Shown in pieces: positions 1 to 64,000 of a stretch of DNA of 64,000 nucleotides (positions within the stretch are counted from its first letter, which is position 1; each line of letters opens with the position of its first letter). The position numbers were made by a program, and so were the translations under genes. Source of the DNA: Eukaryota sp. GEM-RC1. Lineage: Eukaryota. Under the pieces are notes generated by a model that made no database searches, was not told where the DNA came from, and worked only from the letters and a program-made list of their open reading frames with translations. The DNA lies in assembly GCA_040285855.1 (NCBI GenBank), contig JAUFOQ010000001.1, positions 2,232,001-2,296,000 on the forward strand, written 5' to 3'.

Positions 1-71
1 AATATCATTATTTATTTGAAATATTTAAATACAAATATTTTTCCGTAGACACTGGTTCGAATCCTAAGAAG

Positions 72-727
72 CATACTTGTAAAATACAGATCTCTGTATT
101 TTATGTATTTTGTATTTTATGTATTTTATGTATTTTTCAAAAGTGGGTTTTAAAATACAAACTGTATTTTAGTGTATTTTTCGAACACACGTTCCAAGTG
201 CTTTTTTAGCACAGATTTGATGTAAAACGAGTCGATTAGATAGAGATAGTCGTACTTTTTTGGTTTGGGAGGTCGTTTGTTTATGAACTGATTGCACTTC
301 TCAGAGTCAAATCCAGAATAGATGATGAACAAATGAAACAAAAAGAGTTCAACATATAATTTCAACCAGACCCTCCTTCATGACTTCTCTTCCCCAATCT
401 ATACTATCAATCCACTCTATACCTATTTTATGAATTTCTTGATGTTGAACAAGAGAATCAGAAAGTTGTACAAGTTGAAGATGATGGAATTGGTGAGTTA
501 GTGGAGATCCATGACGATGCACTAATGTTGGATACGGTGTCACCAACTACAGGAAAACGCAAACGTAGACAACAATCTACTACTGTACCGTTAACGTTGA
601 GTCGTGGAGATGAAGATTGACTGACGTGGATGTTTGTATTTTACTTTGAATTTTAGTGTATTTTATGTATTTTTGTATTTTACAAATGAAAACTCGTGTT
701 ACACCAGTCGTGTATTTTACAAGTATG
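72..727. mobile_element. Non-autonomous hAT-type element (MITE), 656 bp
   Basis: 17-bp TIRs CATACTTGTAAAATACA (72-88) and TGTATTTTACAAGTATG (711-727); perfect 8-bp TSD CTAAGAAG (64-71, 728-735); subterminal GTATTTT repeats. Confidence 0.9.
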
Positions 728-954
728 CTAAGAAGTGTTTCCCATCAATGTTACTTACACTTGTTCATCAACCTGGCATAACAATACCAATAAGCTGTCA
801 ATCGTCTCCTTGATTTTCACCTATTGTTTTCGTCGTTCATCTTCAATTATCTCCGTTTTCAGATAAGTCTTTTCCATAATTTCCTCCATACTGTAAACAT
901 CATCAACACGTGTCTTTTGCAAGAGAGAAGTGGATGTTAGACAAGAAACTAAGT

Positions 955-1330
955 TCTTGCATGAACGATCTGACGAACCACTTCACGTCATTTTCTCAAG
1001 GTGACTGGTATCTACGCATCTTTTCATTCTACATTGATCTTCCTTTCAGTTCCTTGCTGAAGTCACTCCCTCTCTGCTAGCCTTGACATTCTGCTAGGTA
1101 TCTCTCCCATTGATCTGTTGAAGATGTAGAAGCTATATTCTATTATTGGTTTTGTAAAAGATCAAGTTAGAGTTGGACTGTCTACGGCGTGATGGCGTGA
1201 TCTAGTGTCGAAGTACATGTAAATCATCGAGTGAACGAAGAAGTTCATCGCCAACATCAACGTTTGCTCTCTAGTCATTCCTTATGTCTACCTCCTGAGT
1301 CTTATTAGTTCTTGAATCTTTTTCTCTCTT
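955..1330 (+). repeat. Dispersed repeat of unknown origin; other copies at ~45120-45480 (+) and ~28290-28400 (-)
   Basis: Shared blocks such as GTGAACGAAGAAGTTC..CATCAACGTTTGCTCTCTAGTCATTCCTT..CCTGAGTCTTA. Confidence 0.8.
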
Positions 1331-2229
1331 CTCTTCTCTTTTACTGTCTTGCACATTTACCTTTTCATTGGTTTTTCCACAGTTTCTATTGATCTTTCCT
1401 GTTCCTTACTTCTAAGTTTCGAATGTACAGCTGAGTCTCACGTTATCAATTGAATGAATGTACCTTTCTAACGTATTCGATCCTCGAGTTGTTGACTACT
1501 TGTGACTACTTCTACTCCCGTTACCACTAGTACTCTTCTCCCGGAGAATGAGTATGCTCTCCGTTTGCGTTGCTTCAACTCTATCTTCTCATCTTTGAAG
1601 AATTCTTCACATTAACAAGGACATGAGACTTTCTTGAAACTCGTCTTCATCTCTCTCAACCTAACTCATCAGTGAGATCATTCCAAAGATGTTCTTTGTA
1701 GTTTGTAGATCTATCACAATTGAAATCCACCATTTAGCTATTCGCTGTTGATTGTAGCTCCATATCAATGTTCTTTATACTAGTAACGGGAGAAACTTGG
1801 TTGTTGTTCTTTCAAAATTCAGGACAATGTTGCTGATCCCGAGAGGCCTCAAATGTTCTGAATCATGTAATTTAACTATTTTTACCCGAATTGATTAGGA
1901 ACATTTCCTTTATATTTGTTCTATTTGGTATATCCATGATATATCAATGTTCTGTGTATAGTGGAAACACTAATAGACATGTCGTTTCTACTATACAACA
2001 GAGATTTCGTTTCTCAAAACTCCATTTGTGTCTGTCATACATTAAAGATCTGTTCTCTTAGGGTAGTTTGTCAGGATTTTATCGCTGAGACTCGCTAATA
2101 GCTCTTCTTTTGCGTAGCAAACTGTCAGAACGTGACTTGTGTTAATCGAACATCCGCTTGTACATTTTCGAAAAATTGTTTATCTACTGCATCGTACTTT
2201 AGGGAATTCTTCAGGGTTTACGCAAAAGA

Positions 2230-2564
2230 AGTGTCAAAATGAGGTTTACAGAGCAAAGAGAGATTTGATACAATGATTCGAGTCAACAACAACGAACATT
2301 GACAAGTTCTTGAGGTGTGAGTTGCAGTTCGGATCTTTATCCATTTACAGTCGTCGCAAAGAACAGCTTGATCGTTTGTAACCTTTTAAGATAAGATAGC
2401 ATTAAAGATGTACTATTCCAGCGAGTTTTAACATCCCTTCTACTTGAATGGGTATTCATGTCGTCAAAACAATCACTAAATTCCTGTGTAAGCTGTGTTA
2501 AGCCTACCAAGGTTTGACCAAGTGTCTTGATAGTAAATTGAAAATACTTGTTCACAATATACAA
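2230..2564 (-). pseudogene. hAT transposase remnant
   Basis: Motif RRDVKTRWNSTSLML (hAT TRWNS) in ORF 2337-2564. Confidence 0.7.
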
Positions 2565-2684
2565 TTTAAGGATTTGTTTGCAACAAAAACAGTTGCCAAT
2601 ATATATTTGTTTTGCAGCATAATAAATAAATGTTCAAACTATTGTTTAGTTAATCACTAACATATACTAAATTAATTATACTAA

Positions 2685-2913
2685 TTGGAAGACTTGTGAG
2701 GGTGAACGCACGCAAAGTGAAGTTTATGGCTGGACCATTCTTAAGGAGCATGTGCGGCAGATGCACCCCGATTACGAAACTATCATGACTGCCGCATCAT
2801 CTTCTCGACAGCACTCTGTTTCCACTGTCACGACGACTACTTCATCTGGAATCTTCTCTTATCTTCACTGGGTCTTCAATGGCAGGATACCTTGCAGCTT
2901 TATTTCAACAAAA
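2685..2913 (+). pseudogene. hAT transposase N-terminal remnant, interrupted by LTR element A
   Basis: KTCEGERTQ..GWTILKEHVRQMHPDYE...IFSYLHWVFNGRIPCSF resembles the BED-finger region and the following LPFSF region of hAT transposases. Confidence 0.5.
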
Positions 2914-3042
2914 TGTTGTAGTTGTAGATTTGTGTAATTTCATATTAGGTTTTTATCTTCCCCCTTACATCTTTAGAGGTTCTTCTCCTTATAAAGGTTC
3001 TCCTCTTTAAGTATGTACCATTTTAGTGCACAAAGACCAACA
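2914..3042 (+). repeat. Putative 5' LTR of element A (129 bp)
   Basis: 5-bp terminal inverted repeat TGTTG/CAACA; TATAAA at 2990; junction palindrome CAGTAATTACTG as in elements B-D; no second LTR to confirm the boundaries. Confidence 0.7.
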
Positions 3043-4708
3043 GTAATTACTGTGGGCAATCCCCAACAAACCAACTCACTTTCAGCTCCTCTCCTGAACG
3101 GAACATCCCGTCTGGAGTCTTGTAAGTTCTTGGAGGACCTCCAAGCTTACGCCGCTGCTCTCCAGGCTTCCGAAGCATTGTCCCGCCCTGCTGCCGCTGG
3201 AAGCCGAAGAAGAGTTCGAGTCCGCCACCGAATCCGAAGGTGAAGACAATGAAGCCGTATCAGCCAGAGGTCCCGCCCCTCCCTCCAGAATTGTTCGCTC
3301 ACCTATGCTACAGTTCTGTCCCGACCCATCCGAAGTCTCTGTCCCGCCAGAGATGAACTCCCTTATCCCTGTTATCCGACGCTTTATTAGCCCTCGACTT
3401 TTATCCGCTATCCCTCTCCTCTGTCCCGAAGCTGAGGAAGACAACGAACAGCTTCTCGCGTGGATCTACTCCAACTCGCTCATTCATGATGAAGCTCTCG
3501 CCGACCGTCTACTTTCGAAGATCAGCATGAACCCCTCTATAAAAGAGTCCTCCATGCGCTTAGCAGACTACGTTCTAAGGTTTCAAGACCTTAAGAAACA
3601 GATTTCCCACTTGATTTTTAAAGAAGATCACTTCCTGTCCTCCTTTATCAAAGGCATCACTCCTTCTTCCGTCTCTTCTCGTATCTTCTCTTCATTCAAA
3701 AACGGGAGAGTTTCTTCTCTCGACGAAATCTTATCTCTCACCCGCCAACTCTTTGCAGCAATGCAACTCTCCTATTCTCTTGAAGAACCCCGTCCTCAAC
3801 AACCAGCTCCCAGTCGAACAACTAACCGACAACCCAGAACTCAACCTCGCTCTTCTAGACCCTCTCATTCTTCTTCTCACCTCACTTGCGCTTACTGCAA
3901 GGAGCCGGGACATGTCAAAGCCGACTGTCCAGATCCCAGCTGCCGAGCGAGTCGATTTCACCGCCCCTTATCCACTCCTCAATACCCTGCCCAACAAAAT
4001 CGAAGCCCTAGACCCCCTGCTCGAGAAAATCCCCCACGAAGCGTTCCAAGAGACCAGCCACGAAGTCAGCCTGTCCATCGCAGAAATCAAAGAGATCCTA
4101 CCATTAATCGCCGACCTAATACCCGTTCTTCCAACCAACGCCAAGTCAACGCAGTGGATACCACTTTACCTGCTCCAGAATTTGTGGATCACATTCCCCT
4201 TTGTCTACCTGTAGACCTTGGGATTGATGATTCACAGAGCAACTCTGTTAATGCTATTTCTACTCACCTAACTTCAGACCCTTGTAAACTTTCCCACAAG
4301 AATGACTTTTTAAAAATTAATCTTACTATCAATGGAGTACCTACTATGGGCACTATTGATACTGCCGCTAAGACTTCTTGCATTACCCAAGACATTGCCT
4401 CAAATGCTAACATGGAAATTTCTGAAAAACAAATTCCAATCTTCCTAGCTAACCAGTCTAGAATTTACTCCCCCGGTCTTGCCTGTGGCTACCTTACTTT
4501 TCTTTTCGAAGGCCCAGCCAAGAAAGTTCACCTGAAGTCCACCTTGCCTATCTTACCAGGTCAAAACCAGCTCTTAATCGGTTGTGATATCCTGACCAAA
4601 CTTGGTCTTATGGATGCCAACGGTGTGTATATCAAACTGGACGAAGAACACCGAAGATTTATCTCTGCTGAAACTGCTTTTGACCAGTTTATGACTACTC
4701 CCCCCTGA
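3013..4708 (+). CDS. gag: Gag-protease of element A (one +1 frameshift near 3200)
   Basis: CAYCKEPGHVKADC zinc knuckle; aspartic protease motif IDTAA; ORFs 3013-3243 and 3305-4708 join if one G is removed at 3199-3200. Confidence 0.85.
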
Positions 4709-4709
4709 A

Positions 4710-5846
4710 GTGTTTGCTACCAATCCTAGTTCCCCAATTAACTCATTTAAACAACAACTTGAACAGAAGAAAACCAGAATAGAACTTCCCCCCGTCGAAA
4801 AAGAAGCCTTAATTAACCTTCTTGCTGAATTCAGTGACGTGTTCAGTGATCTGCCACATCCAGATGGCATCGACTGTGAGCCTATGAGAATTCCCTTCGC
4901 CGATGAATCCCGAATAGTAAGCCGTCCGCCTAGGAACCTTAGCCCAGAGAAGCTAGAAATTGCCAACAAAGAATTCGATGACCTCCTTAAGAAGAACTTT
5001 GCCGTTCCGAATGAAACTAAGTGGTCCTCGCCTATCTGTTTGGTGACCTACGCTGACAAGGCCCCTAGATTAACCGGTGATTTTAGTGGCAAGAATGGGA
5101 TCAACGACCTCTCACGCACTCTGGAAGCCAATTTACCAAAAATCGCTGACATTCTGCCCGTTCTGTCTAAGGCAAAATATATTGCTACTCTCGACTTACC
5201 TAAAGCCTTCTGGCAAGTCAAACTTCACCCAGATGACGTGAAAAAAGCTTCACTATCCATACCTGGACGTTCAATTTCTTTTACTCGAGCTGCTTTTGGA
5301 CTGAAAAATGTCCCAGCTTTCTTTCAAAACTTGATGGTCTCATTCTTCGCCGATGAAGACATTTTTATTTACATCGATGACATAATCGTATGTTCGGAAG
5401 ACATTTCAGATCTACTCGCTAAACTCAGGAAAATTCTATTGAAAGCTCGTGACAAACGAGTTAGATTTGGCCTTCGCAAATGTGATTTTATTACTTACAA
5501 GAGTAAAATCGAGATCCTAGGATGCATCTTCCAGAATTTTCAACGTTCGATTAGTCCAGATCGTATCAAAGCTATCTGCTCACTCCCGCGATCAAAGACC
5601 TTATCAGAAGTTCGAAGTTTTGTTGGATCAATTAACTTCATTAGAGACTGGATTCCCAACCTTGCTTCCGTACTAGAACCAATTTCAAATCTGCCAAGAA
5701 AAACTAACAAGATCATCTGGACCGCCGAAACCGAAACTTGCTTCAGAGAAATTTTGAAACTAATCTCCAGCAACATTCCTTTAAACTTGCCGGACGCCAA
5801 AGCTACTATTCTGATTTCCACCGACGCCTCCGAAGTAGGCCTTTCC
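4710..5846 (+). CDS. pol: Reverse transcriptase and start of RNase H, element A
   Basis: LDLPKAFWQ, FGLKNVPAFFQ, YIDDII, ISTDAS; clearly homologous to element B RT. Confidence 0.9.
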
Positions 5847-7722
5847 GGAAGGGTCAAGGACTCATATACCCCCATGATCACCCAAGTGGTACTGACCTAC
5901 CCCCAGTCACCAAAATGGTATTGACCTACCCCTGTTCTCTTTCCTTCACTCTAATAATGAACTTACATAGCCTTAAACCACCTATAACCAGTATTTTATA
6001 AAGATCTACAATAAACACTGTTCTTCATCGCTCTCTTCCTCTGAAGAAGAACCACTATCTCCACTCCACTCAGTGTCTTCACTATCTACATCACATTCTT
6101 CTATTTCGACTCGAACAACGTTGAAATCGTCCAAATCTGTTTGTCCCATATTCTGACTCAACTTGACTCTTTTCTTTTCTGGCTTTCACCTGGTTTGTAA
6201 CGGCGGATTCGCGGTCTACCTCTCCCTGTTTTGACTTCTGGTGGAAGAATCGTAACACTTGCCAGAGTAATTGAAAGGTCTATCGGAAGTATTCCTTCTC
6301 CATACGTACGTTTGTAGTTTTCGCTGTAGTAGTAGCTATCAACTCCTGATGCGATGTTGCGTTTCAACTTCAAAAGAGCGGCAATTCCGTGACTACATGG
6401 ATAACCTGTCAGTTGCCACTTTTGACACAAACATGATCAATTATTGACATCAACTACAAATGACCGTACATCGTTGGTGACCTTAACAAAGGTATCTTCA
6501 CTTCTCTCAACAACTGTACATTCATATTGCCATGCTTCACTCAACAAGGACTTCACCTTCTGGAAAACCTTATCACTTACAGTTCCTTTCATATCAGATG
6601 CTTCTTTGAATCTTTTCTCAAACCATAGAGACAGTTTTTCTGCGATTGCGTTTACCATTCGGACAATGGGCATTCCTCGAACATTTAACAACCATGCATT
6701 CAAGCTTTCGATTAAATTAGAGGTCAGATGGCCGTAGCGTAAACCAGGAAAGTGGACTGAGGTCCAGTGTTCTAATCCTGCTGAAACCAACTTCTCGTAG
6801 GCTTTAGACGACTCAGATCTTATCTCAGTCAAAATATTATTGAGATCATCTTCGCTTTCAGCTTTGGCTGCTTTCCATATGAGGGAACTGAAACGCACGC
6901 CAACATTTTTCGCTAAGTGACGCAAACAGTAAGAATGAGCGGCCTCGGGATATACTCGCCTGACTGCTTCTAAGAGTCCTTTCTCCCTGTCGCTAACAAA
7001 AGTAACGACATTGTTTCCAAAACAGCTTTGAAACTGTTCAAAGAACCAGACCCAATTATCTAGGTTTTCACCAGAGACTACAGCGAAGCCAAGAGGAAAC
7101 AGCTGTCCTTGTGCGTCAACAGTGCTCGACGTAAGTAGCACTTGCTTGTATTTATTATGCAAGTGAGTGCCATCTACTTGAACTAATGGACGGCAATAGT
7201 TGTAACCACAGATTGTCCCCCCAAAAGCAATAAAGAACCTTTGAAACTGTCCTTCATCCAAATCTAAAGCAGTAACTGTTCCTGGATTGTGACTTTTCAA
7301 CAACTCCAAGTAAGAGCTTAGTTGATTGAAGTTATCTTCAAAGCTCCCGAATAGTTGTTCTCTACATAATCTACGCATAGCTTTGATCATGTGTTTTTTT
7401 ACAGTAACTTTAACGTGTTGTTTCAAATCAACAGCGAGATCGCTGCATTTGGAAGAGGGGTTTTGTGAGATTTTTTCTTGAATATAGGAAAGAGAGGCCA
7501 AGTACTTAGAAGAAGGAGGTGGTGGAGTATATGTTGTCTCGTCTTCAAGCTGACAAATGTGATCTTTTAGAGCTGTCACTTTATACAGGGTTTCTGGTGG
7601 GGATTTCGCAGGTCGAGATGCACGACAAACATATTCACATTGCTTGTTTGTACAAACTGCTTTGATCTGTTTATGTTCAGACTTTTTAAAGATGTAGTAT
7701 CGGCAGCTTGATTGAACTAACC
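5847..7722 (-). mobile_element. MULE/MuDR DNA transposon, 5'-truncated; transposase ~7722-6158 with one in-frame TGA at 6437-6439
   Basis: VDGTHL, FVSDREKGL, CLRHL, TSNLIESLN (MULE DDE); SWIM finger CLCQKWQLTGYPCSH; GRPR motif; G-rich terminus at ~5847 with TGACCTACCCC subrepeats. Confidence 0.9.
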
Positions 7723-8055
7723 GTGAGTACTCTGAAGGCTTCCTGCAGTAGTACTTCTGGATTTTCGAGATGAAGGATTTTGAACAGCATAATGTAATCA
7801 ATCTGTGCTTCCTCCAGTCCTGTTTCATGTTCAAGAACATCTCTGATTTCAAGATGTAACTTGTTTATCCCATTTGTTCGAATTTCTTTGCTAGCAACAA
7901 CAGCCATTTCTTGTTCTATATCAAAAGCATATATTGTGCCGCTTATTCGCTGCGCCGCTGGGATAGTAAAGGTTCCGTATCCAAATCCAATCTCCATGAG
8001 GTCATGAACGTCAGAGTCAATCTCCATTTTTGTTAGTATCCCAGAAACATCAAAG
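7686..8055 (-). pseudogene. Class I SAM-dependent methyltransferase, 3' part (C-terminus truncated against the MULE)
   Basis: Motif I MEIGFGYGTFT, motif II IYAFDIE, and IDYIMLFKILHLENPEVLLQEAFRVL. Confidence 0.85.
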
Positions 8056-8146
8056 TAATACCTAAAGGTGCAAAGGGGAAGGTAAAGGGTGTTTATAAAT
8101 CAAATTATACGTACTAGTAACACTTCACTAACACCTGTGGCTAACA
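8056..8146 (-). repeat. 3' LTR of element B (91 bp, TG...TA)
   Basis: Identical to 14754-14844. Confidence 0.95.
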
Positions 8147-11100
8147 TTACCTCTTCTCTCTTCTTGAGCTCCTTGTCCTCTTAGCTACAGGTGTCTTAAC
8201 TACAGACGATGACTTTGGAATACTCATACTACTTGAGGTACGTTTAAGCTTAGTGGGTTTACTCTTAGCTACGTTTCTACTATTACAAAATAAATCTACA
8301 TTTTCTAATTTTACAAATTCACTGTACGCCTTGGTGTTCTTGATGTCCTTGGTGGGAACTGATGAAGTATCACCACCAAACCAAAGAACAGTACAATGTT
8401 CACCATCGGGTGTATTGAACCTATCTAGGATCTTAACCACGATGTGTTCTTCAGAATCCCCAGAAGCAATTGCTCTGTGGAGATCATGATCAGCAGGTAG
8501 ATCTGATTGAAAGATCTTACATTGATGAATGCTAGTTTTACTAACATATCCAGTGATCAGATTCTTTAAGGAAACTGACGATTTCGAATCAATTGAGACA
8601 ACTAAATAAGGTCCAGTGTAATTACCATGAAGCTTACTAGTTTTGGATGCTTTTAAAACAAGGTCTCCAACATTGAATGATTGACTGGGGCCAGACTTCT
8701 TCTTTGGCTTGAGTCTCGATTGACGAACCTCTGCCTCTTCTCTCTTTTTAGTAAGACGATCCAGTTTCATTTTAATGTCGTTAATAACCGGAACATTCTT
8801 TGTGGATTTCTCGACAGCAGCTAGTAAATTACTAGGATCTGCACCAGGACTTATGTCACTACCAAACATCAATTCATAAGGTGAGTGCCCAGTCACAGAA
8901 CTATTCGTTGCGTTGATTTGCAATTGTACAGTTGGAATGTACGTTGACCAATTGTCATAATCATTGAAGTCCACAAGAAGACGACGTAGGCTTTGCAGAA
9001 CGTCTCTGTGACGTCGTTCCACCAGTCCATTACTCTGGGAGAAATGAGGAATCGAACGACTTACTTCAATCGCCAGTAGGTTACATATTGCCTCGAAAAT
9101 AGCATTGGCAAACTCGGTACCATTATCACTATGGATACAAAACGGTATTCCAAAGATAGCAATCACATCCCACACAAGACGAAATGCTACTTCTCTACTG
9201 TTAAGTTCTTCGAGGGGGCTCAAAATGGTGTATCTGGTGAAAGAATCTACAAACACCAATAGGAATTGGTTTCCATTTTGATCTTTTGGAAGTGGACCAA
9301 TTGTGTCGACATTAAGTCTAGCAAAAGGTCTATCAGCCCATAGAGAACCCGTCGGTTCAATTATCTTTTTAGGGACAGGTGCCGTTTTCTGACACGCAGG
9401 GCATTGCTTAACATGTTTTACCATGTCAGCTTTCATACTTGGCCAAAAGTAACCACTATTGAACAATATTTCCAAACTTCGTTTCTTGTTTGGATGTCCT
9501 GACTGGACTAATCCATGTAGCATGTAAAGAACTTTCGTTCTCAAACTAGATGGAATCAAAATCTTGTTCTTGGAGTTGATGTATACATTGCTCATAGTAC
9601 ACAGTGTTGAATCCTGAAACAGTTGATCTCCTTCATTGATGGCTTTATGTTGTTCAGCTCGAATGGTTGATAACCAAGAATCAAATAAAGGCAATTTATT
9701 GTATGTTGAGAGGTCTTGTAGACTCTTGATAGCTAGTATGTTGGTGTTACAAGGAAGCATCTCAACGTAATCAGCTTCATCATAGATTAACCCTTCGTGA
9801 GAAAGAATTATATCATTTCTGATGGTATGATTTGAGATCAACAGAGATTTGATTGTTTCAACTGGGCGACGGTCAATGACACGTGATAACATGTCAGCCC
9901 ATTGATTGTTTGTACCAGCTACATGCTCTATCTCAAAATCAAACTCCGAGAAAATTGGAATCCATCGTTTGACAATACGATTCTTCTCTGGAGCTGAAAT
10001 CAGATAAGCAAGGTTCCTATGATCTGTAAAGATCGTCAAATGCCTACTTAATAGGAAACCTTCTAAACTAGATTCGGTCAGAATCAAGAGAATGGCATAC
10101 AGCTCTTTCTGGATAGCTGCCCAATTCTGTTGACTATCATTGAGTAAACGGCTATAAAACGATACAGGTCTAACTCTACGTTCTTCTAACGGAGTTCCTG
10201 GAGGAGCTGGAGGATTTTCTTCCTGCCAGATCACACCACCAACAGCAATGTCGGATGCATCAGTTGATATGATAATGTTCTTATCAGTATCAGGTAAGTC
10301 TAAAGCCATATGGTTTATTATTTCAGTTTTAATTTTGTCTAATAAAGCATCATGGTCTTTTGTCCAAGCAATTCTCTTGGGTTTACCACGAGTCAGTTCA
10401 TTGATTGATGCAGTCAAGTTCGAGTAGTTTGGAATCCATTCACGAACATAATTTAAAGCACCAAGTAAACTTCTAACTTCAGGTAAAGTTGAAGGAGCAG
10501 GTAACTCAATCAACGCCGAAACTCTTTTATCATCTATGCAACGGGTTTTATTACAAAAGTTGCTGCCCAGAATCTTATTAGGATGTCTAGAAGTGGTGAA
10601 CCTACACTTCTTCAATCCAATCCGTACTCTAAAACGTTCTGCTCGTTCCAGTACTAGATTTATTCTTGAAATAAACTCTTCAAAGGTATTGCCTACAACA
10701 ATTATATCATCAATATAAATGAAAACACCTTCGACATTGAAAATTTCCATCATGATGTTTTGAAAGATTGCTGGTACGTTTTTCAATCCAAAACATGCTC
10801 GTTTAAAGCTAATTGACATTCCAGGTATAGACACACTGGTCTTCTCGACATCTTCTTCAGCTACATTTAGCTGCCAGAATGCTTTAGGAAGGTCAAGTGT
10901 TCCAATGAAATTAGCTTTCGAAAGGAACTCTAGAACATCACAGATCCGTGGTAAATTTGGTTTCACCGGTCTGGTATTAGCATTAATCCCATCAGGTCCA
11001 CTGAAATCTCCAGTTAAACGAGGCTTACGGTGATCATTATATACCACCAAGACTATGGGACTACTGAACTTACCAGTTGATGGTACGGTCCATCCTTGTC

Positions 11101-14100
11101 GTATAAGTTCATTAAAAATTTCTTCGGCTATTCGCTGTTTTTCAGGGTTAAGCCTTCTAGGAGGGCGTAATACAGTGACAGATTCATCATAAAATGGAAT
11201 TGTCATGGGTGGACAATCAATACCATCAGGATGTATGTGTTCTGAAAAGACTTGTTTGTATTTACTGAGTAGGCTCAGAAGCTCCGTTCTTCTTGTAGGA
11301 TCATCCAATTCTATCGTGCAACCAGAGTTGTCAATGGTTTCTTCAAACAGATTTATATCTAATTGAGTGTTACCGTACTGATCAATAGGAAAATGTGTTG
11401 AATGTTGATTTATTGAACATTTTGATTGAACTCTATTAATCGAAATTGATGGAGACCTCATCCTCTCATCAAATTCACTCTCTGCATTGAGAATAGTGCG
11501 ATGTTCTTTATCTAATCTAATGACTAGACCATCATCCGAAAGCAACCCCAGTTCTTCTTGCAAATCTCTACCAATGAGGAGAATTTTCGTTCCAGGAACT
11601 ACAGGTAGAGTATGCTTAACATGAATCTGGTTGGCCAAGCTGCCAACGTTGAACGTCAGAACACCAATTGCACTACCTAAGGAAGTAGCACGAATATTAT
11701 TCGCTGAGATGTATTCAATACAACTATCAGTTGTTGTCATCTCACAGTAGCGTATCAAATCTTGAGAAATTACTGAACATGATGCTGCTGAGTCAAATTC
11801 TCCTACTACTGGTACATTGTTGATTAACAATCGAATACATAAAGGACCGTTACCTTTAGTTTCGAACCCTAGGTTCTGGTTGAGACTACGAATTGTTTCA
11901 ACTGATGAAACACTTTTACCCATACTTGATTGTGTGATCAAAGTAGCCAAAGGGTTAGTGTATTTGAGTGGTGTAGTGTTTTTGTTTGAATTATGTTGTG
12001 CATTATCAATTTTGAAAATGTATCTAGGAGATTTATGATTTTTAAAACTACGAGAACGACTATCAGGACGACTATCACCAGACCTACGCTTATTGGACTT
12101 TGCATTATCCTGAGATTTACGACAATCAGGAGCATAATGGCCTTTTTGCCACATTTGAAACATTCTACATCAGTGGACTTACCATCAGAGGGTTTAGAGT
12201 ACCTCTGGTTGAAGGACTTTCTAGGAAAACGAGAATTTCCACGGGAATGGTCACGAGACCTTCTTTGAGAGTTTGAAAACGATGTCGTTGGCATCGAACG
12301 CTTGTAATCGATCCAAGCTGTCTTTACTTCACTCAAAAATTCAGGAAGCAAATGTTCATTGTTCTTTAAAGTGTGTTCCCACTTAACTTGGAGATCGTTT
12401 AGAGCAGCAATTTCTTTCTGAGGATTGAGTGTACATAACACTATGTCGGCTGAGATGCTAGCTGGGAGAAAAGTTCTACCAGTACCTAGGGAAATGGCTG
12501 TCGAACATTTTAAAATGTTGATAACAAGCTTTAGGTACCGATTCATTACAGTGGATGGATCATTAGATTGACTAAGTCTAAGATTCTTCAGATCACCCAT
12601 AGCTTGAGTAGTAGAAGTGTATTGGCTCAGGAGAACCTCAGTCTTTTTCAGTTATGTTTGAATCTGGACCTGGAACATTTAGAAGCTTCCAGTCACTCAG
12701 CAATTGACGATCAATGAATTCGGAAACACCAGTAGGATCAATCTCTAACAAAGTGAGTCTTACGAGATCAAATTTATTGATTGGAGCGATACCTAAACGA
12801 GTGTCAAAGTCTTTACGATTTGATTGTTTCCGGACATGAATTGCCCAATAACTAAATTCATGGATGAACTTAATTATGTCCTCGCGACTCTCGGATTTGA
12901 GGCAGCTGGGTCTTGATTTCTTTGAAATGGACTTTTTCTTTGTTCGATCTTTTCTTTGAGGGACACCAGACAAAATGATGGGAGTATCAGCCAAAACGTT
13001 CGGTTCTTCGTCTTCAGATGAGCTATCTTCAGACATAGAGTCAGTGACATCAGAAAGTTCTGCCAAAGGTGATTTTGATTGAGAAGTCAGATCACTTATC
13101 TCGATCGAATTTGATCGTTTAGGAGTTTTTCTACTTCTGGTCATGTGAGCAACATGATTTTTTCTATTTTGAGCAAGCTGTTCTGAGGAGAGAGCCATGG
13201 ACATAGATTCATCACAACCTTTAGCAAAGCCTTCTGGCTTACGATAAACACTTTCATGTTCTTCTAAGCTGATGAATCTTTCTTCACCACCAAATTGAGC
13301 TTCAAAATTTTGGGTAGAGATACCATCTCTAAGACCGTGTGTAAATCTATCAACCTGCTCAGGTCTGTAAACTTCACCAGGGAAGAATCTTTGAACACTA
13401 TCTAAGCCATTTAAATCAGAAAGGTTCGGAGCAAATGTAGCTTTTTCACACATAGCTTGAGAAGCTAATGGGAGTACCAATTGGGAACCACCAATTCCAG
13501 AAAAAGGTTGAACAGGGACAGAGTCAACATCTTGTGGTGAAGTTGACAAACTATCCAGAACTCTTGTCGCCGCAGGTAAATGACTATACTGATGACCAGT
13601 AGGAGCCATTCGGTACTTACAGAAACGTTGTGATATAACTTGCGTTTATTGTTCAACGAATGTAAGTACCAGGCGGAGTATTCATATGAAACTGACTGAC
13701 CATCAGCACTGAATATCTGGACTAAAGGTTCAATGATGATACCATGTCTAGGATCCCAAGAGTAGGTGGAAGGAAACCTATAAGTATCACCAGCTCTACT
13801 ATCATATAAGTCACCCAAAAACTGTTTTATGGCTTGAGGAGACGTGCCAGGAGGAACATTTTTCAGCAAGTAATGTCTTCCAGCAGGCATTCTATGACGC
13901 AAAGTGGGATGCCAGGGAGCAAATTTGGCAAGATGCCACAAGTCGTAGTCAGAGAGTGAGACACTCTGATCGTACGGACTTACAAACGGGATGAGATCGT
14001 TGGGAACTGCATCTCTATGAGGTCTAGACACATAACCGGTTTGTTGTTCTACAGCTAGAGCTCTCTCAGTCATGGAAAGATTAGCTGTTTTTTGCTGTTG

Positions 14101-14738
14101 CTCCAGAAGCTGTCGTTTTGCTTCTTCTGCCCTGGTCTTATGCTGAGCTAGGACTGTTTGAAGTTGCCTAAGGCTCTCTTCAACCTCTCTAGACAGAGGA
14201 ACTGAAGGATCAACGTTATCTTTATTTAATAAACTACTAACTAACAAGGAAGAATCAGAAACATGATGAGAGGGCAATGATGTTGGCTGAACTACAGACG
14301 AAGTAGCATTACCCACAACATTGTCTCCCGGAGTACTAGTGGTATCTGAAAAGATAACTGGGACTCCGTATTTCTCCAGAACCTTCTTGATTCCAAGAGG
14401 ATCTTCCTGTTCTGGTCCAATGGATGACTCCAAAGGACCAGGGTTGCCGCCAGACTCCGAAGAGCCCAAGGGTCTTATACCAGTCGTTTCGCCGGCTTCC
14501 GAAGAAGCCAAGGAACTTCCATCAACGTTTGAAGATGGGCTCTCGTGTGAGGAGAGACTCTCGGGTGAGGAGAGTTCGGACACAAAGTCCTCTTCATCTA
14601 CTGAGGATTCAGTAGGCACTTCGATCGGGGTGGCAGAGCTCTTCGATACTCTGGTCTTTTGACAGACCTACTTGGCTGTCTGCGGTTAGTAACTCCTTTC
14701 TTAGGAGCAGCTGTAGTAAGATTCCTCTTTTTTACCAT
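8147..14738 (-). CDS. gag-pol: Gag-Pol polyprotein of element B, about 2200 aa if four single-base frameshifts (~14660, ~13630, ~12645, ~12145) are corrected
   Basis: ATG at 14738 (MVKKRN, like MVKRRQ in element D); CFKCGKK/GHYAPDC knuckle split by a frameshift; FDSAA protease; YIDD RT; TDAS RNase H; HHCC, SDNGTEF and GPY integrase motifs; C-terminal chromodomain-like EHIVVKILD...VLWFGG..SSVP. Confidence 0.9.
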
Positions 14739-14753
14739 GAGGATAATAATTAT

Positions 14754-14844
14754 TAATACCTAAAGGTGCAAAGGGGAAGGTAAAGGGTGTTTATAAATCA
14801 AATTATACGTACTAGTAACACTTCACTAACACCTGTGGCTAACA
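14754..14844 (-). repeat. 5' LTR of element B (91 bp, TG...TA)
   Basis: Identical to 8056-8146; contains TTTATAAA. Confidence 0.95.
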
Positions 14845-14898
14845 AAAGACGGAGGCCCAGACTTCTTGTTCAGGCATTCCGCTTTCTCTGACTTTCAT
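14845..14898 (-). pseudogene. Class I SAM methyltransferase, 5' part (MKVRESGMPEQEVWASVF), separated by LTR element B
   Basis: Removing element B plus one AAAG TSD gives in-frame MKVRESGMPEQEVWASVF-DVSGILTKMEIDSD. Confidence 0.85.
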
Positions 14899-15282
14899 TA
14901 AGCGACTGTTGTGACAGGTGATGTAGACTTAGAAACTGTAGAATTGACTCTGATGACTCTGATGTGGATTCCTCTCCTTCACTCTCGCTTCCACATTTCT
15001 TGACATCAGTTCCATCATTTGGGACGTCTTTAAGTACCTGTTTTCTGTATTTCATTCCTCCCGTTTTATCTCTGTTTCCTCGTGTGATCTCTCATTCACT
15101 CTTTACTCGTGACTGTTCTTCCTTGTCTTTGTCTCTTTGTGACACTTCATGTCTTGATCGTCAGTACTCTATCACATACTTCAGGAATCCATGGTTGTTG
15201 TTCTAAGTTGTATATATAGACTTAACCGGGTAATTTTGTCTGAGTGCCTTTCGTGATCTTCTTCATTCATGTCCCTAGACTT

Positions 15283-15500
15283 GTTACGCCGTGGGATGTC
15301 TTCTCCTACTCTCTTTTGATCTTCATTCCTTTATCTGTCTCTGTATCCGCGCGTGGACTATCAATCAATCATCTCTCGTAACCACTTCATCCTTGTTTTT
15401 TGATGTCTCTTCTCATCTTTTTCGTCACTACTGTACCATTTGTTTCTGGAAATGATGTATGTTCTTCTTAATACACGCTTAGCCTTGGATTATTAACTCT
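15283..15500. repeat. Dispersed repeat; second copy at ~28414-28620
   Basis: Shared TGATCTTCATTCCTTTATCTGTCT.TGTATCCGCGCGTGGACTATCAATCAATCATCT and flanks. Confidence 0.85.
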
Positions 15501-15628
15501 ATCACATGTGTATTACTAATTAATTTTTATTGTATTCTATATGGATAGACGGTATCTGACGATCAAATACCAGATGTAAGGTAAAGACGGGGATTATCAG
15601 TAAGTCCAGGACTAAATTATTGAGTAGC

Positions 15629-15765
15629 TGACGGGTCTCGACGGGTCTCGACCGGTTGTTAAAGAATCAAAGTCGACGTGACCCAACCGAAACATTTTAA
15701 AAGGACGTCGACGTGACGTGACGTCGACGAACGTTGCGACCCGTCATGGCGAATTCCGTCAAATG
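15629..15765. repeat. CpG-rich short repeat cluster (GACGGGTCTC x2, GTCGACGTGAC), probably a DNA-transposon subterminal region
   Basis: Repeated GACG/GTCGAC motifs in both orientations within AT-rich sequence. Confidence 0.45.
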
Positions 15766-16313
15766 ACAAGTCTATTTCTCATGGTTGCCCTAAGACGATA
15801 TTACGAATATAATGAACCAATAGTCAATTCTATTGGTCCGTTATGGAGTTGTTGATTTCAGACATTAAGCATCTTTTTGAGGATATCGTGTGTTTGCTGA
15901 TCTGTAGTAGTCCGGGTTTGAATGTTTCCACTTTTATACTTTCATACTATGTACTTAAGGTTCTAATATGCACTAGTTGATCGTGGTCCGACATGAACAA
16001 TGCCTTCTTGCTGAATGATGGAGACGATGACATAGTGTGGCTGACAAGAAATTATAAAATTAAGTCTACTAATTAGCGTTAGATAAATTTAATTCTAAGC
16101 GGCTAGAATTAATTAATTATGATTAAATAAATTTTTTCGCAACACTGCAATGAATGTTGCTTTAATGATAGTTTTAATCCTAGTTTCTGTTCACTGTCTC
16201 TGTTCTATAAAATTCAAATTAAACAAACACACTACACAATGTATGTCAATAAAAATATTGTATTTTGGTGATTATAGCATTTTTAAACATCGGAAAATAA
16301 AACAGGTTAACGA

Positions 16314-17821
16314 TCAAAATTCATCCTCCGAAGACGAGCCGAGAAAATCTTTAAGTGTACCCAAACCCGCCATTTTGAGAGCAGTATTTATCTCATCAAG
16401 GTCTTTTTTCGGTACCAATTCACTAGCTATGCTGTCCCAATCCTGTATATTTGCGAGCGTCTCCAGGTGAACAACGGTAGGTTGACCTTCACTAGAACGA
16501 CCATTTTGGTTGCGACCACCGCCCCTCGTGTTTCTTTTCTCGTTCTTCTGTGGTATTTTTTCCTTCTTCATTGGGATTTCATGCCTCACATCACCGACTG
16601 GATTATGCATCGGACCGCTATATACACTAAGCAATTCGTTGGTTTTCAGTTCAGGAGATTCTTCTTCCATCTTAAAATCCTTGTACTGTTTGTGACATTC
16701 GGCAAAACTGGAATAAATTCGAAGAAGCAAAAACACTGCAAGAGCTAATGCAACAATGAATCCAAGAGCTACCAAAAATCCTAGTAAGTTGGTGACGATG
16801 GAATAAGGAGCAAGATCAGTGTCACAAAGCCGGTCAAAAATGCAATCATCGAAATACTTACGACCCAACAATCCAATTCCTCTTCCAAAGTACTCGGACA
16901 ACATAAAACCACCAAATAAATAGGTAATCAATAAGTACTGGATCCATGAGAGTCTCGACATTCGCTGAGTTTCTTCTTCTTTTTCTTCAAGTTTGTACAA
17001 CAATCTGAACCTGATACTATTCATGAGAACCAAAGCTGTCATGGCTATGGTAATTCCATGACGATCCTCAGTACCTCCCCAAATGGGAAGAGCTAACATG
17101 AACAGACCAAAGGTTTGTAAACCACAAATAAATCTATGTGCATATTTGTCGTTTTTCCACAAAATAGAAAATGGTAACAAACAAAAAGCGATAGGACTTT
17201 TTTCAAATTTGTCTGCAGTTGTTTCGTAGACTACGTTTGAATAATAAGTGAAAGGACTAATGAATACATGGAACAGTACCATACCACAGATTCCAAAAAA
17301 AGACAGGCAGGAACTGTATGAAGCTCAATAAAAGGAAGATAGTCTGGAATATGATCATTGGTGACATACTTTCCCATGCAACGTGTTCATAGATACCACA
17401 GAATCGATTTGGAACTTCCAAACATCTGGGAGACCCAAAGAATATATCATATTCACGGAACACGAGAGAAACCGGGAAGGCCAAGATGTAGCCAATGAAA
17501 TGGAAGAGAAGAATGGTGTAGTAGGGAGATAAAGCGATATAAACCACACAGAACGATAAAATAGCAAGCACTCTTAGAGAAGCCGCCATATTGCGGAACA
17601 TTTCTATGATCTTCTTCCTTCCATGGATGATAAGAAAATAGAGGAGGGACAGCGCCCAAAACATCATAAAGTTCAAGAACTTTGTGTCCTCATTTGTGAG
17701 CGAATAAAACGCTGCCACCATACCCCCCTGTTCCAGCAAGGAGCAGGACCAAATGCATTGGGAAGATGAAGGTCTTGTTAGTAGAGAAACATTGTTTGAA
17801 GAGGAACTTGAGAAATAACAT
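16314..17821 (-). CDS. Multi-pass membrane protein of unknown family (~500 aa) with a charged C-terminal tail; two homopolymer frameshifts
   Basis: ORFs 17257-17838 and 16314-17282 join by T7->T6 near 17298; an ATG at 17821 joins by G6->G5 near 17725; many hydrophobic segments. Confidence 0.7.
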
Positions 17822-18368
17822 GAATGTGATGAGACCACCGACTTGAGAAAGACAGAATCAGTGACAGAATGACCTTCTAAGATTAGATGAGCAAGTCAAG
17901 TGAAGTCAAGTGAAGTCAAGCTCATAATTACACTATAACTAAGAATTGGGCCAAACAGACAGGAGAATCATTGGGTTTTGCCTCGGTGACGACTAGAATC
18001 TGATCTGACTGAGACGGTATTTTTGTATTTTCTGTATTTTCTGTATTGTTTTAAAGGAGTGGTCTGAAACACAACAATTTGTCTTTGAAAAACTTAATCT
18101 CAGTATCAATACCTACTAGTATCAGTATTACATCATGTCTACAGACAGTACTCTTCACAAAGTCTTCCTGCATTACTATTCCTGAGTTCAACTCGACTGG
18201 TATCAGTTACTAACTCATGACATTCCGTTACACACTCTATCCATCTTCCACACACTGACAGTTTTTCACTTCCAAACACAAATCTATCGTCGGCGAAACT
18301 AAATCTCTTGTCAACTCATCCACCCCCATCTGTTCTCTAAGTCTAGTCTCTAAACTCTCAGTTACTTC

Positions 18369-18745
18369 ATTCTTCTTGACATCGAAGTCGTTCCTCCCAC
18401 TGTCAGAACTAAGATCGAACTAGCACTAACCCAAGATGAAGACGTTGGTGACGGAACAACCTCAGTCATGATCCTCGCTTCTGTACTCCTTGCCTACGCT
18501 AAACCTCTCTTCAACAGTCACCTCATCATCATCCTTGAAGATTACAACATGCTTCTCTTCATTACTCTCGCTATACTTACTTACATGAAACAACACGAAT
18601 GAGGTTTCAAACCTTGCTGAGTCTACTCTTGGTAATAAGTTTGTCTCTCGCTAAATTGTTCACTTTTACCGTTTTGCTGACGCTGTTTCACCCTAACCCG
18701 CACTATTTATGATGAATTCAACATTAAGAAGTTTATTAGAATAAG
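18369..18745 (+). pseudogene. CCT/TCP-1 chaperonin fragment (gamma-like)
   Basis: DIEVVPPTVRTKIELALTQDEDVGDGTTSVMILAS (GDGTTS ATP-binding motif); decays downstream. Confidence 0.8.
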
Positions 18746-20884
18746 TATTAAGAGAAGTTTACCTCAACCTAAACATCCACTAAGAGATTAATTGAGAATC
18801 ATCGTGTGGTTTACTGGTATTACTTGTATTTTTGTTAAATTATCCTTCAGTTCTGACATCAAATCACGATAGTGAAAGCAACTTTCTTTATTGATTTAGC
18901 TATCTTTAATATTTAGTTAGAACACTTGTTGTGTTAATTAAGGTAAGTGTATTGTGTACTCACCAAATCTTTTTGAAATCTAAATATGATTAGGTGTTCA
19001 AATCAGAAATCTATCATGGTTTAACATCGTAATTTTTTTTGCTTTGTAGTATCGTCATCAGTTTGAAAATGTTGAAGTATGCTTTGTATGAATACGAGTA
19101 AAGGAGTCACGCAGAAGAATTACAGAGACCTTCATATGCCTGAAGTTTCAGTTAGCCCTTTGCTGTCACTTCTGCTCACGTATTTAAGCTGGAGAAATCT
19201 CATAAGACTTTTGGAATTAAAGGAGCTCATTGGAGAGAATCTAAAGAACTTGTTAGACAATAAAATTAAAATAATGTGATCTTGTTCCGATTGTTTGATG
19301 TGCCGAACTGTAATATTCCATTCCACATCAGGATCTGAATCGAAGTGTTTTTTTTTCTGTTATCTGAATTCTTCCGTCTGAAAGCAGATACTCATATACT
19401 CTGCGATCGCTTGACCACAGAGTGCTTGAAATTCTCACGAATAGAAATGGGAAAGCCAATTCGTAGTCGCAAATCCAGTACAATAGTTCCTACATCATTA
19501 TCAACAACAACAATTTACTACTATTTCGAAGTGTCACAGGAGACGATCGCGAAGATGTACAGCAGCTGGACCAATATCGCTTACTGTAGGATTTTCTGCG
19601 TAAATTCTGGCCCACTTTTCCCAAGCAAAGCGATCTCAGGGGCATACTACTGAGGATTTTGAGCCATTAAATCGTCCACAGAAATGTTTCTTGCTTGAGT
19701 TGATGTTTCCTGCTTTAGAAGAGCTGCTAGGTCATTTTTCAAAACAGGAAAGCACATAGTCTTCCGGGAATTCATTTGGAGTACACCAAGTTGAGAAGTT
19801 GGATAGTTCACCTCAAAGACAGACTCCGAGTGAACAAGTGCGTTTTCAGCAGTAGCAGCAATGAGTATACAGTTCTAAAGTAATGATGATAATTGAAGGA
19901 ACAATACGGAAGAATAACTTATTTATGTTGACTTTCAATGTCGTTACTTGTCTCTTTGAAAGTTCGTTTAAGATTATTGTTTCAATGATAAATTTGTTTA
20001 ATGTAGTTGCGACCTGTTAGTTACGCAATTAACTGATTCTATAAATTTAACGTCACTTAGGCACATATCAAAATCAGTAAGAGTTAGATCAAAGTCACTC
20101 CAAAATAAGTTTGGGTGAATGAAAACCCTTCCACAGCTGTGGGGCATATAATTGCAATAAATATCTCAATTAATTGCCCTCTCATTTCTCGAACCAATTC
20201 CTTAGCTCGTATTTACTTGACAAGTCAATTTTTCTAAGCCCTGTTCTTTACAATAACACTACGGAATTGGATTGAGGAAGAGACATGTCAAATAAAAGAA
20301 CTCTTAAATGTTTTTCTTGATCTGCTGTCAAGGTAACACCTTCCATTGGAGGATAAGAAACTCTAGAAAGAACGGATTTAGTAGTAGTGGATCAGATATC
20401 AGTTTCTGTACCCAGAATGCTGTGAGTTTAAATGGTCCCGCATTGTAGATGTCGATGGCTTTTTGTAGTGACATGCTTTGTCAGAAGGACATGACTTACA
20501 TTTTCTTATGTGATTATCCTCGAGCAAAAATAAGACATGAACATCAGCTCTTGTTTTATCAAGGGAAAGGTTTAGGATTAGGACTTACAGAATGATATGT
20601 GTTCTCCACGAGCTTTGGAGAACGATATTCGACTGGCTCTTCTTAGTGAGGTTGACGTAGAATCCAATTGTCAGGTGATGACCGAGTTGTTTGCATGAAA
20701 TGGATAAACTTCATTTGTTTTCATTTCTCACTGATCTGCAATAGATGAATATAATAGATAGAGACATCTTTTAGAAATAGTGATGCATTATAACATTTTG
20801 TAACTGATTAATAATTGACAACAATATATCCAGGCATATAGTGATTTACTTTCGCTGCATTAAATATACAAAGACACAATAGTA

Positions 20885-21947
20885 CAGTCAAAACTGTTTA
20901 TAGCGTGAAACTCTATATAGCGTGAAACTCTATATAGCGTGCACTTTTCATGGTCTGACATTTTCCTCCTCTTTTTCCCATATGACGTCCTGTCTGTCGC
21001 CTCTATCAGTAGTTCTCTTTGGTAATAAACTGTCGTATTGATGGCGTTCATTCTGATAACATCTTTTGATCAGCAACTTGAAGGTGTATTACCTTCTTTC
21101 TTGACTTCACATATACCGGACATATTTCCTTTGATACCCCTGACATCCCCGTCTTAGCTGCCTCATCAACATCATCCCTTTCACATCTTGCTTATATCAG
21201 ATTATCTTTGGTGTTACAGCTTCTAACAAAAGCAACTCCTCCATCAAAACCCTGTAGGATGTTGATTGACGTACCACAAGAACTTTTTTATCTAGCAACC
21301 CTCCATACTCTCCAAAAGAGTTCCCTAAAAGAGCATAACACATGGTCTAAACCAACGCTATAACGTAGACGTAGACGGAAGATATATTTATGATAAACAA
21401 CCTTATTGAATCGTGTTTATGGGGAGAACCAACAAGAAACTATACAGAACTACCATGAAGCCAAAGAACAAACCCAAATTGATAGGGAAATAGAAGGGGT
21501 GATGGAAGATGTAGATCCGTTCTCATAGTATCTGGAGATGTATCACTCTAACTACTCAGAAAGGAGGGTGATAAAACGTACCTAGGCAGATACTTGGAAG
21601 ATGAATCATGTCATCATAGGTTGAAGCGAGATGATCATGTCTCTTCTTCACTCTTTCATGTCCAAAAATGATCAGAATGAAGTTAGTCCACTGAAACTTT
21701 CGTATCTGGATGATTTCTTGAATTCCGTTCAAAATATTTACCACCCAGATTTTAGTCTTGTCCATTCTTTCTTCTCATCCCATGTAGTTATGTCCACGAT
21801 ATGGATATTTGGATGACCCATAGTTTGTTCTTTCTAGATCTTCTTGAAATAAACACTCATTGTTGAGAATGGAGCTGCACAGTGCGTTTATTCTATATAG
21901 TGGGAAACAAACTGTACATATAGTCCCGCTATAATCAGTTTTGACTG
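20885..21947. mobile_element. Non-autonomous Tc1/mariner-pogo-type element (1063 bp)
   Basis: 21-bp TIRs CAGTCAAAACTG(T/A)TTATAGCG with 1 mismatch; flanking TA on both sides; subterminal 18-bp tandem TATAGCGTGAAACTCTA. Confidence 0.85.
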
Positions 21948-24900
21948 TATTGTCTTTCATCCATTGCAGTATTTTATACCGACAAGTCTGTTCTTATACT
22001 TAGTAGTTTTCAAAATTTTGAGAATTTTGGGACATTACAGTGTACTCGGTAAGATGTCCAAAAGACCGTCCTAAAAGAATTAATTTGCTTTCTCGATTTT
22101 TGAGTCAATGTATAGATGTGTTGATTTCATTTTGGAATCAAGTTGTTTGGTGGTAGAAACTGTTTGTAGTTGGATAGTTCGTTGTAATAGTCATTATTTA
22201 TTTGTTGTTTTCTTGTTGTGTGGTCTTCTGTGCACATAAATGCGATTTATATTTGTCCATTTCTACTGCGACTCGTCACAACCGGATGTGACGGTTTGTC
22301 CAAACACCGCAGGCCAAAGTTACAATTGATGATAATCAGTGCTCATATGTCAATTTTATAATTCATATAATGCACTCAGCCAGGATCCTACTCCTGTTTC
22401 TTTTGTTGCTGCAGTTTGCTTTTTAGTATCGTCATCAGTTTAAAAGAGTTGAAGTGTGCTTTGAATGAATACGAGTAAAAGAGTCGTCTACAAACGAGAA
22501 AGTTAACAACTTAGCTACAACCCACTCAAGCCATGATGCAGTAAAGGAAAGTTCATCAATGAGGAACTATCAGAGTTGAGGGACTGAATATGATGTCTTT
22601 TGTCATTTACAGAGAACGTTTAATCATAATTTGAAATAGACATCTTTTTGTGACAACCAATACAATAAGGGATGGGAAATATTGCATTGGCATTACATGT
22701 GTATTGAAAAACTGCTCACCATTCAATATTATATTGGATCCAGTATATTGGTTCATATTGTAATATATTTAGATTGTATAGTTACTAAACATAAAGTAAA
22801 GAAATACTTATGCATAGTACTTAAAAGTTATCGGATGCAAAATGCATCAAGATGTATCTTACAAGAAACAGTGCAGACGATTCGATTTGATAACGATCTA
22901 CTTTTTTTCAATTCTGCCCTCGTAACAGCGCCATTTCTTAACAAAGTTATTTTCAAGGTGTCCTGGCAACGAAAATGTGGTTAATGTTGATTATTTGAAA
23001 CTCTGTTGGATACATATGACAACTCAACTGTTGTACAGAAACTTGTGATATTTGAACAGATACGATCATTGGTCGTCATACTTGAGAGCAGAAGAGGTGT
23101 TTCTAATGACATAGAAGGGATTTCGAAAGCTCAAGAGTTCTTAGATTTTAGGACTCAGGCTCACAGCAAGCCTTAATCACATGCTTTTGAACAGTTTGCC
23201 GAGACGATAGAACCTTCACACGACTGTCAAGCACTTTTAGCATCTTGAGTAGTGCATCATTGCCTTTAGTAGGGGGTAGTAAAACTGTATGCGAGGTCTT
23301 GATTAAAAATATTACAAAGAAAAGAAGCTGTTTCTGTTTTTCAGGTAGAAGTTGACAAGTAGGTGGGTTTAAATTGGATGTGAGTCGACTAAGTGGGTTT
23401 ATAGACAGTTCTGCTCATTCTTGTTTGTTGTTTGCGAGCAAATCTAGGCGTTTTCCTCGCAAATGGTAGTTGAGAGTGTTCTTTCCTGTAGTCTTTGCGT
23501 AAGGCTCTGAAAATTTACAGCAGGAAGGATTATTGCAGAAGATTAAACTAACGGTTGATTTAACCCGACTTTTCTCAAAGTGTGTGTCATTTTGGATTTC
23601 AACGAAATTAACAAGATTAGATGCTTCTTCATTGCTACTTTGATTTATAGTTTTTAGTGATGAAATGCAAAGATATATTGCTATATATTATCAAAAGACT
23701 CAGTAAGGTTTAGAGTCAACGACGGAAAACGACCAACCAGAGGAAATCATTAAGATACAAAAGGCTTGGTCAACCATTTCGACTACCCACTACTCAGAAA
23801 ACAAGATTTCTTCAGATATGTCATGGTGAACTTGTTGAGCTTAGCACTGGATGTTTTTCACTCACAGTGGTTATCAATCCAGGCTCTATAAGCGTTATCT
23901 AGCGTATCTCTATCTTGCCGTGTACCTTTCCAACCATCACACTTAAGAAGGTGTTTGGATATTAATATAGCAATGTCTTCAAATGAAATTTGGAGTATCA
24001 ATGGATGTAATTAAATGAGTCGTTTCACGACTCCATAAAGAAAAGACAAGGGTGACAATGCTATCATTTTATTAACGGACAATTCGCTGTAAAACTATGA
24101 TAAAAATGGGGAACGACTGGTAGAGGCAATGAAACTACCGAGTATTGTAAAATAAGTGGCTGATGATGTAAGATATTCATTAGATGAGGCAACATCATTT
24201 AATATAGTTCTTGCTCAGAACCAACAGTTTGAGACTAACCCAAAAGCTACCGCTGTTAGTAATGAGATGAAAATGAGTTGTGTACGTTCAAAGTGGCAAA
24301 ATGACAAAATTTCGATGTGCACATGCTGTTACTGTAGTTGAGGAAATATCCGGTTCCTGACACAACTCATTTGACTCATGATTTGAGACTAAAGTTGTTT
24401 CACAGAGAGTACCGTTAGCAATAGTGTTCTTACAATTTCCGACATAAACTGTACTACAAAATAAAAATAATTCCACACAAACATGTCGTCAGAAGAGATT
24501 GTTATGACTTTCAATAATTGTATCTTCCATGACCACCTACGCTGTCAACCTGTTCGGGAAGAATAGTGGTGGCGGAAAAGACGGAGAAATTTTAGTCTTG
24601 CTGAAATCCCAACTTTATTATTCGCCGGCTTTATTTTATGTCTTTAAAACATCGTACCACTAAGCGCGATACTTGTTCAGCGAATCTGTTTAACCATCTC
24701 TAGGACTAGGAAGTACTGAAGATGTAGTTCTACTCTGAGATTAAACCGAAGTAATTGAAATCTTGAATAACGTGTCTCTTCCTGCTACTATATCTGATAA
24801 CTCTAACTCTTACGAATGCACCCTCTGAAACATTCAATTGGAAGTGGTCTTGTGTATACTTGAAGATCACTTTTCATGTTCTGTAAAGCAAGAACATTTT

Positions 24901-26089
24901 CTTCAAATCACTAAAATTGTCTTATGCCTCAAATAGGCGTTGGGTGAGAATATAAAATCATATGTAAACTAGAGATAGAACTAAACACTGGTTTATTCTG
25001 TAAATGATCATGAAGTGTCGTGACCCGTCGTTTGACTGCACTAATTCCGATCTTTGGACTGATGATGTGATGTGATTGACACCAAAGTTGTTTCAATTCC
25101 GGGCATCGCTTCTTGATTTTGTTGATGTTCTATTATTCTGTTAGGTAATGGTGACTGATATGTCGGTTTGCAACATGCAATTACTACAGGATCTAGTCTA
25201 CGCTAACACTATTTGTCAATTTGTTTGTGAAGTTCAATTGTAGGTTACATTCACTTATTTTTTGATACGTCTCTTCATTACAGACTACACGCCTTTTAGA
25301 GAGGTGGAGCCATGTTTGTACATGATCCACTGAACAATTTGATTCCTGTGGTGAATCACATTATGAATCATTTGCCAAGAACTCAAGAAACATTTTATTA
25401 GGGTACACGAAACATGAAAAAGTTTCCAAAACGCTTGTTTGCATTTGGAAACCAATTGGAATTCGGGATGACGTCTCCGGAAATTCCATTAGAACATCAT
25501 ACTTATACAGTGTTACAAAGCGTTTATTGTCATAGAAACTCACCAAAAACTATAACCTTCAAGCATATCATACAGAGTGGGTGATCTCCCATTCTACTCT
25601 ATTGGACAATTCGATCTAAAACAAGATCGTTGTCAGACTCTGATTTAGATACAAGAGAGTTTATCCACATCAGAAACCACTCCTACTAGATTTCGCCACT
25701 GGGGGTTATCATTCAAGTACTCTGCTACATCTAAACAACGTTTTTTTGATGCAAATATGTCTCCTACATATAAAGTAATATGTAAATGATAAAAGGTCTA
25801 TGAGTGTTTTATGTGATATCAATTTCCATTTGAGTGGTTAGTGAAATATGGATTTGGGAGATGAGTGTTATTGATATTTTTGCTTAAAAAAAGAAGTAAA
25901 GTGCAAGTGATTCTTCAGCATTGTTCATCGTGTTAAAAACATTTCAGCTAATTCCATCTGTCTAGCTACTGTGAACAATCTCAATTCCATTGTTCTTGTT
26001 CTTACTGCTCAACTTCTTTACAGTTGTCGTAAACATCCACTGGATTGGGTTTGTTCCCATTCACAAAGTCAAGCAGGTTCAGCAAGGAA

Positions 26090-26400
26090 TACCAACCTGG
26101 AATACTTCTTTATCGCTCATCAAACAGCCGTTGAATTGGGCAGAAGATATAGGTTTGTCTATTCCTTGGACTGTACTTACAAAACGAACAAATACTCTAT
26201 TCTGTAGACTTGTTTTTGGTGGGAAAACTTCTCAAAACAAGTCTACAGAATCCCATAAACATCTTCCTCTCTTAGACATGGTTCCACCTAAGAGAGTCAC
26301 TTCCATACTTGAGGCACATTTTCCAGGCACATACATCACTTCTAAGGATGTACAGAACCTTCGTGCAAAAGACCAATCTATAGTAGGTGGAAGTAGCAGC
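26090..26400 (+). pseudogene. MULE (FAR1-like) transposase fragments
   Basis: LEYFFIAH...YSLDCTYKTNKY and PPKRVTSIL...ITSKDVQNLR. Confidence 0.7.
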
Positions 26401-26499
26401 AGAATGAATGGCCTTATTAATATGTTTTCCCTTACTTACGTATCATGAGAAAAATTACCATCATATGTCTGAAGTTTGCTCACACCAGTAACAAGCATG

Positions 26500-26829
26500 A
26501 ATTTCTTTAAATCTCCCTCTCGCACACCTAACTTTTATTCTTCTCCCCCTCAGAATTCCCCTTCATCCGTCCGTTTCTGCAACTTTTGTAAGAAACCCGG
26601 ACACACTATCGACTTATGCCGTGACCCGGAATGCAAAAGAAGCAAACTTAGCCCCTCCAACAAATTCTCTAATAACCCCAAACCTAAAGATCAACCTAAG
26701 AATAAACCCTACAATCGAAGGAACCCAACGGTCAACAGAACCTACGGAACCAGACAAAATTCCGCTCCTCGACAAACTAATTGTATTTTTAACACAAAAG
26801 AGGCCTCTTTAATCCCTGAGGTTAAGTGA
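26500..26829 (+). pseudogene. Gag nucleocapsid fragment related to element A
   Basis: CNFCKKPGHTIDLCRDPECKRS...RRNPTVNR versus CAYCKEPGHVKADCPDPSCRAS...RDPTINR in element A. Confidence 0.8.
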
Positions 26830-26939
26830 ATATAAAGTGACTCAGTTTCTCTTCTTGTGATTAATTTTGTTTAGTTGCTGCCAAAGAAAGCCTATTCCTT
26901 GAAGCTATATACGATATCGACGATCGCAAAGACGAAGAG

Positions 26940-27130
26940 TTTTTAACAATGATGTTCAATGAAATAATTGATCATATTGGCAGCCATTATGTCAATCTAG
27001 TTATTACTGATGGTGCACAACATTATATGAACGCTGCTATGAACCAAACCTTCAAACTCAAACACATTCGTGGAATCCGTTGTGCTATTGGTATTCATAC
27101 AATGAATTGCTTTTTAAAAGACAACTGTAC
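26940..27130 (+). pseudogene. hAT transposase core fragment
   Basis: IIDHIG...LVITDGA...IRCAIGIHTMNCFLKD resembles the hAT VTDNA...CxAH.LNL segment. Confidence 0.6.
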
Positions 27131-30100
27131 ATCAGAGTCTAGTCTCAAAATCCCTTCAATTGTTTTGCTCTGACAAAGGGCCACAAAGGTCATCAACTTT
27201 GTACTAAACAAACCATTTGTCCGAAAATTGATGAAAACCCCACCAATGTAGTGGGTTTGCTGTAACTTTAAAATCATCATCGACTGTGACTTTTTGTTCT
27301 GTGTGCTCTTTCTTTTCATCAGAATATTAAATTCATTGAGCAGTAGAATTGGATTTAGTATACTCTACTGGTGAATTGTTGTCTTGATTTAGTATTCGTG
27401 TTCCCCCTCTGCAGGTTACACAGCCTGGAATCTGTTCGTATTCGTACTCATGGGGCTAGTTTTGAGCAGAACGATCATACTTCATGTGGAAACCACAACA
27501 AAATTGGACAAAACAATGGTCTTTTTCGAAGTCGTGTATGTAGTTTACAAATTATAAACAAAATTTCTGTGGTAAAATGTCAAGTGAACATTCCACTGAT
27601 TAAATAGTCAAAAGATAAAGGGGGATGAAGTTCTGAGTGGGAGACTTTTCTTCAGCCACTGACTAGAACTGCACTAAAATGAAATGATGAATCACTAACA
27701 TCAATCGAGTAATGTAAAGAAACGGTGAAAGAGGGATTTCAGAGATGTTCAGTCACCAAAAATATCGTTAAACATTCCAGCACATTCTAGCACTAGTATA
27801 AAACCCATTAATACCAGAAATTCTTAGCAATAAGACAACAACATCAATGAGAAGTGACCTTTGGTCGTCTCAAAAGTATTTCCAGTGAGCATGGTTTGGA
27901 CCAGCAATCAGTGAAATGATGGATTCTAATGATGAAAGATCGGTAACAAGGACATCAATGGAATGATCTCAGTGATGAGTGATGTCGAGAGAGATCAAGA
28001 CCAAGACAAGTTTAAGGTTTTTGTTGATGAGTTAGAGAACGACTATTCGGAATATGAGTTATTACACGACGAAGAGTAAGCTTGCATGGAGATAAGTGAG
28101 GACGGGTAGAAAGAGAGGGTAAATCGGAAAAGGAAGACTGAAACTCAAGCATCATGTACAACTGCAAGACAGAGTTGTACATTTGGACGTACATCAGTAC
28201 GCAAAGGGAAAGAACGAACCTACCCAGAGAAGAAACATCAGAATACGAGAAAATGAGCAACGTAGTGATGACAAGGGAAGAATGACGAATATTATAGAAC
28301 TGTTAAGACTCAGGAGGTAGACAGAAGGAATGACTAGAGAGCAAACGTTCATGTTGAGGACGAACTTCTTCATTCACTCCATCAAGTATGAACTTCAACA
28401 CTTGACCCCGTCTTTACGCCGTGTGACCTCGCCTTCTACTCTCATATGATCTTCATTCCTTTATCTGTCTTTGTATCCGCGCGTGGACTATCAATCAATC
28501 ATCTATCGTGATCACTTCATCCTTGTTTCTTCATGTCTCTACTCTTACATAAGTTTCTGGAAATGATGGCTGTTCTTCATATACATGTTTTAACGCTTAT
28601 CATAGGATCATTAACTCTATTTCATGTTTCTCATCTCATCTTGTTTCGAGATTATATAGGACGTCTACAAACGGGTAAGACTGTGTGCATCAGATCAATG
28701 TTGCATTCATTTGTGTAACAGTTTAGAGCTGTACTGTGTATCATAAACAAATGTAGGGTGGGTAAGAGAGATTCTGAGATGGTGCTAGTGTATTTCCGTA
28801 GTCTTTTTAGTATGACCCTTTTTTAATAGGCAAGATTTGTCATCCAAATTCATACTGGCGACACTTTATTATTATAGCACTAAAGTAAAGCCAATTTGTG
28901 TGGTAAAGACAATGATTTATTTATATTCCATAAATTAAAAAAACCATTAAGAATACAATTCTACACGAAAAACAGATGACAGGGTCTGTTGTCCCGAAGT
29001 AGAGTTTAAGAGGATCATCGGCCTTAAGTAGCAAACTTTTGGGAAACTTGTCAAATAGTGAAAACTTTCTAGGAATTGGAAGGAAATCCTGTCTAGTTAA
29101 ACAAGTCCCCACCAAATGTTTTGTAACAGCAGCTAGTTCAATTTCATTCAAGCTAGAACTTTCAATTACACGCAACAAAGGTCAATCTCCATTGATCGTT
29201 AGGAAGAGTTGGTAGTTGTAAAAAGTCAATATCGCAGAGTTTGGAACAATTAATATCTTTACAATAAAGTGCTGAGTGATTTGCAATCAAATAACTGTAA
29301 AGAGGAGTTAAGTTCGGTCCCAACAACCATTGATGTAGGATATCGATTAACTTGCACATAGTACTTACAATCGTGTTCCAATTTGGATTCATCACAGAAT
29401 CAAACAAAATCCGCTATTCTTGGACAAACAAAGGATTCATCAAAATATGCTAGATCGTCAGCACTAAGATTGTCTACTAGTGGACTCAACTGTCTAGAGC
29501 AAGAACTTTTGGATAACACAATCATTGCTACAACTTTTGAATCGTTTATAAATTCATTACATTCAGGCCATTCATTTGATCTCAGTAAATGAAATCTCCC
29601 TCACTAGTTCGCTTCTTCATTCACCTTCATCTTCTGTATTTGAGTTGCTACACGTGTCTTTCACTGGTAAACTGATCTTAGAAAAGGACGAAGTAATGAT
29701 TGAGAAAACTGTATATTCTATCATAATCAAAACTGAACAACTTTGTATTCATCATATGCTAGTGAAGATGTCTAACTAATCTTCATCAGAGAAAGAAGTG
29801 AGTCGACTTTCATCTGACTCTGATTATGACGATTGTTTCCTCACTGGTTTTGTACTTACAAATTTACTATGCTTTGTGAAAGTAGACACTCCAGCTAATG
29901 TTTAAAGAATGTCTTAATTCATGATTAGAATCGAGTTTTGAACGGTACTGTTTGATCTCTTTGAGTTTAAGCACAATCAATAACTTCACATAAACTAATC
30001 AGCTAAAAAAACAGACAATGTGTTCATTCAATGTAACAAATCAAGAGATGAAACAAAAAGTCAAAAAATCAAGATAAGGACAAGACTTTGACCTTATTTT

Positions 30101-31022
30101 TAAAAAGCCTTAATTAAGAAGCTAACTTTTTTGGTAAATACATTTGCTTAGTTTTATTCACTGAATTGAAAAAAGACTAAGAATACAATTCTACACAAGA
30201 AACTGGTGCCAGAGTCTGCAATCCCGAAGTTTGGGACGAAGCCATTATATGGAATCCAGATCCATAAACTTTCAATTGTCCAGTTTGAGGTACATAACAC
30301 AATCCAGGGTGAGAGCAATTCAACTTTTGATCAGGATTTCATTGAACAGAGGAAAAACAACTGACCCTGGAACACTTGGGAAGAGCTGGAAGAGTAATAG
30401 GAAGAGATATTGTAATGTGAGGGGAGGGGATCCTAGAAATAATTGCAGAGGGAAGATGTGAGAGAGGAAGGATTAGTGTTGAGATGAGGTTCGATGTAAC
30501 TGGTAAGTCACAAAACTTTGACTCAAATCACTGGCGTTCTGAAGAAGTTATTGAGATAGCAGTGGAGAGGATAGGTCTGTTATCACGATAAGATGATACA
30601 GAGAGAGTACATGAGTTACAAAGACATTGTCAGAAAGGTGAGATGAGTAGGATCGTAGAAATGAGATTGGAAGGGGTAAAAGTAACAGTACACAAGCTAC
30701 ATTGTACCTTTTTTTGAAAGAGACAGATAAAGTTGTAGAGGAGACATGGGAAGAAGATGCATTGACGTGGCTTAAGAGATCTGACCATTCCAGACAGTCA
30801 TGAGAAAGAAACACAGTTCTGACTGTTTGTTGTTTAGGAGCAGTGCTGCTTCTGGCTAATGAGAAGTAGTATACTTCGACAAAACACTACTAGGATGATT
30901 TACGCATGGATGTTTGACTAGTGTACTGTTTTTTAAAGAGGTGTTGTTTAAAGAAGCACACTGATGATGGATGATCGTGATTATCAATGAAACAGTGTTG
31001 ATTCATCGAAACTTCTTTGTTC

Positions 31023-31093
31023 ATGTTCAAAGCACTCCTGATAGCTCTTCTCTTTGCTGCAGTGTTCGCAGAATGGCAGACTCCTGTCTATCC
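31023..31093 (+). pseudogene. 5' part (signal peptide) of a small secreted Cys-rich protein gene split by LTR element C
   Basis: MFKALLIALLFAAVFAEWQTPVYP continues in frame across the ATCC TSD into HENTDASNAECDTC at 37330. Confidence 0.8.
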
Positions 31094-34000
31094 TGATACC
31101 TTCAGTACAAAGGGAAAGGGAAAGATATTTATAAATGAATTATAATGACTACGTAACTATACTACTAGTAATACCTTTGGCTAACATTACCTCTTCTCTT
31201 CTTTCGAGCTCCTTGTTCTCTTAGCCACAGGTGTCTTAACTTTGGAGGGTGACTTAGGACTACTCTTACTACTTGAGGTACGTTTAAGCTCAGGCTTCTT
31301 GTTACTAGTCTTGATTCTACTATTACTATGAAATAAATCTACATTTTCTAAATTACAAATTCACTATACACCTTGGTGTGTTTGATGTCTTTGATGGGAA
31401 CTGATGAAGTATCACCACCCAACCAAAGGACAGTACAATGTTGAACATCGAATGTATCGAACCTGTCTAGGATCTTAATCGCGATGTGTTCTACAGAATC
31501 CCCAGAAGCAACTACTCTGTGGAGATCATGATCAGCAGGTAGATCTGATTGAAAGATCTTACATTGATGAATGCTAGTCTTACTAACATATCCAGTGATC
31601 AGATTCTTTAGTGACACAGAAGATTTCGAATCAACTGATACAACTAGAAAAGGTCCAAAGTAATTACCATGGAGCTTACTAGTTTTGGCGATCTTTAACA
31701 CAAAATCACCAATCTTAAATGATTGACTAGATTCAGATTTCTTCTTGGGCTTGATTGACGTCTGTCGAACCTCTGCCTCTTCTCTCATTTTCGTTAGTCG
31801 TTCTAGTTTCATTTTAATGTCGTCAATATACGGAACATTCTTTGTTGATTTCTCAACAGCATCTAGTAAAATACTAGGATCTGCACCAGGACTTAAGTCG
31901 CTACCAAACATCAGTTCGTAGGGAGTATGCCTAGCGTTGATTTGCAACTATACAGTTGGAATGTACGTTGACCAATTGTCTCAAACATTGAAGTCCACAA
32001 GGAGACGACGTAGGCTTTGCAGAACGTCTCTGTGACGTCATTCCACCAGCCCATTACTCTGGGAGAAATGAGGAATCGAACGACTTTCTTCAATCGCCAG
32101 TAGGTTACAAACTGCCTCGAAAATAGCATTGGCAAACTGAGTACCATTATCACTATGGATACACAACAGTATTCCGAAAATAACAATCACATCTCACACA
32201 AGACAATATGCTATTTCTTTACTATTGATATTTCTTCGAAGGGGCACAGAATGGTGTATCTGGTGAAAGAAACTACAAACACCAAGAGGTATTGGTTTCC
32301 ACTCTGATCTTTTGGAAGTGAACCAATTGTATCGACGATTAGTCTAGCAAAAGGTCTATCAGCCCATAGAGAATCCGTCGATTCAATAATCTTTTCAAGA
32401 ACAGGTGCCGTTTTCTGACACGGGGGCATTACTGAACATGTTTTATCATGTCAGCTTTCATACTTGACCAAAAGTAACCACTACAGTGTGTCCAAACTTT
32501 GTTTCTTGCTTGGATGTCCTGACTGGACTAATCCATGCAGCATGTAAAGAACCTTCTTTATCAAGCTAGATGGAATCAATCTCTTGTTCGTGGAGTTTAT
32601 GTGTACATTACTCTTTGTCCACAAGGTCGATCCAGTGAACAGTTGATCTCATTGTTCTATCGCTTTGCTTTGTTCCAACCTGATGGTTGATAGCCAAGAA
32701 TCAAATAAAGGGATTTATTGTCGTATGAGAGGTCACGAAGACACTTGATAGCCAGCACGTTGGTGTTACGTGGAAGCATCTCAAAAATAATTTGCGTCAT
32801 CAATGAGTAAGCCTTCATGAGAAAGGGTTAAATCATATTTGATGGAAAAATTTGAGATCATCAAAGATTTGATTGTTTCAACTGGGCGTCGGTCAATAAC
32901 ACGTGTTAACATGTCAGCCCATTGATTGTTTGTACCAGCTACAAGCATTATCTCAAAATCAAACTCAGATAAAATGGGAATCCATCGTTTCAATGCGATT
33001 CTTCTCTGGAGTAAAATATTAGATAGGCAAGGTTCCTATGATCATTCGAGATCGTAAAGTGCCTACTTAACAGGAAACCTTCTAAACTAGATTCGGTCAG
33101 AATCAAGAGAATGGTAAACAGCTCTTTCTGGATAGCTGCCCATTCTGTTGACTGTCATTGAGTAAACGGCTACAAAAAGATACATGTCTAACTCTACGTT
33201 CATCTAACGGAGTACCTGGAGGAGCTGGGGGATGTTATTCCAGCCAGATCACACCACCAACAGCAATGTTGGATGTATCTGTTGACATGATAGTGTTCTT
33301 ATCAGTATCAAGTAAGTTTAATGCCATGTGACTTTGGATCTCAGACTTCAATTGTGCGAGTAAAGCATCATGGTCTTTTGTTCAAAGAATCTTCTTTGAT
33401 TTTCCACGAGTGAGTTCATTGATTGTAGTAGTCAAATTTGAATAATTCGGAATCCATTCACGAACATGATTTAACGCATCAAGTAAACTTCTTACCTCTT
33501 GTAAAGATGAAGGAGCTGGAAGCTCGATCAAATCCGAAACTCTGTTCTCATAAATGCTACGGGTTTTGTTGCAAAAATGTCTGTCCAGAATCTTATTAAG
33601 ATGTTTAGAAGTGGTGAACCTACACTTCCGTAATCCAATCCGTACTCTAAAACGTTCTGCTCGTTTCAGTACAAGATTTATTCTTGAAATAAACACTTCG
33701 AAAGTATTGCCTACAACAAATATATCATCTATATAAATGAAAACATATTCGACATGGAATATTTCCATCACGATGTTTTGGATAATGGTTGGTACCGTCA
33801 TCAATCCAAAACATGCTCGTTTGAAGCTAATAGACATTCCAGGTATAGACACACTGGTCTTTTCGTCATCTTTTTCAGCTACATTTAGCTGCCAGAATGC
33901 TTTAGGAAGGTCGAGTGTTCCGATGCAATTTGCTTTGGAAAGGAACTCTAGAATATCACAGAACCGAAGTACGTTTGGTTTCACCGGTCTGGTATTAGCT

Positions 34001-37000
34001 TTAATCCCGTCTGGTACACCGAAGTCACCAGTTAAACGAGGCTTCCTTATGTGGTCTTTGTACACAACCAACATAATGGGATTACTGAACTTACCAGTCG
34101 ATGGTACGGTCCATCCTGTCGTATAAGTTCATTCAAAAAAAAATTCGGCTATACGCTGTTCTTCAGGGTTAAGCCTTTAAGGAGGACGAAATACAGTGAC
34201 ATTTTCATCGTAAAGGAAATGGTCATCGGTGGACAAATCGAAACCATATGAGTGAATCTGCTCGGACAACACTTGTTTGTATTTACTGAGTAGGCTCAGA
34301 AGCTCCTATGTCTGTTAGGATCATCCAATTCTATCGTCAACCAGAGTCAATGGTTTCTTACAACAAACTGATGTCAGTTTGAGTGTTACCGTACTAATCA
34401 ATATTAAATTTATTGTTGAGAAATTTGATTGAACACTATTGATTGATTGTAATGGTGATTTCATTCTACCATCAAAAACTCTCTACATTGAAAAAAGTGC
34501 GATGCTCTTTATCTAATCTAATGACTAAACCATCATACGTTAGTAACTCCAGTTCATCTTGCAAATCTCTGCCAATCAGAAGTTGTTTGGATCCAGGTAC
34601 AACTGAGAGAGAAGTGTTTTCTGTGAATCTGTTTGGCCAAGCTACCAACGTTGAACGTCAGAACACCTACTGCACTACCTAAGGATGTTGCACGAATATT
34701 ATTCGCAGAGATGTAGTCAATACAACTGTCAATCGTTGCCATCTCACAGTGACAAATCAAATCTTGGGATATGATTGAGCATGTAACTGCAGAATCAATC
34801 TCACCAATCACTGGCACATTGTTAAACAACAATCGAATACACAAGGAACCGTTATCCTTTGACTCGATCCCTAAGTTCTGGTTGAGACTCCGAATTGTTT
34901 CAACAGATGACGTACTTCTACCCTTGCTTGAATGTGTGTTCAAAGCAGCCAATGGGTTCATGTACTTTGCTGGTTTAGTGTAGTTGTGTTTACCTTTAAT
35001 ATTTGAAAAATAAAATTGGTGTATTGAAACGACAAAAATCACTACGACTATCACCAGACCTACGTTTTGTGGTCTTTTCTTTCTTTTTACGATTGAGCAC
35101 CATATTTCTAAGGTGGCAATCAGTTGCAGAATGTCCAAATTTGCCACGGTTAACACGTTTAAGAGTGGTCTTAGCGTCAAAAGGGAGTTCAGAGGTCACT
35201 TGAAACAAGGACCTTGATTTCTATGTGGAGCGTTTCCACGATTTCAGGAGAAGCTTCTCAATTGAAGACTTCAAAAGGATGGGCAAATGGAACTACATCA
35301 TTCAATTGCATGTAAGTGATCCAAATCCCTTCAACTTCGTTACAAAAACTGTTGGAGGAGGCTATCATCCGACTTCAGTTTCTGTTTCCCAATGTGACGA
35401 TTGGTTGAGTGTTGACCTGATTTGCCAGAGTTGAATCAATCGTTCATCTGTGGACAAAATTTCGAATGACTTCACTTGTCAAAGTGACTCAAGGTCTTCT
35501 CAAAACCAAAAACCCAGTATAGTTCAAAACTTGGTTTTCTTGTGAGATGATATCAACAAGAGTCAGTAGACACTGATCTCTCTAAATCAAACACACGCAT
35601 CTGAGGTTTCGTACAAACTCTCAGGTAATACAATCCAGTGAATCTTCTGTGTGAACTCTACATTTTCTCTTTTCGTCATGCAATGTTTTCATGAGACAAC
35701 TACGTTGGAAAATTCTAGGACTTGTACAAGATCATTCACTACACTCATGGAAGTGAGCAACAATAAACATTGACCAAACAATATCATTACATCAAGATAT
35801 TTGGTTTATTTTTAAAAAATCTATATGTCAACAAGACAACGGTTCGACTCCCATCGACATCCAAAATTTCACTCAATTGGGGAAATGGGGAACCTATGTA
35901 CTAAATTTGCACTGATATCGTCAGAGTGGCCTTACTGTTGGTCGAGAGCTTCATTTAAAGGAAGTTCGGTAGACAGAGGCTTTCTCAGTCTTGGACATTA
36001 GCGTTTCATCTCATCAACCGTTTGTTAATGAGGAACTACTGAAGACACAAATTTTGTCTAGAGTAGGGTTCTAATCTACATCTTGTATGAAGAGAACTCT
36101 TCTGGACTGCCTGAAATAGGTCTTATGTCATCTACGTTTCTGTTTTGAAGACAAAAGTCTACAAAGACGAAACGATTTCAATCTGAAACAACTATGTGGA
36201 CATGCCTATCTTTCGTATGGGGCTTATAGTCTTACCAGAACTCAAAGATAAAGTGAGTACAACTCCAACTAAATCGTTCATGGGGTTCACATAGTAGACA
36301 AACTCAACTCTTAATGCCGTCTAACGAAATGGAGGGACTTACATCTTCCTTGTGCAGGTGAAACATCAGATATAGACAGTTATTTATAACAAAACACTGA
36401 AAAGCTCCTGATATCTCCAGAATAAAGTGCAAGGGAAACATTATCTGTTTATAAGCCTGCTACAAGGGAATTGCTTGATGGTTCATTAACAAATGACACA
36501 GTTTCAAGACATAACATCAATCCAAACAACACAAATGTTGATCAATAATCTTGAGAATTCCTCAGAGTGTGACTGTGAGTGTATTCTTGAAGAATGATTG
36601 AGTTCTTCTATCAATGATAGGCATCCATGCTCAGATGGGATAGTTGTTGACTTGGATCTACATTGAAGTATCCTTTACGAATAAATCGATGATCTCATTA
36701 GTCACTTCAGTTGACCTCACCTAAGGAACTGGTACTCTGTTCAATACAGATTCTTTATTTGAAAACAACAACAGTACTACTGATACTATTGGTTAAAAAA
36801 AACAGGTTCAAGGTTACTTTCTGCTGACAAAGTGGTAGCGTAACACTATTGATAACCCCAAGGAGGTCTAAACTTGTTCAATAAAGACTCCATGTCTATT
36901 ACTGAGGAAGTTAGACCTCCTTGACTGCCGCCACCCGTATTGGATGGGGGTCTTACATCCTTGACTGCCGCCTTCCACAGAGGATGGGGGTCTTACGTCC

Positions 37001-37329
37001 TTGGAGAAGCCGCCTTCCACAGAGGATGGGGGTCTGTCTCCAGCATCATCTCCGCCTTCCAAATTGGATGAGGGAGATGAGCTTCCGCCCTCCTTTTGAA
37101 GGAGAGGGACTACGAATGCCTGAAACAGGACTTATATCGGTAGAAGTCGAATCTTATGAGCTGGACTCATAGAATCTGCGGTTAGACGAGTCTTCACTAG
37201 AAGGACTCATGGTTTCACCTTTTTACCATGGACAATAATTATTGATACCTTCAGCACAAAGGGAAAGGGAAAGATATTTATAAATGAATTATAATGACTA
37301 CGTAACTATACTAATACCTTTGGCTAACA
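31094..37329 (-). mobile_element. Full-length but decayed Ty3/gypsy LTR retrotransposon C, same family as B
   Basis: LTRs 31094-31186 (93 bp) and 37243-37329 (87 bp), TG...CA, differing by 1 substitution and a 6-bp indel; TSD ATCC; fragmented PR/RT/RH/IN ORFs highly similar to B. Confidence 0.95.
36921..37045. repeat. Three ~40-bp tandem repeats in the 5' ORF of element C (RPPSSVEGG units)
   Basis: TTGACTGCCGCC..GGATGGGGGTCTTAC.TCC repeated; related units at 48720-48840. Confidence 0.8.
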
Positions 37330-37581
37330 ATCCACATGAAAATACTGACGCTTCTAATGCCGAATGTGATACTTGCGCCCGTGTCCTCCGTGTTATTTAT
37401 AGTGTTGCCGAAGCTAGCGGATGCGCTGTCGCTTGTTCTCCTACAGGAACATTTATGGCTGGTTTGTTCAACTTCTACATCTCTAATCTTAGCGTGTAAT
37501 GCTGGTTGCAATGCTCTCCTCCAAGGTGCATGTCCTTCCGATTGCACAAGAGCAGCCTGTAAGTGGTTCAATTTTTGCTAG
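37330..37581 (+). pseudogene. 3' part of the secreted Cys-rich, saposin-like protein gene
   Basis: ECDTCARVLRVIY...GCAVAC, then one +1 shift near 37450 to WLVC...ACNAGC...ACPSDCTRAACKWFNFC*. Confidence 0.65.
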
Positions 37582-39239
37582 ATGGATTCATTTTTTGTAC
37601 TTATACATTGTAGAAATAAATTTGTTTGTACATTGTAATGGTCATGACATCGTTGGAAATTGATCCCCATCTATTAAATCATTTAATGTGTTCAAACATC
37701 AGCATAATCTCCATTTCAATGAAGAAACTTCCGGGATTCTCATAAATACTTCATTTCTCTTAAACTAACAGTTATTTACGAACTTGTCTGTTTGCATTAT
37801 AGTCACACTGAGAAAATTTATGGTCTAATGTTTTTGTAATGTGAAGTACAGTAGATTATGAGGACCAAATTGGCAGTGATTTTTAAATTTCACAGATTTA
37901 CAAAGTGTTATGTTTTAAATTCAAAATCTTTCAAAACTTGAACTTTGGGATCACTTGTGAATACGTTTGTCCCGATATTGTATGTCTTGTATACATCACA
38001 GGTGGCTGCTGAGTCACAGTGAAGATTTTGTTGGATCACTTTTTCCCAAAATAAACAGGACGGACAATTGTTGATCAATTTAATCCTCTAGTAAATATAC
38101 AAAAATTGTACTTTAAAGAAATTATTAGTCCATCAAAGAGTGTCGATATTTCAAAAAATTCGGGAAATGAAATTGAACTGCTGTGGATTTTGTTTCGGAT
38201 GCTTATCAAGAATTTTCACTCCTGATTCCCGATTTCTAGTCTTTCATTTTTGTCAAGCTGCTACGCCTTAAAAATATGGTCTTTTACTGAACTGCCTCAA
38301 GGGATGGACTTCGGCTTTTTGATGATGTAGTCGTAACCAACTTGCCGAAGTTCCGTTAGCACACAACTTCTGATACCCGAGTTCGTGTTTTTTATACTTA
38401 AGAAGAAGAATTTTTGTCCACAGTCCTTGTCAAGAATTGTTGCACCAAGATTGTAATGTAATGGACGAAGAGTAGACTGTATTGCTACATTAGAATTTTT
38501 TTCTCTGATTGATCATAAACCCTGTTTTTTCTACATTATACTACTGAAGTACTAGAGATATAGGCAATAAATAAATTTATTTATTGTCAAATTTGACAAT
38601 ATCAATATATGTATTGTGGTGTTGACAATATCATATATTAATTGTAAACCCACATGATTTCACAGGATCCTTACACTTCTTAATGTACAAATCACAGGAT
38701 GAAAATGTCCACGTCATACACGAGAGAAAGTAGCGACGCTACAAGACGATAGAACCCACGTCATTTATCTCTTACATAGTACCTAAGACCAACAATAATT
38801 ATTGAGGCCTCTGCACAGAGCTTCAATGTGTATGTATACCGGAGCACTTTACTCCTGGAAACAATCCTAACCAAAGTCCTAGTTCCGACCTGGACTCTAA
38901 ATAAAACCCTAGTTCCGACATAGGTACCACTAAGCATCACTGGATCTTTTCTGCAAATCAATGCCGGCCCTGGCACTTTGATAAAGATTATCACTGAATG
39001 TACGGAAGAGCAGGTCAGTTCGCTAATGCTAAAATATCCAAAGAAACCAACTGTCCAGCTAAGACCAGCTATGATGAATCGATCTAAACCCGCTGAAGTT
39101 GTTGAGGCAATGTCTTCTAACCCAGCAATAATGGCTGAGCTGGGCTCAATCAAGAAGTCCATCTTGCTGCTCAATGACCAGCTGAAGGTCATTCATCACC
39201 TTCAAATGAATACCGAAGAATAAATGGATCAGCTATTTG

Positions 39240-39320
39240 ACTATGCTTTGCAACCATTAGATGCTCGAATTACTCACAGCTTTAAAGCGCAGTACCGTCA
39301 TTTGTTATTGACTCATATAA
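39240..39320 (+). pseudogene. pogo/Tigger DDE transposase fragment
   Basis: ALQPLDARITHSFKAQYRHLLL (QPLD..I...FK..YR motif). Confidence 0.6.
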
Positions 39321-41239
39321 TCGATGTACACACGTCACAATTGCTGACAAAATCGCCAATCAGAAAAGTGTTTCTCTGATACGGCGAATTCTGGAATCTG
39401 AACTTGAACAGATCTTCCTTCTTTATCCATATTCCACTGTGAGTACTTTCTGCTATGCATCAGAAACACGTGTCTCTCATTTGTTTTCTGTATTTCTGGT
39501 AGTAGTAAGAATATTCCAGAACCCCCTCCTCTCTTGAATAAAAGATCATCAAACAAACCATTTTAAGTCACTTTGAAGTTTTTAATTAATTTTAGCTAAA
39601 TTAATTGATGAGTGATGACGAATCTTTACAGGTGTTGGAAATTTCTTCCAACACGTCCGTGAAGAAGAACAATACAACGACAAAGGATTTAAAGTTCTAA
39701 AAGAGAGGCAGAATTTGGATGGACGCTTCGTTTCGGAAATTTCCAATGTTTAAAAAAATGTCGCATAATTCTTAAGAAGCGGATCACTGTGAGAATTGTA
39801 CTGAGCGAGAAGAGGTAAACTTAGCAAAATCGGAGACTGCATCATCAGACACGTCATCATTTGTGGAATTGAAGGGAGAAAACAAGGAAAAAGTAGGCGG
39901 AACGATCACAGCGATGTCTTTGATTAAGGAAGAAGTTCAATGTAAATACGAGAAGAAACGCTTGAGTTAAGTGTAGAAGTTGAAGTAAAGAAGAAACTAT
40001 GGCCATTTGAATTGCCATCGCAGATATCTTGTAAGAAGAGGGTTTCTTCAAAAAAAGCGTACATTGGAATCAGATGTTATGATAACATCTTACAGTATAG
40101 AGAGACATTGTTATAGGATCATGATGTATAAAACAACATTACTTATACCACTGGCTAAATATGGGTTCTTTGAATCACGTTATCAACATATAATTCGACA
40201 GTGACGTGCTTATACACATTAACACCTCACAGTTTCAGGATCACTTCGATTGTTGTGTCAATTCTTCGTAAAGATTAATGAAATCACATCTGCCGGCAGA
40301 ATGATCATGTCTCAGCTTCCAGTGAACTCCAGCTCACAGCCACGTGTTGTATTCGATCATAGCGTCATCTTCACATTGGATTTGCCCAATGATCATGTGT
40401 TCACATATGACCAGGATTCTAAACAAAGTGATACAATCCAATCGTCACTGCAGATAAGCAAGTACGAAAGAACTTCGATCTTAAGTACAAGCTCATTGTG
40501 GCACATTATGCAGAGTTGCACAACAACAATTCAAGAGCTGCTAAACAATTCAATGTAAAAAGTATTTATCATTTTTTCAGTCGATTCTACAGTACAACGT
40601 TGTCAGAGATTGATTTATCAGATAACGAATAGCAAATTCTAATACTCAAATTTCATGAACATATTCGACACGTAACGGCGTTCTTTTGGCCTTGACACGA
40701 ACTACCAGCACACGAAACCCACAAAAGCACACTTATTGGCAACACAATCATAGAACTTTACAGAATGGCTTTCTTTTTTTTTACTTGCGAATGTGAAGTT
40801 TAAAATCTGGAATTTCACTTTCATTTCCACATTTTATATAATATGGAACGAAATTTTAGTAAAAAGTGGAAATGTAATGATGTGCCAAATGTGGAAATGG
40901 AAGTGGAATTGAGATCGAAATGTGGAACAAAATGTGTAATTTATTCAAAATGGTTCAATAAAATGAAATGAAGCCTAAATTTTTGTAGTTGTATTGTTAA
41001 CAGTGGTTGAATCTGATAAAAGACAATAATGTAACAACTAACTATTAATTTAAGAATCAAATTTGATTTAGACCACTTTGTTACCACGCTGTCATTACGT
41101 GGCACTTAGTCTTTAAGACCCCAAAGACAATTGGACACAACTTTCAGTTGGTACATAAATGACATTGAAGTTTACATTTCAGTTTGAGTTACCTATGAAA
41201 CAGTATCTACTGATTCTTCCGCTGCTGTTTCACCTGCAG

Positions 41240-42586
41240 CAAAAAGGAAGAAAAAATCTATATCAGCTGTTTGGAACTACTTCCGAGGCTCACCATCTGG
41301 TAAAGTTGAATCCTGTACAATTTGTCGCCGTTGAAAGATTTTCGATCGAAACTCTGCCCGTAAAGAAGAAATGAAAGACTTCGTACGAAAATCTCCAGGT
41401 TCTGATTCTTTGGCTCTCGACTATTAGACATCCTCTAACGGAACTCCCTTTCTTGGTGTTCCAATTCACTTCATTGGTCCAAATCATAGGACTGTCCAAA
41501 GTTCGGTTCACAAATTGGTTCCAACTGGTCTGAACCAGTGTTTTTTTAAAACTCTTGTTAGTGGTAAAAATAACTTTTTCGAACATATACTCTATTGAAC
41601 ACTGTGGTCACAATGTGAGAATCTAAATGAAAAAATCAATAAATAAGTGTACTGTAGGATTATTCTTGAAATTCTTGTCCTCTAATGGCCCTTAACGCTA
41701 ATCCTCCTCCAGAGTTTTCATCTCCTGCTTCACCTCAGGAAGCATGGATTTGGAACTGTTTCACCCGCCTTGTGGACAAACGTGCTCGCTGCAACGCTGA
41801 AGGTTTGATGTTTAGAAATACAAAGAACCTTATGCAGTAAACACAGGGAATGGTACTATTGTACTATTTTAAGATATCTTTTGAATCTAGCTTGGAAGAT
41901 AAAGAATTGTTTATTCCGTCTGAGACGAAGATATCTTTACCGAACCAGCTACAAAGTGCAGTAGAAGAGAAAAATCAGAAAAGGAAGAGTTTAAGTTGTA
42001 TTGTGTTGAGTCATTAGTTCGTCAAAGCTATGACGCTGTTGAATGGTGGAAAAATGAAGGATCGAAAAGGATCCCATTGTTAGCAAAACGAGCAAGAAGT
42101 GTTTGATCTGTACAGGCAACTTCAGTACCTTCTCAGCAGCTGGACGAACCATAAATGACAAGCGAGCATCGTTAAATGACAGTAGTGTTTCCGCTTTAGT
42201 GGGTCATAAGTCATTGATGAAATTCTTCAAGGCAGAAAGTTCAGTGGAACACAATGAAGCAGTGGAACATGAGTCAAAAATGAATCAAAAGAAGTGTTCA
42301 AGGTGCCCATCCATCTTTAGTTTTAGTACTGTTGAGTTTTGGATGTGTTTCTGAAAATATAAATATAATGATTATGATAAATAATGAAAACCAAAATCAT
42401 ATGTAAAAATACTGTGTTTTTTAGTATCTTCACTTTTGTTATTCAGTGTTCTTTTTTTCAAAAGAAGTTACAGATGTTATTGAAATTGAACAGACCGGTT
42501 CAAGTTCAAGTTCCGAAAAGTCGGGAACCGAACCGGTTTAGGTTTTAAAGAATTGAAGACAGTGAACCGAACTGTGGACAGCCCTG
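41240..42586 (+). mobile_element. Decayed hAT element with its right end
   Basis: BED-like SAVWNYF...CTIC; C-terminal dimerisation segment DAVEWWK...PLLAKRA...AAGRTINDKRASL; GAACCG subterminal repeats; terminus ...TGGACAGCCCTG at 42586. Confidence 0.75.
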
Positions 42587-42990
42587 TTGGCAAACCATGA
42601 TGTTATTTCATTTCCTCTGGACCTGGCACAGTGTCAGCATCATCACACAGATGAAGCAACAGCAGCGTCTGTGAAAGAGATTTGCGCAGAGTTTGATGTT
42701 CAGGAAAACTTTGCCATAGTCACTGACAATGGTGCGAACGTTGTGAGCGGAGCCAATATCCTCAAAAACGAAGGGCTTTACGCATAGCCTCGTCGATGTG
42801 TTGCACATGTCTTGAACATTGTTGTCAAAGGATGTCATGATTTTTTGAAGAAAATATTCAAAAAGCGCGAAAAGTTCTCAATATACGAAACGCATCAGTT
42901 TTCAAGCAGGAGTATGATGCTTTCTGCCGATCTCAAGGACTGTTAGATGGAAGAAAAAATATCTTTGGAAGCCGTTGCCAAAGATAAGAT
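42587..42990 (+). pseudogene. Second hAT transposase core fragment
   Basis: HHT...IVTDNGANVV...RCVAHVLNIVVK. Confidence 0.8.
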
Positions 42991-43359
42991 GGCTTGTCCT
43001 GCTTCACGTGACTACTCGGATTTTTTGACGCTACACATATCAACACTTATCCTAAAGGTACGTAATGAAACTTTTTTAATGAAACTCAACAAGTCCGACT
43101 CTTCCTGCAGGAGTGGCCGATTTACTCTTCTGTAGTTCCAAAAAGGATCTGATCTCTCCTAGACTTCTGGCAGATCCGTTTCTTGCCGAATCTACTGCCC
43201 TTTACCGAGGCCAGCGATGGCTTACTAGGGCAAGTAGATAGAATAGATATAACAGAAGCTCAATATTTATTGTTACTCAAGGCAAGCGTTAACAAGGGTA
43301 ATACATTTTTTCCGTTCCTTGTTCAAAGGGTTATAAAACCTAAAGTTATTTCCGTTTTC

Positions 43360-43560
43360 CAAGAGGATCTTTATTCCATTCCAGTTGATTTCAACTCTCT
43401 TTCTGAAGATCTTCCTCCATTTAAATTCAAGCCCCGTAAAAGAACCAGAGGTTCTCGTAATTTCTGTGGTCATTGTCGTAATATAAAATTTGAGCCGGCT
43501 CCCATCTATAGTGGTCATTGTCGTAATATAGGTCACAATCGTCGTACAACCCACTTCTAA
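43360..43560 (+). pseudogene. MULE C-terminal fragment with a partly duplicated zinc knuckle
   Basis: LPPFKFKPRKR...CGHCRNI...GHCRNIGHNRRT; 20-bp direct repeat GTGGTCATTGTCGTAATATA. Confidence 0.55.
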
Positions 43561-44429
43561 AGAATGATGAAGACGCTGCGGTAGTTGTGGGAGCAAATGA
43601 TGTTGTTCTACTTTGTTGCCAGATTTGCCACCAATCTTAGTTCCTTACGAGATAACAGTAGAACAAACGAGCGTCTACTTGACCATTGTTCACCACACGG
43701 TATCTATTTACCTCCTCGAGAAAGTAAGAAGAAGTAGTGTTGTCAGATTTGCCACGTGTTAATTTGTTATGTTGTTTGTTTTGATCTTATAAACTCTCTT
43801 TCGCCTTTCTATTTTTGGCCAAAAGGTAACAACATCTTCCTATTTGTGATCTAAGTCGTGCTGTTAGTACCGAGTCCAGTAGTTTATGTTTGTTTTGTTG
43901 TAAGTCTGTCTCTGGGTTAAATAGAGCTCATCGTCATTTCTTAGTATGCGATTTTTGCATACCAGTTGACCCTTGTAGACCTCCATTTTTGATCGCTTTG
44001 TTTGTCGCTCCAGCTTCGTCTTCTGTCTTAATTACTTTCATCCGCTCCTTAACTTTTCAGTTGAAAAAGGGGCTCTTGGAATCCTGCATTCTTATGGAAG
44101 CCTAAGTTTTTGAAATAAATTATAAAAGAGCTGTAAAAGAGCTGTGGTACTGTTGATCAGGAATTTTCGGTGTCTAGTGTTTCATAGCTTTTATTATGAT
44201 ATCTATTTTGTGGCCTGCATAGATAAACTTGTTTCTTTATTTAGCAAACAATTATCTAAAATCTTCAAAAATAGCTGAATGAAGAAAATTACTTTCATCA
44301 TACAGAGCAAAACAAAAGGAGATATTAGTTGAACAATCAATTCGAATTTATGATAAAAATTCTGAGCCGTCTTAAACTCAATAGAGAATCCAAAAGAAGG
44401 GTGATAGATTTGCGAAACTCTGTTGATTT

Positions 44430-44590
44430 GAGGGTGGATGCCGACGTTGAAGCGAGGTTCAGCGTAGGCAAGGAGTTCAGAAGCGAGGATCATGACTGAG
44501 GTTGTTCCGTCACCAACTTCTTCATCTTGGGTTAGCGTTAGTTCGATCTTAGTTCTGGAAACGGGAAAAACGACGTCGATTTCACGAAGT
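44430..44590 (-). pseudogene. Second CCT/TCP-1 chaperonin fragment
   Basis: LREIDVVFPVSRTKIELTLTQDEEVGDGTTSVMILASELLAYAEP..GIHP. Confidence 0.8.
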
Positions 44591-46448
44591 GATCGTCATT
44601 GATGATTTGAGGATTGGGTGATCAACAAGGAGCTTAAACTTAGAGAGAGAAGAGAACAGAAGGTCACCAACAGTTTCAGCTTCGCCAATGATATAGAGCT
44701 GAGCTTTGTCTCGGTGTGGAAGTGGAACTGTTAGTGTATGTAAGATGAATAGATGGAGAAAGGGAACGTCATTGCGGGGCAATTGTGAGCGGATCTAAGA
44801 GGTGTAAGATGTTGTTGTCAGAAAACACAGTCTAAGGCCATGACGATAACGATTCGATAAAGATGTTCATAGAATTGCAGATTTGTTCAGTATAATGGTG
44901 TTATGTTATGATAACATTACTGTACTACTTATGTAAAACCAGGAGCTACCGATGTCTACTCTCTTCTTGAGTTCTCTCTGTTGCTTATCATATATATCCG
45001 TCCTTTTGTTCATATTTCAGTCATCCTATGTGTCTTTTATAGCTATGCCTTTGTGTTGCAATATCATCAACAAGATGATTGATAAAGGGTTGCGGCTGAA
45101 CTCTAGCACAGAAAATTGTTTCTACATGGACGATCTGACAAACCATTCTGTTACTTCTTAGGTATACAATGCCGACGATCCGTATCTTCGACACTCTTCA
45201 TTCTACATTGGTTTTTCTTTCAGTTCCTCTGAAGTCACTTCCTCTCTGTTAACCTTGACATTCAGCTCGGGATCTGGATCTCTTGAAGATGTTGTAGCTA
45301 TATTCTATCATTGGTTTTGAAAAGATCAAATTAGAGTCAGACTGTCCACGGATCAAGAGCCGACGTCTAGTGACTTGATCTAGTGAACGAAGAAGTTCTT
45401 CTCCGACATCAACGTTTGCTCTCTAGTCATTCCTTCTGTCCACTTCCTGAGTCTTACTAGTTCTTGAATCCTCTACTCTCTTCTCTTATCATAGTTGCCT
45501 TGTTCATTTCATTTCTTCTGATTGACCCGTTGTGCTTTTTGATCTTTCCCTTTCCATACGGCTCATCAAATTGCATCCATTGCTTCTGGTCTGAGTTTTT
45601 CACACAAAATCGAAACACACAGAAGCGTTTAATATTCTTTTTGTAGTCTTTATTCGATAGCACATGAAGATCATTTACTAATAGGTAATGGGCAAATAAT
45701 GTGACGGAACGCAAGTATTTTTGTCGTCAAGACGCGTCACATCGTGAAGTACGTATCTGTTTTAATGTGTATTCTTATGCAACCATGATCGTGATTAAGA
45801 GATGAGTATCCATCTGTCATTTACTGTTATTCTTTCTATGCCATCGACAACTTTAAAACTGTTTATTTCTGAAACTAAATGTTATTCTTCAACCAAGAAC
45901 TAAGACATAGAACTGTTTGAACCGATAAACTACCAAGTCTGTTACGTTTCTTTAATTCAACTTGTAACATTTAAATAAAGATTCTTAGTTTATAAACATG
46001 TTGTACATTTACTGCTTCAAGTTCATGTTCTAAACTGTCAGAAATATTTTCAATATGTTTTCTGTCGTTTTGTGAAGGCAACTATACCATAATTAAATAA
46101 TTACCATTCAATAAAGTTCCTTTCAGTTGACATGACTTGTATATTGACACTTGCTTTTCTACAAAGATGGGGTGACTGCTGAAATCATAGAGAGACCAAA
46201 TTCATCAAAGCGTATCTTATTTCTGGTTGACAGGATTTGCTTCAAATTAATCTTGATGATTATCGTTGTATCAAAATGTAGCGATGGAGAGTGAGTTATA
46301 CAACGAGAATTCTTGAACTCTATGAACTCAATGTACTGTTCAGGAGATTCAAATTCATAATTGGTTTCTAGTTAGGTCCTTGGTTTTTAGACATGATGTT
46401 TTGGGAAGTGTAGTCTGGCTTAAACTAAAATTTAAAATCCCACACACA

Positions 46449-48100
46449 ATGGAATGTATTGTATGCCTTGAGAAGTTCTTTGCAAACACAAAGATTCCCT
46501 TCATAATCTGTGAAGACGCACATACAGTATGTTCTCAATGCTACTCTAAGTTGAATAAATGTCCGACGTGTCGCCAAAACGTACTCAACAACCCTAAAGT
46601 CAACTATGGCCTACTTGCTCTCCTTGGAAGTCATTGAACGAGGAGACTTATTCAACGAGATCGATAGTTCCGAATTTCAGTCATTGGATGTTGCTAATGA
46701 GGCTTCTATCATTCCCGGTCTCTGGAACGGGTTAGAAATCGACCTTCAGTGGTTCCCATATTCCGATAAGATCGTCAACCAGCTTAAGAAGCAACATCAG
46801 TTGTTTTCCAATCATCGCAATCCTGGTTTACTACACCTTTTTGGAATAACGTTTCGTGACGATTATGTTGGTACCGTATCTGAGCGTGTATCATCTGATC
46901 TTTCCCTACCAACTCTACTCTCTCATAAATCTTTGGGTCTAGCAAGAAACGCTTGTGAAATCGTCCAATTCTTCCACTCACAAGACATCAATCTAAAACA
47001 CTTGAACCCCTCTGTGTTTCGAATCTGTGATAGTCGTCTAAAGCTCTCATCTGCTGTCTTTGTGTCTTCCCACTTTCCTTCTACCAATGATTCTTTCCAA
47101 AAATACTGTGCACCTGAGCTCTCTAACGATGACACATCTGTTGCTGCCGATATTTACTCTCTCGGAGTCCTTCTCTATGAAATGCTTTCATCACGATCCT
47201 TCCCCTCCTCTGACATCACTCTTACTTTCCCCTCCACATTTCCAAATGATTTACAAATGCTTATACAATCTTGTATCGATCCTGCTCCTTCCAAGCGACC
47301 GTTAATCTCCAAAGTCATTAGCGTTATTAGTTCTGCTTACAATAATCACGTGACCAAGGATCCTGCCAGTTTCCCCTACCAAGTTGCTGATCTACAACGA
47401 CAACTTCACACATCTGAACGCGAATCTAAACTTCTCCAACGCAACAATTCCATACTCGAACAGAAAATCGAATCATTAGTCCAACGGAATTCTAATCTTT
47501 CTAACGAGCTTAAATCAACCTTTTCAAAGTTAGAGTCTGTTGAAAGTGAATTAAGTAACCTAAACAACTTAGTTAAAAATCCAGGAACACCTGTCCATCC
47601 TAGACTTAAATCTCTTGTCCAAGCGTCTTCTTTTGGTCCATGTTTGATGGCAATGGGACCAATAATTTCCATTGATTCGGAAGTTTCCTCTTTGGAGACA
47701 GCTGAGTGGTCGTGATTTTGAGCACACTGATGTTCCGTGTGGAATTCCTGATATACTTATGATTGTTCGAACTGAGAACAACACTTTATTTGGAGGCTAC
47801 TTTCCAAAAGGATTTGATCGAGCGGATTTGAATATTTCCATATCAGCAGTAACTTTCCTATTTCATCTAGCTCCCCTTCGGCTCAAGGTTTTCCCTGTTA
47901 AAGTTGCCGGAGTAACTGGTGGATTTTCAGTTGGAAGGTATATCTCACCTCCGTATGGAGATTTAATTCTTGCCAGTGGGGGATACGGTAAGGAGAATCT
48001 TGGGGTGGTGTATAGAGGAAGTCCTGGAGAATTGGTTCCTGAGATTGATTTTGTAATTGAAACTGTGGAAATTTACCAATGTAGACTCTCTATGAAGTAG
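46449..48100 (+). CDS. RING finger - pseudokinase - coiled coil - TLDc-like protein, copy 1 (frameshifts at ~46626 and ~47680)
   Basis: CIVC...CEDAHTVCSQC...CPTCR RING; YCAPE and DIYSLGVLLYEM kinase C-lobe without HRD/DFG; heptad region; LMIVRTENNTLFGGY...FLFHL...VEIY resembles TLDc. Confidence 0.8.
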
Positions 48101-48639
48101 AAGTTCAGGGTCTGGTTTTCTTGTAATTTGGGGTTGTTTTAAATCTGTCTTGAGTGTATCTCTATACTATTTCCAGTAAATCAGCAAAAGGTACTGTTAG
48201 GTTAAAACAAACTATTAGTGCTGACAATATGCGTCATCATCCGAACAACACCAATTGACTTTCATCAAAACCCAATCAATTGATGATCCACTGCTAGCAT
48301 GTCGTTTATAGGCAATAACTGCTGATCTGAAAATATGTTTATCACATAAATCTGCATTGTGGAAAAGACTTAAACTGTTGTTAGATGAAGACTCGCTAAA
48401 ACACCCAAAACACATCAAACCAGGCTTGTTAACTGATAAAAAACAACGTTTTTAATAATTCCAACGTATTCTATATTCTGGATCGACACTTAAGGCATAA
48501 CTTCGAACTCCAATTCTATCATATTTTATATTATTTTCTTATATATGTAGTTTCTTAACCAACAAGACTGAAAGAAGACAACAACAGCAATGGCCAATTA
48601 TGGCAGTGTGTGCTTTTCACGAGATTCTTACATAAGTTA

Positions 48640-49049
48640 GTTTCGGCTGAAAAAGTGGTAGAGTAATGTTGCTGGTAACCTCCAGGAGGTCTAAACTTGT
48701 TCAATAAGACTCGATGTCAAAGACTGAGGAAGTAGAGCCTCCTTGATTGCCGCCTTCCGTAAAGGATGGGGGTCTTATACCAGTCTTATCTCTGCCTTCC
48801 GAAGATGGGAGAGAAGGACTTCCGCCTTCCGTATTGGATGACGGATCAGGGCTTACACCGGATGACGAAGAAGAAAATGAGGAGGAGCTATCAGAAGCAT
48901 ATTCCGATGAGCTAACTTCCTCAACTTGAGGCCTAGAGTTAATGTCTTGTCGTCTTTTCACCATAAGACAATAATTATTGATACCTGTTGGTGAAAGAGG
49001 TAAGATAAAGGTGTTTATAAAGTGAAATTATCCTACTTGATACTATACA
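48640..49049 (-). mobile_element. 5' fragment of LTR retrotransposon D (LTR ~48979-49049, leader palindrome, start of ORF)
   Basis: LTR ends GGTATCA like C and contains TTTATAAAC; ORF MVKRRQ...TGIRPPSFTEGG is homologous to the B/C N-termini; outer LTR boundary approximate. Confidence 0.8.
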
Positions 49050-49641
49050 ATTAAGTGGACGGGGATGATGTTATTGAAGTTAGATGTGCTTTTGATTCAA
49101 ACAGGCTTAATAACACTCCAATGGTGTAAATGTGCGGTTTTTCAATACTGTTGTTCAACTCTCATTGTTTGCAATTTCTTGGGAACATAAAGATGAGACA
49201 AACATGCACTTTATTTCTCTCCGTTTTCGATCTAAGAACGAGTTATGTTCAATTAGAAGGACAGCGACCGTATCTCTTTCAAATCAATATCAAATCAATC
49301 TTGCTCTATAAGATCTATCTCATGTTCAACTGAATGAACAAATATGTCGCTTGAAAAGATGGATACACCACACGAGTACTACTTGAAGAGTTATAAGACA
49401 TGTTGCTATAAGAATGAAACTAGTAGTAATGCGTTTTTGCCTAATCAATGATGTGTTTTCAATGCTGCAGTATGTGGCATTAAAATGGAGATGGGTGCTG
49501 CCAAAAAAAAATGTGAGTGACTGCTGTGAGACAAGTGGATGTCTCCAGGTTTAGAAACTGATCTGAAACTATATCAAAACAATAGACAAAGATTAATTTC
49601 TTCTGTACATAATTTTTAGGGTGTAGTTCTCTTACGACATA

Positions 49642-49698
49642 CAGACAAACCTCTATAATTTCTCACCTTTGGGCCGAGAAATTATAGAGGTTTGACTG
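49642..49698. mobile_element. 57-bp minimal MITE (Tc1/mariner-pogo type)
   Basis: 23-bp TIRs CAG(A/T)CAAACCTCTATAATTTCTC with 1 mismatch, 11-bp spacer, TA on both sides. Confidence 0.85.
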
Positions 49699-51305
49699 TA
49701 CCACCAAGTTTTTTGTATCTTAAGAGTTATTTCATATGACGGCGACTTCTCTCTGTGAGTAGAGCTGGTTTTTATAAGAAGTAGTTATGGGAAATACACG
49801 TTATACGTTGTGTATTTATGTTGATATAAAGCCCTTATCTCTATTCTCTTGTTTTATTACATCTCCAGTGTTTGTGTTAAATCACCCGAAGTGTAAGTTT
49901 TGTCAAACAATTCTATATCAACACTGTTTCCAGTGATTTCTACTGATTCTCGCCGCATCTTATATTGCACTATCTTCATCACAATTTTTGTGGTGACTAA
50001 ATCTTGATCTCTACATAACAAATATTTTATAATGATTTGTCAAAGATGACATTGTTTGAAGTAAAAGTAGACAGAATGGAGAACATGGACGAAGTGGGTG
50101 ATGAATTGTATTTGGTATGTGTACTGCCCCAAAGTGGACAAAAGAGTGATATCTTCACAACAACACACAACAATGGTGATGCATCAAAATCCATTTTAAA
50201 ATTTAGAAACTGGACGTGAAGCAGCTAACGATCATACCATTCCATAAGTTAGTGATTGTTACTTATGATATCATGACATCAAGGAAACGCTTTTACACAG
50301 TCGTTTTTTTGGAGATCAATAATACCCTATGTAATCATTGACTCTGAAATGGAGCTCTGCTTTGCTAAATAGAAATTAGACCTTTAATGACTTACTTAAT
50401 ATGTATTTCTTCATGTTAAGTCATACTTTGTTTGTAAAAGACTTGGACTGTGTTATTGCTACCAGTAGTGTAGTCTGTAGAATAAATGATCGGAGTAGAA
50501 GACGTTTGACAAAGAGCTGTTGCTCTAAACTTTAAATTTTACCTGTAATTGCTATTACTAAAAGTAACATGAAGTTAGATTACATTATTGAAATTCACTT
50601 TATTAGTCATCAAAGTTCAGATCACGTGATCACCAGTGGAGATACCATCTGTGCCCGATTAATGGTACAAACTATCGGAGACAATTTGTTAGTCTTGAAG
50701 CTGTAACTGACTGTTAACTCACCAAGAAGAAGCTTCCAAAGAATCACACTGAACAACGGTTTGGTGGAGGAAATCCAATTTATTTATCAAAAGAAGTTCC
50801 ACAAATGTATTCGACAAAAGGATGTTGGAATATCTCATCAGACGAATAGGAACAAAGCTGATGATCAGAATTGGTTTGGAAGCGGCGGAGTTCAAGAAAG
50901 AAACAATCCCAATACCTACAAACATCAGAGGATGAATTATATAAAATGAGAACTATGTTAAAGCAAAGGTGTACCATCATCAATGGATGACGTTGGAACT
51001 GAACAGATCGTCCAAGATGTTGAAATGACCTCAATATTTGAAGGAGCTGTATCTTTATACCGCATCATCGCTAATACCGTTCAGAGAAGCACACCAGTTT
51101 CATGTTGTAATGTGAAGTTAGATGGAGGTGTTGCTCAAACTTCTGTTGAAGATGAAACTATCAAATAACTTCGTCCAATGTCTTCATTAGTCACTCCCAA
51201 CATTAACTGGTTCACAGACTGCCCCTCTAACATAAACTCCTCCAATATTTTGAGGTCGGCTAACCCTACTTCCAAAACTATCCGTTTGCAACAATCGCTG
51301 ATAGT

Positions 51306-52535
51306 ATGGATCCATCTTTTTTGCTGCGTCGTCTTTATATGCCATTACTTGACGATGATTCATGTTTCTCTGAACATTCTAGCTCGATTATTTGTCTGGT
51401 ACGACAACTACATTCATTCATCCACAATGTTGGCCATACTAGTCAACGTTTTTTTGAATCTTCTTTTCTTGCCATCAAAATGTTCTTCAAAAGAACCACA
51501 TTTCCGATGGTTTCCGTCGAGCTTCCCTTAGTTACCACCATCAATTCTCTCTTTAAAGCAGAAATTCTGTCTGTCTTCGTATTTGTGAAGCAGTCCTTTG
51601 CAATGGAAAGGTTTTCCGACTATTCTCGGATTATATCAGGACTCAAAGTCCATTTGAGGAGTTCAAATGACTTAAATTTCCTAAATGTATCTTCCTCTTG
51701 TTATCTTCTCCATCTTAAACAACTTGACGTGGATGTTGATCTGTTCAATTTCAGAACATTAGCTGAAGCGTTGAAAAAACATCCTACAATAACTCACTTA
51801 AATCTACAGTATAGTTCTATTGGTTTTGAAGGTGCTGTGGTGTTAGCAGAAGTGCTGAAGATTAATTCTGTAATTACTCAGATTAATCTATGTGATAACT
51901 CTATTGGTAGTGGAGGTGTCATTTCAATATCACATGCTCTGAAAATTAATTCCACAGTTACTTGTCTCAATTTACGGAACAACTTAATTGACCGTAATGG
52001 TGTTGTAGCGCTGTCTGATGTGTTAAAAGTTCATTCTTCAATTACAAATCTCAATCTTGATTCAAACTCTATTGAAACTGAAGGTTTTCTTGCGTTAGCT
52101 AATATGTTGAAGGTCAATTCTTCGATTAATAAGTTGGATTTAAAGCATTGCAGAATTTGTATGGCAGGAGTTAAACTGTTGGCTGATGCTTTAAAAGTCA
52201 ATTTTTCAGTTTCCGAGATGAGTTTAGGATCTAACTACATTGGTGATGCAGGTATTATGACATTGGCTGAAGCTTTCAAACTTCATAGTTTTCTTACTAT
52301 AGTCGATCTTTCTTCAAACTTTATTGGTGATGCAGGTGCAATTGCTTTAGTTGAAGCATTCAAAGTTCATTCTTCGATTACCACGATTAATCTTTGGTCT
52401 AACTATATTGGAGATTTAGGTGCAATTGCTTTAGTAGAACTGCTGAAATGTAACTCAAAAATTCGCCAGATTGATCTTTGTGATAACCGTTTGCAATTTC
52501 GGAAACAAACGACTTGTAGATATGATGTCAGATAA
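51306..52535 (+). CDS. RNI-like leucine-rich repeat protein
   Basis: About nine 28-aa repeats of the form LKVNSSITxLNLxxNxIGxxGAxALAEA. Confidence 0.9.
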   Translation: MDPSFLLRRLYMPLLDDDSCFSEHSSSIICLVRQLHSFIHNVGHTSQRFFESSFLAIKMFFKRTTFPMVSVELPLVTTINSLFKAEILSVFVFVKQSFAMERFSDYSRIISGLKVHLRSSNDLNFLNVSSSCYLLHLKQLDVDVDLFNFRTLAEALKKHPTITHLNLQYSSIGFEGAVVLAEVLKINSVITQINLCDNSIGSGGVISISHALKINSTVTCLNLRNNLIDRNGVVALSDVLKVHSSITNLNLDSNSIETEGFLALANMLKVNSSINKLDLKHCRICMAGVKLLADALKVNFSVSEMSLGSNYIGDAGIMTLAEAFKLHSFLTIVDLSSNFIGDAGAIALVEAFKVHSSITTINLWSNYIGDLGAIALVELLKCNSKIRQIDLCDNRLQFRKQTTCRYDVR

Positions 52536-55500
52536 TCGTATTATCTTTTTGCAATTCAACAGTAATTGTCAATTAACTAATGGGCTATTGTTTTAAACAG
52601 TTTGATTCAATCTAAAGATTCGTCAACTGCTTTGTTAACAATTTACTTCTTCGAGTACTCGATTATTGTTTAGATATTTTGGTTCCAAACCATTTACCAC
52701 CCTCTTAAAACCCTCAATACTGCTTTATTGGACTTACAATTTGTTCCGTCATTAGACATCATAGTGCTGAAGAACCCTCTTTGTAGTTTGTGATCTCATT
52801 TAGCTTAAGCGTTCTTTCATGAAATTGATTATGTGTAAATATATTCAATTTTTAATATGGTTGAAGATGTCGAACAAATAGTCATGATGAACACACAGTA
52901 TATGTTGTAATTCATTCACTACAGTGTATACAGTTGTGACAGTTAATGTTTTCCGGCCAAATCCTTGCCTTTTACGTTAGTTCAATCAAAGTGTGATTTG
53001 CTATCATTTTAGTTAACTCCAAATCTTCTCAACTTGATGTTAAACAAATCATCAATAAACATCGCTGGTGTCTCTTTGAGGACATCGTTACTGTTCAATT
53101 GAAGAAGGCAATATCCGCTTTTCCTAATCTATTGAGTAGAATAAGAGACTTTTTGGAGAAGAACACTTCAGAGCTCCTATATTTTACAGTCTTCCTGCAC
53201 TTCCGTGTAGAGTTAAAGCAAACATTGTTTAAAATGGTGTTGCAGATGATTAATTATTTGACGGTTAGTGTGGAGCTAAACGTGATCATTTCTTGGTACA
53301 ATCAAAGATAATAAGTATGTGACGAGTAGTTCAACCACTGATCCTGCCACTTCTGCTGAAAAAATGCTCGTTCGTCCTCTTCTAAACGCTGAACGTCTTC
53401 TTCTCGTATAGAGACTACGTCTAGTAGTAGGGTTCTCATTTCTTCTCCAAAGAAGGTTGTATTTGTAGAATTGTTTAAAGACATTTTAGATATTTCAGAA
53501 AAGCCAGATATCCTTATCAACTTCAATTTATTTTACTATTATTGTGTAGATGCTATTGAAAGATTCATCTTCCCTCCTTCTACAATCACTGCAAAGCTTT
53601 GTAATCTAGAAAAGTCAGAAGAATTGAAAAATGATTCCAATCCTGAAAACCCTTTCGTATTCTCTGCACTTCTTGCTCCATTGTTGTGCGCTTAACGTGA
53701 GCCAACATTGGTGATAAACACAAGAACAAGTTGTTTACCGTTGATTCTCCAATTTTCAAACTTTATGTCGAATAAATCCAAATCATATCCCAGTTCAGAG
53801 TCTTCCTAATCATATTCGATTATAAGTATGTACAATTATAAGCTTCACACAGTCCGCCTTCGAACATCATAGACAACAATCAATTTAATTCAAAGTGAAC
53901 CAAAGTACAATGATGAAACTACTATTATAAACGATTTAAAACTTCGCGTCGTTTCACTTCTCTTTCTGTGGATTCCAGGGCCAGTGCAATAGCTAAAGTA
54001 TCTGGAACAAAAGAAGAAGTAGAAAAGGGAATTGCTGAGGTTCTTACCAACACTCAGACAATTCTACATGATTTGATCAACAACTTGGTTAGAGAATCTT
54101 CTCAAAAGATTGTTGATCTTGGTACTGGAAATACCTTGAGTTGTGCTCTAACTTTTGACATGAGTTGAGGGAAAAAGGTAATGAAGCTAGTCAAATTAAA
54201 ATACCGGATGCTAAGTATTTTTTGCTAAGAATTTAATGAATGTTTTGCTTTAATTGAATGAAATGCGGGGTTTTTTAATTGACGTTAATGCACATGGGTG
54301 AATGATACACTGTATAATGCTTCCTTGAAATCGAAGGAAATTTCCAAAAATTAACAAATGATTTAAGTATCAGATTTTAATAGTTTACACAGAATTGAAC
54401 AGAAACGTCTTTTCAGTGTTTTACTGTAAAGTGTTATTTTTGAATCTATTTTCATCTGAGAAATAAAGTCTCTTAAAAGACTGATGAAAAAAGACTCTAG
54501 TTTAAGAAAGTTCAAATGAACCAAAATGACAAAAACACAAAGATAAAGATTCTGAGTAGTGAAAATTCCTTCCTCCACTGAATAGAACCATTAATTAAGT
54601 ACACATGATTTCATTAACAATGGAAACAGTGAATGTGGTATTACAAAACAGCTTTGGTCTAGATTAAATCAATATAAAAGGTGTTCTACTGCTTTCATTG
54701 AGAATTATACCATGAAAGTATAACAATCAGTCAATTCAAAAGACTGTAGGTCTAGGTAGTGTGAATGCTGGAAAGTAAGTAACACTGTCATTAGTGATAA
54801 ATAGGGTACTTAATAGAAAATAACTCCTGTTAGACACTCAAATCAAAGTTTTCTTGAGATTGAAGCGTTGGCATAAATCAGTGATGAGTACTAGAGTTTG
54901 ACAAGTAGAGAGTGACAACGGGCAAGTAAAATGATAAGTAGTAGGAGTTGAAGACTGAAGAGTGATGATGTAAGGAAGTGTGTGGGGTATCAGTGTATGC
55001 GGAGAAGAGCTTCTCTACCCTTTGACAGAGCTCACAGGTAGAGATGTACTGTGAATAGATGAAGACACGATACCTACTTTGCAAGAAGAGGGAGATCGTG
55101 GAAAGAGAGAGATGTATGGCTTGTTCAATCAGACTAGACGTTGAATTCATCGCGCGAGACTACGAGCGGCCCGGGAGAACGCTCAGGGAAGAAATAGAGA
55201 CATGAATCATTGTTTTCCTTCAGCTAGAAACTTCTTCTGTGTTCGCTCTAATCAGCGTGTCTGTGCTTTTGTCACTTGTACACAAGTTCTTCTGCAACAA
55301 TTCACCGATCTCAATGTAGCACCGAACTAGTAGTACCTCACGGATATAATTTGAGATGAAGTTTGAAGCCGTTGTACCTGAATATTTACATGTGATCATC
55401 ATCATGTTGAACGTTTGTCTTAGACTTACTCTGGTTATACTTCAATCCCTTTTGGTCCAGTTCATTACGTCTACTTCTCTAGGATAACCTCTTTAAAAGT

Positions 55501-56400
55501 GTCAAATTGGAACTTCAACAGGTAAATATTTGATTGTGGTTTTAGTTGATCTCTTGATCCCTACTCAAAGAGGATTCTTCTGTACACTTTTATTGTTTTT
55601 CTCTTTTATCTGCTTTTGGGTTTTTAGGATAAATTCTTCTTATTCTATGCTTCCAATAAACCATGTTAAATCTCTTAAGGCATCAGATCTGAGCTGATTA
55701 GTTTCATTTGTTATCAATATTACCCATCCCTCAACATTTCCTCAGATTCATATTTAGTCATTCATTAGGTGAATCCCATTAGATTGTTGTCAATTTTCCT
55801 TTAGTACTATTTTCAACAAATTAAATTGAATTTTGTTTATTGTACTAGTAATTGTTTCAATGTTCTCCATTTTTTTCTCGTCTTGTGTGTTCCTAAGAAA
55901 TTGAAAACAATAACATAGACGAAAATCAACATTGAAAACACTGCGAAACTACCCTATTGGAGGGTTATTACGATTGTTTGAATCAGGAGCACATCTAGCT
56001 TCAATAACATCATCCACATCAACTATGACGACTACATTTTTTCTGTAGAACATTTTTGAACATTGATCAAAAACTTTGAAAGTGAAGGCGGCCGTTTGTA
56101 ATGCAAGCAAATTGAAAAACTGTCATTTGTTTCAGGATGTCATAACTTCGTTATGGAAATCAAGAACACAGTCAAGGAAATAGATCACTAGGCTGACCAG
56201 ATAAAAGCAACACTAAACGAAGCATGTTTATTTAACATCATGTAATCGGTTAAAGAAAGAAGTCTCTTAGGACACAAAGAGAAAAGTCACATTGAGTACT
56301 GAACAAATTGTAAAGCGGTTCAAGACGTGTATAACATTTGGTATCTTGAAGTAATAGTGGTATGTGTTTCTTTGTTTAAATGTTGTTTTGTATCTCAAAT

Positions 56401-57310
56401 TTATTTTAAGTGCAATGGATTAAACAACGAAAATTTGATATCATTAACACAACACTCGTCGCTATCAAATCTCACGACAGCTTTGTCCTCATAACAGGAA
56501 CTCACTGCTGATAAAGCTTTGAAGACGATTAGGGGAGTTGTTTTAAAAACAATTAAAATGATCTGATTCAACCATAACCAATAATCAAAACGTTTGTTCA
56601 TCCTATTTTTTACGATTTTTCTGATATCGTTCAAAAACTTCAATGACTTTTTCCTAAACGGCCATAGATTGGAAACATCAAAAGGGCATAATTCGTATTC
56701 AACCTGTTTTACACGTTTTAGAGCCAACAATGGGTTTTTGTTTTTATCTTGTTTGGCTTGTTCAGAAACGTCTAAGAAGAAGTTTCAGAGTAATCATTCT
56801 TTAAACATGTCTTTTTACAAACATCCACTGACACTACATCAACAACAAACAATTTGTCTGAAGAAGAAGGGACAATTACATTTGCTCTCCGTTTAGCAAA
56901 AAATAGGTTCTGTTTTTCGACACTGCAATTATTACTTGGTTCTAAAGATCTTAGAAGTGGTTCAAATTATGACTCAATTTTGTAACACTTACACCTATCA
57001 TGTATTTGATCTCTTACAGCATCATGCATACACGTTCGATTATTTATGTAGCGATTACAACTTAACACATGAAAAAACGTTAATTGTTTTCCACAGCTAC
57101 ATTGAGGAGCATTTGGCAAATTATATATCCATAAATAACAACGAAGTCTCATTGTGGTGGTCCATTGCTGATCAGTGAAGAATAAACCATATACTTGTGG
57201 AATTTGATTAATTAATGTCACATCAGAACTGTCCTTTAAATCAATTATAAAATTAGCGAAAGCTGGATTTCTTTTCTTAGCCGAGCTAAGACGCTCAACT
57301 TCGAAATTAT
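56401..57310 (-). mobile_element. Decayed 3' part of an RLE-type (CRE-like) non-LTR retrotransposon
   Basis: MRLRC...CSCGKQLTFFHVLSC...HDAVRD CCHC segment, followed by an ELCPF...SLKFL C-terminal segment. Confidence 0.7.
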
Positions 57311-57957
57311 TTTAATAAATGATGTTGTAGCTTCTTTAAAGCAAATTTTTGAAGACAAAATGTTCTTCAAAATAGATTTCTAAATTTCTGTACTTGTTCT
57401 TCTTGACTCAGCCCCTTGATTTTATCAGGTCTGTTTCTCATCGATAATTGAAATAAAACAGAACGAAATTCATTCATTCACATGCTTTCATCAGAGTATT
57501 AACGTTAGGCCTCGCCAGCATTTATTTGACAGGAACGCCGTAACACTATATATGCTTCCAATGAATAGGAAAATCTCATTTCTTCAGCATCTCACTGACA
57601 AGAAACATGATCAATTTATCGTTGTCTTTGAACTCAAAATTTGGATGTTTTGTTTAACCTAAAGTCTTGCTTTAAATCAATGAGTGATTCTAATGGATGT
57701 GTACAATTGTATCCTTTTGACAATATTTCAGAAAGTTTCACCTGAATTATCTAACTTCTATCAATGAAATGGCGGTTACTTACGACGTGGGAAATAGTAA
57801 CAAAGCTTTAAATGGTGTAGTCATTGGGAATTGTCAACACTTTATGAGGGACCTAACAGAACTAATTGGACTGAGTTGTACACTAATATGGATAGAACTG
57901 ATTCTTAATGTTCCTTCTCCTTCAGATTGCACCAGTTACGGTGAATTTCGTTTCTAA

Positions 57958-60081
<2,124 letters not shown>

Positions 60082-60249
60082 ATTTGTACACATTTAGATT
60101 CATTTATTTATTTTTCCAATACATACTTCAATGATTCGATTGATTCAGAATAAAATGGAATAATCGCCAAACAGAACAAAAATATTATTTTGAATCATTC
60201 AATTAAGAATTTAATTGTTTGCTTGCTCACTCTGAATAGCGTTGTAATT

Positions 60250-60366
60250 TGAGTCAAGTGAAACTCATGAGGTTCGAGTTGAGTCAGTCTGACTCGACAT
60301 ATGGGACTTACAAGTCGAGTCAAGTCATCAGTTACACACTCGAGTTGACTCGACCCATGAGTCGAT
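60250..60366. repeat. GAGTC/GACTC motif cluster, probably a DNA-transposon subterminal remnant
   Basis: Many GAGTCA/GACTCGA motifs in both orientations. Confidence 0.4.
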
Positions 60367-61139
60367 TATTAGAAATACAAGTTCAATTGCATTCTAGAAT
60401 CTAGATCATTAAAATCAAGTAAATCGATAATTTAACAAAAATATGTTGGCTTAAATGTATCATGTGCAATATCTGTTCACAGATTGAATATGGCAACGAT
60501 GAAAACATGGGGAAAACAAGATTAGCAATGAATAAATTACAGAACAAAATTCTCAACAAAAGACTCCTACACAAAACCTACTGCTAGACAATAATCAGTT
60601 GATGATGTAAACTGAACAAATGAATCTACTGAACTTCGGAAGACACCATTCTCAAAGCAAGAGTTTTAACAAATGAAGAAAACAAAAGCTAAAGTGCTGA
60701 AGTGAGTTTGTATTAGTACTCCTTTCAAACTTGTGATTGTTGTGATTGTTGTGATTGTTGTGATCACGCTCTGTGAATGTGATGTGTGATCACAATTCAC
60801 AAAACGGGGAAATATTCGTGTAAAGTACAACTATGCTCTTATTACGACCATACATATACAACTACCACAATTGTGGCCTATAGTAACAATCAATCAACAC
60901 GTAATTGTCTTGTTGAACAAGACAATATATCGTGTTGAATTAGGTTCGGTTGTTTTCCCTGCAAAAGATGACACCAGAGAAGTTGTCCAAAAAATACAGG
61001 TTCCTGTTTTCAGCTTCAAGTTCTAAGTGCTAAATTTGTTAGGATGTACTTAATGTAACAGACCAGGGCTGGACCAATTCCATTGCTAATCCAATTATTC
61101 GTATACATCCGTAACATTTAAAGATACTAAAAATTATGT

Positions 61140-61400
61140 ATATCCCCTTGATTTTTTAGAGCAATACCAGAGAAACAAATACGATGAACCATTGACTGCT
61201 CTCAAACATACGAGACATGTTGAATACAAATTATGTCCTTTTGCGATTTCAATACATGGTCGATTTGGCAAAGGTGATCTTTCTTTTCTATCTGATTTTA
61301 AAAACGTTGTCAAAAAAGAATGAACAAGTCATTTGATATCAAGTTTTGGGTGAATTGAATTTTCTTTACAATATTCAACAATTTTTTGAAAGATGTGATG
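61140..61400 (+). mobile_element. 3' fragment of an RLE-type non-LTR element related to 56401-57310
   Basis: VEYKLCPFAISIHGRFGKGDLSFLSDFKNVVK matches VEYELCPFDVS...SLKFLNDIRKIVK. Confidence 0.65.
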
Positions 61401-61896
61401 TCGACCAAAACGATCAATTAATTCTGTTTGTAATAGTAAATAAAGTGTCTTATTCTGTGAACCTGTCGAGATCAAAATGGAAGAGTCATTCTTCCAAAAC
61501 TGGCAGAAATATTTGTAATTTGTGATCTGTGAAAGTAATTTATGTCGTGATCAGTGCCATACATGCAATAACAATTCCTTTCAGTTGATATAACTTGCAT
61601 ATCGACACTTGTTTTTCTGCAAAACAAGGTGGGACTGCTGAAATCACAGAAGTCACATCAACAAACCATATTTCTAATTGGCAGGATTTCCTTCAAATTA
61701 ATCTTGATGATTATCGTTGTATCAAAATGTAGCGATGGAGAGTGAGTTATACAACGAGAATTCTTGAACTCTATGAACTCAATGTTCTGCTCAGGAGATT
61801 CAAATTCATAATTGGCTTCTAGTTAGGTCCATGGTTTTTAGACATGATGTTCTGGGAAGAGTTTGGTTTAAACTAAAATTTAAAATCCCACACACA

Positions 61897-63538
61897 ATGG
61901 ATTGTATTGTATGCCTTGAGAAGTTCTTTGCAAACACAAAGATTCCCTTCATAATCTGTGAAGACGGACATACAGTATGTTCTCAATGCTACTCTAAGTT
62001 GAATAAATGTCCGACGTGTCGCCAAAACGTACTCAACAACCCTAAGGTCAACTATGGCCTACTTGCTCTCCTTGAAGTCATTGAACGAGGAGACTTATTC
62101 AACGAGATCGATAGTTCTGAAATTCAGTCATTGGATGATGCTAATGAGGCTTCTATCATTCCCGGTCTCTGGAACGGGTTAGAAATCGACCTTCAGTGGT
62201 TCCCATATTCTGATAAGATCGTCAACCAGCTTAAGAAGCAACATCAGTTGTTTTCCAATCATCGCAATCCTGGTTTTCTCCACCTTTTTGGAATAACGTT
62301 CCGTGACGATTATGTTGGTACCGTATCTGAGCGTGTATCCTCTGATCTTTCCCTACCAACTCAACTTTCTCATCAATCTTTGGGTCTAGCAAGAAACGCT
62401 TGTGAAATCGTCCAATTCTTCCACTCTCAAGACATCAATCTCAAACACTTGAACCCCTCTGTGTTTCGAATCTGTGATAATCGTCTAAAGCTCTCATCTG
62501 CTGTTTTTGTGTCTTCCCACTTTCCTTCTACCAATGATTCTTTCCAAAAATACTGTGCACCTGAGCTCTCTAACGATGACACATCCGTTGCTGCCGATAT
62601 TTACTCTCTCGGAGTCCTTCTCTATGAAATGCTTTCATCTCGATCCTTCCCCTCCTCTGACATCGTTCTTATTTTCCCCTCCACATTTCCAAATGATTTA
62701 CAAATGGTTATACAATCTTGTATTGATCCTGTCCCTTCCAAGCGACCGTTAATCTCCAAAGTCATTAGCGTTATTAGTTCTGCTTACAATAATCACGTGA
62801 CCAAGGATCCTGCCAGTTTCCCCTACCAAGTTGCTGATCTACAACGACAACTTCACACATCTGAACGCGAATCTAAACTTCTCCAACGCAACAATTCCAT
62901 ACTTGAACAGAAAATCGAATCATTAGTCCAACGGAATTCTAATCTTTCTAACGAGCTTAAATCAACCTTTTCAAAGTTAGAGTCTGTTGAAAGTGAATTA
63001 AGTAACCTAAACAACTTAGTTAAAAATCCAGGAACACCTGTCCATCCTAGACTTAAATCTCTTGTCCAAGCGTCTTCTTTTGGTCCATGTTTGATGGCAA
63101 TGGGACCAATAATTTCCATTGATTCGGAAGTTTCCTCTTTGGAGACGGTTGAGTGGTCGTGATTTTGAGTACACTGATGTTCCGTGTGGAATTCCTGATA
63201 TACTTATGATTGTTCGAACTGAGAATAACACGTTATTTGGGGGCTACTTTCCTAAAGGATTCAATCGAATGAATTCCACGTCATCAGTCACTTTCCTATT
63301 TCATCTAGCTCCCCTTCGACCCAAGGTTTTCCCTGTTAAAGTTGCTGGAACCACTGGTGGATTCTCAGTTGGAAGGTATATCTCACCTCCCTATAGAGAT
63401 TTAATTCTTGCAAGTGGTGGGTTTGGAAAGGAGAATCTTGGGGTGGTGTACAGAGGAAGTCCTGGAGAATTGGTTCCTGAGATTGATTTTGTAATTGAAA
63501 CCGTTGAAGTTTACCAGTGTAAGCTATCTATGAAGTAG
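61897..63538 (+). CDS. RING finger - pseudokinase - coiled coil - TLDc-like protein, copy 2 (frameshift at ~63126)
   Basis: Near-identical to 46449-48100, including ~400 bp of upstream sequence; RING and kinase are in one frame here. Confidence 0.85.
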
Positions 63539-64000
63539 AAGTTAATTTGATGTAAAGGTATTTTTCTTGTAAGTTGATGTTCTTTGTAGTATTATTTCGT
63601 TATGAAACGATAATACAGTTCCAATAATATCCATCTAGAAACAATATTTATCTGCACCATTCTTCTCAATCTATTTAATGGGAAAGTATCCTCCTTTTGA
63701 TCCTACAGTCGGTGGTATGTACAGAGTTTATTGATTCTGATTCCCCTTAACATTTCTATAAACGATTGATGAACACTTTCAGTTAAGTTGTAAAAATCAA
63801 AACGCAATAAAAGATTAGGCATAGTAATGTAAATATATTCACAATTCTTCAATGGTATTGAGCGAACGATGTACCAGTTGCTTCACTTTAATCAGCCAAA
63901 ATGTTCATGATGTGTAGATCTTCCCCTATAGTTGAAAACTATATCAAAGTAAGCGAATTCGTTCAAGCTGCAATCTCTTTTTAAGATCAAAAAGAAGCCG

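Follow-up and report, generated by a model that had tools for sequence, protein, structure and literature searches.

How an LTR retrotransposon starts reverse transcription when the site next to its LTR is a palindrome and not a tRNA primer-binding site is the question raised by a group of elements in Eukaryota sp. GEM-RC1. The elements lie in a stretch of 64,000 nucleotides (contig JAUFOQ010000001.1, positions 2,232,001 to 2,296,000 of the forward strand, assembly GCA_040285855.1), the whole of which is referred to as the window. In all four Ty3/gypsy copies with a visible 5' end (A, B, C and D), a perfect 12-bp palindrome spans the border between the 5' LTR and the leader. It is composed of the last 2 nt of the LTR and the first 10 nt of the leader, and its axis lies 4 nt past the LTR in each copy. 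Leader positions are counted from +1 and LTR positions backwards from -1. Coordinates are given in Table 1.

Table 1 Features of elements A to D and of site E (positions within the window)
Feature	Positions	Strand	Basis or remark
A putative 5' LTR, 129 nt	2914..3042	+	ends inferred
A palindrome, 14 bp, G...C variant at +1/+8	3040..3053	+	
A gag-protease and RT	3098..5924	+	cut off within RNase H
B target duplication CTTT	8052-8055 and 14845-14848		
B 3' LTR	8056..8146	-	identical to 5' LTR
B pol: protease, RT, RNase H, integrase; degenerate chromodomain-like tail	8147..12169	-	Ty3/gypsy order
B polypurine tract	8150..8165	-	3 nt before 3' LTR
B gag region	11938..14738	-	several frames relative to P0002/P0003
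B predicted U5:leader/AUG stem, centred on palindrome axis	14722..14778	-	prediction
B gag ATG	14736..14738	-	15 nt past LTR
B palindrome, TA...TA variant	14744..14755	-	last 2 nt of 5' LTR and 10 nt of leader
B 5' LTR, 91 nt, TG...TA	14754..14844	-	self-comparison of window
TTTATAAA in B 5' LTR	about 43 nt before LTR end	-	
C 3' LTR, 93 nt	31094..31186	-	self-comparison of window
C palindrome, CA...TG variant	37233..37244	-	
C 5' LTR, 87 nt	37243..37329	-	
E: A-like LTR end, then C/D-type palindrome (38793-38804)	38785..38804	+	
D: 5' LTR remnant, leader and gag start only	48636..49049	-	
D palindrome	48969..48980	-	

Elements and their palindromes

Element B is a young copy. Its pol frame runs without interruption up to a stop codon that adjoins the 3' LTR. 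The RT, RNase H and integrase domains were found at 416–537, 602–743 and 872–1042 of pol, respectively. The protease was matched in A and aligned onto B; the domains follow the order protease, RT, RNase H, integrase. The two LTRs, both 91 nt long, are 100% identical. Two database proteins of the same family (P0002 and P0003) likewise have their predicted start at the ATG of B. Both LTRs end with TA in place of the usual CA, and the leader has TA at the position of the TG found in C and D. With these LTR ends, B integrated and produced a clean 4-bp target duplication. RIP-like mutation was rejected as the source of the TA...TA variant, as CpA (0.13) was the lowest of the four contexts in a comparison of B with C. 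A MULE transposase (6437–7864, minus strand) adjoins the cut end of A and the 3' end of B.

The LTRs of C (87 and 93 nt) differ by one substitution and one 6-nt indel, have TG...CA termini and are flanked by the target duplication GGAT. The polypurine tract lies 3 nt before the 3' LTR, as in B. Direct LTRs, a 4-bp target-site duplication and a polypurine tract are thus all present in B and C (A and D are truncated), which fixes the LTR ends independently of the palindrome. The coding region between the LTRs of C is broken by many stop codons and frameshifts; the palindrome was nonetheless kept. The combination of near-identical LTRs with a broken coding region (31094–37329) could mean that C moved in trans as a non-autonomous copy, or could stem from assembly errors. 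Also within C, a worn stretch resembling an LTR end (36405–36455, minus strand) is followed by no palindrome. Of D, a relative of B and C, only a 5' fragment is present; its LTR end was inferred from 78–80% identity to both.

For A, the LTR end was inferred from the termini TGTTG...CAACA and from a 25/32-nt match to site E, and no second LTR was found in the window. A weak match to the LTR start of A (53438–53495) looks like low-complexity sequence and was dropped. Site E carries a fifth palindrome, which was overlooked in an earlier reading made from the DNA letters only (hereafter the sequence-only reading); the G...C pair of A reads A...T in E. Neither an LTR partner nor a pol region of E was found in the window, and the frame downstream of it has no relative. 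We therefore list E without counting it among the elements. Roughly 190 nt upstream of E (38565–38601), an AT-rich stretch contains two perfect palindromes, 22 and 20 bp long, that overlap each other; the 22-bp palindrome shares its first and last six letters with the palindrome of C, D and E. A lone gag zinc-knuckle fragment (26521–26805, plus strand) is 87% identical to P0051.

The palindromes of A to D had been reported by the sequence-only reading, and all four 12-mers are indeed perfect palindromes where it had placed them; that of A extends to 14 bp, as suggested there. The short leaders were likewise confirmed, with 15 (B), 13 (C) and 14 (D) nt from LTR to ATG. The window has no excess of palindromes of at least 12 bp (23 compared to 19–20 expected, with a chance of 3.6e-4 per position), so it is the fixed position of the palindrome that needs explaining. 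The motif YARTAATTAYTR, which was defined post hoc from the sites, occurs five times in the window compared to 0.20 expected occurrences, a count reached in none of 100 shuffles. As a control, nine repeat-flanked distant gypsy loci from other hosts were inspected, and none of them has a junction palindrome of at least 10 bp. A TGG-type site is present in the distant gypsy loci L001 and L030.

Two compensatory pairs had also been claimed. Both double changes are real, and both variable pairs of the palindrome (2/2) change on both sides. The five sites give four distinct rows with 24 of 24 cells paired and two double changes, a score that is equalled in 37 of 500 shuffles of this comparison of only five sites, three of them closely related. 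Resting on two pairs, the covariation alone is weak and not significant.

Relatives and host

The RTs of A and B are about 45% identical (44–47%). The nearest database relatives of B stem from Eukaryota sp. GEM-RC1, with up to 100% identity over the RT-RNase H region, and further relatives are proteins of TZLM3-RCL and TZLM1-RC (44–70%). Other matches among those listed are at most 35% identical, except for the unnamed protein P0034 (46%). A midpoint-rooted FastTree tree, which comprised 108 of the 122 collected proteins, placed 47 host-lineage RTs in one clade with a support of 0.88 (1.0 with P0034). These RTs form a clade of their own, apart from the fish chromovirus-like matches. With the midpoint root, all but one of the 47 host-lineage RTs (46) fall under the node at which A and B join. 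As A and B stand astride this node, the palindrome spans a deep split in the clade, as judged from the window elements, for which alone the DNA was seen. We conclude that the palindrome is real and that it is conserved in a clade of Ty3/gypsy elements from a probable metamonad.

The tail of B has no Pfam Chromo match. Among 121 proteins, a profile of 12 tails matched the tails of P0076 (E 3e-6) and P0034 (E 8e-6), both of which carry PF00385, and the tail of B resembles a degenerate chromodomain.

Organisms of this kind are described as skoliomonads, free-living metamonads with genomes that are 28–55% repetitive (PMC11316075); the main text of that paper contains no occurrence of 'retrotranspos' or 'LTR'. 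The host of the present elements probably falls within the skoliomonads. Related loci were found neither among 59 candidates in viral contigs nor among 124 in prokaryote genomes. In metagenomes, 32 of 144 candidates were related loci, all with identities of 22–39% and none of them a close relative. The junction motif of B, C and D was absent from all 32; 23 of them were inspected for LTRs, and nine have a flanking repeat pair.

Several host genes were observed in the window. A polyubiquitin gene (58024–60081) consists of nine units of 228 nt. A kinase gene is duplicated (46105–48105 and 61562–63543, 94% identical), and its second copy has an in-frame N-terminal RING finger. In two host genes, a TTTAAA(A)TC element (about 57985–57995 and 61870–61885) precedes the ATG by 13–32 nt. 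It resembles TTTATAAA of the LTRs of B to D and is a candidate start-site element.

Possible routes to a primer

The palindrome occupies the place at which a primer for the minus strand has to bind and is self-complementary; the simplest source of a primer is therefore another copy of the element RNA. We propose that these elements are Ty3/gypsy retrotransposons with very short LTRs in which the palindrome would serve as the primer-binding site, and that a packaged partner RNA would prime without tRNA after being cut. We put the probability of this reading at roughly 40%. The sequence-only reading had offered priming or dimerisation through a partner RNA alongside fold-back; the former is the option that fits best, whereas fold-back came out weak.

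In B to D, the palindrome-capped hairpin between U5 and the leader/AUG region is predicted to rearrange into an extended duplex of two RNAs. By analogy with Tf1, a nuclease, most simply the RNase H of the element, might then cut one of the two RNAs near +8. The 5' fragment would stay held by the ten palindrome pairs together with the U5:leader pairs. Paired to positions +1 to +10 and the leader of the partner, it would have its 3'-OH facing the U5 of the partner and could be extended into it. Plus-strand synthesis normally copies the primer. Such copying would write the complement of LTR positions -1/-2 into leader positions +9/+10, and the copied primer would give an overlap of 10 nt for the second strand transfer. 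If a C at -2 changed to T, about half of the progeny would then carry the matching change at +10, as B does, so that primer copying would explain the paired TA...TA change of B in a single round of replication. More tentatively still, we suggest that this would be a third way to start reverse transcription beside tRNA and Tf1 priming, in which RNAs pair through a palindrome, one cut yields the primer and primer copying rewrites the palindrome.

The dimer of the 12-mer was predicted at -7.0 to -9.6 kcal/mol in B to E and at -14.2 kcal/mol in A. For the region from -27 to +35 in B to D, the dimer reached -34.6 to -36.8 kcal/mol compared to -22.6 to -24.8 kcal/mol for two monomers, and in A to D it lies about 12 kcal/mol below two monomers. 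Dimer formation is energetically favourable for every inverted repeat, and these energies are therefore no proof of function. Folding also predicts that in B to D the palindrome caps an imperfect inverted repeat, the U5:leader/AUG stem, whose arms are the pyrimidine-rich U5 (about -25 to -6) on one side and the leader with the first gag codons, including AUGGU, on the other. The pairing of the arms was compared to 1000 shuffles at three folding-window lengths, with the palindrome left out. For D, 9–13 shuffles were as good, for B 11–89, varying with window length, and for C 96–225, which is not significant. The outer stem is absent from A and E, where 521–847 of 1000 shuffles were as good. In the alignment of B to D, 41 of 45 stem cells are paired and four double changes occur, as in 17 of 500 shuffles, with 42–67% paired when slid; the stem itself and these counts come from the same three rows. 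The z-scores for folding of the whole region range from -2.1 to +0.2.

The strongest alternative, which we nevertheless regard as unlikely, is that a host RNA (a tRNA fragment or another small RNA) primes and that the palindrome was kept as a dimerisation or packaging signal, comparable to retroviral dimer-initiation palindromes and to PAL of Ty1. Palindromes have been proposed to dimerise the RNA of Ty1 (PMC4974528). The covariation pointed out by the sequence-only reading is no argument against a host primer. All differences among the five sites within +1 to +10 are A/G or C/T, hence one and the same host RNA, carrying U where the sites have A/G and G where they have C/U, could base-pair with each of the five; the fit breaks off at +12. 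Such a G-U-pairing RNA would, however, not explain the joint change of the palindrome halves. The absence of a TGG primer site noted earlier stands, as none of the five sites has a TGG within 3 nt of the LTR. The window contains no tRNA genes, and a search against Rfam gave no matches. The register on the anticodon loop of tRNA-Ile(AAU) would require a pyrimidine at tRNA position 37, which is normally a purine. Half-tRNA priming is documented, in the two papers cited for copia lineages only (PMC6317226, PMC10886601). A host primer would also leave unexplained why a dimer signal lies exactly on the primer site and why, in B, position -2 of the LTR changed in step with position +10 of the leader.

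Priming as in Tf1 appears improbable. The 5' end of the transcript, starting from an RTAATT hexamer within the LTR, would pair with +3 to +8 and be cut off as the primer. This hexamer is found in the LTRs of A to D, 50–53 nt (B to D) or 109 nt (A) before their end, and has a G in A, as does the palindrome of A. The chromodomain-like tail is also in line with this route, and relatives in the Tf1/sushi group carry a chromodomain. However, the longest perfect match between leader (+1 to +14) and LTR is this hexamer in A to D (6 nt) and measures 4 nt in E, which agrees with the earlier claim that Tf1-type complementarity is missing. Between 35 and 103 of 300 shuffled LTRs of A to D match the leader over an equal length, and the hexamer is absent upstream of E. 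Its six pairs compare to 11 in Tf1 (PMC7175516), and the route needs no palindrome.

Priming in cis is a poor candidate as well. The RNA would fold back at the palindrome into a 4-bp stem with an AAUU loop, held by the outer stem, and would be cut on the 3' side and extended into its own U5. With the outer stem, the four cis pairs reach probabilities of 0.27–0.83 in B to D and of 0.83–0.95 in A. The isolated 12-mer, however, forms no stable hairpin in B to E (0.0 kcal/mol) and reaches only -1.1 kcal/mol in A, which speaks against the fold-back option put forward earlier. A cut at +8 would presumably leave two pairs to hold the primer end. Moreover, a hairpin does not need self-complementary loop letters, yet the four loop letters are self-complementary in all five sites.

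We give similarly little credence to a role of the palindrome as DNA, be it as the site of a dimeric transcription factor, as an initiator for a gag mRNA with a short leader or as an end recognised by the integrase, with priming being a separate matter. Perfect palindromes are typical of protein-binding sites, and in B to D an ATG follows within 3–5 nt of the palindrome. However, A has no ATG at that place, and the polyubiquitin and RING-kinase genes (2/2) have the TTTAAA-type element and no such palindrome before their ATG. The missing primer site would be left unexplained. Least probable is an inherited AT-rich motif with symmetry but no function: 12-bp palindromes are common in the window (23), the copies are few and 37 of 500 shuffles score equally, yet the motif was kept across 44–47% RT identity without a broken pair in 24 cells and recurs in the same register in an unrelated superfamily (GalEa, PMC5445492).

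If, as we prefer, a partner RNA primes, a single step would combine dimerisation with priming, and a class of elements would escape annotation tools that insist on a tRNA site. The candidate signals are packed into about 105 nt, and the natural variants of the palindrome are ready-made disrupting and compensating pairs, which makes the question testable.

Comparison with known systems

The sequence-only reading had left in doubt whether such a palindrome had been described. One with its axis at +4 is in fact known from another superfamily, the fungal GalEa elements (Ty1/copia), which have no primer site and carry the Conserved Hairpin Site with CHSeq1 and CHSeq2 (Donnart et al. 2017, PMC5445492). 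The GalEa 9-mer is palindromic together with the last A of the LTR, and its authors proposed that the palindrome replaces the primer site and stated that no known model fits (PMC5445492). The elements described here share with GalEa the replacement of the primer site by a palindrome at the LTR end and the position of its axis. The TAATTA core also occurs in one of the two common GalEa forms, and its authors predicted, for five of eight GalEa elements, a larger hairpin that spans the LTR junction. In contrast, the domain order is that of gypsy here and of copia there, and the palindromes measure 12–14 bp compared to 10 bp in GalEa. The inverse-complementary 9-mer CHSeq2, which lies downstream in GalEa, is absent here (best match with at least three mismatches at all five sites); it is also missing in some GalEa families (PMC5445492). 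The leader of 13–15 nt and the predicted pairing of U5 with the AUG region are further differences. Judged by its sequence, the site resembles that of GalEa in position and symmetry, lies outside the GalEa clade and is not of the Tf1 type. For priming by a partner RNA, GalEa as described in that paper is the one partial precedent.

Within Ty3/gypsy, the elements resemble Tf1, Tf2, Tj1 and Tcn1, which use no tRNA and have a primer site abutting the LTR (PMC7175516, PMC4600332, PMC6317226). Tf1 sets the precedent for an RNase H that cuts the element RNA into a primer; unlike here, its 11-nt transcript 5' end pairs with a non-palindromic site (PMC7175516), and no such match was found in our elements. 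Skipper, a group of dictyostelid chromoviruses with a chromodomain, likewise comprises protist Ty3/gypsy elements with neither TGG nor a Tf1-type match, for which novel priming was proposed; it has a polypyrimidine stretch where a palindrome is found here (PMC5006619). Novel priming was also proposed for Tcn2 to Tcn5 of Cryptococcus (PMC7175516). The sources cited treat it as an open question how GalEa, Skipper and Tcn2 to Tcn5, which have neither a tRNA site nor Tf1-type complementarity, start reverse transcription. In the literature searched, mostly outside subscription journals, gypsy elements with a palindrome as primer site were not found to be reported; the term 'Conserved Hairpin Site' was found, besides GalEa, in work on bivalve TRIMs.

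A feature newly noted here is the predicted U5:leader/AUG stem under the palindrome in B to D, which is clear in D and B and not in C. As in retroviral dimer-initiation sites, a palindrome would join two genomic RNAs and U5 would pair with the region of the gag start, a U5:AUG pairing also known from HIV-1. Joining of two genomic RNAs was likewise proposed for PAL of Ty1 (PMC4974528). Unlike here, where the palindrome replaces a tRNA primer site, the palindromes of Ty1 and of retroviruses accompany one. If the proposed reading is true, the same geometry in fungal copia elements would represent a solution shared by both LTR superfamilies.
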